In this document: in pieces, positions 1 to 31,580 of the stretch | Position numbering within the stretch: position 1 is the first letter of the stretch | How the letters are laid out: each line of letters opens with the position of its first letter | Origin: a virus | Lineage: Duplodnaviria; Heunggongvirae; Uroviricota; Caudoviricetes | Strand: one strand, 5' to 3' | Length of the DNA: 31,580 nucleotides | IMG/VR virus record: IMGVR_UViG_2700989363_000008 | Span: 1 to 31,580 of that record | Notes under the pieces: generated by a model | What the model was told of the DNA's origin: nothing | Database searches by the model: none | The model's input: only the letters and a program-made list of their open reading frames with translations | Made by a program: the position numbers and the translations under genes

Positions 1-3151
<3,151 letters not shown>

Positions 3152-3177
<26 letters not shown>

Positions 3178-3697
3178 TCAGCAACCCCGGTATCAGTTCA
3201 TCCAGCGCGGCTGCTTTGTTCATGGCTTTGATGATATCCCGTTTCAGGAAATCAACATGTCGGTTTTCCAGTTCCGGAAAACGCCGCTGCACCGACAGGG
3301 GGATCCCGTCGAGAATACTGGCAATTTCACCTGCGATCCGCGACAACACGAAAGTACAGAATGCGGTTTCCACCACTTCAGCGGAGTCTCTGGCATTCTT
3401 CAGTTCCTGTGCGTCGGCCTGCGCACGCGTAAGTCGGTGGCGTTCGTACTCAATAGTCCCTGGCTGGAGATCTGCCTCGCTGGCCTGCCGCAGTTCTTCA
3501 ACCTCCCGGCGCAGCTTTTCGTTCTCAATTTCAGCATCCCTTTCGGCATACCATTTTATGACGGCGGCAGAGTCATAAAGCACCTCATTACCCTTGCCAC
3601 CGCCTCGCAGAACGGGCATTCCCTGTTCCTGCCAGTTCTGAATGGTACGGATACTCGCACCGAAAATGTCAGCCAGCTGCTTTTTGTTGACTTCCAT
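3152..3697 (-). CDS. nu1: Terminase small subunit, lambda Nu1-like (181 aa)
   Basis: ORF MEVNKKQLADIFGASIRTIQNWQEQGMPVLRGGGKGNEVLYDSAAVIKWYAERD... matches lambda Nu1 from memory; 3' end overlaps the start of A. Confidence 0.95.
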
Positions 3698-3699
3698 TG

Positions 3700-3886
3700 C
3701 TCATTCCACGGACAAAAACAGAGAAAGGAAACGACAGAGGCCAAAAAGCTCGCTTTCAGCACCTGTCGTTTCCTTTCTTTTCAGGGGGTATTTTAAATAA
3801 AAACATTAAGTTACGACGAAGAAGAACGGAAACGCCTTAAACCGGAAAATTTTCATAAATAGCGAAAAACCGCGAGGTCGCCGCCC
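3700..3886 (-). other. cos: cos packaging site: cosB region upstream of nu1 and cosN 12-nt cohesive-end sequence at 3875-3886
   Basis: 3875-3886 reads aggtcgccgccc, the reverse complement of the lambda cohesive end GGGCGGCGACCT. The 3700-3874 stretch matches the lambda left-end leader (GGTTTTCGCTATTTATGAAAATTTTCCGG...) in reverse complement, as recalled. Confidence 0.85.
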
Positions 3887-3919
3887 CGTAACGGCCCGGA
3901 TCGCCGGAAAGGACCCGTA

Positions 3920-3942
3920 AAAATGATAATGGTTATCATTTT
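3920..3942. promoter_or_regulatory. Perfect 10-bp inverted repeat AAAATGATAA-tgg-TTATCATTTT with strong Fur-box resemblance
   Basis: 3925-3943 GATAATGGTTATCATTTTC matches the 19-bp Fur consensus GATAATGATAATCATTATC at 16 of 19 positions by eye. Lies just beyond cosN on the non-packaging side. Binding protein not established. Confidence 0.3.
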
Positions 3943-4012
3943 CAATGTAGTCCGGTTTCTTCCACCATCGCACCGGACAGGCGACTATGAGGGGACAACG
4001 CCGCGCTCCGTT

Positions 4013-4131
4013 AACGCGGTAAACCCCGGTGTGTATCGTTTTTGATTATCCCCGCACACTCGCGCAGAGGAGTCTCCCTGTCGGGCTGCGGTCTCTGTTA
4101 ATGAGGGAATACAGCGACGATACGGCGCATG
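4013..4131. repeat. Direct repeat copy 1 (~118 bp, ~85% identical to copy at 5799-5916)
   Basis: gcggtaaaccccggtgtgtatcgtttttgattatccccgcacactcgcgcagaggag...cgggctgcggtc recurs at 5799-5916 with scattered substitutions. Together the copies bracket the cargo cassette. Confidence 0.8.
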
Positions 4132-4244
4132 ATGTGTCAGGCTTGAATACATTTATCCGTTAAAAGGGATATCAGTTAAGTTATCCCGTGTAGGGTATAA
4201 GCCATTATCAAAGCCACTCAGTAGCGAATGGCTTTTGTAATGGA

Positions 4245-4694
4245 CTATTTAATTAGTGATGCTGCGTATTCGATTAGATATAACTTAGGTGCCAACCAGA
4301 TTTTTAACCATGTCATATTGGTTACTACAGCAATAATAAAACTTACCCACAGAACAAAAACTGCTGCTAATGGTAAGATAAGAAAACTAATCTCACCGTT
4401 ACTTTCCCAAATCATAGTCGGTTTGTATTTAGGCTTCCCTTTTTCCCATGACCATCCTTCATTATCGAACTTACCAATTTCAACTTTTTGGTACTGTTTC
4501 TTCATAAACCAAATAACCAGCGGGATTGTTGAAATGGCTATTAATGTTTTAATCAGGCTATCAACCATATTCCATACCAGCAACTGATGAACAACATCCG
4601 GAATCTGAGCCTGACTGAATGCAATGGCGGAATCAATTCCATCGCTGGCCTTCTTCAATAAATCAACAAGAATTTTATTTGCTTCTTCTTGCAT
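4245..4694 (-). CDS. Small membrane protein (~149 aa, two predicted transmembrane helices), unknown function
   Basis: ORF 4245-4739; start preferred at the internal Met (4694), which has AGGA 6 nt upstream. Hydrophobic stretches LIKTLIAISTIPLVIWF and ISFLILPLAAVFVLWVSFIIAVV. AT-rich codon usage unlike the flanking phage genes. Confidence 0.55.
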   Translation of the reverse strand: MQEEANKILVDLLKKASDGIDSAIAFSQAQIPDVVHQLLVWNMVDSLIKTLIAISTIPLVIWFMKKQYQKVEIGKFDNEGWSWEKGKPKYKPTMIWESNGEISFLILPLAAVFVLWVSFIIAVVTNMTWLKIWLAPKLYLIEYAASLIK

Positions 4695-4818
4695 GTTTAT
4701 ATCCTGTAAGTTGTAAGCCTGTTCGAGAAAAATAAACAACTACGAGAGACAGAAAAAAATATCTCAGGCTCTCTTTCTATAAGCTTTTAGTTGAGGATGT
4801 TCTGCAAAACAAAACTGG

Positions 4819-5679
4819 TTAGTTATGTAACTGCTTCCGGAATACAACAGCCGACGAGCTACAACGTAAAATTCGTTTGATTGTGGCAGTTGAGGAAACA
4901 GACTTGCATTTCTCAACATCATCAATAATGACCACATCCGGTACAGGAATGACGCGGGTATGCAATGTTTTTGCACTAATAACATCACAGCCATTCAGTG
5001 GTCGAATATCTGCATCTTCAGGCACTACCAGAAGCACACGTTTTTCCGGTGCAGAAAAGCCAGCAGCAAGAGTGCGTGACAATAAAGTCATTCCGCTGCG
5101 TGGCTTCATACAAATTTCAGAAATATGATTCTTTTCGTCCAAATGATGCTGGACATCATTTTTATCATCACTCAACAACTCTGCTGTTAATACAATCCCT
5201 GCTGTCTCAGATTTCCAGGAAATGCTGATATCCTGATCATCTGCATCAACATCATATTTCATCGAGTAAGGACTAAAGCTACGTCCAACGAACGCATCAT
5301 TTACCAGTACACGCCCACCCTGTCTGACCTGAAAGTCAACGCGCCCGGAAAGCTGATTTGCTGTTACAAGCAATGCCTTTTTTCTTTTTGTTTTATTGCT
5401 CATTGCCACCAACTGTTCAGCCATCTCTCTTGTCACACTACCAGAAACTCTTCCTTGCATTTTCACAGAAAATTTTCTGGATGTAGTAGCATCGACATTA
5501 AAAAATCTGGATGTAATCAGGCAGTTATTAACAATTGGCATCAGCTCACTTACGATTGTAAAAAATTCCCGGTAAAGCTCATTTTGCTTTTCAACACACA
5601 GCTTTCCACAATCGTCCAGCTTACGCTCAAGAGCACTTAACCTTTCCATTATTGAATTAATTTTTTGCAACTCTTTCAT
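4819..5679 (-). CDS. Hypothetical soluble protein (286 aa) with N-terminal coiled-coil-like segment; first gene of cos-proximal cargo cassette
   Basis: Start ATG at 5679 is preceded by AGGAGGTTTT (reverse complement of 5681-5690). The track's longer 373-aa ORF is an artefact of upstream read-through across the palindrome. No motif I can assign by eye. Confidence 0.65.
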   Translation of the reverse strand: MKELQKINSIMERLSALERKLDDCGKLCVEKQNELYREFFTIVSELMPIVNNCLITSRFFNVDATTSRKFSVKMQGRVSGSVTREMAEQLVAMSNKTKRKKALLVTANQLSGRVDFQVRQGGRVLVNDAFVGRSFSPYSMKYDVDADDQDISISWKSETAGIVLTAELLSDDKNDVQHHLDEKNHISEICMKPRSGMTLLSRTLAAGFSAPEKRVLLVVPEDADIRPLNGCDVISAKTLHTRVIPVPDVVIIDDVEKCKSVSSTATIKRILRCSSSAVVFRKQLHN

Positions 5680-5702
5680 CAAAACCTCCTGACAAAGATA
5701 CC

Positions 5703-5720
5703 GTGCGACCACGGTCGCAC
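5703..5720. repeat. Palindrome family 1 copy (GTGCGACCACGGTCGCAC): F-sopC-like candidate SopB centromere site
   Basis: Perfect 18-bp palindrome 24 bp upstream of the 4819-5679 start codon. Core TGCGACC-AC-GGTCGCA differs from the F plasmid SopB box TGGGACC-AC-GGTCCCA at one position per half-site. Confidence 0.6.
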
Positions 5721-5798
5721 GCTCCTGAATACATGCCCTGTTTCTTCCACCCTCGCACAGGACTGGCGAGCATGAGGGACAAACCCGCGAATCATTAG

Positions 5799-5916
5799 TG
5801 CGGTAAAAACCCGGTGTGCATCGTTTTTGATTATTTCCGCACACTCGCGCAGAGGAGTTCCCCGTCGGGCTACGGTCATGGTTAATGCGGAAATACGGCG
5901 ACGATGCAGCGCGGTA
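5799..5916. repeat. Direct repeat copy 2 (pairs with 4013-4131)
   Basis: See copy 1. Lies in the upstream region of the 286-aa gene, between two family-1 palindromes. Confidence 0.8.
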
Positions 5917-5922
5917 TTTAAT

Positions 5923-5939
5923 GTGCGACCACGGTCGCA
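5923..5939. repeat. Palindrome family 1 copy (GTGCGACCACGGTCGCA)
   Basis: 16-bp perfect palindromic core TGCGACCACGGTCGCA between the DUF4406-like gene and direct repeat copy 2. Confidence 0.6.
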
Positions 5940-5959
5940 AACGAGAAACAAAGAGATTT

Positions 5960-6271
5960 TTATGCTACAGAGGAACAAGCTGGCGGGTAATTCAGCGTAG
6001 TGAATACCGGCATCTCCATCTTGTATGCGTAATGATACTCAGCAGTTGCTCCAGCAGACGCTTTCCAGCCAGGAAGCATCAAAATAGCATCAGCACAACG
6101 AAGCATTGCAAAGCAAATATCCATGTATTCACGTTGTGTCAAACCATTAGGCAAAGTGGCTGGATTCAAGACAGAGTGACCATGTCGTGACAAACGATCT
6201 GCCTCTTTATTAAAGGCGTCACGATTAAAGTTCTCATATCCCGTCATTGGCCCGGCAATATAAATTTTCAT
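5960..6271 (-). CDS. DUF4406 / nucleoside 2-deoxyribosyltransferase-like small protein (103 aa)
   Basis: N-terminus MKIYIAGPMTG... is the characteristic Rossmann-like start of the NDT-like/DUF4406 family as recalled. Sits in the moron position downstream of Rz (where lambda carries bor). Confidence 0.55.
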   Translation of the reverse strand: MKIYIAGPMTGYENFNRDAFNKEADRLSRHGHSVLNPATLPNGLTQREYMDICFAMLRCADAILMLPGWKASAGATAEYHYAYKMEMPVFTTLNYPPACSSVA

Positions 6272-6312
6272 TCACTATCCAACAAATTGAGCTCGTTTTT
6301 GATACAGAGGGA

Positions 6313-6750
6313 TTAATTCAGGCATTGCGTCTTGATGTATTCCTGCAAGTAGTTAACCTGCGCAGTTATCCTGTCGATCCCACTTCGGAGACGGTAATAA
6401 TTGAGTTCAGCATCTGCTGTAAGTCTTGGGCTTTCTCCATCGCCCATGCTGCTGGCTCCGGTCGTTGACTTTGCACAGGTGGCGGCGACTTGCAGGCGCT
6501 TACGCCCAGCAGAAACATCAGCACGGAGGCTTTCGATAGTCGCGTTAGCATCAGCAAGCTCCTTTGTATATCTGGCATCGAGTTCTGCTACGTCACGTTG
6601 ACGCTTCTGCATATCAGCGATTGTGGATGTGGCTTTATCGCGCTGCTCTTTGTAGGAGATGGCGTTATCACGGTAATGATTAACCGCCCATGACAGGCAG
6701 ACGATGATGCAGATAACCAGAGCGGAGATAATCGCGGTTAACCGACTCAT
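6313..6750 (-). CDS. Rz: i-spanin Rz (145 aa from internal Met)
   Basis: [39 protein letters not shown]... closely resembles lambda Rz from memory; N-terminal TM anchor then coiled-coil. Confidence 0.9.
6366..6551 (-). CDS. Rz1: o-spanin Rz1 lipoprotein embedded in the +1 frame of Rz (~61 aa)
   Basis: [33 protein letters not shown]...: signal peptide with lipobox-like GVSAC followed by a proline-rich segment, nested within Rz as in lambda. Confidence 0.75.
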
Positions 6751-6838
6751 GACATCAACACCCCAACGGCCAGAAACCACGGCCACGCATCGTTGCCATT
6801 AAATGCGAGCAACGCTGCCATGAAAAAGAAAATCATGC

Positions 6839-7339
6839 TCATTGCTGCCCCCACAAACAGACTTCACGCTCAATCTCACGACGAGTCATCAGGCCTTTCC
6901 ATTGCTTACCGCCAGCAGATATCCAGCGACGTAGCTGATCACATGCGCCTTTGATATCGCCCTGGTTTATTTTGCGAAGAAGCGTCGATGTTCTGAAATT
7001 ACCAGCGCCCACGTTGTAAACGAACGAGTAAAGAGCGCCGCGCGTTGTTTCCGGTATATCGACTTTGATGTACGGGTTAATTTGTCTGGCGACAGTGGCA
7101 AGGTCTTTATTCAGGAGAGCTTTGCATTCTGCTTCGGTATACGTTTTACCTAGCATGATGTCTTTTCCAGTGTGTCCGTAACATACAGTCCATACGCCAA
7201 CAATATCTTTGTATGGTATGTAACTGACACCTTCCAGACCATCGTTACCACTTGGGCCAGTGATGAGCATAGACGCTATGGCAATAGCCCCGCCACCAAT
7301 AGCAGCTGTGACAGCTTTGCGTAATGATGACTGCATCAT
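6839..7339 (-). CDS. R: SAR endolysin (T4-lysozyme-like muramidase with N-terminal signal-anchor-release domain)
   Basis: N-terminal Gly/Ala-rich weakly hydrophobic SAR segment [20 protein letters not shown], then lysozyme-like core ...[22 protein letters not shown].... Positioned between holin and Rz. Confidence 0.85.
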
Positions 7340-7608
7340 ATTTCCTTCGGTGCTCTCTTCCCCAGCTCTCCAATAACCATCGCTGTAGCAGAAAGATTAT
7401 TGGTATTAGTTTTATCCAATATGTCCTGCAATATCTTCGTGCGCTTCATCTGCTCGCGTTTATTGAGCCGGTATGTAAGCACACCGAGGATAATGCTGAA
7501 CGCGACACCGATAATGAAGCTCCAATCCTGCAATGACAGGCTGGCAAAGAACGCAGCAAGACCAGCGCTACCATAAGGTGCACTTCTGTATAGTTCATCC
7601 ATCTTCAT
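7336..7608 (-). CDS. S: Holin (class II / pinholin-like) with dual-start motif
   Basis: 90-aa ORF starting MKMDEL (Met1-Lys-Met3, as in lambda S), two hydrophobic segments, charged C-terminus; immediately upstream of the SAR endolysin with overlapping stop/start. Confidence 0.7.
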
Positions 7609-7703
7609 ATCTCTTACCTCGCAATAGTTGCTGAGGTTTCGGCTTGGAAACTATATGGCGAAAATAACCCCTACCAAAAACGGCAGGGGAATATATTCTC
7701 CAG

Positions 7704-8780
7704 TTACTCAAATAACTTTTTCACTTCATCAACTGTCTGAAGATAACGTTCGCCCTCAATCTCAATACCTATTGCCTGACGTCCTAACTTCAGCGCAGCT
7801 TTAATAGTTGAGCCTGATCCCATAAAGAAATCGGCAACGATATCTCCGGGGCGTGAACTACTCTTTATAATATGTTCCATCATCGCTGCAGGTTTTTCAC
7901 ATGGGTGCTTGCCAGGATAATATTGCACAGGAGGAAACTCCCATACATCGGTATAAGGTACATCAGCAGTAACATGAAATGGACGGCGTAAATTTTCATA
8001 CTGAGCCTTCAAATCATCATACTGCTTCTTTACTTCCTCATAATGCAATTTCAGATCGCTATAACGCTTTTCATGTTCTGAATAATCAACATTAAAAGGA
8101 TATGGACACGGGACACCGAGTGAATCTGCCTTCCTGCGAAATAATTCGCATAGTTTATAAAAATAAATAAATGATGGAAGCCGCCACTGCGAATAAGAAA
8201 ACCAGTGTGAACACATCTGCTTTCCTGTCGCTGAATTAATGTCTGCGGCTGATATATCTAACTGACGGCGAGCCAGCGAAAAAGCATCAATTAGTGGAGA
8301 AAAAATATTTTTTCTTAAATCTGCACATTTTGAAGCATAACCTGACTGACCTTTAGCATAACCTGACGCGCCGTAATGCTCTGCAAATAATATTCTTTCA
8401 GTAGCAGGAAAATAAGCCCTTAAACTTTCTTTATGACAACCGCGCCACATACCACTTGGTTTAGCCCAAATGATATGGTTCAGAACATTGAAACGGTCGC
8501 GAGTTAATAATTCAATTTTTGACGCAAGGCGAGAGCCGGTAAACATATACAGGCTGCCATTAGGGGCCAATATCCGCCAAAATTCTGCCAAAAATTCGTC
8601 AATCCACCCCAAAAAGTCAGCATCGCTATCCCACTGGTTATCCCATGCGTTAGCCTTTACGCCGAAGTATGGTGGGTCTGTTGCAATCAAATTGACCGAG
8701 TTATCAGGGATGGTTTTGATAAATTGCAGAGAATCTGCGCAAACGAGTTGTGCGCCATGAATATTAGTGGTTTTGAACAT
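7704..8780 (-). CDS. DNA methyltransferase, N6-adenine/N4-cytosine type (beta class; motif IV before motif I)
   Basis: DPPY motif near the N-terminus (NLIATDPPYFGV) and SAM-binding FFMGSGST near the C-terminus. Start ambiguous: 8780 preferred (MFKTTNIHGAQL...), 8825 alternative; neither has a strong SD. AT-rich. First gene of the apparent late transcription unit. Confidence 0.8.
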   Translation of the reverse strand: MFKTTNIHGAQLVCADSLQFIKTIPDNSVNLIATDPPYFGVKANAWDNQWDSDADFLGWIDEFLAEFWRILAPNGSLYMFTGSRLASKIELLTRDRFNVLNHIIWAKPSGMWRGCHKESLRAYFPATERILFAEHYGASGYAKGQSGYASKCADLRKNIFSPLIDAFSLARRQLDISAADINSATGKQMCSHWFSYSQWRLPSFIYFYKLCELFRRKADSLGVPCPYPFNVDYSEHEKRYSDLKLHYEEVKKQYDDLKAQYENLRRPFHVTADVPYTDVWEFPPVQYYPGKHPCEKPAAMMEHIIKSSSRPGDIVADFFMGSGSTIKAALKLGRQAIGIEIEGERYLQTVDEVKKLFE

Positions 8781-8872
8781 AGCTATTATTTTTTTGCCTG
8801 GGTAAGCTAACCCGGCGATGCGCATCGCGGGTGGGCTTTAGGTTCAGCCTATAGCTCTGGCATGGGTTGACC

Positions 8873-8898
8873 GCAGGACAAGCTGCAACTTGTCCTGC
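8873..8898. other. Hairpin: 10-bp inverted repeat GCAGGACAAG-ctgcaa-CTTGTCCTGC in the late leader region
   Basis: Seen directly; no U-tract. Could be a qut/pause or RNA-processing element; function not established. Confidence 0.3.
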
Positions 8899-8912
8899 GC
8901 CCACTTTTCAGG

Positions 8913-8940
8913 CACAAAAAAACCGCCATAAAGGCGGCTT
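8913..8940 (-). terminator. Rho-independent terminator (candidate tR'-like late terminator)
   Basis: On the minus strand: GC stem CCGCC-tttat-GGCGG followed by TTTTTTT (plus strand aaaaaaaccgccataaaggcgg). Lies upstream of the methyltransferase/lysis genes, analogous to lambda tR'. Confidence 0.5.
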
Positions 8941-9024
8941 GTTGGCTGTTGGGTACAAAAAACCCAACTTAACAAAACAATAACTAAAAACCGTCATTTT
9001 GCCAAGCTTTTTCGTTTTTGTGCT

Positions 9025-9042
9025 GTGCGACCGTGGTCGCAC
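9025..9042. repeat. Palindrome family 1 copy (GTGCGACCGTGGTCGCAC; extends to a 24-bp palindrome 9022-9045)
   Basis: Perfect palindrome in the intergenic region between ORF 9048-9275 and the late leader; central dinucleotide GT rather than AC (same site, inverted). Confidence 0.6.
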
Positions 9043-9047
9043 AGCTT

Positions 9048-9275
9048 TTAGAAAGTTGCCTGCTTATATTCATCGGTCAAAGAATATCGACCAGATCCGC
9101 TACGCTTTGCAACCCCAAAACAGATCATCTGTTCGATGATAAATTCAACGGCAGCTTGACTCAAAAAACAGGCTTCGCTTAACTCTTTCAGGGAAATGCG
9201 TGGGTATCCACGCATAACACATTCCACACTCAGGGCCGCTTCAGTCATATTTCCACGAATTTCATTAATATTCAT
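9048..9275 (-). CDS. Hypothetical small protein (75 aa), possibly a winged-helix DNA-binding protein
   Basis: ORF with SD AGAGAGG upstream of ATG 9275; ...ISLKELSEACFLSQAAVEFIIEQ... looks HTH-like. No confident family assignment. Confidence 0.4.
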   Translation of the reverse strand: MNINEIRGNMTEAALSVECVMRGYPRISLKELSEACFLSQAAVEFIIEQMICFGVAKRSGSGRYSLTDEYKQATF

Positions 9276-9288
9276 AACGCCTCTCTAA

Positions 9289-9510
9289 TCAATCTTGAAA
9301 CTGGAAATCAACATCAGCCATAAAGCGGTTCAACTCAGCCAGTTTTGGCCCCATAGTCCCAACTAAGCGACCAGCCAGTCGGTCTGTTAGGTTGGTACTG
9401 TTGAAACCATATTCCTTTTCGAAACGTTCAACCTTCTGCCACAACTCATACAGTTCGTTAGCTATCTCCGCAACATCGTCGCGCATTTTTTCGTTACCTT
9501 GATAATTCAT
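9289..9510 (-). CDS. Hypothetical small protein (~73 aa)
   Basis: Start preferred at the internal Met (9510), preceded by GGAGG 7 nt upstream; the track start at 9528 lacks an SD. Confidence 0.4.
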   Translation of the reverse strand: MNYQGNEKMRDDVAEIANELYELWQKVERFEKEYGFNSTNLTDRLAGRLVGTMGPKLAELNRFMADVDFQFQD

Positions 9511-9675
9511 AATATCCTCCAAATTCATATAGTTAGTGGGTTATTGCCTCTCAATGACACGAACTGTAACTCTGCCAAACGAACACATCCAGTGTTATTT
9601 TTCGCTTTTTAGTGAAATTTTTAATTTGCGTTGTTTTCTTGTTTTGGTGTATTTTATGGATATGGAGGCTATAAT

Positions 9676-9987
9676 ATGTTTAACGTGATAACCCACCCTG
9701 CAGCACTGGATGAACTGCTTGAACTACCAGATGATTTGCGAGGTCGCATGACCAGATTAATTGAGCGACTGGAGAAAGAAGGCAACAAACTGAAGATGCC
9801 CCATAGCCGTGTAATAGGTGGAGGGCTTTTTGAACTACGAGTAGGGGATAAAAACATCGCAAGAACGCTGTACGCCTACGCGACTGGTAACGAAATTTAT
9901 CTATTGCATGCATTTGTAAAAAAGACACAGAAAACACCGGTGAAGGCTATCGAAATCGCCAGAACTCGCCTGAAGGAGATGAACTGA
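9676..9987 (+). CDS. Type II toxin, HigB/RelE-fold (phage Gp49-like family)
   Basis: MFNVITHPAALDELLELPDDLRGRMTRLIERLEKEG...GGGLFELRVGDKNIARTLYAYATGNEIYLLHAFVKKTQKTP fits the Gp49/HigB signature as recalled. GGAGG SD before ATG 9676; stop overlaps the antitoxin start (TGATG). Confidence 0.8.
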   Translation: MFNVITHPAALDELLELPDDLRGRMTRLIERLEKEGNKLKMPHSRVIGGGLFELRVGDKNIARTLYAYATGNEIYLLHAFVKKTQKTPVKAIEIARTRLKEMN

Positions 9988-10274
9988 TGAAAGCGAAAGG
10001 CATCCCGTTTAACGAAGTAAAAGAAAAACTCCTCAACACTCCAGAAGCCGTCAAAGGATATGAAGAGGCCGACAAAGAGCTGGAGATGGTCGAAATGCTA
10101 TACGAAATGAGGGAAAGAGCAGGTTTAACGAAATCAGCTCTGGCTGAACGAATGGGGTTGCGACCGTCAGCCATCAGCCGCCTGGAAAGCAATCCTTTAG
10201 GGGCAAGTATGAAAACTTTGGCTAAATATGCTCATGCCTGCGGCGCAACCATCGATATTCGCGCTGTTTATTAA
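9987..10274 (+). CDS. HTH-XRE antitoxin (HigA-like), partner of the Gp49/HigB-like toxin
   Basis: 95-aa protein with HTH segment LTKSALAERMGLRPSAISRLE; translationally coupled to the upstream toxin. Only plus-strand pair amid minus-strand genes. Confidence 0.8.
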   Translation: MKAKGIPFNEVKEKLLNTPEAVKGYEEADKELEMVEMLYEMRERAGLTKSALAERMGLRPSAISRLESNPLGASMKTLAKYAHACGATIDIRAVY

Positions 10275-10316
10275 TTAGACTCTTTTACTACCCCGTCCAG
10301 AAGGGCGGGGTGTGCA

Positions 10317-10520
10317 TCAATGATGTGAACGCTCAACAGCGATAGTTTTCTGACAATGCTGGGCAATCTCTCGCGACATGTTGATGAGTCGTGAAACCTC
10401 ACCAATATGTAGGCTGGCTTCTGGAGAAGCCAGGGTGACGCTAACCAGATCCAGAACGGCGTCAATATCTCTTAAATTTGAATCGAGTTGTTCAAGAGTT
10501 GATACGGCTGCTTCAGACAT
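10317..10520 (-). CDS. Small protein (67 aa) downstream of a LexA box; candidate SOS-induced antirepressor or similar
   Basis: ORF MSEAAVSTLEQLDSNLRDIDAVLDLV...; the only gene immediately downstream (minus strand) of the LexA box at 10557-10576. Confidence 0.45.
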   Translation of the reverse strand: MSEAAVSTLEQLDSNLRDIDAVLDLVSVTLASPEASLHIGEVSRLINMSREIAQHCQKTIAVERSHH

Positions 10521-10556
10521 TAGATCTCATACCATTTAACTAAAAAAGGTTATTTA

Positions 10557-10576
10557 TACTGTATAAAATTACAGGT
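10557..10576. promoter_or_regulatory. LexA (SOS) box: TACTGTATAAAATTACAGGT
   Basis: Exact CTGT-N8-ACAG with AT-rich spacer, matching the E. coli consensus TACTGTATATATATACAGTA at most positions; about 37 bp upstream of the 10520 start codon. Confidence 0.6.
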
Positions 10577-10602
10577 TAAAACTCAAACTTTACGGTCAAT
10601 TT

Positions 10603-10845
10603 TCAATGAATTAACTGCGTAAACTGCTGTGTGGCCCGATACTTATGCTCTCTCCCTATGCCACGATCAACTTTCTCAAGAAGTCCAGTACGGACAGCAG
10701 AATCAAGCATCCTTTTAACAATTCTGCTATTTAACCCAACATCAAAAGCAAGCATCGAAGCGAAAACAAACCCATCACCACCATCAGAAAAGCTCTTTTC
10801 GCTCCGTTTTCGTATCATTTCAAAAAGCAATGCCTTTTTATCCAT
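10603..10845 (-). CDS. Hypothetical protein (80 aa)
   Basis: ORF with GGAGGG SD; a family-2 palindrome overlaps its ribosome-binding region. Confidence 0.45.
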   Translation of the reverse strand: MDKKALLFEMIRKRSEKSFSDGGDGFVFASMLAFDVGLNSRIVKRMLDSAVRTGLLEKVDRGIGREHKYRATQQFTQLIH

Positions 10846-10854
10846 TTATCCCTC

Positions 10855-10868
10855 CGTGACCAGTCACG
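10855..10868. repeat. Palindrome family 2 copy: CGTGACCAGTCACG
   Basis: Identical 14-mer also at 17509-17522 and, inverted, at 21371-21384. Confidence 0.7.
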
Positions 10869-11190
10869 CTTTGAGCGCAAGTTTCAGCCTCGTGGTTGTA
10901 AGGTGGCATGACCCTTCGCCATCAAAAATGCATTCTGAAACAGGCATTTTTTGACCACATCGCGGGCAAGTAGTAGATAGCTGCTTCTGCAGCTCCTTAT
11001 AGTTTTTCCTGATCAGCAAACCAATGACTTCGTTCTCCGAATATGGAACTCGCCCTGGTCTACGCAATACACAAATTTCCCCCAACATACGTAACTCGTC
11101 AGGTTCTAGAATCCACTCCCGTCTTGATGTGCCTTCCTTCTTCAACCGTTCCCTGCGTCTCCTTTGCCGTTCTGCCGGTGTCAGCGCCAT
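10864..11190 (-). CDS. Hypothetical protein (108 aa) with basic N-terminus and C-terminal Cys cluster (zinc-ribbon-like)
   Basis: ORF with SD CAGGAGGA; ...CPRCGQKMPVSECIFDGEGSCH.... Confidence 0.45.
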   Translation of the reverse strand: MALTPAERQRRRRERLKKEGTSRREWILEPDELRMLGEICVLRRPGRVPYSENEVIGLLIRKNYKELQKQLSTTCPRCGQKMPVSECIFDGEGSCHLTTTRLKLALKA

Positions 11191-11205
11191 AAATCCTCCT
11201 GAAAA

Positions 11206-11658
11206 TTACTTAACCCAATTAACTACACCGCCAGCGGCCACAACCGCCCTTTCACAGTCACGCTCATATCTCAAAGGTTGAAATACACCATCAATAAAAT
11301 ATTTATCTCCACCAAACGCTGCAGGAAGTGAAACAGAAAACTGAACATGACCATCCGGAGTTACCGGAGAGTTGCCAGCCTCATACGCCACACGCATCCA
11401 GTGCAGAAGCGTTTCAGTGCTCACACAGCCGCAATCAACATCAATTTTGCCGTGCTGCCGTTCCAGCCATTGCTCAAAAGTTAACTTGTAAGTTTGGCTT
11501 ACAGGTTCTGCACTATCAGCTTCGCGCCGCTTCTGTAGCTCTGCTGCCATCGCTCTCACGACTTCAACTGGTGCCCTTGCAGCAAACTCTATGTTGGTGA
11601 TCAGCTCATTAAGATATTGCTCGCCTGGATACTGTTTCTTATCGGTTATAGTGGTCAT
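11206..11658 (-). CDS. Hypothetical protein (~150 aa)
   Basis: Start at internal Met (MTTITDKKQYPGEQ...) preceded by AAGGAGAGTGAT-ATG, the same initiation cassette used by other genes in this operon. Confidence 0.5.
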   Translation of the reverse strand: MTTITDKKQYPGEQYLNELITNIEFAARAPVEVVRAMAAELQKRREADSAEPVSQTYKLTFEQWLERQHGKIDVDCGCVSTETLLHWMRVAYEAGNSPVTPDGHVQFSVSLPAAFGGDKYFIDGVFQPLRYERDCERAVVAAGGVVNWVK

Positions 11659-11659
11659 A

Positions 11660-12046
11660 TCACTCTCCTTTTCCCTGAAGCATAGCAGCGCGGCAGGCAT
11701 TCCAGCCTCTCACCTCTGCAATAGCGGCAACAGCATCAACCGCGTACATGCTAAGAGGATTAGGCATTGGTTTTTCTTCCGGTACTACTGGAACGGGTGG
11801 AGCGGCGTAGACCTCAATAATTCCATTATCAATAGGCCATTCTCCATCCTTGAGGTAGTCACTTGTGCCGTCAACTTGCTGTTCTGCAATGTGGAATGCA
11901 CCTATTGGTTTTGCTTCCAGCGATGCCAGAGCAATTCGTGCCAGTTCTTCCGCTTCTTCTGCTGGCAGTACAACGTTGCTACCAGGTCCGTATGTTTCGC
12001 GCCACTGTTTGATTGTCAGTAGTCGCTCTTTGGTAATAGTGGTCAT
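11660..12046 (-). CDS. Hypothetical protein (128 aa)
   Basis: ORF MTTITKERLLTIKQW... with SD AAGGAGT; N-terminus MTTIT shared with the downstream gene. Confidence 0.5.
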   Translation of the reverse strand: MTTITKERLLTIKQWRETYGPGSNVVLPAEEAEELARIALASLEAKPIGAFHIAEQQVDGTSDYLKDGEWPIDNGIIEVYAAPPVPVVPEEKPMPNPLSMYAVDAVAAIAEVRGWNACRAAMLQGKGE

Positions 12047-12056
12047 GTGTTACTCC

Positions 12057-12320
12057 TTAACCCGCAGTGCTTTCAACTGATGAGGGGAACAAAATCCTTT
12101 CATCAAATCCGGCATTCATATCATGGACAGCAACACACCAATCCATCGACGAACGATTATCAAGAGCCTCCATGATTTCATCCATGCGGCGCAGGTCATA
12201 CAGGTAAATGCTTTTATCGCCAATGGTGTAAAAACCAATTTTTTTCGGTGATGGGCAGCGATCAAGAACGTCCTGTAATTCGTTCAACCATGCCCGTTCT
12301 TTTTTTGTTAAAGTTGCCAT
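12057..12320 (-). CDS. Hypothetical protein (~87 aa)
   Basis: Start at internal Met (MATLTKKERAWL...) with SD AAGGAAAA. Confidence 0.45.
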   Translation of the reverse strand: MATLTKKERAWLNELQDVLDRCPSPKKIGFYTIGDKSIYLYDLRRMDEIMEALDNRSSMDWCVAVHDMNAGFDERILFPSSVESTAG

Positions 12321-12321
12321 A

Positions 12322-12540
12322 TCAGTTTTCCTTATACGGATTAATTTTATTGTGCAGTGTGTTGAATGACGCCCATACCACGTCGTTATACAATTCAATA
12401 ACTGGCTCAATTATTTTTCCGATTCCCCATACCAGAATTAACGGGGATATCGGTATCATCAACACGATAAACAGAATGAGAAACAAAAATTCTGTCGCTC
12501 TACTTTTTCGCGGATATTCTTTTCTGAATAATGTAGGCAC
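12322..12540 (-). CDS. Small membrane protein (72 aa)
   Basis: GTG start preceded by AAGGAGAGTGAT; hydrophobic core FLFLILFIVLMIPISPLILVWGIG. Confidence 0.4.
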   Translation of the reverse strand: MPTLFRKEYPRKSRATEFLFLILFIVLMIPISPLILVWGIGKIIEPVIELYNDVVWASFNTLHNKINPYKEN

Positions 12541-12541
12541 A

Positions 12542-12757
12542 TCACTCTCCTTTGTTAATCCTCAAAACTTTATGCCCGGGCGCAAAAGCACGCGTTTTGT
12601 CTTTGCTTATTCGCCAGCCATCCTTGCGCGCCTCTTTTGCACAGCCAGCCCATGACGTACCTATATACTCACCGAAGTCTGGCGACTTATATTTGCCATC
12701 TGTACACTGGAGGCAATCACAATAGAGATGCATGGTGTAACTTGCAGCGATAGCCAT
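12542..12757 (-). CDS. Hypothetical Cys-rich small protein (~71 aa)
   Basis: Start at internal Met (MAIAASYTMHLYCDCLQCTDGKY...) preceded by AAGGAGAGTGAT-ATG. Confidence 0.45.
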   Translation of the reverse strand: MAIAASYTMHLYCDCLQCTDGKYKSPDFGEYIGTSWAGCAKEARKDGWRISKDKTRAFAPGHKVLRINKGE

Positions 12758-12758
12758 A

Positions 12759-13280
12759 TCACTCTCCTTTGATGCGAATGCCTGTTGCAATGCTGTTTAT
12801 GATGCTGTCAGTGCATGGGGTAGAAAGCTGGGCATCTCCAGCAATTTTCATGACCTCAACATCCGCATATCGAATACCGAGGTGTATCAGACCGGCTATA
12901 CCTGACTTAAGTCGAACATTTTCCATAAACAGATCTTTTTCCCGCTGTTTAGCGGCTTCCAACTCCATCGACAATTTTTCCAACTGCTCTTTATGCTTCT
13001 TGTATTCCTGATACGCGTGCCAAGACTGACCTTTGCGCACACTATCAGTGATATCAGCAACCTGCTCCGGTGTTAGCGTGGTCAGTGGCTGTGCTGGAAA
13101 AATCATCACTTTCCCGGCATCCCAATCAAAACCCGCCTGAATTGACTGAACCTCAACTGATGGTGTTGAACCGATGCGACCAGGCGAATGAACAACGATC
13201 GTTACATCCATATCGCGACGATGGCTGTGGTTGTTGGACAAAATACGATTCACCAACTCAGAAAATTTGGAAAATTTCAT
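12759..13280 (-). CDS. Hypothetical protein (173 aa) with central coiled-coil
   Basis: ORF only; no family assigned. Confidence 0.45.
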   Translation of the reverse strand: MKFSKFSELVNRILSNNHSHRRDMDVTIVVHSPGRIGSTPSVEVQSIQAGFDWDAGKVMIFPAQPLTTLTPEQVADITDSVRKGQSWHAYQEYKKHKEQLEKLSMELEAAKQREKDLFMENVRLKSGIAGLIHLGIRYADVEVMKIAGDAQLSTPCTDSIINSIATGIRIKGE

Positions 13281-13567
13281 GCTGATCCCTCTTTCTCTGC
13301 TCTCTCCTGTCGGAACATCACTATCATCAGGTCGCCTTTTGTCGCTATCTTGGCTGTTGTGCCTGGCTCAATGCGGCTAAGTTCAAATGCGTCATAGAAC
13401 GCCTCTAACACTTTCTGGCGTCTTTCCTGTTTGCGGTGCTTTCCCCACTGCTTTAGAAAAACAGAGGCCGCCCACTTCCCCGCACTGAACATGATGTAAA
13501 ACCAACCGAGAAGTGCCAGACCGATATTTAGGGCCGTATCGATCGTTATCGTGGTGTCGATATTCAC
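13277..13567 (-). CDS. Hypothetical small membrane-associated protein (96 aa)
   Basis: Hydrophobic N-terminal segment LNIGLALLGWFYIMF; overlapping stop/start with neighbours. Confidence 0.4.
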   Translation of the reverse strand: MNIDTTITIDTALNIGLALLGWFYIMFSAGKWAASVFLKQWGKHRKQERRQKVLEAFYDAFELSRIEPGTTAKIATKGDLMIVMFRQERAEKEGSA

Positions 13568-13986
13568 TACGCCACCTCCTGTAAATTTCCCTGATAAAAA
13601 GCCAGCACACGCTGCATAACTTCACTTTTCCGGCAATCGTGACAAATCATGTTCAAGCGCCTGTCGTAACGACGTATTTCTCCGTCAGGTAATGACCAGA
13701 TAAGGTCTGGATCAACCACTACCGATTTCTTCGGCTTTACTCTTGATAGTTTTTTACGGGCGTTTTGCCAGTCCTTGCGTGCTTGTGCAGACAGAAATAT
13801 CCCGGAGCCAGAGATATACAAATCACCACTGGCAGCAAGCTCTCTTGATAAACGACTAACAGCACACCGGCTAATACCAGTTTCATCCGCAAGTTGCCTA
13901 ACCGTTCCTCGTCCATTCAGGCGCACGAGTTCCACAATTTGTTTATTCAGTTCTTCCCTCTGTTCTGGTGTAAAAGCCTTTGCCAT
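13567..13986 (-). CDS. Putative HTH DNA-binding protein (139 aa)
   Basis: HTH-like segment ...TVRQLADETGISRCAVSRLSREL...; C-terminal Cys/His pair. Confidence 0.45.
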   Translation of the reverse strand: MAKAFTPEQREELNKQIVELVRLNGRGTVRQLADETGISRCAVSRLSRELAASGDLYISGSGIFLSAQARKDWQNARKKLSRVKPKKSVVVDPDLIWSLPDGEIRRYDRRLNMICHDCRKSEVMQRVLAFYQGNLQEVA

Positions 13987-14585
13987 TACGATTCTCCTTG
14001 CCCTTTTACAAGACGGGAGAAAATTGCGGATACATATTTAGCCTGATGAATAGCATCAGCCAAGGCATTGTGTCGTTCGCCATCAAATGGCATATCTTTT
14101 TTAGGATTAAAACCAATAAACTGACCAAGATTAACGATTGTTCGAACATCCTGATCATTAAAATATTCCCACGGACAGGCTAAGCCAACGCGCTCATAAG
14201 CACCGCGTAAAATTACATTATCGAACGTTGCTCCATTTCCCCATACTTTCAACTTTTTTAAATTACATGCATGGCAAGTAATAAAGTGTGATAATTCAAA
14301 AAGTGCATCCTTAATATCAAGGGCATCATTAGTACAAATAGCGGCTCTGGCTTCCTTGCTCTGTTTCAACCACCATAAAATGGTATCACCATCGGCGATA
14401 CCTCCATTCAACATCGAGCTTCTGAGATTCACTGGCACATAAAAAGTAGGACCTAATTCCTCACTTTCTGGAGAAAAAAACACTGCCCCGATAGAAACAA
14501 TTGGAGCACATGTGTTAGTACCCATTGTTTCAAGATCAATCATTACATCAGACCGTTTCCTGTCGTAAATAATCTGATTAGTCAC
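13986..14585 (-). CDS. 3'-5' exonuclease, DnaQ-like DEDDh family
   Basis: Exo I motif MIDLETMG and exo III motif HNALADAIH; GTG start preceded by GAGGAGA. Typical of lambdoid early regions. Confidence 0.8.
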   Translation of the reverse strand: MTNQIIYDRKRSDVMIDLETMGTNTCAPIVSIGAVFFSPESEELGPTFYVPVNLRSSMLNGGIADGDTILWWLKQSKEARAAICTNDALDIKDALFELSHFITCHACNLKKLKVWGNGATFDNVILRGAYERVGLACPWEYFNDQDVRTIVNLGQFIGFNPKKDMPFDGERHNALADAIHQAKYVSAIFSRLVKGQGES

Positions 14586-14608
14586 GAATAATTCTCCTCA
14601 ACGTTTAT

Positions 14609-14812
14609 CTATACCCAAATTTTCTGTTGATATGTTCTGGATGGTTTTGGCGTTCTTTCTGATTCAGGTAAATGAACATAAACGCAATATCCATCACCTA
14701 AAAAATCAGAACGAACAACCAGAACTTTCTTACCACGCCGCCGATAAGTATCTGAAAGACGCTCTGCTTCATCATGCGTCATCGGCCCCTGCTTAAATGG
14801 CGTTATTTTCAT
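14609..14812 (-). CDS. Hypothetical small protein (~67 aa)
   Basis: Start preferred at internal Met (MKITPFKQGPMTHDEAERL...). The track's MRPWSH N-terminus is encoded by the palindrome and is probably not translated. Confidence 0.4.
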   Translation of the reverse strand: MKITPFKQGPMTHDEAERLSDTYRRRGKKVLVVRSDFLGDGYCVYVHLPESERTPKPSRTYQQKIWV

Positions 14813-15038
14813 TTTCTTGTGCGACCACGGTCGCACCCTCTCTGATTTCCAAGTAACGCTTAATCCAAAGATTTTCTATATGCTTATTACCTGGCTGATT
14901 TGATAAATACCAATCGGCAATTACAGACTGCTTATTACTATCTGGTCGTGTCCTGTAACCACAAGTTGGACACCAGATAACATATTCATTTCTTACCCCC
15001 GAATACCTTAATTCTGGCTTCGACGGTTTCCTGAACAT
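14793..15038 (-). CDS. Hypothetical zinc-ribbon protein (~81 aa)
   Basis: CPTCGYRTRP motif; start uncertain (15038 or 15113). Confidence 0.35.
   Translation of the reverse strand: MFRKPSKPELRYSGVRNEYVIWCPTCGYRTRPDSNKQSVIADWYLSNQPGNKHIENLWIKRYLEIREGATVVAQENENNAI
14819..14836. repeat. Palindrome family 1 copy (GTGCGACCACGGTCGCAC)
   Basis: Perfect 18-bp palindrome immediately upstream of the 14609-14812 start codon. Confidence 0.6.
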
Positions 15039-15045
15039 AACTTGT

Positions 15046-15756
15046 TTACAAAGGCAGAATGGCACTTCCTGCCCGATGGCGTTTGATGATTTCACTGCGC
15101 TTCTCCGCCGCATTTAATAATGCAGTTCGATTTAAGCTCAGACATCGCGACTTAATTAAAAGCCAGCGTTCTTTATAATCTTGTCTCCAGCTATCAATAG
15201 ATATATTCAGTAGAAAACTCAGATGCCTGTCCTGTTCTCTCTCATCAACTGCCTCAGCACACGTAAGTTCTGATTTAACCTGCTGTGCCGCGTAATAAAT
15301 CAATTTCCGCATGGCTTTTTTCGTGGAGGCCTTCATTTTTTTAAAGCCGCCCCCCGAATGAGCAACCAGAAAATCAAGCCATAACCACTGACAAACAATC
15401 ACATCATTGTTGTAATCAGGCTTGCATCCGTAGCAATAATAAAGCCAGGCTGATTCCTCGTTATTCAACTGACCAATAGCCCTGCGCCAGCTGGCGCTCT
15501 GAAAATCAATATCAGTGAGCAACATTGATGATTGTTTAAATGTTTTCCCCTGGTGGAATCTAACCGGCTCAGCAGGAACGGACACTTCGTATGAGTTATC
15601 ATCCCCCACACTGATTGACCGGACTGGTTTATTGTTAAACCGTCCTGACCTACCGAGACGCATCTGCTCAAGCTGGACCTCCAGAATGCCACGCTGGCGA
15701 TAATGAACATCAGCCAATGCCGTAGAGACGCAGCTGCGTATATACTCAAGCTCCAC
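15046..15756 (-). CDS. Regulatory protein candidate (236 aa) immediately downstream of cro; possible Q-like late regulator by position
   Basis: GTG start with AAGGAGA SD; follows cro in the same operon, where N15 is recalled to carry Q. No sequence-level confirmation. Confidence 0.4.
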   Translation of the reverse strand: MELEYIRSCVSTALADVHYRQRGILEVQLEQMRLGRSGRFNNKPVRSISVGDDNSYEVSVPAEPVRFHQGKTFKQSSMLLTDIDFQSASWRRAIGQLNNEESAWLYYCYGCKPDYNNDVIVCQWLWLDFLVAHSGGGFKKMKASTKKAMRKLIYYAAQQVKSELTCAEAVDEREQDRHLSFLLNISIDSWRQDYKERWLLIKSRCLSLNRTALLNAAEKRSEIIKRHRAGSAILPL

Positions 15757-15967
15757 GCTTACGACTCTCCTTAATCGACTGCTTTACCCGCCGAGTTGTA
15801 AAGTCACTCTTCAGCTTATAAGCAGTACGAACTTCAATATCGCTTTGCCGCAATGAAGGAATCTCTCCAGCGGTTAACCATTGGTAAACAGCTCCGGGTG
15901 TTACACCTACCCCTGCCGCTGCTTTTTCTACACTGCCAAAGTGGCGAATAAGTTCTTCTGGTTTCAT
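15746..15967 (-). CDS. cro: Cro-like HTH repressor (~73 aa)
   Basis: MKPEELIRHFGSVEKAAAGVGVTPGAVYQWL... is a classic HTH; divergent from the cB-like repressor gene across an operator-bearing intergenic region. Confidence 0.75.
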   Translation of the reverse strand: MKPEELIRHFGSVEKAAAGVGVTPGAVYQWLTAGEIPSLRQSDIEVRTAYKLKSDFTTRRVKQSIKESRKRGA

Positions 15968-15997
15968 GTTGTTATTATAAACAATAAACAACAATTA

Positions 15998-16036
15998 AAG
16001 CCAGCTATAATAAATAAATTTTATAGCCAGCTATAA
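15998..16036. promoter_or_regulatory. Candidate immunity operators: two copies of AGCCAGCTATAA (TTATAGCCAGCTATAA half-palindromes) between cro and cB
   Basis: 15998-16010 aagccagctataa and 16021-16036 ttatagccagctataa, about 25 bp apart in the divergent promoter region; arms TATAGC/GCTATA are mutually complementary. Confidence 0.55.
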
Positions 16037-16058
16037 GAAGATCATTTATGATTACAGT

Positions 16059-16655
16059 ATGAAAACACGAGGCGAACGACTGAAAGCACGCCGTTTAGAG
16101 ATGAAGCTGACGTTGCGAGAAGTTGCTGAGGCTGTCGATATCTCTATAGCAGGCGTCCAAAACTTAGAACGTGGCGACGTAATGCCGTCACTGGAGATAG
16201 GTATTGCCCTGGCTAAGTGCTTACGCAAGCCAGTGCATTGGGTGCTATATGGGACAGAATATGACCCTGACCGCATTCCTGTTATTGGCACAACTGAAAG
16301 TGGGCCGGATGAAGAGTGGAAGCCGGGACAGGTTCCAAATACTGAGCGATTCCTGCCATTCATCAGCCAGCGCAATACTGTGTATGCGTTAACTATCAGC
16401 AATCTTACGCAGGGAAACTATCAGCCAGGCGATTTTCTCCTGGTCGATTCTGCGCTGGAACTGGTCCCCGGCGAGGATGTTCTGGTTCGTGATACTGCAG
16501 GAAATATCACTATCCAGCGCCTGGCCCGTTTTGATGATGAAAATTACTATCTGGATGGAACAAACTCACAACGCGCCATCTTCAGGAAAAGCGATCTTGA
16601 ATTTGTTCACCAAATAGTCGGAACGATCAAATCATTCATGGTTGAGGGTAGATGA
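16059..16655 (+). CDS. cB: Prophage repressor, CI/CB-like (N-terminal HTH-XRE plus C-terminal S24-peptidase-like domain)
   Basis: N-terminus ...LTLREVAEAVDISIAGVQNLERG... (HTH) and a LexA/CI-like C-terminal fold. I cannot see an obvious catalytic Ser-Lys dyad, so it may be non-cleavable, as reported for N15 CB. Confidence 0.75.
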   Translation: MKTRGERLKARRLEMKLTLREVAEAVDISIAGVQNLERGDVMPSLEIGIALAKCLRKPVHWVLYGTEYDPDRIPVIGTTESGPDEEWKPGQVPNTERFLPFISQRNTVYALTISNLTQGNYQPGDFLLVDSALELVPGEDVLVRDTAGNITIQRLARFDDENYYLDGTNSQRAIFRKSDLEFVHQIVGTIKSFMVEGR

Positions 16656-16749
16656 CTTAATACGGGGTTTATTGTTTGCTGTAAATCTGGTTTAATGCAG
16701 GGCATATGTTCTGTGGGTTGACTCAGGTTACAGCAGCAGAAAAAAGACG

Positions 16750-16786
16750 AAAAAAAACCCGAGTCGGCAAACTCGGGTCCTTTTCA
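16750..16786. terminator. Bidirectional rho-independent terminator between cB and repA
   Basis: aaaaaaaa-CCCGAGT-cggcaaa-ACTCGGG-tccttttc: 7-bp GC-rich stem flanked by an A-run on one side and a T-run on the other. Confidence 0.6.
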
Positions 16787-16900
16787 GGAAGCAGCCACAA
16801 CAACGCGACGGATTCCGTCAATTCAAGATGTGTTTATTGTGGCTGCTCCTGCGGATTTTTTCAACCCGAAAAAACATAATTCGCATGGAATGGCTAAAAA

Positions 16901-19900
16901 ATGACATTAAACGATTTCTATGCGGATCGCTTTGGCAGCGATCCGTTCTCGCTAATTGAAGCAGCACGGGATGAACTAACCGAGCTGGCACAGATGGCTG
17001 GTATCAACTGGCCTGCCTGTTCCGACAACATCCAACTCAACCCTCGCGGGGGGGTTGAGCGTTACTCTTCATACAATAAAACATCTCCAGAAGCTCTCGA
17101 AAAGAGCCTGAAAGGACGCGTAGAAATTTACTCCCGGCTGGAACACAGCAAAGGGATTGATTACCCGTTCATTAACTTCGTCCATAAAGGCAGCGATGCT
17201 GGCTCATGGAGCGGTTTCTCCTTCCTGTTTTCTGAATATCGCCGTGAGCAACAACGGAATAATGCGACCGTGGTCGCACAACCGGAAGAAGAACGGGAAA
17301 GAATAGAACGTCAGGCCGAAGCACGTCGTCGCCGTGAAGAACAAAAACGAATTAATGACCTGAAAAACAACCAAATGGACCATGAACGTTTGCTGGGATG
17401 GCTGGCATTCCACAGCGCGTGGGAACATGCTCCGGCTGAAGACGGCTCATGGCCATATGCGATTAAAAAAGGTATTCGTGACGTTTTTAGTTCATGTGAT
17501 GTGCGTCGCGTGACCAGTCACGACAGTGCGAAATGGAGTCGGGGACCAACCACATATATGGCTATCCCTCTGGCTCACCTGGACGGTCGTTACGATGGTC
17601 GTATTGTGGGTTGGCAGCGAATCGACAAACAAGGTGGGAAATACCAGACCAGCGCAGTAACCAGCGGCGATTTCGTCGGTGCCTGCTTTGTTATCGGTGA
17701 GCTGAAAGGGGCGCAAAACATCGCTGTTACAGAAGGTTTTGCTACTGGTGCATCCATCTGGCTTGCCACGAAAAAAGATAAACGCTTTGACGCTGTGGTT
17801 GTCGCTGTATCCGCTAACAACATGGTTCATGTTGTGGAACAACTGGTAAACATGTACCCGGCGGCAAAAATCACCTGCGCACTGGATAATGACCGGAAAT
17901 CTGCCACAGAAGGAAAAGGGAATACCGGCCTGCGGACTGGCTATGAAATCTTATCGAAATTCAACGATGTCCGCTGCGTCTATCCAACTTTTGAAGACGA
18001 TCCGCAAATGGAGTGCAGTGACTTCAACGACCTGCACAAACTACGTGGACTTCGTGAAACAGCACGTCAACTATTTGCAACAGCAAACCGCCTGAAAACC
18101 GGTACTGATTTGCTATCTCTGACGCTCAACCGCCTGAAGACAATTAAGCGGGATAACCGTCGTACTTTTGCCAAAGAGCTGCTGAGAGCGGTGGATATTG
18201 GCATGCTAACCTGCCCGGTTCCTAACAGTCCGTCAGATTTATTTAACATGTTCTGCATCGTTCTGCGTGAAATGGGACTGGAAAATATCTATCGCGCTAC
18301 GGTAAAAGACCACATTGCCCGTCGCCTGAATAAAAAGTGCCGTATTGCCCAGGCTCCGCGCTCTTTCAGCGAAAGCATAACTGATCCCAATAAACGCCCT
18401 CAACATATCACCTATAAGCGTTTTGAAACTTCGGTAATGACCGATGATGTCCTGAAGTACGTGCAATCACTACAGGGGATAGTCATCGTCCGTGCTGGTA
18501 TGGGTTCCGGCAAATCTACTGGATTGTTACGACCGTTAATGCATAGCTCAGAACGTGGTATCTCTGTTGCTCACCGTGTCTCCCTTATTGGTGGCCTGTG
18601 GGAAATGATGACAGAAGGAAAAGGTGTAAAAGCCGATATCCTGCACTATCAGGACCCTGGCTATCAGGAAATGGCTCCATACGCCAGTAAACTGACCATC
18701 TGCATAAACTCGATTGTTAAAAACTGCTGGCAACCGTTGATGCGCCAGCACGACTATTTTGGCTTTGACGAGGCCACGCAAGGGCTACGTGCCGTTCTTT
18801 CCGGTCGGGCTATGGAAAACCCGGTTGCTGTATTCAATACGCTAATTGACGCGCTGGCCAGAACGGAACAACACCCAATCATGGTGGATGCTGATGCGAA
18901 CGATCTACTGGTTGACTTGGCTGAACTGGCTATGAAACGCCGTGAAGATCTAGGTTTACCGGCATGGCTGCAGATCCACGTAATTGAATTACCTGTTGAT
19001 GTTCGCAACCGCGAAACAGGTGAGCCAATCCGGGTTTTTTATACAGAAAAAGATCGCATCATGACCGAGGTGGTGAAAGCTGTATCGGATGGCGAAAAAA
19101 TCATGTTGGCCACCGACAGCTCCACCTTTGCAGAAGATGTGACAGCCACCCTGAGAATGCATTTTCCTGGTAAGAAATTTCTGTGCGTAAACCAGAAAAG
19201 CAAACAGGATGAAGAAGTCGATGCCTTTACCAACCAGCCAAAAGTAATGGTGATGAAATACGATGGACTGATCTACAGCCCGTCGATTTCCTCCGGGGTG
19301 TCATTTGAGAAAAAACATTTTGACCGTCATTTCGGCATGTTCTGCGGTGAAGTTGTGCCCAGCGACGCAGTGCAAATGCTACGCCGCGACCGTACAGCAA
19401 AAGAATTTATTATCGGCTTTGATAAAGCTCGTGCAAAACGCGAGACTGATCCGCAAAAAATAGAACGTGCATTCGCCCAGGCATTACTTGCTACCGCAGG
19501 CATGAACGGTGAACTGACGGATGTCGTTTTCGATGGCGACCGTATATCAATGGGGGTGGCCAATACCGACTTTACCAGGATGAAAATTAAAGCTGCCGCA
19601 ATTGAAGCGTCTGCGCGTAACGACTACGCCAGCAACATGATCTGCATCATGCACAGCGACGGTTATAAGGTATCGCCATTAGCTACCGATTATGCCGCAA
19701 ATGATTTTGGTAAAGAGCTGCGCAAAGAAGCGCGGGATATTGTGTGGGAACAGACGCTGGATCTGCACCTCAATACAGAGACACCAGAAGAATCAGAGCG
19801 TGAAGAACTACTAAAAAAACGTGCGCTAACGCTTGAAGAACAGGCAAAACTGGTCCGCTGGGATATTGAGAACGAACTGAAATTACCGGTTGAAGAAGGC

Positions 19901-31580: not shown

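Follow-up and report, generated by a model that had tools for sequence, protein, structure and literature searches.

The window analyzed here, i.e., the whole stretch of 31,580 nucleotides, encodes TelN (protelomerase), SopA/SopB, Q, a CI-like repressor and RepA, and represents an N15-like (Ravinvirus) linear telomere phage-plasmid. Its best phage match, PhiR46_1, carries an annotated telL, and YDC107_1 is classified as Ravinvirus. Between cos and the gene for a DUF4406 protein lie, as the initial annotation had described, two co-oriented and AT-rich genes, hereafter A and B (Table 1), with GC contents of 40.9% and 36.2%, respectively; the window as a whole has 45.6% and the terminase region 55.6%. 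The 12-nt cohesive end, AGGTCGCCGCCC, is the reverse complement of that of lambda, GGGCGGCGACCT; a cosQ-like sequence is found to the right of cosN, cosB and Nu1 to its left, and the cosQ/cosN flanks are conserved in the alignment with the right end of lambda. On the cos side, the DNA that follows gene B was found to be backbone, as the alignments to PhiR47_1 and L022 are near-identical up to position 4244, in phages without the cassette, and cassette and backbone join at the stop codon of B.

Table 1. Features discussed in the text, with positions in the 31,580-nucleotide window.
Feature	Position	Strand	Remarks
gpA ORF	1252-3177		
Nu1 ORF	3152-3697		
cosN, 12-nt cohesive end	3875-3886		read from sequence
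Left copy of the ~180-nt lambdoid post-lysis element	3952-4131	-	99.5% identical to phage 1720a-02
Backbone stretch, B stop codon to element core	4132-4244	-	hairpin AAAGCCA...TGGCTTT at ~4200-4232
Gene B, small membrane protein, 149 aa	4245-4694	-	PHROG 3054
A-B intergenic spacer, 124 bp	4695-4818	-	sequence upstream of B differs in other contexts
Gene A, soluble protein, 286 aa	4819-5679	-	PHROG 2571
N15-type SopB site (IR), GTGCGACCACGGTCGCAC	5703-5720		23 nt upstream of the gene A ATG
Right copy of the same post-lysis element	5737-5916	-	truncated at upstream edge
Second N15-type SopB site	5923-5940		imperfect at one end; between DUF4406 stop codon and right element
DUF4406 gene (N15 gene 57 homologue)	5960-6271	-	E = 3.7e-34; left boundary of variable slot
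Protelomerase	23031-24944	-	TelK domains, 1e-50
SopA	25592-26758		ParA-type AAA_31, 6e-25
SopB, centromere-binding protein	26758-27723	+	SoPB_HTH, 7e-25; predicted cognate binder of the palindromes

The two genes had been described as a cassette bracketed by 118-bp direct repeats of about 85% identity. Direct repeats are indeed present at both sides, but their length was underestimated: each is a copy of an element of approximately 180 bp, and the two copies, offset by 1785 nt, share 82.6% identity over 178 nt, far above chance. This element matches approximately 400 phage records and is normally single in lambdoid late operons, between Rz and cos/terminase; in the approximately 400 phage records without the cassette, the repeat unit likewise occurs once. 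The right copy finds its best outside match (95%) in the mEp460-type phage 2B8 and the left copy matches the phage given in Table 1; the two copies thus stem from different phage lineages. Moreover, one relative (L022) carries A and B with the right copy absent, and another (L023) carries A with a single copy of the element, located upstream. Since the element is a ubiquitous feature of lambdoid phages, and since L022 has A-B without the right copy, the repeats neither bound nor define the cassette. A mobile cassette with its own terminal repeats, of the insertion or att type, was thus rejected, as the repeats are neither cassette-specific nor always accompanying it; the duplication is a recombination scar of the form IR-element-IR, where IR stands for the inverted-repeat site discussed below, rather than the end of a mobile cassette.

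We then looked at the element itself. When folded as RNA on the late-transcript strand, 98.7% of the cells are paired, with 7 compensatory pairs, and none of 500 shuffles attained the observed score; the strand specificity is reflected in 197 G.U as to 8 A.C pairs. The late-transcript strand of the element thus folds as a structured RNA, and the strand-specific conservation of its structure suggests that the element itself plays a role in the late transcript. A search of Rfam with the element returned no family at E <= 5, and a search of the literature for its sequence retrieved nothing. Candidate identities were also considered and rejected, namely the sRNA loci Pas and AgvB, located near Q and the holin gene, and two possible coding sequences: ylcI/DUF3950, as DUF3950 adjoins the element and does not lie within it, and the 58-aa ORFs called by annotators, which belong to no family. 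Boundary sequences of lambdoid phages and morons were reportedly described by Juhala et al. in 2000 and by Clark et al. in 2001, and bsq features are annotated in CUS-3. The element resembles such boundary sequences in being a conserved non-coding stretch at a module junction and a point of recombination, but differs from them in the strand-specific conservation of its RNA secondary structure.

The region upstream of gene A had also been said to contain two centromere-type palindromes belonging to the cassette. The palindrome GTGCGACCACGGTCGCA occurs at five sites in the window, whereas 0.09 are expected: those at 5703-5719 and 5923-5939 (the two sites listed in Table 1), which enclose the right copy of the element in a 220-bp IR-element-IR block, and those at 9025, 14819 and 17262. 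The same palindrome pattern retrieves the sites of N15 itself, and the site of the window that lies closest to gene A is identical to N15 IR1/IR4 (Table 4, PMC7205306). As in the window, the four sites of N15 share an 18-bp palindrome, GTGCGACCNNGGTCGCAC, identical in IR1-IR4 and dispersed through a genome that encodes SopA/SopB on the same replicon; in both cases one site precedes the late promoter region and another is found at the cos-proximal slot. The number of sites differs, N15 having four and the window five, the extra one resulting from the IR-element-IR duplication upstream of A. The dispersed IR1-IR4 centromere sites of N15 are said to go back to the work of Ravin and Lane in 1999. 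The position of the IR is the same in L022, in L023 and in two relatives with an empty site (L031/L032), and, because it is found at the same spot in these empty relatives, we assign the palindromes to the backbone, as what are most probably the SopB centromere sites of the plasmid itself. Hence, the palindromes and the short distance of one of them to the ATG were correctly recognized, whereas their attribution to the cassette was not.

Regarding expression, a crude promoter scan of the coding strand detected no sigma-70-like site upstream of A or B, and no terminator was predicted after B on the coding strand or in the A-B spacer. The DNA upstream of B differs in every context in which the gene is found, and the IR preceding A also scores, on the late strand, as a hairpin resembling a terminator. 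Both genes lie in the late operon, approximately 10 kb from the CI-like repressor. Taking the missing promoter and terminator signals together with the variable sequence upstream of B and the hairpin before A, we infer that A and B would both be transcribed within the Q-antiterminated late operon.

Phage PhiR46_1 and approximately 25 near-identical RefSeq records have both genes annotated as hypothetical CDSs. Searches of Pfam, PADLOC and NCBIfam with A and B gave no match (E <= 1), and in PHROGs they match only families 2571 and 3054, respectively, both of "unknown function", in agreement with the earlier statement that neither protein has an assignable motif. In addition, phmmer and profile searches of PDB sequences with A and B returned nothing significant. 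Structure prediction followed by Foldseek, which the initial annotation had proposed for both proteins, was carried out, but AF2 yielded low-confidence models (pLDDT 58 for A and 62 for B), the comparison to BFVD was uninformative for both, and B has no match in PDB or BFVD. The dN/dS values, 0.25 for A and 0.14-0.19 for B, show that both genes are real and evolve under purifying selection.

Gene A is preceded by a strong AGGAGG Shine-Dalgarno sequence, as previously noted, 5 nt ahead of the ATG, and its product contains no hydrophobic segments. The protein is a mosaic, composed of an N-terminal coiled coil (residues 2-58), a central beta module (~100-170), which also exists as stand-alone proteins encoded after Rz, and a C-terminal alpha/beta domain (197-282). 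The latter carries the degenerate P-loop-like motifs KPRSGMT and VVIIDDVE, which do not make up the Walker A (GxxxxGK[ST]) plus Walker B (hhhhD[DE]) combination, and thus the domain does not qualify as a P-loop NTPase by this measure. Protein A is an Escherichia-restricted orphan: only 15 clusters were found among 5.8 billion proteins, and an exhaustive HMMER search of 1.84 billion representatives gave 12 matches, one of them full length. Protein B, in turn, has two hydrophobic segments or helices, at about 43-65 and 98-132, in an AF2 model with four helices; its N-terminal 45 and C-terminal 23 residues are highly conserved, while its membrane topology is ambiguous, the charge balance not being decisive. 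Full-length conservation of B extends over Enterobacteriaceae and Vibrio as well as several phage families, and the source names of cluster members read "phage transmembrane protein" and no more.

We then focused our attention on whether A and B form a pair, as the initial annotation had treated them as one two-gene unit and suggested looking for their co-occurrence at the corresponding sites of other phages. A was found in 35 of the 5426 complete E. coli genomes and B-like DNA in 215. In these genomes, nearly every full-length A is followed by a closely related variant of B, on at least three packaging backbones, and in L037 a distant stand-alone homologue of the A beta module is followed by B. 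Given this tight linkage in E. coli and the arrangement in L037, a functional link between A and B is conceivable and may exist. The pair was thus recovered elsewhere; however, each gene also occurs apart, and the unit is not an obligate one. A 79%-identical A stands alone at cos, without B (L023/L024). B without A is found in the PL (early-left) operons of P22-like and lambdoid phages, beside N, ral or sieB, as well as in virulent N4-like and rV5-like phages and in Vibrio phages. In Klebsiella, B follows the lysis genes, and in a P2-like Pantoea prophage it lies between the endolysin gene and Rz. Most B genes are located in early regions, namely the PL operon (P22-like and lambdoid phages) or the early/middle region (N4-like phages).

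The comparison of relatives of the window further shows the slot in several states: empty, with the order Rz-element-IR-cos (L031/L032); with A only (L023/L024); and with A and B but lacking the right-hand element (L022). Deletion derivatives also exist (YDC107_1; H166-H172), in which A and B are fused or truncated in several plasmids and phages. The closest counterpart is the right end of N15, where genes 58-59, between gene 57 and cosR, occupy the same slot in the same type of replicon, next to the same DUF4406 neighbor and, as in the window, with the last cargo gene directly preceded by a SopB IR. The cargo itself is unrelated, consisting in N15 of a Dcm methyltransferase and gp59 (PHROG 13555); gp59 was rejected as a homologue of A or B (BLASTP E > 2). 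The proposal of a variable cargo slot at cos is hence well founded. As in morons, the genes are AT-rich additions present in some and absent from other otherwise similar phages, with a deviant base composition (GC 36-41% vs. 46-56%); the crude scan found no autonomous promoter or terminator for A or B.

Overall, we favor, with a probability of roughly 0.55, the reading that this is a variable and recombination-prone slot of a Ravinvirus phage-plasmid, located between the lysis cassette/DUF4406 gene and cos, in which two independent accessory genes were stacked by recombination. A and B are ordinary accessory cargo, and not a demonstrated new two-gene defence system: the two genes are separable elsewhere, and the repeats and palindromes are not part of a cassette, so that the earlier view of an undescribed system finds no positive support; B, or A+B, may still have an exclusion or defence role. 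Within this reading, B would act alone as a small inner-membrane protein, with its conserved terminal helices as the active part, and its most likely role would be to block or modulate membrane events, either in superinfection exclusion or in the control of lysis timing. A would be a mosaic soluble protein with an independent accessory role. B resembles T4 Imm, Sp and RI, P22 SieA/SieB and P2 LysA in its size, membrane location and non-essential accessory character and, like these exclusion or lysis-tuning membrane proteins, it is found in temperate and virulent phages, next to sieB/ral or in lysis cassettes. Nevertheless, no homology of B to Imm, Sp, SieA/B or LysA was detected with PADLOC and PHROGs, nor with hhalign in the case of LysA.

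A more ambitious reading, which we regard as improbable, though not negligible, is that B would be the founding member of a large and unrecognized family (PHROG 3054) of stand-alone phage inner-membrane proteins, present in temperate as well as virulent phages and acting through the conserved terminal helices in superinfection exclusion or lysis control, and that A was acquired as its specificity or regulatory partner, generating a new two-gene exclusion module in N15-like and lambdoid phages of E. coli. About equally doubtful is the possibility that B, and possibly A, is a late lysis accessory, i.e., a non-essential membrane regulator of holin/spanin timing with a role like that of P2 LysA, rather than a defence gene expressed from the prophage. 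The gene order in the Pantoea prophage points in this direction, as B there takes the position of lysA in P2, between endolysin and Rz/Rz1, with a stop/start overlap with an unannotated Rz; B also follows the lysis cassette in the late operon of the window and in Klebsiella, and the stand-alone genes for the A beta module come directly after Rz. However, B was rejected as a homologue of P2 LysA (hhalign probability 2.9%), and the location of most B genes in early regions would be unexpected for a regulator of lysis.

It is slightly less probable still that A, as a soluble sensor, and B, as a membrane effector, constitute a new two-component abortive-infection or exclusion system expressed from the prophage in the manner of RexA/RexB, a parallel drawn by the initial annotation. 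The pair, tightly linked in E. coli, is shared as one unit by N15-like plasmids and by lambdoid prophages of the chromosome that have different terminases, a divergent gene for the A beta module precedes B in L037, an accessory hotspot houses this AT-rich cargo, and genes of the B family lie beside sieB and ral in other phages. As in lambda, adjacent genes of a temperate phage encode a soluble and a small inner-membrane protein. The number of TM helices is four in RexB, and rexAB shares its transcript with cI, within the immunity region. By contrast, B has two TM helices, and A-B belongs to the late operon, where a terminator-like hairpin precedes it, with no promoter of its own detected, and not beside the repressor. 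Moreover, A and B show no sequence similarity to RexA/RexB, with no match in PADLOC and none to RexA/RexB in Pfam, A and B are separable, including in virulent phages, and the repeats and palindromes cited in favor of such a system are backbone.

The idea that the ORFs are decaying or non-functional remnants in a recombination-prone spacer would fit the deletion derivatives and the narrow distribution of A, but is very unlikely considering dN/dS values of 0.14-0.25, the wide retention of full-length B, and the fact that 28 complete genomes keep the A ORF intact, together with its strong Shine-Dalgarno sequence. Least credible of all is a bacteriocin-like toxin (A) with a membrane immunity protein (B): telomere phages do carry toxin-immunity pairs expressed in the lysogen (PMC12042878), such as the telocin-immunity cassettes of Klebsiella telomere phages, and the gene order, soluble protein first and small membrane protein second, is a superficial fit, but that locus lies between repA and telN and not at cos, telocins resemble colicins and are paired with immunity proteins of 4 TM helices while A has no colicin or other Pfam domain, and the occurrence of B alone in virulent phages and of A without B is incompatible with an obligate pair.

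Altogether, these results remove a tempting false positive, as repeats, palindromes and a soluble/membrane protein pair together mimicked a mobile defence island. The cos-proximal slot of N15-like phage-plasmids from E. coli/Shigella is instead documented as a site for cargo that may be empty or hold one or two genes, to which gene B contributes a broadly distributed phage membrane protein family (PHROG 3054) that merits a simple phenotype screen. In wider interest, the cassette may even be outweighed by the post-lysis element next to it, a conserved stretch of ~180 nt with strand-specific structure and no Rfam family.

The window holds a lambda-like late and packaging region in reverse orientation, in which genes B and A, the DUF4406 gene, Rz, R, S and an adenine methylase gene follow in this order beyond cosN, and Q, a CI-like repressor, a 1327-aa RepA-type primase, a protelomerase (assigned by TelK domains, E = 1e-50), SopA and SopB are encoded farther along. 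Among phages it is closest to PhiR46_1, in which a telL site is annotated, and the related YDC107_1 is classified as a Ravinvirus. The protelomerase, SopA/SopB and the RepA-type primase, together with these closest phages, identify the replicon, as judged from its genes, as an N15-like telomere phage-plasmid. Of the near-identical E. coli records, roughly half are "plasmids" of 46-62 kb. Rfam matches were also recorded in two regions, one of them directly downstream of sopB; the C4-type match is presumably the P1/N15-type antirepressor control RNA familiar from N15.

Features of the window and of protein A.
Feature	Position	Remark
gpA	1252-3177	
Nu1	3152-3697	
cosN	3875-3886	AGGTCGCCGCCC
Element, left copy	3952-4131 (-)	
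B	4245-4694 (-)	149 aa
A	4819-5679 (-)	286 aa
A, coiled coil	residues 2-58	
A, beta module	~residues 100-170	also found as separate ~90-aa proteins encoded directly after Rz
Element, right copy	5737-5916 (-)	
Palindromes flanking right copy	5703, 5923	GTGCGACCACGGTCGCA
DUF4406 gene	5960-6271	E = 3.7e-34
Further palindromes	9025, 14819, 17262	
Rfam match	21431-21631 (+)	c4-a1b1, isrK, C4 antisense RNA
Rfam match	27790-27993 (-)	'IS009'

The two palindromes noticed upstream of A by the initial annotation are present, but they are SopB sites of the backbone and not features of the cassette. Five palindromes occur in the window, versus 0.09 expected, and the cognate SopA/SopB are encoded there as well. 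In N15, GTGCGACCACGGTCGCAC is the sequence of IR1 and IR4, from which IR2 and IR3 deviate in the central dinucleotide alone (Table 4, PMC7205306); at the sequence level, the palindromes of the window are identical to these four dispersed SopB centromere sites. One N15 site precedes the last cargo gene, gp59, and another the late-promoter region, mirroring those at 5703 and 9025. The distance from the palindrome to the ATG of A is about 20-25 nt in the window, in the chromosomal prophage L022 and in locus L023; the palindrome is also present in two relatives with an empty cargo site (L031/L032), ordered Rz, element, palindrome, cos, Nu1. Its presence in the latter shows a backbone site, just downstream of which A has been inserted. 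The window has five exact or near-exact sites and N15 four, the fifth being attributed to a palindrome-element-palindrome duplication upstream of A. The same palindrome precedes A in chromosome-recorded prophages (L020, L022), in which a plasmid centromere would be expected to serve no purpose.

The direct repeats said to bound the cassette are likewise real, but longer than first described, as the two copies share 82.6% identity over 178 nt. Either copy, used as query, hit some 400 phage records in GenBank, from Stx phages, phage 21, mEp460 and many lambda hybrids; in these the element is usually single, right after the lysis cassette and ahead of cos/terminase, with packaging modules of several different types. 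Some part of the region is matched in 4928 of 5426 E. coli genomes, most of them probably through the element or cos; this ~180-nt non-coding element is itself found in most E. coli genomes. The left copy shares 99.5% identity with phage 1720a-02, and for the right copy phage 2B8 (95%) is the closest beyond this phage group, so that the two copies come from different lineages. On the left side, conservation with cassette-free phages reaches the stop codon of B. The repeats do not look like termini of a mobile cassette, since the element is common in cassette-free phages and L022, ordered DUF4406, palindrome, A, B, has both genes without the right copy. The order in L023 is Rz, element, palindrome, A, cos, and in the window DUF4406, palindrome, element, palindrome, A, B, element, cos; the latter is most readily explained by recombination that duplicated a 220-bp palindrome-plus-element block.

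For structure analysis, 133 copies of the element were gathered (100 unique), and a diverse subset of 48 was folded. On the late-transcript strand these form one long hairpin plus smaller hairpins, with 98.7% of cells paired and compensatory change at 7 pairs, and all 500 shuffles stayed below the observed structure score. As G.U exceeds A.C (197 vs 8), the opposite strand would pair in 88.8% of cells only; the RNA structure is specific to the late-transcript strand. Matches to the first ~107 nt of the element lie in lambda, between bor and p78 (46,869-46,974), and in DLP12 of K-12 (579,010-579,116). An Rfam search with the element matched no family, and a literature search by its sequence found no paper. 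A coding function was rejected, as the 58-aa ORFs called by annotators have no family, and ylcI (DUF3950) adjoins the element but does not lie within it. The element might be one for late-mRNA processing or stability.

With regard to the cargo itself, every feature of the initial description is present. A and B are co-oriented, AGGAGG precedes A, and both genes are AT-rich, with a GC content of 40.9% and 36.2%, respectively; the window as a whole has 45.6% and its terminase region 55.6%. Purifying selection acts on both, with dN/dS values of 0.25 (A) and 0.14-0.19 (B). Protein A, which has no strongly hydrophobic segment, is a mosaic. Its beta module is joined elsewhere to other C-termini (P0143, P0144, L037), and its C-terminal alpha/beta domain contains KPRSGMT and VVIIDDVE, which resemble a Walker A motif minus the lysine and a Walker B motif. 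Stand-alone or fused beta modules were seen in various lambdoid prophages (L037 1335-1607, P0143, P0144, L038, L053, L056, L077, L081, L141), also with a different C-terminal coiled coil (PHROG 2091), making domain shuffling evident. Protein B has two TM helices, in line with its two strongly hydrophobic segments, very conserved N-terminal 45 and C-terminal 23 residues, and variable TM/loop regions; a structure model and sequence/profile comparisons yielded no relative with an assigned function.

A is an Escherichia/Shigella orphan, with 15 clusters among 5.8 billion proteins, one full-length representative in an exhaustive HMMER scan, and presence in 35 of 5426 complete E. coli genomes. The B family comprises >480 clusters across Enterobacteriaceae, and 215 complete E. 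coli genomes carry it. A lone A, 79% identical, lies between palindrome and cos in L023/L024. B without A is found in the early-left operon of P22-like/lambdoid prophages (directly after N, ral or sieB), in Klebsiella, where it overlaps a KilA-N gene downstream of the lysis genes, in virulent N4-like phages (FSL SP-076, Vibrio 1.238.A), in rV5-like phages (muut) and Vibrio myophages, and in a Pantoea P2-like prophage (L014) between endolysin and Rz/Rz1, a site occupied in P2 by lysA, whose product is no homologue of B. No two contexts share the same sequence upstream of B. In L014, the Rz-type i-spanin ORF (4456-4923, 155 aa, with an embedded Rz1 gene) was unannotated, the gene caller having chosen an opposite-strand 80-aa ORF; the B-family stop codon overlaps the Rz start. 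In favour of a link, a divergent stand-alone homologue of the central module of A is followed by B in locus L037, and the A-B block is stable in E. coli, where it moves between N15-like plasmids and prophages of the chromosome that have packaging modules of three kinds. The two genes are thus separable, their linkage being frequent but not obligatory. YDC107_1 (L016 4050-4646) and four E. coli plasmids (H166-H169) are deletion derivatives in which parts of A/B are lost or fused into one 198-aa ORF, so that the cassette is dispensable for phage-plasmid maintenance.

The proposed RexA/RexB-like module did not hold up in three tests, which showed no homology, no obligate pairing and no 4-TM architecture with immunity-region expression. 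A telocin-immunity analogy was rejected on the basis of locus, domains and separability.

Overall, the site is a true cargo site with two true genes, and the features that suggested a discrete, repeat-bounded two-gene system all belong to the N15-like phage-plasmid backbone. The cassette is ordinary accessory cargo, of PHROG families already catalogued but uncharacterised. On the coding strand, neither gene has a promoter-like site ahead of it and B lacks a downstream terminator, and the palindrome before A scores as a terminator-like hairpin; from this we infer that both genes would be read within the Q-antiterminated late operon, which continues through cos into the head genes. B is spread over temperate and virulent phages, often early, often by sieB or ral, and sometimes within lysis cassettes. 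Given this distribution over phage types and gene contexts, B would be a stand-alone inner-membrane accessory protein, with A treated as independent of it, and its two most plausible roles may be superinfection exclusion and lysis tuning.

Follow-up and report, generated by a model that had tools for sequence, protein, structure and literature searches.

The window analysed here (31,580 nucleotides) belongs to an N15-like linear phage-plasmid with a protelomerase, telRL, repA and sopAB (Table 1). Its DNA is 97-98% identical to that of Escherichia phages PhiR46_1 and YDC107_1, and the products of telN, repA, cB, Q and sopAB share 66-93% amino acid identity with those of N15. The combination of telN and telRL identifies the element as a linear plasmid prophage. 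Five copies of a perfect palindrome (sites A to E) are spread over 11.6 kb of the window, at distances of 9.5-21 kb from sopB.

In the late region, the -35 hexamer of the predicted late promoter is conserved in an alignment of relatives, and Q antitermination presumably acts at the hairpin that follows this promoter. The start codon of the 286-aa ORF (ATG at 5679) agrees with the RefSeq start in L131. SopA and SopB are both encoded in the window, as originally predicted, and a near-identical sopA of pAH01-1 is annotated in RefSeq as a partition gene. SopB carries the SopB helix-turn-helix (HTH) domain (PF18090, 7e-25) and matches F SopB-DNA structures (3MKY, E = 2.4e-38); its recognition region is nearly identical to that of N15 SopB and its C-terminal third is mosaic.

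Table 1. Palindromes (with their 16-bp cores) and neighbouring features of the window
Feature	Position	Strand	Remarks
286-aa ORF	4819-5679	-	phrog_2571; directly downstream of site A
Site A	5703-5720 (core 5704-5719)		GTGCGACCACGGTCGCAC; extra, fifth copy of the putative SopB-box palindrome
Conserved lambdoid-type element	5724-5912		between sites A and B
Site B	5923-5939 (core 5924-5939)		gTGCGACCACGGTCGCA; homologue of phiKO2 partition site 4, equivalent of N15 IR4
Terminator-like hairpin	8920-8940	-	between late promoter and methylase gene; equivalents annotated in N15 and phiKO2
Predicted late promoter	8977-9005	-	TTGGCA-17-TATTGT; counterpart of annotated N15/phiKO2 late promoter beside IR3
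Site C	9022-9045 (core 9026-9041)		24-bp palindrome, 11-nt arms; N15 IR3 homologue
Site D	14819-14836 (core 14820-14835)		N15 IR2 homologue, downstream of Q
Q-like antiterminator gene	15046-15756	-	66% to N15 gp40; ~6 kb from late promoter; followed by site D
repA, replication gene	16901-20884	+	76% to N15 gp37; contains site E
Site E	17263-17279 (core 17263-17278)		N15 IR1 homologue, inside repA
telN	23031-24944	-	77% identical to N15
telRL palindrome	25115-25156		protelomerase target; between telN and sopA
sopA, ParA-type partition ATPase	25592-26758	+	93% amino acid identity to N15 gp28
sopB, ParB-type centromere-binding protein	26758-27723	+	72-75% to N15 SopB (gp27)

The palindromes and their counterparts in N15, phiKO2 and F

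A pattern scan of the whole window with TGCGACCNNGGTCGCA (TGCGACC-NN-GGTCGCA) gave exactly five matches, all with 0 mismatches, and no sixth copy was found in the window when up to 2 mismatches were tolerated. The mean expectation from 100 dinucleotide-preserving shuffles was 0.08 copies and none of the shuffles reached five. This bears out the original prediction of a perfect palindrome whose fivefold recurrence by chance is negligible, its coordinates being accurate to within 1 base. Sites A, C and D have the 18-bp form GTGCGACC-NN-GGTCGCAC, while sites B and E are 17 bp in length, and the central dinucleotide of all five is AC or GT.

Site A, at the edge of the lambdoid-type conserved element, ends 24 nt before the start codon of the 286-aa ORF and lies 204 bp from site B, which is itself located 20 bp 3' of the stop codon of the DUF4406 (N15 gp57) gene. 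Site C follows the gp51 homologue at a distance of 15 bp, and its end is 20 nt upstream of the -35 of the late promoter (TTGGCA, at 9005 on the minus strand). Site D overlaps the last codons of a Lar-like ORF, at its 3' end, and the ATG (14812) of a 67-aa ORF (phrog_1212) follows 7 nt downstream of the site; site E begins 362 nt into repA, where it codes for ATVVA. The placement of three copies near gene starts or promoters, noted when the palindromes were first recognised, thus holds for sites A, C and D.

For comparison, N15 site sequences were drawn from the N15 genome and from PMC7205306. In the latter (Table 4), an N15 centromere was assembled from IR1-IR4 with oligonucleotides that all contain the 18-bp form given above, and all five copies in the window match the IR1-IR4 core exactly. 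The N15 genome has the palindrome within repA (33480), downstream of Q (35931), ahead of the annotated late promoter (41125) and towards the end of the late accessory region (45562). The syntenic counterparts of IR1, IR2, IR3 and IR4 in the window are sites E, D, C and B, respectively, each in the same gene context. Both elements share the palindrome, its dispersal far from sopAB, homologous Sop proteins and a linear plasmid prophage replicon with telN and telRL. It has been described that N15 SopB forms foci on an array of four IR sites (4xIR) and that the N15 sites do not work with F SopB (PMC7205306). The two elements differ in the number of copies (five here, four in N15, the extra copy being that at 5704), in the extent of SopB identity (72-75%) and in the repA copy, which is perfect here whereas the GenBank sequence of N15 has AGCGACC on one arm. 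Furthermore, the dcm gene (58) of N15 is absent here, so that the IR4 homologue comes immediately after the DUF4406 gene, an arrangement also seen in phiKO2.

Phage phiKO2 (NC_005857) carries four perfect copies of TGCGACCACGGTCGCA in the same four contexts, one of them directly after the DUF4406 gene; Casjens et al. (2004) labelled these four 'putative plasmid partitioning sites'. It possesses neither the fifth copy nor, after its fourth site, the lambdoid-type element or the 286-aa gene. Site A is also absent from N15 and is common to PhiR46_1, YDC107_1 and pAH01-1. With sopC of the F plasmid the window shares a 16-bp inverted repeat, a homologous SopB and the type Ia partition mechanism; the F arm, TGGGACC, differs from TGCGACC by one base per arm, and this earlier claim was confirmed against the published box TGGGACCACGGTCCCA (PMC3597684). 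No F-type box is present in the window, where its sole near matches are the five N15-type sites (2 mismatches each). F sopC consists of tandem 43-bp repeats immediately downstream of sopB, whereas the sites of the window are dispersed; no F-type sopC array, nor any other tandem array, was found near sopB.

For counts at syntenic positions, gene anchors rather than the palindrome were used as the search key. The palindrome was perfect in 23/23 sequences at the Q-downstream position (site D) and in 26/26 at the gp51-downstream position (site C), and had no more than one mismatch in all 15 unique segments covering the repA position (site E). In the 11-15 unique relatives compared at each position, the 14 specified bases never vary, the outermost base of the repA site (A or T) excepted, while the flanks diverge, wobble positions within repA included. 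The persistence of perfect sites between freely changing flanks in the sampled Escherichia, Klebsiella and Enterobacter relatives amounts to near-experimental support for function. The central bases vary and the arms show no compensatory changes, and such invariance is the signature of a protein-recognition site and not of a stem.

Sequence identity, the synteny of four copies, family-wide conservation and the presence of sopAB together support the original prediction of dispersed SopB centromere sites of the N15 type. The five palindromes are very probably (about 0.9) SopB-binding centromere sites of a type Ia SopABC partition system belonging to an N15-like linear phage-plasmid.

Site A and the lambdoid-type module

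Four of the copies are, by sequence and synteny, the homologues of N15 IR1-IR4, and only that at 5704 is additional, having come with a lambdoid-type module. The element of ~190 bp between sites A and B is ~93% identical to lambdoid DNA found between the lysis genes and cos, and this homology stops at the palindromes. A 65-aa ORF on the late-sense strand of the interval is probably not a gene: searches of Pfam, PHROG and Rfam gave no match for it, and it shows no codon periodicity, with variable sites distributed 20/20/22 over the codon positions of 40 unique homologues. For these two reasons the element is considered probably non-coding.

The order of the module is DUF4406 gene, site B, element, site A and 286-aa gene. 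The whole module was also identified in chromosomal prophages that possess an integrase and have no sopAB in the 40-kb region read, and the host strains of these prophages are not among the 15 genomes with this sopAB. As site A and its cos-proximal counterpart occur, frequently in perfect form, in integrated lambdoid prophages of strains without this sopAB, the presence of the palindrome alone is no proof of selection for partition there. Site A, along with the cos-adjoining equivalent in relatives, may instead belong, as a passenger or as a working component, to a mosaic lambdoid late module moving between integrating lambdoid phages and N15-like phage-plasmids. SopB binding would then be incidental, and the palindrome would have no role or one independent of SopB, for instance as a hairpin or protein site with an effect on the 286-aa gene, on late transcription or in the vicinity of cos. 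This account is limited to site A and is compatible with a centromere role for the other four.

Besides the lambdoid homology ending at the palindromes and the integrase-bearing prophages, it is favoured by a perfect 18-mer ~85 bp from cosN in ordinary integrated lambdoid prophages (E. coli M18), others having variants with one mismatch or with two symmetric mismatches. Site A is also the only one of the five with a T-rich tail, for which it was flagged by a terminator scan, and it is perfect in 10/10 sampled copies, 7 of them chromosomal. However, the modules are 96-99.7% identical to each other, so a perfect 16-mer in the chromosomal copies says little about selection; a comparison of decay between sopAB plasmids and chromosomal prophages gave no difference for site A, which is perfect in both. 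Near cos, the lambdoid palindrome shows asymmetric decay to GTGTGACTGTGGTCGCAA in 28 of 82 contigs and is deleted in 10 of 82, which argues against a conserved SopB-independent function there, and the N15-like plasmids of this lineage retain 5-6 copies, the sixth, in relatives, adjoining cos. A module origin without a part in partition is thus a serious but rather unlikely explanation of site A, and an extra, probably redundant centromere site gained with the module is preferred.

A degenerate allele of site B, AGCGACCACGATCGCA, is present in four chromosomal copies as well as in the N15-like plasmid pAH01-1, and its occurrence in both settings points to one inherited allele. In the interval from the DUF4406 gene to cos the copy number varies, giving four, five or six sites per element, with a tandem duplication in one relative. 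The pattern scan also returned many IMG/VR contigs that carry a single site and show no resemblance to the window; these are likely chance matches or unrelated phages, since a pattern of just 14 fixed bases was matched against a very large collection (the rate was estimated rather than computed).

Proposed roles in partition and late transcription

The proximity of three sites to a promoter or start codon (within ~25 bp) and a weak winged-helix signature in the gp51 homologue beside site C would suit operators of another dimeric phage regulator, such as this homologue, controlling the late and moron genes. This is very improbable, as N15 SopB is the published binder of exactly this sequence, the sequence is one base per arm from the F SopB box and an intragenic site in repA makes little sense for an operator. 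It is likewise very improbable that the palindromes are RNA hairpins (intrinsic terminators or attenuators) punctuating transcription units: although the GenBank record of N15 labels IR4 (45560-45584) a 'putative rho-independent terminator' stem-loop and every palindrome can be folded as a 6-10 bp hairpin, no U-tract follows sites B, C, D and E in the direction of transcription, one copy lies inside the essential repA and another upstream of the late promoter, the arms are invariant where a stem would allow compensatory change, and identical sequences function as SopB sites in N15.

Under the centromere interpretation, a SopB dimer would recognise each 16-bp inverted repeat through its HTH domains. 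SopB would load at these nucleation sites and spread to neighbouring DNA, the five sites together building a partition complex that would stimulate SopA, and SopA-driven movement over the nucleoid would separate the plasmid copies before division. Binding by this SopB, its spreading, plasmid stabilisation and any effect on neighbouring genes are inferences.

The original prediction had also raised silencing of adjacent genes by the partition complex. A weak promoter located ~50 bp away from a 4xIR array is silenced on induction of N15 SopB (PMC7205306). As with P1 ParB on parS, F SopB on sopC and N15 SopB on 4xIR, the sites of the window adjoin promoters and start codons, and by analogy local repression by spreading ParB is plausible; the idea has precedent in N15 rather than novelty. 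For the native N15 sites, the reported effect is a stimulation of late expression: a 2008 study of N15 reportedly found, to go by its title, that late genes are expressed with the help of the Sop system. By analogy, this second role is most likely shared by site D, which follows Q, and site C, which precedes the late promoter; the two would couple the Sop complex to Q-dependent late transcription.

The centromere system itself is already known, and the finding is real but largely ordinary. Its modest news is the fifth copy upstream of the 286-aa gene. The sites also provide a centromere map for an unannotated lineage of E. coli phage-plasmids (PhiR46_1, YDC107_1, pAH01-1 and relatives), a map that ties this lineage to the experimentally studied N15 system and is of use for annotation, for the prediction of incompatibility and for N15-based linear vectors. 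The sole potentially new biology lies in the variable copy number near cos and in the perfect SopB boxes of integrated lambdoid prophages. That such orphan N15-type boxes, carried in the mobile late module or singly near cosN, matter beyond phage-plasmids is doubtful. If they do, SopB of an incoming phage-plasmid would load on the chromosome at resident prophages, with centromere titration or incompatibility, silencing or stimulation of late genes in the resident prophage, or plasmid-chromosome tethering as consequences; alternatively, the palindrome would have a SopB-independent function near cos and have been co-opted as a centromere by N15-like phages. The turnover of copies in the DUF4406-cos interval would then illustrate the growth of a dispersed centromere, and the orphan boxes might allow phage-plasmids to cross-talk with resident prophages.

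Identity of the element and its palindromes

The element can be assigned to the N15-like (Ravinvirus) linear phage-plasmids on the basis of an N15-like protein set, identified by searching N15 proteins against the window with tblastn, together with a telRL-type palindrome and a lambda-type cosN (table below). Its DNA is 97-98% identical to that of Escherichia phages YDC107_1 and PhiR46_1 over ~88% of a 15-kb query, and the repA-cB-Q region is ~75% identical to those of N15 and phiKO2. The deposited record of YDC107_1 (CP025712) appears to have been assembled as a palindrome across the hairpin telomere: the protelomerase, repA and the anti-repressor region each occur in two inverted copies, and the sixth palindrome that results at 45081 is spurious. 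Above the Rfam gathering score, the window matched c4-a1b1, isrK and C4 antisense RNA at 21431-21631 (+), where N15 has its anti-immunity (antirepressor control) locus. IS009 RNA was matched at 27790-27993 (-), just downstream of sopB.

Palindromes and N15-type features of the window (percentages are protein identities to N15)
Feature	Position	Remark
Site A	5704-5719	18-bp form
Site B	5924-5939	17 bp
Site C	9026-9041	18-bp form; 11-nt arms to 9022-9045
Site D	14820-14835	18-bp form
Site E	17263-17278	17 bp
Terminase large subunit	1252-3177 (-)	87%
Lambda-type cosN	3875-3886	
gp46-gp52 and gp57	minus strand	68-92%
Q	15046-15756 (-)	66%
Cro	15746-15994 (-)	87%
CB repressor	16059-16655	78%
RepA	16901-20884	76%
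Protelomerase (telN)	23031-24944 (-)	77%
telRL-type palindrome	25115-25156	between telN and sopA
SopA	25592-26758	93%
SopB	26758-27723	75%

Searching the window for TGCGACCNNGGTCGCA with up to two mismatches allowed gave five matches, all of them perfect, and no others; shuffled sequence gave a mean of 0.08 matches, with no shuffle reaching five. The five palindromes of the original prediction are confirmed, as are their coordinates. The 18-bp form of sites A, C and D is GTGCGACC-NN-GGTCGCAC. The remark that copies lie near gene starts is also correct in detail. Site A sits just past the GGAGG ribosome-binding site of an ORF of 286 aa (4819-5679, minus strand; ATG at 5679), 24 nt from its start codon, and a -35 element (TTGGCA) lies 20 nt downstream of site C. 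Site D is located within the final codons of a Lar-like ORF, with the ATG of a 67-aa ORF 7 nt downstream, while site E lies 362 nt into repA, where it codes for ATVVA.

Correspondence with the centromeres of N15, phiKO2 and F

Of the four copies in the N15 genome, the one in repA (33480) has one mismatch; two others follow Q (35931) and gene 58 (45562), and one lies 21 bp ahead of the annotated late-promoter -35 (41125). phiKO2 possesses four perfect copies, all where its authors annotated a 'putative plasmid partitioning site'. The IR1-IR4 oligonucleotides used by Lane's group for the N15 centromere all contain the 18-bp form, and N15 SopB forms normal foci on a 4xIR array; F SopB is non-functional with the N15 sites, whereas N15 SopB works also on sopC (PMC7205306). 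The F sopC box is TGGGACCACGGTCCCA (PMC3597684), from which the window palindrome differs by one base per arm. Whether the known centromere of the family is a different sequence was checked, and it is this palindrome. The match to N15 IR1-IR4 and the phiKO2 sites thus supports the proposed reading of N15-type SopB centromere sites, and with it the view that the system is one already known.

Four of the sites have syntenic counterparts. Within repA, ~360-380 nt from its start, site E occupies the place of N15 IR1 and phiKO2 site 1, and site D, downstream of Q, matches IR2. The counterpart of IR3 is site C, which immediately follows the gp51 homologue and precedes a promoter that is conserved. 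In the window this promoter reads TTGGCA-17-TATTGT (9005-8977); beyond it come a terminator-like hairpin (8940-8920) and a methylase gene. Site B, immediately past the DUF4406 gene, is equivalent to phiKO2 site 4; in N15 an extra dcm gene lies between the DUF4406-type gene and the site. Neither N15 nor phiKO2 has an equivalent of site A. All five copies are also present in PhiR46_1 and YDC107_1. In the N15 GenBank record, IR1 (33480-33495) has AGCGACC on one arm as against GTGCGACC in the IR1 oligonucleotide (PMC7205306); the variant occurs in three of 15 unique relatives, so either the sequence varies naturally here or the oligonucleotide was an idealised version.

Relatives were collected by a palindrome scan of IMG/VR followed by tblastn anchoring (11-15 unique sequences per syntenic position; anchor proteins 50-100% identical to those of the window). 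The 14 specified bases are invariant among them with one exception, the outermost position of the repA site, which is A or T; the central dinucleotide varies (AC, GT, CG, AT, TC) and the flanks diverge. Within repA, neighbouring codons vary at their wobble positions but those of the palindrome do not. As a pattern of sequence change, arms that stay constant around a variable centre, without compensatory substitutions, are the signature of a protein-recognition site, not of a hairpin. As these first loci had been found via the palindrome itself, sites were recounted from gene anchors, with loci found in other ways added. Perfect sites were present at 23/23 Q-downstream and 26/26 gp51-downstream positions, and the repA site was perfect or one base off in all 15 unique segments. 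Variation is greater at the site that follows the DUF4406 gene.

SopB and possible regulatory roles of the sites

The window SopB possesses a SopB HTH domain (PF18090, 7e-25) and matches DNA-binding domain structures of F SopB (3MKY, 2.4e-38). Its alignment with SopB of N15, phiKO2 and PhiR46_1 showed the HTH region and the ELSAR motif to be nearly invariant; this motif contains the equivalent of F SopB R219, the role of which has been described (PMC3597684). Neither an F-type array nor a tandem array of any kind was found in the neighbourhood of sopB. The protein is only 83% identical to PhiR46_1 SopB, against a DNA identity of ~97% between the genomes; most of the differences fall in the C-terminal third, and the gene is therefore mosaic. 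Two sopAB alleles, of >99% and ~91% DNA identity, are carried by E. coli plasmids.

General knowledge of type Ia ParABS systems and the work on N15 underlie the proposed mechanism. SopB dimers would nucleate at each palindrome and then spread, the resulting complex would activate SopA, and SopA-driven movement would position plasmid copies. A 2008 paper on N15 Sop and late expression reportedly describes delayed lysis of IR2 and IR3 mutants, and Sop with Q is said there to raise late-promoter expression. The late-region geometry on which this effect relies is kept in the window, with Q ~6 kb from the late promoter, site D after Q and site C before the promoter. Silencing of a weak promoter ~50 bp from a 4xIR array has been observed with induced N15 SopB (PMC7205306). 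Given the conserved geometry and these two precedents, a regulatory role for sites near starts or promoters is a reasonable idea, though not a new one; at the native late promoter, the effect in the published work is stimulation rather than silencing.

The fifth site and its lambdoid-type module

The DNA between sites A and B (190 bp, 5724-5912) is ~93% identical to the stretch that separates cos from the lysis genes in lambdoid phages, and this homology ends at the palindromes. It matched nothing in Pfam, PHROG or Rfam, and its variable sites lack codon periodicity (20/20/22, n=40 unique homologues), which points to a probably non-coding element, and its long invariant stretches suggest a functional one. 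In prophages, the opposite strand is annotated by PGAP with a 60-aa hypothetical protein. Next to cos, at about 3950-4160, the window has the element again in a more diverged form; the element is conserved (84-93%) in many lambdoid phages, where it is flanked by the lysis genes and cos. The perfect palindrome at 3920-3942, 33 bp from cosN, is AAAATGATAA-CCA-TTATCATTTT and presumably resembles a Fur box. The same spot is occupied by a perfect SopB box in the close relatives L021 and pAH01-1, and by a SopB-box palindrome in lambdoid prophages.

Sites vary in number among relatives. pAH01-1 has five perfect copies and one degenerate, the latter at site B (AGCGACCACGATCGCA); it shares with L021 (10744) a perfect sixth copy beside cos, the cos-proximal and B-type sites of pAH01-1 being those at 30697 and 32701. 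In the relative L020 the IR3 site is tandemly duplicated 47 bp apart (1785 and 1832). The family therefore carries four to six copies, and turnover, as judged from these genomes, falls mainly in the interval from the DUF4406 gene to cos. The minus-strand ORFs 4245-4739 (phrog_3054) and 4819-5679 (phrog_2571) form a late-region cassette with palindromes, common to N15-like plasmids and chromosomal lambdoid prophages; in the prophage of E. coli chromosome L132, an IS5-family element lies immediately beside the phrog_3054 homologue.

Among ordinary integrated lambdoid prophages, that of E. coli M18 has a perfect cos-proximal palindrome, and the palindrome is one base off in the AR_0077 prophage, which is complete, with integrase, O/P-type replication genes and Q. 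A SUISSEKPC3NDM5-type prophage is a further example with such boxes. Phage 2B8 has a symmetric two-base variant, and the palindrome is absent in Lambda_4C10, D2 and mEp332; lambdoid variants include GTGCAACCGTGGTTGCAC and GTGTGACTGTGGTCGCAA. Among 82 IMG/VR contigs gathered via the conserved element, not via the palindrome, the 18-mer is perfect in 37, decayed to GTGTGACTGTGGTCGCAA in 28, absent in 10 and otherwise variant (1-3 mismatches) in seven. The complete module (DUF4406-B-element-A-orf286) is present in 26 complete E. coli genomes, full-length matches in records of at least 4.7 Mb being chromosomes. Two chromosomal copies read with 20-kb flanks lie in prophages that have an integrase, and sopAB is absent from the regions read; this sopAB type occurs in 15 of 5,426 complete genomes, none of them a chromosomal-copy strain. 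Perfect N15-type boxes were identified in lambdoid prophages of E. coli chromosomes L129 (20089), L131 (20055 and 20275) and L132 (20055), which have integrases and no sopAB within the 40-kb regions read; the strains that host them do not belong to the 15 with this sopAB type.

These data are the basis for regarding such palindromes in lambdoid prophages as orphan boxes, in strains lacking this sopAB, and for the alternative that site A is a passenger, or a SopB-independent part, of a mosaic lambdoid module. Site A is perfect in 10/10 sampled copies, though the modules are 96-99.7% identical, so that this says little on selection outside phage-plasmids; at site B, four chromosomal copies and plasmid pAH01-1 share the same two-mismatch allele. 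The N15-type dispersed centromere being known, what is added here is only the fifth copy, tied to a lambdoid-type module, and the arrangement is a minor variant of a known system.

What the first reader, a model, noticed from the sequence alone, without database searches (positions are those of the whole stretch)
5960..6271. DUF4406 / nucleoside-2-deoxyribosyltransferase-like gene in the lysis-cos moron slot
The MKIYIAGPMTG... N-terminus is typical of NDT-fold proteins. In phages these small enzymes may act on nucleosides or nucleotide-derived signals. It occupies the position where lambda carries bor, next to the cargo cassette.
Basis: partly seen in the sequence, partly recalled or inferred. 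Interest (0 to 1): 0.4.

Follow-up and report, generated by a model that had tools for sequence, protein, structure and literature searches.

The report
N15 gp57-type DUF4406 enzyme gene
This is a real small phage gene, already annotated in public records, for a stripped-down relative of nucleoside deoxyribosyltransferases; it is the counterpart of phage N15 gene 57, most likely cuts bases off deoxynucleotides, and has never been tested.

Summary
The ORF at 5960-6271 (minus strand, 103 aa) is real. It matches Pfam DUF4406 over its full length (E 3.7e-34). A confident AlphaFold model has the nucleoside-deoxyribosyltransferase (NDT) superfamily fold.

The gene is not new. It is 100% identical to a hypothetical protein of phage PhiR46_1 and 83% identical to N15 gp57. 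RefSeq already names it "DUF4406 domain-containing protein".

The window is an N15-like linear plasmid prophage. In N15-like elements of Escherichia, Enterobacter, Yersinia and apparently Klebsiella, the gene sits in the same place: methylase, holin, lysozyme, Rz, DUF4406, variable genes, terminase. It is therefore a conserved end of the late/lysis operon, not a bor-like moron. The variable slot starts just downstream.

My best guess (about 0.45) is a 2'-deoxynucleoside 5'-monophosphate N-glycosidase that edits the nucleotide pool.
- Tyr4, Ser72 and Glu78 are conserved and align with Tyr13, Ser87 and Glu93 of DNPH1/Rcl.
- Distant members are fused to dNTP pyrophosphatases.
- In other phages the gene lies in replication modules.

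Against this, the third catalytic residue is Cys rather than Asp/Asn, and the C-terminal part of the fold is missing. I found no support for a role in immune-signal degradation. Interest is low.

The parts
5960..6271 (-). CDS, 103 aa. DUF4406 (minimal NDT-superfamily) protein, ortholog of N15 gp57. Predicted catalytic/ligand residues are Tyr4, Ser72 and Glu78. Family-specific motifs are G7-P-M-T-G11, N16-R17, F20, N36-P-A-x-L-P41, Y49 and W69.
   Evidence: ORF; Pfam and PHROG matches; AF2 model with pLDDT 91.9; Foldseek; conservation; 83% identity to N15 gp57.
6272..6312 (-). 41-nt spacer between the Rz stop and the DUF4406 start. It carries a weak GGA ribosome-binding match upstream of the ATG. 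No promoter-like or terminator-like site was found, so read-through from the lysis genes is inferred.
   Evidence: Sequence; promoter/terminator scan.
6313..6786 (-). Rz spanin gene (Rz1 is embedded at 6366-6578). It lies immediately upstream on the same strand.
   Evidence: Pfam Phage_lysis, E 5.6e-37; ORFs.
6839..7339 (-). Endolysin (lysozyme) gene of the same gene string.
   Evidence: Pfam Phage_lysozyme, E 4.5e-46.
7336..7608 (-). Holin gene of the same gene string.
   Evidence: Weak Pfam holin matches, below cut-off; annotated as holin in PhiR46_1.
7704..8825 (-). N6/N4 DNA methyltransferase gene that heads the conserved string methylase-holin-lysozyme-Rz-DUF4406.
   Evidence: Pfam N6_N4_Mtase, E 9e-47; the same string is seen in N15, Enterobacter and Yersinia elements.
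5923..5939 (.). N15-type SopB centromere palindrome (GTGCGACCACGGTCGCA), 21 nt after the DUF4406 stop codon. It marks the downstream end of the conserved block. A second copy lies at 5703-5720.
   Evidence: Repeats; identical to the N15 IR1/IR4 sequences in Table 4 of PMC7205306.

Best explanation
The gene encodes the N15 gp57-type DUF4406 protein. This is a ~90-residue, four-stranded minimal version of the nucleoside-deoxyribosyltransferase (NDT) superfamily fold.

It is transcribed with the late/lysis genes (inferred). I propose that it binds a 2'-deoxynucleoside 5'-monophosphate and cleaves the N-glycosidic bond. Glu78 would attack C1' to form a covalent deoxyribosyl-5-phosphate enzyme intermediate. 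Tyr4 would orient the Glu and exclude ribose. Ser72 and the G7-P-M-T-G11 loop would make room for and bind the 5'-phosphate. The base is released, and the sugar phosphate passes to water (hydrolase) or to another base (phosphodeoxyribosyl transfer).

The biological role would be editing or cleaning of the deoxynucleotide pool during phage DNA replication and packaging. Base specificity is unknown.

Shown here: the ORF, family, fold, conserved residues, synteny, and fusions of relatives. Inferred: substrate class, chemistry, timing of expression and biological role.
For: - Family and fold: Pfam DUF4406 E 3.7e-34. AF2 pLDDT 91.9, pTM 0.85. Foldseek PDB hits 1-35 are all NDT-superfamily enzymes (NDT, DNPH1/Rcl, MilB, BcmB, BlsM, 1T1J), with query-normalised TM 0.57-0.75.
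- Conserved residues: among 150 representatives at 50% identity, Tyr/Phe4 is present in 143, Ser72 in 147 and Glu78 in 144.
- Residue mapping: three independent alignments place Glu78 on the nucleophile Glu and Ser72 six residues before it. These are an HMM alignment to T. brucei and L. mexicana NDT, hhalign to rat Rcl, and profile-profile hhalign to a DNPH1 alignment (pairwise E 1.5e-4). They give Y4=Y13, S72=S87 and E78=E93 of Rcl.
- Phosphate versus hydroxyl: NDT transferases carry Asp/Asn at the Ser72 position to hold the 5'-OH, whereas dNMP hydrolases carry small uncharged residues. Tyr next to the Glu excludes ribose (PMC12884076).
- Fusions: mycobacteriophage Baka gp170 is DUF4406 plus a MazG/PRA-PH-like pyrophosphohydrolase. 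BFVD structural relatives are named 'dATP/dGTP diphosphohydrolase N-terminal domain-containing protein'. This parallels the experimentally shown DutZ-DmtZ pair, dATP to dAMP to adenine (PMC12884076).
- Neighbourhoods: in 8 of 8 diverse phages sampled, the gene lies among DNA polymerase, clamp, DnaQ, helicase, exonuclease, SSB, RusA or MazG genes. In Salmonella lambdoid prophages it lies just after the replication genes.
Against: - No DUF4406 protein has been assayed. Three papers mention the family and none is functional.
- The third residue of the NDT catalytic triad (Asp69 in Rcl, Asn in TbPDT and DmtZ) aligns with Cys53. That position is Cys in 95, Asp in 23 and other residues in the remaining 32 of 150 relatives. 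The nearby Asp51 is conserved in only 73 of 150.
- The fold has four strands and ends at about residue 91. It lacks the C-terminal segment that in NDT and DNPH1 supplies active-site residues from the partner subunit.
- Sequence similarity to DNPH1 is marginal (hhalign probability 25%). Pfam NDT models score below their cut-offs.
- Close relatives show no informative fusion partner.
- In N15-like phages the gene sits in the late operon, not in the replication module.
- I had no model coordinates, so residue proximity was not checked.
Confidence: 0.45

Rival explanations
1. A true nucleoside 2'-deoxyribosyltransferase (EC 2.4.2.6). It would swap bases between free deoxynucleosides for salvage, as the PHROG and many phage annotations name it.
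For: PHROG 355 and many GenBank records call relatives 'nucleoside 2-deoxyribosyltransferase'. The best two Foldseek hits are NDTs (2a0k, 6evs). A phage PF05014 NDT with transferase activity has been reported (10.1101/2025.10.22.683976).
Against: PF05014 scores 20.7 bits against a cut-off of 28.8. The Asp that holds the 5'-OH in NDTs is an invariant Ser here. The C-terminal segment of NDTs is absent. The annotations are transfers by remote similarity, not tests.
Confidence: 0.12
2. An anti-defence enzyme or sponge. It would destroy or bind a nucleotide-derived immune signal or trigger (cADPR isomers, cyclic oligonucleotides, NAD+-derived molecules, or a modified dNMP such as m6-dAMP).
For: The wider TIR/DrHyd/SLOG class includes NAD+- and ADPR-processing immune enzymes (PMC9503650). 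A defence system triggered by m6-dAMP exists (10.64898/2026.01.15.699771), so a dNMP glycosidase could in principle remove such a trigger. In N15-like phages the gene lies in a region rich in accessory genes.
Against: There was no PADLOC hit and no NCBIfam hit. No neighbourhood or fusion links it to signalling or defence genes. The survey in PMC9503650 reports that the only NAD+-related DrHyd versions it found in viruses are predicted ARC-type cyclases. The gene is conserved in replication modules of very different phages. All of this is absence of evidence; nothing was tested directly.
Confidence: 0.08
3. A protein of the same fold with a different job. It could be a non-catalytic nucleotide binder or regulator, or an N-glycosidase for another adenosyl/ribosyl compound (for example S-adenosylhomocysteine, to relieve product inhibition of the co-expressed phage DNA methyltransferases).
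For: The canonical Asp/Asn of the triad is missing and the fold is truncated. The gene is in one string with a DNA methylase here and in other N15-like elements. It overlaps a C5-methylase gene in N15. It abuts methylase genes in Gordonia phage Mulch and Pseudomonas phage H66.
Against: Glu78, Ser72 and Tyr4 are kept in more than 95% of relatives (Tyr or Phe at position 4), which argues for catalysis of the usual kind. Methylase adjacency is absent in most contexts sampled. Fusions are to dNTP pyrophosphatases, not to methylases.
Confidence: 0.15

Closest known systems
Bacteriophage N15 gp57 (NP_046953.1, annotated 'DUF4406 domain-containing protein')
   Same: 83% identical over 98 residues. 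Same family (Pfam E 7e-35). Same map position after the methylase-holin-lysozyme-Rz string and before the terminase end of the genome.
   Different: N15 has a small gene 56 between Rz and gene 57, and a C5-cytosine methylase gene (58) that overlaps the end of gene 57. Here the gene follows Rz after 41 nt. Downstream come SopB centromere palindromes, a 180-nt repeat and two unknown cargo genes. Neither protein has a tested function.
DNPH1/Rcl, 2'-deoxynucleoside 5'-phosphate N-hydrolase (PDB 2KHZ, 4FYH, 8QHR)
   Same: Same fold (Foldseek TM 0.57-0.69). Aligned Tyr (Y4/Y13), phosphate-site Ser (S72/S87) and nucleophile Glu (E78/E93).
   Different: Rcl Asp69 aligns with Cys53. DNPH1 has a fifth strand and a C-terminal segment that completes the neighbour's active site. 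DNPH1 belongs to Pfam PF05014, which this protein does not reach. Sequence similarity is marginal (hhalign probability 25%).
DmtZ of Z-genome phages Ghobes and Wayne (dAMP N-hydrolase / deoxyribose-5-phosphate transferase; PMC12884076)
   Same: A phage-encoded NDT-superfamily enzyme acting on a dNMP. It works downstream of a dNTP pyrophosphatase, to which it is fused or adjacent. This matches the MazG- and DUF5664-type fusions of DUF4406 relatives.
   Different: DmtZ is about 145 aa with five strands and a Tyr6/Asn77/Glu103 triad, plus Trp124 from the partner subunit. It has no Pfam model and occurs in phages that replace A by 2-aminoadenine. The present phage shows no sign of such a pathway.
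Lactobacillus nucleoside 2'-deoxyribosyltransferase (PDB 1F8X; Pfam PF05014)
   Same: Rossmann-like fold, Tyr after strand 1, and Glu nucleophile in an x-G-x-x-x-E helix start.
   Different: NDT has Asp92 where this protein has Ser72, plus Asp72, Asn123 and a catalytic C-terminal carboxylate that have no counterpart here. PF05014 scores below its cut-off. A single-sequence hhalign gave only a spurious 9-residue match.
MilB / BcmB / BlsM CMP N-glycosidases
   Same: Same fold (TM 0.63-0.71). They act on nucleoside 5'-monophosphates.
   Different: By established knowledge (Sikowitz et al. 2013, cited in PMC12884076), these ribo-specific enzymes have Phe in place of the Tyr. This protein has Tyr4, which predicts a preference for deoxyribose.
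Lambda bor (moron between Rz and cos)
   Same: Map position between Rz and the cos/terminase end.
   Different: bor is a lipoprotein gene on the opposite strand with its own promoter. This gene is co-directional with the lysis genes, has no promoter-like site of its own, and is conserved across N15-like phages.

Membership tests
Pfam DUF4406 (PF14359) | Full-length match to the family model above the curated cut-off | tested here: met
   117.4 bits against 22; residues 1-90 on model positions 1-90 of 91.
Pfam DUF4406 (PF14359) | Family signature residues (G7, G11, F20, N36-P-A, P41, Y49, W69, S72, G74-A75, E78) | tested here: met
   All are present in the window protein. Each is at least 90% conserved among 150 representatives at 50% identity.
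NDT / N-(deoxy)ribosyltransferase-like superfamily | Rossmann-like alpha/beta fold shared with NDT, DNPH1 and MilB | tested here: met
   AF2 pLDDT 91.9. Foldseek probability 1.00 and TM 0.57-0.75 to these enzymes. The model has only four strands.
NDT / N-(deoxy)ribosyltransferase-like superfamily | Nucleophile Glu at the start of the helix after the third strand, and Tyr/Phe after strand 1 | tested here: met
   E78 and Y4 align with the catalytic Glu and Tyr. They are conserved in 144 and 143 of 150 relatives.
NDT / N-(deoxy)ribosyltransferase-like superfamily | Third triad residue Asp/Asn (Asp72 in LlNDT, Asp69 in Rcl, Asn77 in DmtZ) | tested here: not met
   The aligned position is Cys53. 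Across the family it is Cys in 95 and Asp in 23 of 150. The neighbouring Asp51 is present in only 73 of 150.
NDT / N-(deoxy)ribosyltransferase-like superfamily | C-terminal strand/helix that supplies active-site residues to the partner subunit | tested here: not met
   The model ends with strand 89-91, and residues 92-103 are of low confidence. The family model is only 91 positions long.
Nucleoside 2'-deoxyribosyltransferase proper (PF05014, EC 2.4.2.6) | Match to PF05014 above the curated cut-off | tested here: not met
   20.7 bits against 28.8.
Nucleoside 2'-deoxyribosyltransferase proper (PF05014, EC 2.4.2.6) | Asp/Asn that binds the 5'-hydroxyl of a nucleoside | tested here: not met
   The aligned residue is Ser72, present in 147 of 150 relatives. 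The rule is as stated in PMC12884076.
Nucleoside 2'-deoxyribosyltransferase proper (PF05014, EC 2.4.2.6) | Base-exchange activity between deoxynucleosides | not testable with these tools
   This needs an enzyme assay.
DNPH1/Rcl-type dNMP N-hydrolase | Small uncharged residue (Ser) at the 5'-phosphate site, six residues before the Glu | tested here: met
   S72 aligns with Ser87 of Rcl.
DNPH1/Rcl-type dNMP N-hydrolase | Significant sequence homology to DNPH1 | tested here: inconclusive
   Profile-profile hhalign gave probability 24.9% and pairwise E 1.5e-4. There was no phmmer or hmmsearch hit to DNPH1 in the PDB.
DNPH1/Rcl-type dNMP N-hydrolase | Hydrolysis of dNMP to base plus deoxyribose 5-phosphate | not testable with these tools
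   This needs an enzyme assay.
Lambdoid 'moron' (bor-like autonomous insert) | Own promoter and terminator, patchy presence among close relatives, deviant composition | tested here: not met
   No promoter-like or terminator-like site lies between Rz and the gene. The gene is present at the same place in N15, Enterobacter and Yersinia elements. G+C is 0.43-0.48, close to the lysis genes and above the 0.36-0.42 of the cargo genes.
Known anti-phage defence or anti-defence components | Match to a PADLOC model or linkage to defence genes | tested here: not met
   No PADLOC hit. Neighbours are lysis, replication or small phage genes.

The most novel reading that the evidence does not exclude
DUF4406 proteins could be a large untested class of phage dNMP N-glycosidases with an unusual Tyr/Cys/Glu active site. 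Their role would be to erase modified or 'alarm' deoxynucleotides, for example methylated dNMPs such as the m6-dAMP that triggers PUA-Cal-HAD immunity, or damaged/analogue nucleotides made by host defences. In N15-like phages they would be expressed together with the phage DNA methylases. That would make gp57-type genes a widespread anti-defence or pool-sanitising function.
Probability: 0.07. Interest if true: 0.65.

Novelty: already known. Interest (0 to 1): 0.2.

Why it matters
The gene itself is ordinary and already annotated. The family is large: about 20,000 clusters at 50% identity, and matches in 559 of 50,697 phage records. Nobody has tested it biochemically. A simple enzyme assay on this 103-residue protein would assign a function to a common phage gene. 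It would also show whether an NDT-fold enzyme can work without the usual Asp/Asn and without the C-terminal segment. If the substrate turned out to be a modified dNMP or an immune signal, the family would become a new anti-defence class. Nothing here shows that.

Tried and rejected
- Sequence search of the PDB with the protein found nothing. The profile search gave only sub-threshold NDT hits and two chance hits.
- NCBIfam and PADLOC gave no hit.
- I looked for fusion partners in 62 longer relatives. Pfam found nothing beyond DUF4406 in 20 of them. PHROGs gave only singleton unknown families. Many of these 'extensions' are probably gene-call artefacts or small unknown genes.
- Single-sequence hhalign to L. 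leichmannii NDT gave a spurious 9-residue match.
- I considered a general link to DNA methylases. It is seen in N15, Mulch, H66 and five IMG/VR loci. I rejected it as a rule because most contexts lack it.
- Neighbour clustering in 80 IMG/VR loci gave only lambdoid nin-region small genes, DnaB, Rz and N15 gp56/gp58 types.
- Literature searches found no functional study. 'DUF4406' occurs in three papers, none functional; 'PF14359' occurs in none; 'phage N15' with 'gene 57' occurs in none.
- Rfam found nothing in the repeats next to the gene.
- I had no access to model coordinates, so distances between Tyr4, Cys53, Ser72 and Glu78, and a dimer model, could not be examined.

Full report
**Observation**

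An ORF runs on the minus strand from ATG at 6271 to TAA at 5960. It encodes a 103-aa protein starting MKIYIAGPMTGYENFNRDAF. It matches Pfam DUF4406 over the whole model (117.4 bits, cut-off 22, E 3.7e-34). It also matches PHROG 355, labelled nucleoside 2-deoxyribosyltransferase (E 3e-45). The related models PF05014 (NDT), PF15891 and DUF1937 score below their cut-offs.

**Genomic setting**

The window is an N15-like linear plasmid prophage.
- It encodes a protelomerase (23031-24944, four TelK domains).
- It encodes SopA/SopB partition proteins (25592-27723).
- It encodes a large Toprim-containing replication protein (16901-20884).
- It encodes a Gp49/HTH pair (9631-10274).
- Its nearest phage records are PhiR46_1 and the Ravinvirus YDC107_1.

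On the minus strand the gene order is as follows:
1. DNA methylase (7704-8825).
2. Holin (7336-7608).
3. Lysozyme (6839-7339).
4. Rz/Rz1 (6313-6786 and 6366-6578).
5. A 41-nt spacer.
6. DUF4406 (5960-6271).
7. Two palindromes and a 180-nt repeat.
8. Two unknown genes (4819-5679 and 4245-4694).
9. A second copy of the repeat.
10. The cos region.
11. Nu1 and terminase A.

**Is it a moron?**

The protein is 83% identical to N15 gp57, which the RefSeq record already names a DUF4406 protein. It is 100% identical to a hypothetical protein of PhiR46_1.

The same string (N6/N4 methylase, holin, lysozyme, Rz or DUF2514, DUF4406, variable genes, terminase) recurs in Enterobacter elements. It also recurs in a Yersinia element with a different terminase type. 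A Klebsiella element shows an ORF layout consistent with this, although that record has no annotation.

No promoter-like or terminator-like site lies between Rz and the gene. Its G+C (0.43-0.48) resembles that of the lysis genes, while the two cargo genes are lower at 0.36-0.42.

So the gene is the conserved last member of the lysis-proximal block of this phage group. The variable slot begins after it. The likeness to lambda bor is positional only.

In complete E. coli genomes this allele occurs in 38 of 5,426, on ~46-kb plasmids and in chromosomes. It is always annotated as DUF4406.

**Fold and active site**

An AlphaFold2 model built on 39 homologs has pLDDT 91.9 and pTM 0.85. Its topology is strand 2-6, helix 17-29, strand 33-35, helix 46-58, strand 62-65, helix 73-84, strand 89-91, and a disordered tail.

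The best 35 Foldseek matches in the PDB are all NDT-superfamily proteins. They include NDTs from trypanosomatids, Bacillus and Chroococcidiopsis, plus DNPH1/Rcl, MilB, BcmB, BlsM and the DUF1937 protein 1T1J. Query-normalised TM-scores are 0.57-0.75.

The family is very large: 19,931 clusters at 50% identity at E <= 1e-3. Among the best 150 representatives, the positions at least 90% conserved are G7, G11, F20, G31, N36, P37, A38, P41, G43, L44, Y49, I52, M56, L66, W69, S72, G74, A75, E78 and A82. Position 4 is Tyr in 124 and Phe in 19.

Three alignments agree on the residue mapping:
- an HMM alignment to T. brucei and L. mexicana NDT;
- hhalign to rat Rcl, whose sequence I verified against PDB 2KHZ;
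- a profile-profile hhalign to 108 DNPH1 sequences (pairwise E 1.5e-4, probability 25%).

All three place Tyr4 on the triad Tyr, Glu78 on the nucleophile Glu, and Ser72 on the residue six positions before the Glu. That residue is Ser87 in Rcl and Asp in NDTs.

According to PMC12884076, NDT transferases use Asp/Asn there to hold the 5'-hydroxyl. dNMP hydrolases have small uncharged residues that leave room for the phosphate. The Tyr helps exclude ribose. This pattern predicts a 2'-deoxynucleoside 5'-monophosphate substrate.

Two features depart from every characterised member:
- The triad Asp/Asn aligns with Cys53. That position is Cys in 95 and Asp in 23 of 150 relatives, and the nearby Asp51 is kept in only 73.
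- The C-terminal strand and helix that complete the partner's active site in NDT and DNPH1 are absent.

**Context in other phages**

tblastn finds relatives in 559 of 50,697 phage records, mostly phages of Vibrio, Mycobacterium, Gordonia and Arthrobacter. In eight diverse phages sampled, the gene lies in the replication/recombination module:
- next to DNA polymerase (Rhizobium RHph_Y52);
- next to clamp and DnaQ, with RusA and MazG two to three genes on (Gordonia BigShaq);
- near helicase and Cas4 exonuclease (Arthrobacter JaNo);
- near a resolvase and DnaQ (mycobacteriophage EniyanLRS);
- near an exonuclease (Microbacterium Caron), or an exonuclease and SSB (Vibrio K251);
- next to a Gam-like nuclease inhibitor (Pseudomonas H66);
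- near an RNase H-like gene (Vibrio Cla).

In Salmonella lambdoid prophages it follows the replication genes and DUF977.

Mycobacteriophage Baka gp170 is a fusion of DUF4406 with a MazG/PRA-PH-like pyrophosphohydrolase. Close structural relatives in BFVD are named as containing the dATP/dGTP diphosphohydrolase N-terminal domain.

The nearest experimentally characterised phage analogue is DmtZ of Z-genome phages. It is an NDT-superfamily dAMP N-hydrolase and deoxyribose-5-phosphate transferase. It acts after the pyrophosphatase DutZ and is fused to it in phage Wayne (PMC12884076). The repeated pairing of a dNTP pyrophosphatase with an NDT-fold domain supports a dNMP substrate for DUF4406 too.

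**Interpretation**

My best explanation (confidence about 0.45) is a dNMP N-glycosidase, or phosphodeoxyribosyl transferase, that uses Glu78 as nucleophile. It would serve deoxynucleotide pool editing during phage DNA synthesis and packaging. In this phage it would be expressed by read-through from the late/lysis genes.

The rivals are:
- a true nucleoside deoxyribosyltransferase (0.12), disfavoured by Ser72, the sub-threshold PF05014 score and the missing C-terminus;
- an anti-defence enzyme or sponge for nucleotide signals (0.08), for which I found no positive evidence;
- another role for the same fold (0.15), such as a non-catalytic binder or an SAH-type nucleosidase helping the co-expressed methylases. 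This is prompted by the missing Asp/Asn and by occasional methylase adjacency.

No paper in the library reports a function for DUF4406.

**Verdict**

The finding is real, and its family and fold assignment is right. However, it is an already annotated, conserved N15 gp57 ortholog, not a moron. Its suggested link to immune signalling is unsupported. The residual interest is that a very common phage family with an atypical active site remains untested.

**Side observations**

The 18-nt palindromes next to the gene (5703-5720, 5923-5939) and three more in the window (9026, 14820, 17263; none expected by chance) are identical or nearly identical to the N15 SopB centromere sites IR1-IR4 listed in PMC7205306.

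The 180-nt sequence at 5735-5915 is repeated at 3950-4130, at about 85% identity. The two copies bracket the two cargo genes. The same element occurs, unannotated, at 4,929 places in 3,181 of 5,426 E. coli genomes. There it lies between the lysis genes (or bor/iss) and ylcI/terminase in lambdoid prophages. It looks like a conserved module-junction sequence.

Noticed in passing
window 5704-5719, 5924-5939, 9026-9041, 14820-14835, 17263-17278: Five copies of the palindrome TGCGACC-NN-GGTCGCA, with none expected by chance. They are identical or nearly identical to the N15 SopB centromere sites IR1-IR4 (GTGCGACCACGGTCGCAC and variants) listed in PMC7205306. Two of them flank the repeat just downstream of the DUF4406 gene, and one lies inside the replication gene.
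   Followed up: yes
window 3950-4130 and 5735-5915: A ~180-nt direct repeat (about 85% identity) brackets the two unknown cargo genes. The element is unannotated. It occurs at 4,929 places in 3,181 of 5,426 complete E. coli genomes, between the lysis genes (or bor/iss) and ylcI/terminase of lambdoid prophages. It has no Rfam match. It may be a module-junction or recombination sequence, or a regulatory region.
   Followed up: partly
window 4819-5679 (-) and 4245-4694 (-): Two cargo genes (286 aa, PHROG 2571; 149 aa, PHROG 3054). They have no Pfam or PADLOC match and low G+C (0.36-0.42). They are present in PhiR46_1 but replaced by a different single gene in YDC107_1. This is the real variable slot.
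   Followed up: partly
L010 (phage N15) 6234-7542; L007 (Gordonia phage Mulch) 2492-3585; L112 (Pseudomonas phage H66) 1992-2515: In several unrelated phages the DUF4406 gene overlaps or abuts a DNA methyltransferase gene: the N15 gp58 C5-methylase, Mulch gp66, and an H66 C5-methylase fragment. Most other contexts lack this, so I did not treat it as a rule.
   Followed up: partly
L003 (mycobacteriophage Baka) 2486-3211: gp170 is a fusion of DUF4406 (residues 7-111) with a MazG/PRA-PH-like pyrophosphohydrolase (146-189). It lies next to a PAPS-reductase-like gene.
   Followed up: partly
window 21431-21631 (+) and 27790-27993 (-): Rfam matches above gathering score: c4-a1b1, isrK and C4 antisense RNA (a P1/P7-type immunity antisense RNA locus), and the IS009 RNA just after the sopAB genes.
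   Followed up: no
window 3722-3778: A 25-nt inverted repeat (84% complementary, 7-nt gap) lies just upstream of Nu1, in the expected cos region (I2).
   Followed up: no
window 5885-6190 (+): A 101-aa ORF lies antisense to the DUF4406 gene. It has no support and is probably spurious. In lambdoid prophages, bor/iss lies downstream of the 180-nt element on the window's + strand; that is the direction that runs antisense into DUF4406 here.
   Followed up: no

Follow-up and report, generated by a model that had tools for sequence, protein, structure and literature searches.

Probable late-operon control region of an N15-like linear phage-plasmid with an M.EcoGII-family orphan adenine methyltransferase gene behind a conserved structured leader RNA

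An orphan methyltransferase gene in the late operon is already annotated in the linear phage-plasmids N15 (gene 52) and phiKO2. In N15, genes 50 and 51 are followed by a -35/-10 pair, a terminator, the methyltransferase gene 52, another terminator, the holin gene 53 and the lysozyme gene 54. The phiKO2 record has the same layout, with a "putative plasmid partitioning site", a "putative late promoter", a terminator, gp52 as "putative DNA adenine methylase" and again a terminator, and PY54 carries a methyltransferase gene at the same place. The N15 palindrome upstream of the promoter is said, after work by Ravin et al. in 2008, to couple the partition proteins to late expression. Three further systems are relevant. 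The pR'-qut-tR'-late unit of phage lambda provides the model of Q-dependent late transcription. M.EcoGII, from a prophage of E. coli O104:H4, is widely used as a tool enzyme for non-specific m6A methylation. Com-mom of phage Mu, together with Hia5 and Hin1523, non-specific adenine methyltransferases under the control of Com, illustrates late, host-harmful, broad anti-restriction modification under post-transcriptional control via 5' RNA structure.

The DNA analysed here is a stretch of 31,580 nucleotides, referred to as the window. It encodes telN, sopAB, repA, cB/cro and Q, so that a protelomerase, SopA/SopB, a RepA primase-type replicase, a cB/cro switch and a Q-like protein are all present, as in a linear phage-plasmid of the N15-like, Ravinvirus type. 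Pfam matches were obtained to TelK domains, SopB_HTH, ParA-type AAA_31, Toprim, P22_Cro and Phage_antiter_Q, and an uncut telRL-type palindrome lies at 25115–25156. Identity to N15-like phages and plasmids of E. coli is 96–100%. The region of interest contains the following features, in the direction of transcription, with the Q gene last.

9048–9275, minus strand: gene of a gp51-like small winged-helix protein (phrog_331, E 3e-32), ending just upstream of the palindrome
9023–9044, no strand: predicted SopB-binding centromere palindrome, homologue of N15 IR3 (CTGTGCGACCACGGTCGCACAG)
8977–9005, minus strand: putative sigma-70-type late promoter (-35 TTGGCA, 17-nt spacer, -10 TATTGT; consensus scan)
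8963–8976, minus strand: initial transcribed stretch with the -10-like TAAGTT, near-invariant in 9 phage-plasmids including PY54
8948–8968, minus strand: hairpin 1 of the predicted short terminated transcript (GUUGGG/CCCAAC; from folding)
8913–8940, minus strand: intrinsic terminator, tR'-like (8-bp GC-rich stem at 8940–8920, then T7)
8799–8912, minus strand: conserved structured leader RNA of 114 nt, 5'-UTR of the methyltransferase gene (covariance model R1)
7704–8780, minus strand: orphan beta-class N6-adenine DNA methyltransferase, homologue of N15 gene 52 (PF01555 N6_N4_Mtase, E 9e-47)
7660–7689, minus strand: second intrinsic terminator, between methyltransferase and holin genes (9-bp stem, U-rich tail)
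6313–7608, minus strand: lysis cassette, downstream of the methyltransferase gene
7336–7608, minus strand: holin (phrog_1350, 1.2e-28)
6839–7339, minus strand: endolysin (Pfam Phage_lysozyme, 4.5e-46)
6313–6786, minus strand: Rz (Pfam Phage_lysis, 5.6e-37)
6366–6578, minus strand: Rz1, embedded in Rz
15046–15756, minus strand: Q-like antiterminator, presumed trans-acting late regulator (PF06323, 4e-84; phrog_304)

The order gp50, gp51, inverted repeat, promoter, terminator, methyltransferase, terminator and lysis genes is that of N15, and the late control signals align base for base with those of N15-type relatives. The likeness to N15 extends to the palindrome, the promoter hexamers, both terminators, the leader, the lysis cassette and the Q-like regulator. 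The window differs from N15 in that its holin, endolysin and Rz are of P22/Stx-phage type, its -10 hexamer is TATTGT instead of TATCTT, and five right-arm copies of the inverted repeat are found instead of four in the stretch examined. The genes near the methyltransferase gene encode the phrog_331 winged-helix protein, which also has a weak HTH_24 match, a phrog_4830 protein, a HigB/HTH toxin-antitoxin pair, the holin and the endolysin. Homology, synteny and sequence signals support the identity of the element and the late layout, and the region probably controls the late operon of an N15-like linear phage-plasmid whose first late gene encodes an M.EcoGII-family orphan adenine methyltransferase. 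The initial annotation had likewise taken a beta-class methyltransferase gene, directly upstream of holin, endolysin and spanin genes, as first gene of a late (lysis) transcription unit; the same-strand lysis genes and the match with the annotated regions of N15 and phiKO2 bear this out. That the arrangement is known and conserved had not been recognised in that annotation.

The palindrome belongs to the sequence family of the N15 centromere sites IR1–IR4 and occupies the position of IR3; it is found at the equal position in N15, phiKO2 and relatives. Its 18-mer core occurs five times in the window, against 0.00 copies expected by chance. The IR sites of N15, including an IR3 oligonucleotide, have been used experimentally as SopB centromeres, and the window sequence equals these (PMC7205306 Table 4). 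With the promoter placed after the palindrome and before the terminator, the transcript begins downstream of the palindrome, which is therefore outside the leader; the initial annotation was right about a centromere palindrome and wrong in placing it within the leader, the promoter (9005–8977) lying downstream of it.

The putative late promoter matches the consensus at 9 of 12 positions, and the scan gave as many such matches as chance alone predicts (8 found, 8.0 expected). It aligns with the annotated -35/-10 of N15 and with the "putative late promoter" of phiKO2, and the call is based on this conservation and on these annotations, themselves marked putative. In an alignment of 9 phage-plasmids, the initial transcribed stretch is conserved more strongly than the promoter hexamers. 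TAAGTT or TATGTT is kept just downstream of the -10 and fits a -10-like pause signal, which makes positions 8963–8976 a candidate sigma-dependent pause and Q-loading site. The stem of hairpin 1, which follows, is complementary in N15 (with wobble pairs), in Klebsiella types and in PY54 (GUUGGC/GCUAAC, with one G-C to C-G swap), as judged by eye from the alignment without a pair-count tool. The fold of the short terminated transcript has an energy of -26.4 kcal/mol (z -4.8). Its terminator contains GGCGGTTTTTTT, invariant in all relatives, and is annotated at the matching place in N15 and phiKO2; the canonical tR'-like intrinsic terminator named in the initial annotation is thereby upheld. The second terminator, between the methyltransferase and holin genes, was absent from that annotation; it folds with -23.4 kcal/mol (z -5.1), and terminators are annotated at its place in N15, phiKO2 and SfV.

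A promoter, a close intrinsic terminator and late genes follow one another, and the same element encodes a Q-family protein, as in the layout of Q antitermination. The likeness to lambda consists in a constitutive-looking promoter with an intrinsic terminator within about 60 nt, a Q-family protein in the early region, and lysis genes as the first late functions. In contrast to lambda, the Q-like protein is of PF06323/N15 type (67% identical to N15 gp40), and a search of the PDB for a relative to assign the Q type found none; a centromere site abuts the promoter; the methyltransferase gene and its structured leader are interposed; and Q dependence is putative.

The longest open reading frame of the methyltransferase gene spans 7704–8825 on the minus strand. 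Its start is probably at 8780, giving 358 residues, as relatives annotated by PGAP begin at an ATG aligned with this position. The start at 8825 was rejected, since these relatives use the ATG corresponding to 8780 and since the extension of 15 codons overlaps the conserved RNA helices. A Shine-Dalgarno sequence at normal spacing was not found before the start codon. The motif order is that of the beta class, with DPPY (motif IV) at residues 35–38 and FMGSG (FxGxG, motif I) at residues 319–323, both invariant in the alignment of homologues, and the best PDB matches are M.RsrI, MboIIA and CcrM. Identity amounts to 83% with the N15 open reading frame and 62% with phiKO2 gp52. Gene 52 of N15 is annotated 78 codons shorter because its record uses an internal in-frame ATG; a frameshift in it was considered and dismissed, as the N15 frame is continuous from 41387.

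The protein is homologous to M.EcoGII (55% identity over the full length, E 2e-141), and identity reaches 69% with Anc250, a reconstructed ancestor of M.EcoGII, well above the nearest site-specific relative, M.PflMI, which is 27% identical to M.EcoGII. M.EcoGII is a non-specific adenine methyltransferase; lysogens keep it silent, and its constitutive expression is harmful (PMC5778455). Its purified ancestors all methylated generic DNA and RNA, and its family was reported as prophage-borne orphans. The enzyme of the window is like M.EcoGII in motif order and size, and both are orphan and prophage-borne. They differ in the central target-recognition region (the middle third), which is the least conserved, and M.EcoGII-type genes belong to integrated lambdoid prophages, where a different Q precedes them. 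In lambdoid phages, SfV among them, members of the same methyltransferase family occupy the interval from tR' to S and follow an unrelated Q. A literature search for earlier descriptions of the leader, or of a methyltransferase gene located between Q and S, returned nothing specific.

Non-specific methylation would be expected of the enzyme from its sequence, and broad self-protection of progeny DNA, in line with the function suggested in the initial annotation, is plausible, given its family (55% identity to M.EcoGII) and the lack of a detected restriction partner. The enzyme could instead be a sequence-specific orphan, Dam-like or with another motif, that guards against one class of restriction or regulates packaging, replication or the lysogeny switch. 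Database names such as "site-specific DNA-methyltransferase" and "DNA adenine methylase" point that way, although they are automatic; so do the site-specific M.RsrI as the closest solved relative, the divergence of the middle third from M.EcoGII, and the further methyltransferases of PY54 and N15, which suggest a division of labour. Yet the identities to M.EcoGII and Anc250 place the protein far inside a clade whose tested members are non-specific, at a distance from the nearest specific enzyme, and the double containment by a terminator and a structured leader, or by Com in relatives, fits a toxic activity. A specific enzyme is for these reasons rather unlikely. That the protein is half of a restriction-modification system with its endonuclease elsewhere on the element is hardly credible. 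Several nearby open reading frames lack a family assignment and leave room for it, but no restriction endonuclease family was found by Pfam and PADLOC among the neighbouring open reading frames, so that no adjacent cognate endonuclease of a type II system was detected; this agrees with the initial annotation, which had seen no partner restriction gene and had named such a gene as grounds for refutation. The solitary arrangement recurs in N15, phiKO2, PY54, SfV and dozens of prophages, in keeping with the orphan state reported for the family.

Between the terminator and the methyltransferase gene lies the leader, with invariant UGGGCG and GCCCA and the hairpins P2, P3 and P4/P4a. The model R1 was built from chromosomal prophage copies only, without any N15-type sequence, and it matches the window with 36.3 bits (E 1.4e-6). 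It was obtained from a hand-annotated seed and a covariance model; RNAalifold on plain MAFFT alignments gave fragments only, as the hairpin lengths differ. R1 has 57 matches including the window, all directly 5' of the methyltransferase gene or of com and the methyltransferase gene. Compensatory changes occur in 28 of the 34 modelled base pairs, 85.6% of the pair cells are paired, and the leader folds with -49.1 kcal/mol (z -3.9). Its four helices differ in sequence, some with up to five pair types per position, and a long-range 5-bp pairing shows double compensation in phiARM81ld. UGGGCG has alternative partners, the proximal CGCYCRU or the distal GCCCA, and GCCCA overlaps a competing, covarying helix. 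The initial annotation had described two hairpins. Both hairpin 1 (GUUGGG/CCCAAC, 8968–8948) and the leader pair exist, with the CGCAGGACAAG/CUUGUCCUGCG arms sitting inside the leader; the hairpins beyond the terminator are parts of one multi-helix element of 114 nt (8799–8912). No family of Rfam 15 covers the leader, as judged by a gathering scan of the window, a scan of 7500–9400 at E ≤ 10 and scans of seven related loci at E ≤ 1. A reading of the leader as a coding upstream frame was rejected: a potential start triplet is always present at UGGGCG (ATG 42, GTG 10, TTG 1), and the frames run for 3–75 codons, but neither a peptide nor the place of the stop is conserved.

Relative to the methyltransferase start codon, the leader is invariant in distance and orientation, inside the transcript, behind unrelated promoters and Q proteins. 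The same leader precedes two close relatives of M.EcoGII, namely SfV orf48 (80% identity) and E. albertii L147 (same N-terminus). SfV-type phages have it downstream of orf47, which also encodes a phrog_331 protein (E 6e-35), and there it adjoins the methyltransferase start without being at the 5' end of the mRNA. The leader is conserved independently and, by sequence comparison, travels with the methyltransferase gene and not with the antitermination system, a point that the initial annotation had missed. In relatives from Aeromonas and Vibrio, a gene for a Com-type translational activator, a Com-like Zn ribbon as in Mu com-mom, is inserted between leader and methyltransferase gene, which makes translational control a recurring theme of this enzyme family. 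Com is present in phiARM81ld and the Vibrio relatives; the window contains no Com-like open reading frame, and its gp50 and gp51 are not Zn ribbons. The Mu-type systems differ further, as Hia5-type enzymes are Dam-related and not of the beta class and Mom is not a methyltransferase, and a leader structure that inhibits translation is a proposal only for the window.

The leader is tentatively proposed to be an undescribed class of cis-regulatory RNA of M.EcoGII-family genes, which may be a switch that gates translation of the toxic methyltransferase. The members span N15-like phage-plasmids and lambdoid and other prophages of Enterobacterales, Aeromonas and Vibrio. Translational gating is considered the most likely function. 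A metabolite, for example SAM, might act as trigger, or else a protein of the phage, either phrog_331 or, in some lineages, Com. A passive RNA, a 5' stabiliser or a processing site that guards the late mRNA or cuts it off from the short terminated transcript, would account for the stable fold and for the location at the very start of the readthrough mRNA, and occlusion of the methyltransferase start codon by the leader was looked for and was not demonstrable. This is nevertheless unlikely, as the SfV-type copies are not 5'-terminal and always adjoin the methyltransferase start, and as the invariant UGGGCG, GCCCA and AGCCUA and the two competing helices suggest more than a clamp. The repeats at 8799–8912 might also act as double-stranded DNA, as operators for a dimeric protein (phrog_331, for instance) or as a recombination or mosaic joint, covariation being mimicked. 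The stems are perfect DNA palindromes, and a phrog_331 winged-helix gene lies directly upstream of 37 of the 57 leaders; it is undetected upstream of the other 20, which counts against such operators. A-C mismatches outnumber G-U pairs (147 against 46), so that the counts leave strand and RNA or DNA undistinguished and give no clear RNA signature of the sense strand; the A-C cases are concentrated in P3, whose bases can instead pair with UGGGCG, and sense-strand-specific G-U pairs are found in P2 and P4a. Four unlike helices and the double compensation in phiARM81ld are hard to square with one DNA-binding specificity, and the fixed placement within the transcript also argues against a DNA element, which is considered distinctly improbable.

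With translational gating by the leader as the preferred reading, the following mechanism is proposed, in which we infer Q dependence, the role of SopB, non-specific methylation and regulation by the leader. As long as the phage is lysogenic, its weak constitutive late promoter (9005–8977) would yield only a transcript of about 60 nt, with hairpin 1 and the terminator, ending at 8913. After induction, the Q-like protein (15046–15756) would join RNA polymerase within the conserved stretch next to the promoter, and the modified polymerase would pass the terminator at 8913 and the second one (7689–7668), producing a single late transcript with the leader, the methyltransferase, holin, endolysin and spanin genes, and onward into the packaging genes. 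The SopB box at 9023–9044, as one of the dispersed centromere sites, would probably couple the partition proteins to efficient late expression, as in N15. The methyltransferase would methylate adenines in replicating as well as packaged DNA, largely or wholly regardless of sequence context, and the progeny would thereby be protected against many restriction systems. Expression of the host-harming enzyme would be held back at two levels, at the terminator and, most likely, through the 114-nt 5'-UTR, which would limit or time its translation.

The late-operon orphan methyltransferase is in itself ordinary, the window being one more N15-like element with an arrangement described in 2000–2004. N15 gene 52 and its relatives are here tied to M.EcoGII, whose natural regulation and biological role are, to our knowledge, unstudied. 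N15-like plasmids and SfV-like phages offer inducible systems in which the role of M.EcoGII-type enzymes, broad anti-restriction marking, and their cost to the host can be probed. The conserved folded RNA before the methyltransferase gene may be the new part of an otherwise known region. This covarying leader is a concrete candidate for keeping a toxic enzyme silent and possibly a new Rfam family; if it is indeed a switch, the silence of M.EcoGII-type enzymes until a late stage of infection would have an explanation.

The DNA is that of an N15-like linear phage-plasmid. By megablast, it is 96–100% identical to the 46-kb E. coli phages PhiR46_1 and YDC107_1, and likewise to many E. coli 'plasmids'. 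In addition to the genes listed here, its 31.6 kb encode a cB/cro switch and lambda-like terminase genes. The minus strand carries all the late genes, and Q is 67% identical to N15 gp40.

Genes of the window, besides the methyltransferase
6313–6786, minus: Rz, with Rz1 embedded
6839–7339, minus: lysozyme
7336–7608, minus: holin
15046–15756, minus: Q-like antiterminator
16901–20884: large RepA-type replicase
23031–24944, minus: protelomerase (telN)
25592–27723: SopA and SopB

An uncut telRL-type palindrome (CCCATTATACGC/GCGTATAATGGG) lies at 25115–25156, between telN and sopA, and the cos region adjoining the terminase genes is also internal, indicating that the sequence stems from a circularised or permuted assembly and is neither natural linear form. 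Rfam gathering-score matches were obtained at 21431–21631 (plus) with c4-a1b1 targets, isrK and C4 antisense RNA, which is the N15-type anti-immunity locus, and at 27790–27993 (minus), directly downstream of sopB, with IS009 RNA. A Gp49/HigB-like toxin and HTH antitoxin pair (9631–10274, plus) is convergent with the gp50/gp51 genes, as are genes 48 and 49 of N15. Downstream of sopB, 28073–28741 (plus) encodes a second SAM-dependent methyltransferase-fold protein (Methyltransf_12/23/25), unrelated to the one considered below.

The ORF 7704–8825 (minus) encodes a PF01555 N6/N4 DNA methylase (E 9e-47). With DPPY close to the N-terminus and FMGSG close to the C-terminus, its motifs have the order of the beta class, the class named in the initial annotation; M.RsrI, M.MboIIA and CcrM are the best solved relatives. 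Translation most likely starts at 8780 within this ORF, giving 358 residues, as in PGAP-annotated relatives. In tblastn comparisons, the protein is 83% identical to the N15 ORF, 62% to phiKO2 gp52, 59% to PY54 gp60, 55–57% to a methyltransferase of about 347 residues in many lambdoid phages (SfV orf48, phiP27, mEp460, cdtI and several Stx2 phages), and 51–60% to Vibrio and Aeromonas phage enzymes. M.EcoGII, taken as printed in a published supplement, is 55% identical over the whole length (E 2e-141) and 80% identical to SfV orf48; Anc250, a reconstructed M.EcoGII ancestor, is 69% identical to the window protein.

The prophage-borne M.EcoGII methylates adenine irrespective of sequence context; it is silent in the lysogen, and its constitutive expression slows growth (PMC5778455). 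Generic DNA and RNA are methylated by all purified M.EcoGII ancestors, and the closest site-specific relative is only 27% identical to M.EcoGII. As had been noted initially, no restriction-enzyme-like gene was found near the methyltransferase. Together with the properties of the family, this makes broad, late adenine methylation shielding progeny DNA the most likely role, although a defined sequence specificity is conceivable. Mu Mom and the Com-controlled non-specific methyltransferases Hia5 and Hin1523 would be functional analogues. The initial finding is real and its self-protection interpretation reasonable.

The arrangement itself is already known from N15 and phiKO2, and lambdoid phages commonly have it. 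The gene heads holin, lysozyme and Rz/Rz1 on the same strand, as initially described, with the amendment that a second terminator separates it from the holin gene. The N15 record has the same order as the window: genes 50 and 51, −35/−10 signals, a rho-independent terminator and gene 52 ('possible adenine-specific modification methylase'), then a terminator, holin 53, lysozyme 54 and gene 55. The phiKO2 record lists a 'putative plasmid partitioning site', a 'putative late promoter', a terminator, gp52 ('putative DNA adenine methylase') and a terminator, and PY54 has an adenine methylase in the equivalent position. SfV has Q, the tR' terminator, orf47, methyltransferase, terminator, S, R and Rz/Rz1, in that order. 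From this order and the lambdoid homologues, late operons whose first substantial gene belongs to this family are widespread, and they also occur behind Q proteins unrelated to the N15 type. The homologous N15 ORF starts at 41387 (17388 in L002, the N15 right-arm stretch), 78 codons before the annotated start of gene 52 at 41621, which is an internal in-frame ATG. As the catalytic DPPY lies within the omitted codons, the annotated gp52 is devoid of its active-site motif.

Signals around the methyltransferase gene, all read on the minus strand
9048: stop of the gp51-like gene, from which the upstream region is read
9044–9023: palindrome CTGTGCGACCACGGTCGCACAG
9005–8977: promoter-like site, TTGGCA, 17-nt spacer, TATTGT
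8968–8948: small hairpin
8940–8913: intrinsic terminator of textbook form
Terminator to methyltransferase ATG: strongly folding stretch of about 130 nt
7689–7668: second, good intrinsic terminator, between methyltransferase and holin

The hairpins and terminator ascribed at first to a structured leader are present, but the palindrome stays outside the transcribed leader, because the promoter sits between palindrome and terminator, and the hairpins past the first terminator form part of a single conserved element. The palindrome, the two hexamers, the segment after the −10 (which contains a −10-like TAAGTT), the terminator and the leader stay in register in alignments of Escherichia, Enterobacter, Citrobacter, Klebsiella and Yersinia elements.

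The palindrome core, present in five copies in the window where none is expected, is the sequence of the N15 IR1–IR4 centromere sites bound by SopB (PMC7205306). The copy at 9044–9023 occupies the position of IR3. Four further copies were observed: a close pair (5703–5720 and 5923–5940) in the 280-nt gap from the DUF4406 gene to ORF 4819–5679, one just after Q (14819–14836), and one within repA (17262–17279). The N15 right-arm stretch examined has a single copy, IR4, around genes 58/59 of the right arm, whereas the window has two close together downstream of the DUF4406 gene.

Identity between the window and N15 is about 95% from terminator to ATG, against only about 70% in the flanking gene 51. 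In IMG/VR, an exact-pattern scan returned 63 leader loci with about 30 sequence variants; scanning one genome per species with the protein as guide added 80 methyltransferase loci. The motif lies directly upstream of the methyltransferase gene of SfV and of chromosomal prophages in Providencia, Proteus, Morganella, Serratia, Erwinia, Yersinia, Plesiomonas, Kluyvera, Klebsiella, Citrobacter, Mixta and E. albertii; a com-like gene stands between the two in elements from Aeromonas and Vibrio.

A covariance model, R1, was built from 21 hand-annotated chromosomal-prophage copies, N15-type copies being kept outside the seed. In 660 kb from 100 loci it gave 57 matches, one per locus, all immediately 5' of the methyltransferase or of com and methyltransferase. 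It matched the window at 8799–8912 (36.3 bits, E 1.4e-6), as well as N15 (39 bits), phiKO2 (49 bits) and PY54 (50 bits). A gene for the small winged-helix protein phrog_331 (window gp51, SfV orf47) is just upstream of 37 of the 57 leaders; the two are separated by the late promoter and terminator in N15-like elements. Xenorhabdus and Photorhabdus copies have a shortened version of the leader. Relatives of the methyltransferase in Vibrio, Aliivibrio and Psychromonas (loci L086, L087, L091, L094, L099, L101, L130, L132 and L136) have a different conserved element without R1 match, ATGCCTTGAGTACCTGAGACCCA ... TGGAGAGGAAGCA ... hairpin ... TATTCAAGGCTCT, about 150 nt upstream of the gene.

The leader consists of a long hairpin P2, a hairpin P3, and a hairpin P4 within a short helix P4a, with a conserved (U/A)G(C/U)GCA in the P4 loop and invariant UGGGCG, GCCCA and AGCYUA motifs. 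Differences between lineages in the stems are paired changes, with up to five pair types per position in P2 and compensatory changes in 28 of 34 pairs. Standard pairs fill 85.6% of the pair cells, compared with 66% after shuffling and 26–44% with partners slid, and the covariation score reaches 0.45, that of the slid controls no more than 0.105; these figures are somewhat inflated, as the alignment was fitted to R1. In 98% of cells, UGGGC and the distal GCCCA are able to pair, and phiARM81ld shows a double compensation in this helix; the alternative partner of UGGGC is the proximal CGCYCRU, where only wobble-compatible changes occur. The distal pairing and P4a overlap, so that some of the helices may be mutually exclusive. 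A conserved ORF was rejected, as neither a peptide nor a stop position is conserved. The (A/G/U)UGGGCG motif opens with a possible start codon (GTG at 8902–8904, minus strand, in the window; ATG in 42, GTG in 10 and TTG in 1 of 53 distinct leaders), and the ORF that follows has 3–75 codons and is not conserved.

Sequence and homology establish the order of the signals and the protein identities, and show that the leader is conserved and covaries. By analogy with lambda and N15, the late promoter would be constitutively active, but its transcripts would end at 8913 as long as RNA polymerase has not been modified by Q, a step that would take place near the conserved stretch transcribed first. 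Once modified, the polymerase would pass both terminators and transcribe the methyltransferase, lysis and packaging genes, and SopB on the adjacent IR may help. Ravin, Rech and Lane (2008) reportedly found that the N15 Sop system facilitates late gene expression.

We propose that the leader restrains or times translation of the methyltransferase, as a second safeguard after the terminator. It accompanies the start codon whatever the promoter or Q type, this codon lacks a normally spaced Shine-Dalgarno sequence, the enzyme family is toxic, and other lineages place a Com-type translational activator at the same spot. Occlusion of the start site could not be demonstrated. The G-U against A-C counts in the stems give no proof of a sense-strand RNA, and the palindromes may instead be a DNA operator, or the leader a passive stabiliser. 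Rfam 15 has no family matching the N15-type or SfV-type copies. The leader, a structured element with good support and a wide distribution, is attached to methyltransferase genes of the M.EcoGII family; it is apparently unnamed, and is the part of the finding that merits follow-up.

Follow-up and report, generated by a model that had tools for sequence, protein, structure and literature searches.

The closest described relative of the gene pair analysed here is gp49-gp48 of coliphage N15. Its toxin, gp49, is classed in the Tad toxin family (COG4679/DUF891) of the RelE superfamily, and three later papers credit the functional validation of the pair to Dziewit et al., 2007 (J Bacteriol 189:1983; cited in PMC5906591, PMC2701414, PMC3606827). 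Orthologous pairs occupy the same genome position in phiKO2 (Gp49/Gp48) and in the Klebsiella phages KpLi5, NAR688 and Kpn_R1. In the 2007 study gp49-gp48 reportedly stabilised heterologous replicons, and the toxins, when overexpressed, are said to have been bactericidal in E. coli. Each gene of the cassettes reportedly had a promoter in front of it, two in all, and the homologues tested are said to have differed in their effect on cell morphology. The Pfam family PF05973 'Gp49' (phage derived protein Gp49-like, DUF891) takes its name from N15 gp49.

Several other systems are similar in part. [quoted passage not shown] S. pneumoniae HigBA (6AF3/6AF4) and M. tuberculosis HigB(TAC)/HigB1 (7NBU, 7AWK) belong to the same Pfam family and share a conserved pocket with the toxin described below, but the M. 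tuberculosis system depends on a SecB-like chaperone gene that has no counterpart here. The classical HigBA systems of plasmid Rts1 and E. coli K-12 share the toxin-first order, a RelE-superfamily toxin and an HTH antitoxin, and they stabilise plasmids, but their toxins fall under PF05015 and PF09907. Finally, phd-doc of phage-plasmid P1 follows the same logic, addiction to a plasmid-replicating prophage, although its proteins are unrelated (the toxin is a Fic-fold kinase) and its antitoxin gene comes first.

The window (the whole stretch of viral DNA analysed, 31,580 nucleotides) carries a pair of this kind, with the following features:

9676-9987, plus strand: toxin gene, ATG at 9676 and TGA at 9985-9987, 103 aa, Gp49 family (RelE/ParE superfamily), orthologue of N15 gp49 with 92% identity.
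9987-10274, plus strand: antitoxin gene, ATG at 9987 and TAA at 10272-10274, 95 aa, XRE/HTH_3, orthologue of N15 gp48 with 85% identity.
9664-9668, plus strand: Shine-Dalgarno sequence GGAGG of the toxin gene, 7 nt upstream of the ATG, invariant in six relatives.
9973-9978, plus strand: Shine-Dalgarno sequence AAGGAG of the antitoxin gene, 8 nt upstream of the ATG and within the 3' end of the toxin gene.

The preliminary description had placed overlapping toxin and antitoxin genes at these coordinates on the strand opposite to their neighbours, and the boundaries prove exact to the base. The open reading frames and the Pfam matches bear out a Gp49-type toxin gene followed directly by an XRE-HTH antitoxin gene on the plus strand, and the overlap is a single nucleotide, the A of the toxin stop codon being the A of the antitoxin start codon (TGATG). 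An overlap at this junction is kept in N15, phiKO2, KpLi5 and the plasmid copies; in N15 it is the same one-nucleotide TGATG, whereas in phiKO2 it spans 4 nt (ATGA). A longer, TTG-started frame of 118 aa (9631-9987) is not the toxin gene, as it has no ribosome-binding site; we place the start at the ATG at 9676 because every annotated relative starts there and because the stretch upstream of it contains insertions and deletions between relatives.

The pair lies in a 16-kb block of minus-strand phage genes. It was initially described as the only plus-strand pair, which is true of the left 16 kb (all real genes there, between about 1250 and 15756, are on the minus strand) but not of the window as a whole, since cB, repA and sopAB further to the right are also on the plus strand. 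The surroundings of the pair that bear on the nature of the element are:

9005-9000 (-35, TTGGCA) and 8982-8977 (-10, TATTGT), minus strand: conserved late promoter.
8940-8920, minus strand: intrinsic terminator after the late promoter.
15046-15756, minus strand: Q antiterminator.
16059-16655: HTH repressor.
16901-20884: RepA-like protein of 1327 aa.
23031-24944, minus strand: protelomerase with all four TelK/ResT domains.
25115-25156: telRL palindrome, between telN and sopA, uncut, with the core CCATTATACGCGCGTATAATGG at 25125-25146.
25592-27723: SopA/SopB-type partition proteins.

The location of the pair at an early/late boundary is roughly right, in that the conserved late promoter and its terminator lie about 670 bp to the left of the toxin gene, with the homologues of gp50 and gp51 standing in between. 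The host element had been called a plasmid-prophage, and the protelomerase, telRL and the partition genes agree with this. Together with the RepA-like protein, the Q antiterminator, the repressor and the similarity to phages of the genus Ravinvirus, they identify it as an N15-like linear plasmid-prophage: across 88% of 25 kb the window shares 97% identity with PhiR46_1 and YDC107_1, both Escherichia phages, and it is more distantly related to phiKO2. The telRL core is, as we take it, identical to the N15 telO sequence. Because telRL is found uncut inside the window, the record represents the virion or a circularly joined arrangement rather than the hairpin-ended prophage.

Judged by its sequence and its place in the genome, the pair corresponds to N15 gp49/gp48 as a positional orthologue. 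In all relatives the same genes precede it on the left, on the opposite strand (the methylase, the late promoter and terminator, gp51 and gp50), and the same genes follow it on the right, where a small convergent antC-like gene is succeeded by gp47 and gp46. The toxin is 100% identical to that of PhiR46_1 and YDC107_1, 92% identical to N15 gp49, 91% to phiKO2 Gp49 and about 88-91% to the proteins of Klebsiella N15-like phages, while the antitoxin is 85% identical to N15 gp48 and 80% to phiKO2 Gp48. At the nucleotide level the pair differs from that of N15 by about 20%, almost exclusively through synonymous changes. Compared with N15 and phiKO2, the toxin gene is 79-80% identical in DNA and 91-92% in protein, with a dN/dS of 0.03-0.04. 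For the antitoxin gene synonymous sites are saturated against N15, and comparison with two plasmid copies (E. coli and E. fergusonii) gives a dN/dS of 0.055-0.076. Strong purifying selection acts on both genes, with dN/dS values of about 0.03-0.08. The corresponding value for KpLi5 is not valid, because the toxin gene there, unlike that in the window, has a one-codon deletion that shifts the ungapped alignment.

A search of 5,426 complete E. coli genomes found the module in 16. In every case the carrier is a plasmid, either of about 46 kb or a larger derivative, and no copy is chromosomal. The protelomerase gene of the window occurs in 17 complete E. coli genomes, and 16 of these carry the module; the one protelomerase-positive record that lacks it, NZ_CP031108.1 (a plasmid of E. 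coli AMSCJX02), has 27,197 bp, far below the usual size of about 46 kb, and may therefore be a deleted or defective derivative. Since the module accompanies the protelomerase in 16 of the 17 genomes, and always on the plasmid, it belongs to the core genes of the phage-plasmid lineage rather than to a variable cargo island. PLSDB holds 29 plasmids with the module, from E. coli, E. albertii, E. fergusonii and Shigella, 28 of them typed as non-mobilizable. In RefSeq the plasmid copies are labelled by PGAP as a 'type II toxin-antitoxin system RelE/ParE family toxin' and a 'helix-turn-helix transcriptional regulator'. The system has been known from N15 since 2007 and is routinely annotated, so its recognition here is a rediscovery and not a new idea. 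It carries little weight as a discovery and is useful as annotation, the window being a typical Ravinvirus phage-plasmid in which the gp49/gp48 toxin-antitoxin pair completes the maintenance set, alongside telN/telRL, repA and sopAB with its scattered centromere sites.

The toxin matches the Pfam family Gp49 (PF05973) over all 90 profile positions (1-90) with 101.6 bits (E=2.5e-29; the gathering score is 23.9 bits), well beyond what chance would produce. No other Pfam family matched at E≤0.01, including HigB (PF09907), HigB-like (PF05015) and ParE (PF05016). The earlier label 'HigB/HigA-type' thus fits loosely, by gene order and superfamily, and does not fit by family, as the match is to Gp49 and not to HigB or HigB-like. 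Among PHROGs the protein falls in phrog_2523 (unknown function), and a search against NCBIfam matched no model. Among solved structures, the toxin is closest to S. pneumoniae HigB (6AF3, E=5.5e-5) and to M. tuberculosis HigB1/HigB(TAC), whose ribosome-bound form 7NBU is one of the matches; identities to solved HigB proteins are about 25-30%.

Membership of the Gp49 family alone does not guarantee activity, since the M. tuberculosis paralogues HigB2 and HigB3, which lack several residues of the pocket, are non-toxic (PMC9098466). In HigB(TAC) that pocket, the catalytic one, comprises K58, E66, R68, N73, R77, F93, K95, Q98 and K99, most of which are required for toxicity (Mansour et al., 2022, PMC9098466). 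In our alignment, for which the chain index, running 6 below the published numbering, was corrected before residues were matched, K58, E66, R68, N73, F93, K95, Q98 and K99 are aligned with R45, E53, R55, N60, F80, K82, Q85 and K86 of the window toxin, and R77 is one position away from R63. Unlike HigB2 and HigB3, the window toxin therefore retains the pocket residues. A single-sequence AlphaFold2 model had a mean pLDDT of only 45, too poor to use; at this low confidence its predicted order of elements (H-H-E-E-E-E-H, that is, two helices, four strands and a long C-terminal helix) matches the published description of Gp49-type HigB (PMC9098466).

Because the nearest structures are HigB RNases, the pocket is conserved and the gp49 family is summarised as ribosome-dependent mRNases with a toxin-antitoxin gene order (PMC11980606), ribosome-dependent cleavage of mRNA is the most likely activity of the toxin, by homology at about 25-30% identity. 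The RelE/ParE superfamily holds a second activity on the same fold, and the toxin might instead be a ParE-like poison of gyrase; the RefSeq name 'RelE/ParE family toxin' is non-committal between the two, and the differing effects of the homologues on cell morphology, as reported for the 2007 study, would be in keeping with it. We consider a gyrase poison the most improbable of the alternatives weighed here, given that ParE (PF05016) gave no match at E≤0.01, that the residues which contact RNA in the nearest solved proteins, HigB RNases, are conserved, and that the family is listed with the ribosome-dependent mRNases (PMC11980606).

The antitoxin matches Pfam HTH_3 at residues 38-90 (E=2.8e-12), with a DNA-binding helix-turn-helix domain of the XRE/Cro type at residues 36-92. 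Its PHROG is phrog_1373 (transcriptional regulator), NCBIfam returned only HTH models below threshold, and the nearest solved antitoxins are M. tuberculosis HigA2, HipB and S. pneumoniae HigA.

The non-coding sequence around the pair contains the following features:

9550-9574: block CTCAAYGACACGAACTGTAACTCTG, invariant in an alignment of six relatives.
9585-9592: block ACATCCAG, conserved in the same alignment.
9600-9617, no strand assigned: palindrome TTTCGCT-TTTT-AGTGAAA, conserved in the same alignment, candidate operator for the HTH antitoxin.
9626-9653, plus strand: putative sigma-70 promoter of the toxin-antitoxin operon, from sequence reading and conservation, with -35 TTGCGT at 9626-9631, extended -10 TG at 9645-9646 and -10 TGTATT at 9648-9653.
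10286-10314, no strand assigned: G+C-rich hairpin between the convergent stops of the antitoxin and antC-like genes, -19.8 kcal/mol, z = -3.4.

The 147 bp that separate the gp50 homologue from the toxin gene (9529-9675) have a mean column identity of 83% in six relatives and are thus better conserved than the synonymous sites of the genes (pS ~0.65-0.7). The palindrome and the -10 region in it are shared with N15. In N15 and three other relatives the palindrome is perfect (TTTCACT/AGTGAAA), whereas the window copy has one mismatch in its left arm, a G at the variable position of TTTC(A/G)CT. The N15 record labels it as the stem-loop of a putative terminator. With its 7-bp, A+T-rich stem, no consistent U-run and folding on neither strand beyond that of shuffled sequences, however, it is more economically read as an operator for the antitoxin, and we infer this function here. 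The candidate operator is upstream of the putative -35, an unusual place for a repressor site. The -10 reads TATATT in N15, phiKO2 and KpLi5. A consensus promoter scan of 9200-10700 found no promoter above threshold upstream of the toxin gene and no internal promoter before the antitoxin gene, so that the operon promoter, too weak for the scan, is a putative one.

A conserved small RNA or leader structure in the intergenic region finds no support, as folding was no better than that of shuffled sequences (z = -0.9 and -1.0 for the two strands) and RNAalifold gave essentially no covariation. A search of 9200-10800 against Rfam returned a single sub-threshold match, to RyhB (23.9 bits against 55, E=0.12), which we read as chance.

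Apart from the operon signals, CTCAATGACACGAACTGTAACTCTG and ACATCCAG (9550-9592) stand out as non-coding blocks that barely vary across six relatives, among which synonymous sites are almost saturated. Here, too, no signal of RNA structure was seen and Rfam gave only the sub-threshold RyhB; the blocks are possibly a protein-binding site or a promoter of gp50/gp51. The gp50 homologue itself (9289-9528, minus strand) probably starts not at 9528 but at the second ATG, at 9510, which is preceded by GGAGG and agrees with the 222-nt annotation of the gene in N15 and YDC107_1.

Downstream of the pair there is no SecB-like chaperone gene of the kind that follows the antitoxin gene in the M. tuberculosis system; the next gene is convergent and encodes 67 aa, with no Pfam match (10317-10520, minus strand). 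On the minus strand it is preceded by the sole LexA box of the window, TACTGTATAAAATTACAG at 10557-10574. The frame and its LexA box are also present in N15, where the frame is unannotated, and in YDC107_1, KpLi5 and two plasmids, and we take it to be, most likely, the SOS-controlled antirepressor AntC that Mardanov and Ravin reported in 2007. A terminator scan of 9200-10700 found no canonical terminator after the antitoxin gene. The hairpin at 10286-10314, which differs in sequence from that of N15 and lacks its U-run, is probably a barrier to transcription or a terminator, judging from its folding; the corresponding position in N15 is occupied by a canonical terminator.

These surroundings bear on whether the pair might mainly regulate the phage life cycle, with the HTH protein acting on phage promoters and the Gp49 protein serving as a co-repressor or modulator and not as a toxin; one possibility is a link to prophage induction by way of the antC-like gene, which is convergent and LexA-controlled. 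The antitoxin is indeed a generic XRE DNA-binding protein whose PHROG (1373) is named 'transcriptional regulator', the conserved blocks within 9529-9675 exceed what a simple promoter needs, and N15, YDC107_1, KpLi5 and two plasmids all preserve the convergence with the gene that has the LexA box. A purely regulatory Gp49 protein is nevertheless hard to reconcile with the retention, under strong purifying selection, of the pocket residues of active Gp49-type RNases and with the family evidence, and the N15 orthologue, as reported for the 2007 study, stabilised plasmids and was toxic on overexpression. We therefore regard a mainly regulatory role as very unlikely.

Taken together, the data favour, with a probability of about 85%, a type II toxin-antitoxin system of the N15 gp49-gp48 type (the Tad-Ata/Gp49-type HigBA group), in which a ribosome-dependent mRNase and a labile antitoxin act in post-segregational killing. 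The preliminary description had likewise proposed an addiction module, and the orthologous N15 pair has been interpreted in this way in print (Dziewit et al., 2007, cited in PMC5906591, PMC2701414 and PMC3606827). The toxin, with a RelE fold by homology, would enter the ribosomal A site and cut mRNA under translation, and the 95-aa antitoxin would bind and neutralise it, its XRE helix-turn-helix most likely repressing the operon's own promoter. With a promoter of its own and an orientation opposed to that of the repressed lytic genes, the operon could be expressed in the lysogen. In a daughter cell that loses the low-copy linear plasmid-prophage, the labile antitoxin would decay and the freed toxin would kill or arrest the cell, and this killing of segregants would add to the stability provided by SopAB partitioning. 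The mRNase activity, the lability of the antitoxin, the autoregulation through the palindrome and the benefit to the native prophage are what we infer in this scheme. The last of these is not proven for N15-type prophages, as the published stabilisation concerns heterologous replicons and as deletion from its native element of the SXT homologue included in the study of Dziewit et al., 2007, did not raise the loss of that element (PMC2654960).

A role in anti-phage defence would be compatible with addiction, but defence as the main role seems unlikely, though plausible by analogy. Infection would remove the antitoxin, by loss or sequestration, and the freed mRNase would abort the infection, so that the lysogen population and the resident phage-plasmid would be protected. 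Type II toxin-antitoxin systems are increasingly found as defence elements, and a Gp49-family HigB of an E. coli toxin-antitoxin-chaperone module causes abortive infection, with the lambda tail protein as its trigger (PMC11980606). The present module, moreover, is on a mobile element and would be expressed independently of the lytic genes, and residues 43-95 of the toxin show a weak, partial PADLOC match to the C-terminal part of NsnC (E=2.6e-7). On the other hand, no system model of PADLOC-DB v2 fits the pair, the antitoxin matches generic HTH models only, no chaperone or sensor gene adjoins it, and its position is a fixed, core one in all relatives, not that of a variable defence island.

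For the addiction module that we favour, the arrangement with the antC-like gene raises one further idea. The toxin-antitoxin operon is convergent with this LexA-controlled gene, separated from it by the hairpin and antisense within the early lytic operon, and the arrangement might constitute a functional circuit, which we hold to be doubtful. SOS induction or lytic transcription would then cause read-through antisense to both genes and shift the balance between toxin and antitoxin. If true, prophage induction or superinfection by a related phage would be coupled to a shut-off of host translation, and the addiction module would double as an induction-linked or defence switch in phage-plasmids.

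Three further loci of the element deserve mention. The late-promoter region (8920-9045, minus strand) resembles those of N15 and phiKO2 and contains a palindrome, GTGCGACCACGGTCGCAC, which in phiKO2 is annotated as a putative partition site; with its promoter and terminator the region looks like a Q-antitermination unit before the methylase and lysis genes. On the plus strand, 21431-21631 has Rfam matches at gathering level to C4 antisense RNA (21544-21631), its a1/b1 target (21431-21483) and isrK (21444-21517), and is an antisense-RNA immunity locus of the P1/P7 type, the kind of locus known in N15 from its secondary immunity region. Finally, just downstream of sopB, 27790-27993 on the minus strand matches the Rfam RNA family IS009 with 126 bits, against a gathering score of 117.

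Follow-up and report, generated by a model that had tools for sequence, protein, structure and literature searches.

We consider it very likely that a 67-residue open reading frame on the minus strand of this phage genome (hereafter ORF67) is an orthologue of antC, and that it encodes a two-helix, SOS-triggered antirepressor of an N15-like telomere phage. The window, meaning the whole stretch of 31,580 nucleotides that was analysed, supplied the basis for this reading: a LexA operator upstream of the gene, the conservation of that operator, the coding status of the frame, its orthology with a locus of N15, its paralogy with AntA, and the apparent absence of the cleavage dyad from the CB repressor. 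By analogy with N15, and carried over from the literature on that phage, it would also be expected that the gene is under LexA control, that its product has antirepressor activity, and that the repressor is non-proteolytic. The preliminary description of this region had named the 67-residue protein as a candidate antirepressor, and this proposal is supported by the relationship to N15, by a match to PHROG 10889, and by similarity to AntA and to a gene of phage PY54. The coordinates of the relevant features are collected in Table 1.

Table 1. Positions in the window of ORF67, its regulatory elements and related genes
Feature	Position	Strand	Basis or remark
tad-ata module (N15 gp49/gp48)	9676-9987, 9987-10274	plus	Pfam Gp49/DUF891 (PF05973) RelE-like toxin and HTH_3 antitoxin; converges on ORF67
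GC-rich hairpin, gap between ORF67 and the convergent ata-like gene	10290..10311	minus	Possible non-canonical terminator; weak
ORF67, putative AntC-type antirepressor gene, 67 aa	10317..10520 (including stop)	minus	Homology, PHROG, dN/dS, AlphaFold2
Weak ribosome-binding region, GGTATGAG	10526..10533	minus	Read from the sequence; GGTA conserved in the alignment
Alternative overlapping -10, TATAAA	10553-10558	minus	Read from the sequence
Predicted LexA operator (SOS box)	10557..10576	minus	Plus strand TACTGTATAAAATTACAGGT, minus strand ACCTGTAATTTTATACAGTA
Putative -10, TACAGT, within right half of LexA box	10558..10563	minus	Read from the sequence
Putative -35, TTGAGT, of antC-like promoter	10581..10586	minus	Read from the sequence; TTG invariant in relatives
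cB prophage repressor, presumed target of ORF67, 198 aa	16059..16655	plus	78% identical to N15 CB/gp38
c4-a1b1, isrK and C4 antisense RNA (immA control region)	21431-21631	plus	Rfam, above gathering score
antA-like gene of immA operon, 77 aa (N15 gp31 homologue)	21846..22079	plus	63% identical to N15 gp31

ORF67 and the antC locus of N15

The region under study shares 99% identity with the Escherichia phages YDC107_1, of the genus Ravinvirus, and PhiR46_1, and the window belongs to a Ravinvirus, that is, to an N15-like telomere phage of the linear-plasmid type. The N15 layout can be followed through the open reading frames of the window and the annotation of its relatives, from the terminase, lysis, adenine methylase, cro, Q and cB genes to a RepA of 1327 residues, an immA-type operon, a protelomerase gene and sopAB. 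Within this layout ORF67 closes a long array of co-directional genes on the minus strand, which runs from cro/Q. Its upstream neighbours are homologues of gp46 and gp47, the nearer being an 80-residue protein 68% identical to gp47, and beyond its 3' end lies a homologue of the N15 toxin-antitoxin module gp49/gp48 (tad-ata, RelE/Xre-type). RNA folding of the 61-nt stretch that contains the hairpin in the convergent gap gave -15.9 kcal/mol (z = -1.9), so that the hairpin is no more than marginally stabler than shuffled sequences. The hairpin has no U-tract on either strand and is not in the terminator scan list; because of the marginal stability and the missing U-tract it is not claimed here as a terminator. 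At the equivalent place N15 has a hairpin with runs of A and T on its flanks. Elsewhere in the window, an IS009 small RNA was matched above the Rfam gathering score on the minus strand at 27790-27993, just downstream of the sopB-like gene.

ORF67 begins with the ATG at 10520-10518 and ends with the TGA at 10319-10317, and the GAG of the weak ribosome-binding region is 5 nt before the start codon (6 nt to its A). Another ATG, at 10535, meets a TGA after two codons, and the start at 10520 is therefore the one common to the family. The pattern of substitution identifies ORF67 as a real gene, since differences within the family fall mostly at third codon positions (19/9/30 over the three positions in the comparison with N15, for instance) and pairwise dN/dS was 0.12-0.42 in eight pairs out of ten, those with unsaturated dS. 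The family alignment contains 26 invariant columns, among them SPEASLH. An AlphaFold2 model with a mean pLDDT of 91.5 predicts the protein to be a helical hairpin, in which two helices (residues 3-29 and 33-66) are joined by a turn at the invariant SPEAS. The family appears to be narrow, as a search of 1.84 billion representative proteins returned nine matches, of which four are repeat-rich large proteins and probably spurious. At least 1000 contigs of E. coli carry the exact protein and hundreds more carry its relatives from Klebsiella and Enterobacter, and all named public copies are described as hypothetical or uncharacterised (Gp47 in phiKO2).

The closest link to a phage of known behaviour is to N15 itself. 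Using tblastn, ORF67 was found to be 55.6% identical to N15 positions 39619-39807 over 63 of its 67 residues (E 9e-16). The N15 GenBank and RefSeq records (AF064539) have no feature annotated there, so that ORF67 and the N15 frame are alike in being annotated as antC in no public record. The N15 frame has gene 47 on one side and the convergent genes 48 and 49 on the other, and is preceded by a LexA box, CCCTGTGTTTATATACAGTA, 37 bp from its ATG. When the whole N15 genome was scanned, just two strong LexA boxes were found, one of 23.0 bits at 21658, before gene 26 (a UmuD homologue), and the other of 20.9 bits at 39562, before the frame at 39619-39807. Because the only other strong box precedes the umuD-like gene 26, the frame is, by elimination, probably the published antC, and it is this frame which we take to be the antC of Mardanov & Ravin 2007 (J Bacteriol 189:6333). 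The literature was also searched for the coordinates of N15 antC, and this returned none, only secondary citations. By both sequence and position, ORF67 is orthologous to this N15 locus.

The two genes share more than their coding sequence. Both are flanked by a gp47 homologue and, in convergent orientation, by the tad-ata module, both have a LexA box and a TTG-17-TACAGT promoter-like arrangement 36-37 bp before the start, and their cognate repressors are 78% identical. They differ at about 45% of residues, with helix 2 and the C-terminal tail taking most of the changes, and in length, with 67 residues in ORF67 and 70 or 75 in N15, where an in-frame upstream ATG could be used that in the window is closed by a TGA. 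As AntC is 55.6% identical between the two phages while CB is 78% identical, it is possible that the specificity of AntC-CB binding differs between them.

In those passages of PMC3121763, PMC4488713 and PMC11652158 that cite Mardanov & Ravin 2007, induction of N15 is attributed to AntC, a LexA-controlled antirepressor. This agrees with a statement of the preliminary description that telomere phages of this family are reported to be induced through such an antirepressor and not by cleavage of the repressor, as does the report that the N15 repressor was not cleaved after ciprofloxacin, established by in-gel labelling (Silpe et al. 2023, PMC10432266).

CB, AntA and the anti-repressor of PY54

The presumed target of ORF67 is the CB repressor, which has an HTH_3 domain followed by a sub-threshold match to Peptidase_S24 (21.3 bits against a cut-off of 23.3). 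In an alignment with UmuD, the catalytic Ser60 is matched by Asn115 of CB and the catalytic Lys97 by Gln153, although the alignment is weak (E 0.43) and was the only one obtained to solved S24 proteins. Around the second position the CB motif ITIQRL corresponds to FTVKKL of UmuD, and N15 CB shares the Gln. To the extent that this weak alignment can be relied upon, CB appears to lack the Ser/Lys dyad and its S24-like domain to be degenerate, which bears out the earlier remark that the cB-like repressor has no obvious autocleavage dyad. Without the dyad CB would be unable to cleave itself, and a phage with such a repressor would need an antirepressor in order to respond to SOS.

A second match to the family was found in the window through P0018, a distant member of the ORF67 family. 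This is the antA-like gene of the immA operon (Table 1), which directly follows the C4 RNA (21544-21631) and an icd-like frame. Its N15 homologue, gp31, is presumably the antA of Ravin et al. 1999, given the gene order. ORF67 and the antA-like product are 31% identical over 61 residues (E 7e-8) and have in common the motif S-x-EAS, which in ORF67 is at the turn between the helices, and the profiles of the two families align with an hhalign probability of 83% (E 9e-6). On the strength of the pairwise identity and the profile alignment, AntC and AntA are paralogues, as far as sequence comparison can establish this. Among the genes of the immA operon are antA, icd and antB (PMC4488713, PMC10612081), and AntA is described as acting against the prophage repressor. 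The regulation of the two genes would be quite different: AntA (N15 gp31) follows icd and is under the control of the C4 antisense RNA, whereas ORF67 would have a LexA-controlled promoter of its own. They also differ in location, as the immA gene is in the other genomic arm and the C4, isrK and c4-a1b1 RNAs are 11 kb from ORF67. ORF67 is not itself the gp31 orthologue, which is the frame at 21846-22079, and it is outside the icd-antA-antB operon. In the same operon, the antB-like gene (22076-22858, plus strand; BRO-N/KilAC type, homologous to N15 gp30) is interrupted at codon 56 by an in-frame stop, which divides it into frames of 55 and 176 residues. The copy in YDC107_1 is intact, with 258 residues, and the split gene may be a pseudogene or reflect a sequencing error.

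A third relative is found in the Yersinia phage PY54, where a gene annotated as 'antA, anti-repressor' (in the region 11276-11865) encodes a product 42% identical to ORF67 over 48 residues and 35% identical to the immA AntA. In its right-arm location, too, the PY54 gene corresponds to antC, with a convergent toxin-antitoxin gene and the gene for the adenine methylase coming after it. A dinI homologue precedes it, and in front of dinI there is a LexA box of 23.2 bits. The gene is closer to AntC than to the AntA of the immA operon, and the name 'antA' in the PY54 record is probably misleading. There are differences from ORF67, in that the PY54 anti-repressor has 87 residues and forms a two-gene unit with dinI, while ORF67 has 67. 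Of functional relevance, the homologue of this gene in another Yersinia telomere phage, P840 (vB_YenS_P840), blocks lysogenisation when it is expressed (PMC10612081).

Although homology to these proteins favours an antirepressor, it could be argued that ORF67 is a LexA-controlled SOS accessory gene of another kind, encoding a division inhibitor, a DinI-like modulator of RecA or LexA, or some other host-interaction factor. The protein gave no family match in Pfam or NCBIfam, and its best PHROG, phrog_6301 (E 1.8e-35), is of unknown function. Foldseek comparison of the AlphaFold2 model with viral structures returned nothing below E 0.7, a result which is uninformative because a two-helix hairpin is too generic a fold. 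Moreover accessory genes of prophages do occur behind LexA boxes, gene 26 (umuD) of N15 being an example. We nevertheless judge an accessory role to be improbable. ORF67 is homologous to the N15 antC locus, to AntA/gp31, to the 'anti-repressor' of PY54 and to phrog_10889, which is annotated as 'anti-repressor' (E 6e-8); in PY54 a separate dinI stands beside the homologue, so that the role of DinI is already filled there; and a repressor without the cleavage dyad implies that the phage needs an antirepressor. The fallback suggestion made earlier, of an SOS-induced division or host-interaction factor, thus found no support. ORF67 is also distinct from the large antirepressors of the P22 Ant, BRO and KilAC types, an assignment that was rejected as the protein has no match to Pfam ANT, Bro-N or KilAC.

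The LexA operator and the putative promoter

The preliminary description reported a canonical LexA box about 37 bp upstream of ORF67. Its coordinates were correct and the gap between box and ATG is 36 bp. The box is in the 82-bp interval between the stop codon of the 80-residue gene (10603-10845, minus strand) and ORF67, and is the sole occurrence of CTGT-N8-ACAG in the window. It had also been proposed that the site be scored with a LexA weight matrix, and for this a symmetrised matrix was constructed from a set of 20 SOS boxes of E. coli (after Lewis 1994 and Fernandez de Henestrosa 2000). The 20-mer scored 19.7 bits, in the middle of the range of the training sites (12.7-25.5), and 19.2 bits once the most similar training site was left out, while the runner-up position in the 31.6 kb scored 10.6 bits. 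The heterology-type index of the box is 4.7, against a training range of 0.5-9.2. The LexA site that GenBank annotates at p95 of phage 186, used as a positive control, scored 26.0 bits and was the only strong match in that genome. Judged by its sequence, the box therefore has the gammaproteobacterial LexA operator pattern with an AT-rich centre, and a score within the range of proven sites.

Homologous loci were collected from phage records, species-representative genomes and IMG/VR, giving 60 loci that represent 31 distinct versions; a scan of genome contigs for homologues gave two loci only. The distinct loci are from Escherichia, Klebsiella, Enterobacter, Pseudocitrobacter and metagenomic phages, with protein identity to ORF67 down to 49%. 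In all 31 the best match to the LexA matrix is 36-40 bp 5' of the start codon although the flanks diverge, and the perfect CTGT-N8-ACAG is present in 29. The left half-site has a one-base change in phiKO2 (ATGT) and in Kpn74 (CTTT). When the 28 distinct upstream regions were anchored on the box, TTTG, containing the TTG of the -35, and TTnTATACAGTA were invariant while the surrounding and intervening bases varied, and CTGT was kept in 26. The region of the -10, TATACAGTA, is invariant in all relatives, and the TTG of the -35 is exactly 17 bp from TACAGT in every one of the 28 regions.

A consistent reading of this arrangement is that TTGnnn-17 bp-TACAGT is a promoter and that the operator extends across its spacer and -10. 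The window version, TTGAGT-17 bp-TACAGT, has 8 of 12 consensus matches and was missed by our promoter scan because this is one below the threshold of 9/12. Whichever of the two candidate -10 hexamers is used, TACAGT or TATAAA, bound LexA would occlude the promoter. A similar arrangement is annotated at p95 of phage 186, where the -10 is likewise inside the LexA site, in that case as the left half of the box. Further from the gene, 5' of the proposed -35, there is another partly conserved block at 10586-10610 on the minus strand, which reads GAAAnnTGGCTGTATCG in N15-type loci and TTGAAAATTGACCG in the window, where it contains the -35-like hexamer TTGACC. It may serve as a binding site or as an additional promoter.

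Given the place of ORF67 in the genome, it might be supposed that the antirepressor owes most of its expression to read-through from the early operon that CB represses, that it serves to lock in lytic growth and not to set off induction, and that LexA is not its main control. ORF67 is after all the last gene of the minus-strand array from cro/Q, the terminator scan found none in the 82-bp gap between the gp47 homologue and ORF67, and the proposed promoter is weak. Against this, the LexA box and the TTG-17-TACAGT arrangement have been kept in all relatives while nearby bases drift, which would be difficult to account for unless LexA-controlled initiation were under selection, and N15 AntC is described, in the passages that discuss it, as a requirement for SOS induction. 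Expression under LexA and expression by read-through are also compatible with each other. Read-through as the principal source of the protein seems to us very improbable for these reasons. That the palindrome is a product of chance or is unrelated to LexA, and ORF67 an ordinary early gene, is scarcely credible: the bare core is insignificant alone (one observed against 0.33 expected, with at least one in 30 of 100 shuffled windows, or about 30%), but the full 20-mer score of 19.7 bits or more was reached in just 2 of 2000 first-order Markov windows, the site is the single outlier of the window, and its position is kept in the 31 distinct loci, including those of homologues 49-60% identical, and in PY54 with its different operon layout.

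A proposed induction pathway and its context

The following sequence of events is proposed for the phage. In the lysogen, host LexA bound at 10557-10576 would keep ORF67 off, since the spacer and the -10 of a weak sigma-70 promoter are both within the operator. Upon DNA damage RecA would become active and LexA would cleave itself, allowing the promoter to fire and ORF67 to be made. ORF67 might then bind or titrate the CB repressor, so that CB would leave its operators, the cro-Q early operon would be derepressed and lytic growth would follow. Read-through from the early operon into ORF67 could then create a positive feedback, which is to be expected since ORF67 ends that operon and the scan found no terminator before it. 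The exact promoter hexamers, the binding of ORF67 to CB and the feedback loop are elements of this scheme that we infer.

The same logic, in which a small protein made from a promoter directly repressed by LexA, with the operator over the -10, inactivates a repressor that is not cleavable, is seen in Tum of coliphage 186 and in GfoA/GftA of the Gifsy phages. Tum is, however, a protein of 146 residues with a DinI-like C-terminal half, whereas ORF67 has 67 residues and no DinI part. Membership of ORF67 in the Tum family was rejected, as BLASTP gave no alignment at E <= 100. The pair of dinI and anti-repressor genes behind the LexA box of PY54 resembles a split analogue of Tum, the two halves of which represent both functions.

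If the relationships among the antirepressors are considered together, a broader design can be tentatively suggested, although we regard it as rather doubtful. Enterobacterial telomere phages might carry two paralogous antirepressors against the same non-cleavable CB, with AntC responding to LexA and the SOS system and AntA to a C4-type antisense RNA, and the 'antA' of PY54 and P840 might be an SOS-wired, AntC-type gene that is coupled to dinI. The paralogy of AntA and AntC and the SOS wiring of the PY54 'antA' are possibly a minor novelty. If this paralogy and two-input design are undescribed, and if the 45% divergence of AntC reflects a changed specificity for the repressor, these phages would offer a natural system in which to follow the evolution of antirepressor specificity and of cross-talk between co-resident plasmid prophages.

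The SOS switch itself was published for N15 in 2007 and is textbook knowledge for this group of phages, and for this reason our finding leaves the understanding of the mechanism unchanged. ORF67 would be a diverged AntC with the same regulatory layout in a related Ravinvirus, and its name is missing from the databases. The practical value is in closing an annotation gap, by naming antC both in the copies now listed as 'hypothetical' and in the N15 record. The linear plasmid prophages concerned are widespread, including in clinical Klebsiella, and can probably be induced by SOS-triggering antibiotics such as fluoroquinolones through LexA, AntC and CB. The combination of box and open reading frame may provide a simple marker for predicting inducibility.

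A second strong LexA-type palindrome, CACTGTAAAAATAAACAGTG, was observed in other telomere phages, where it scores 17.6-19.6 bits and falls within the opening ten codons (MENTVKINSA) of the gene for the adenine methylase. Its position is 13240-13259 in PY54, 4268-4287 in phiKO2, and about 4300/4753 in the Klebsiella telomere phages L005, L007 and L040. N15 and the window do not have it, and the methylase of the window starts with MFKTTNIHG at 8825. The palindrome is identical in PY54, phiKO2 and L040 and one base off in the other Klebsiella phages, with different flanks. It is possible, judging from the motif, that the methylase or the late region is under SOS control in the phages that carry it.
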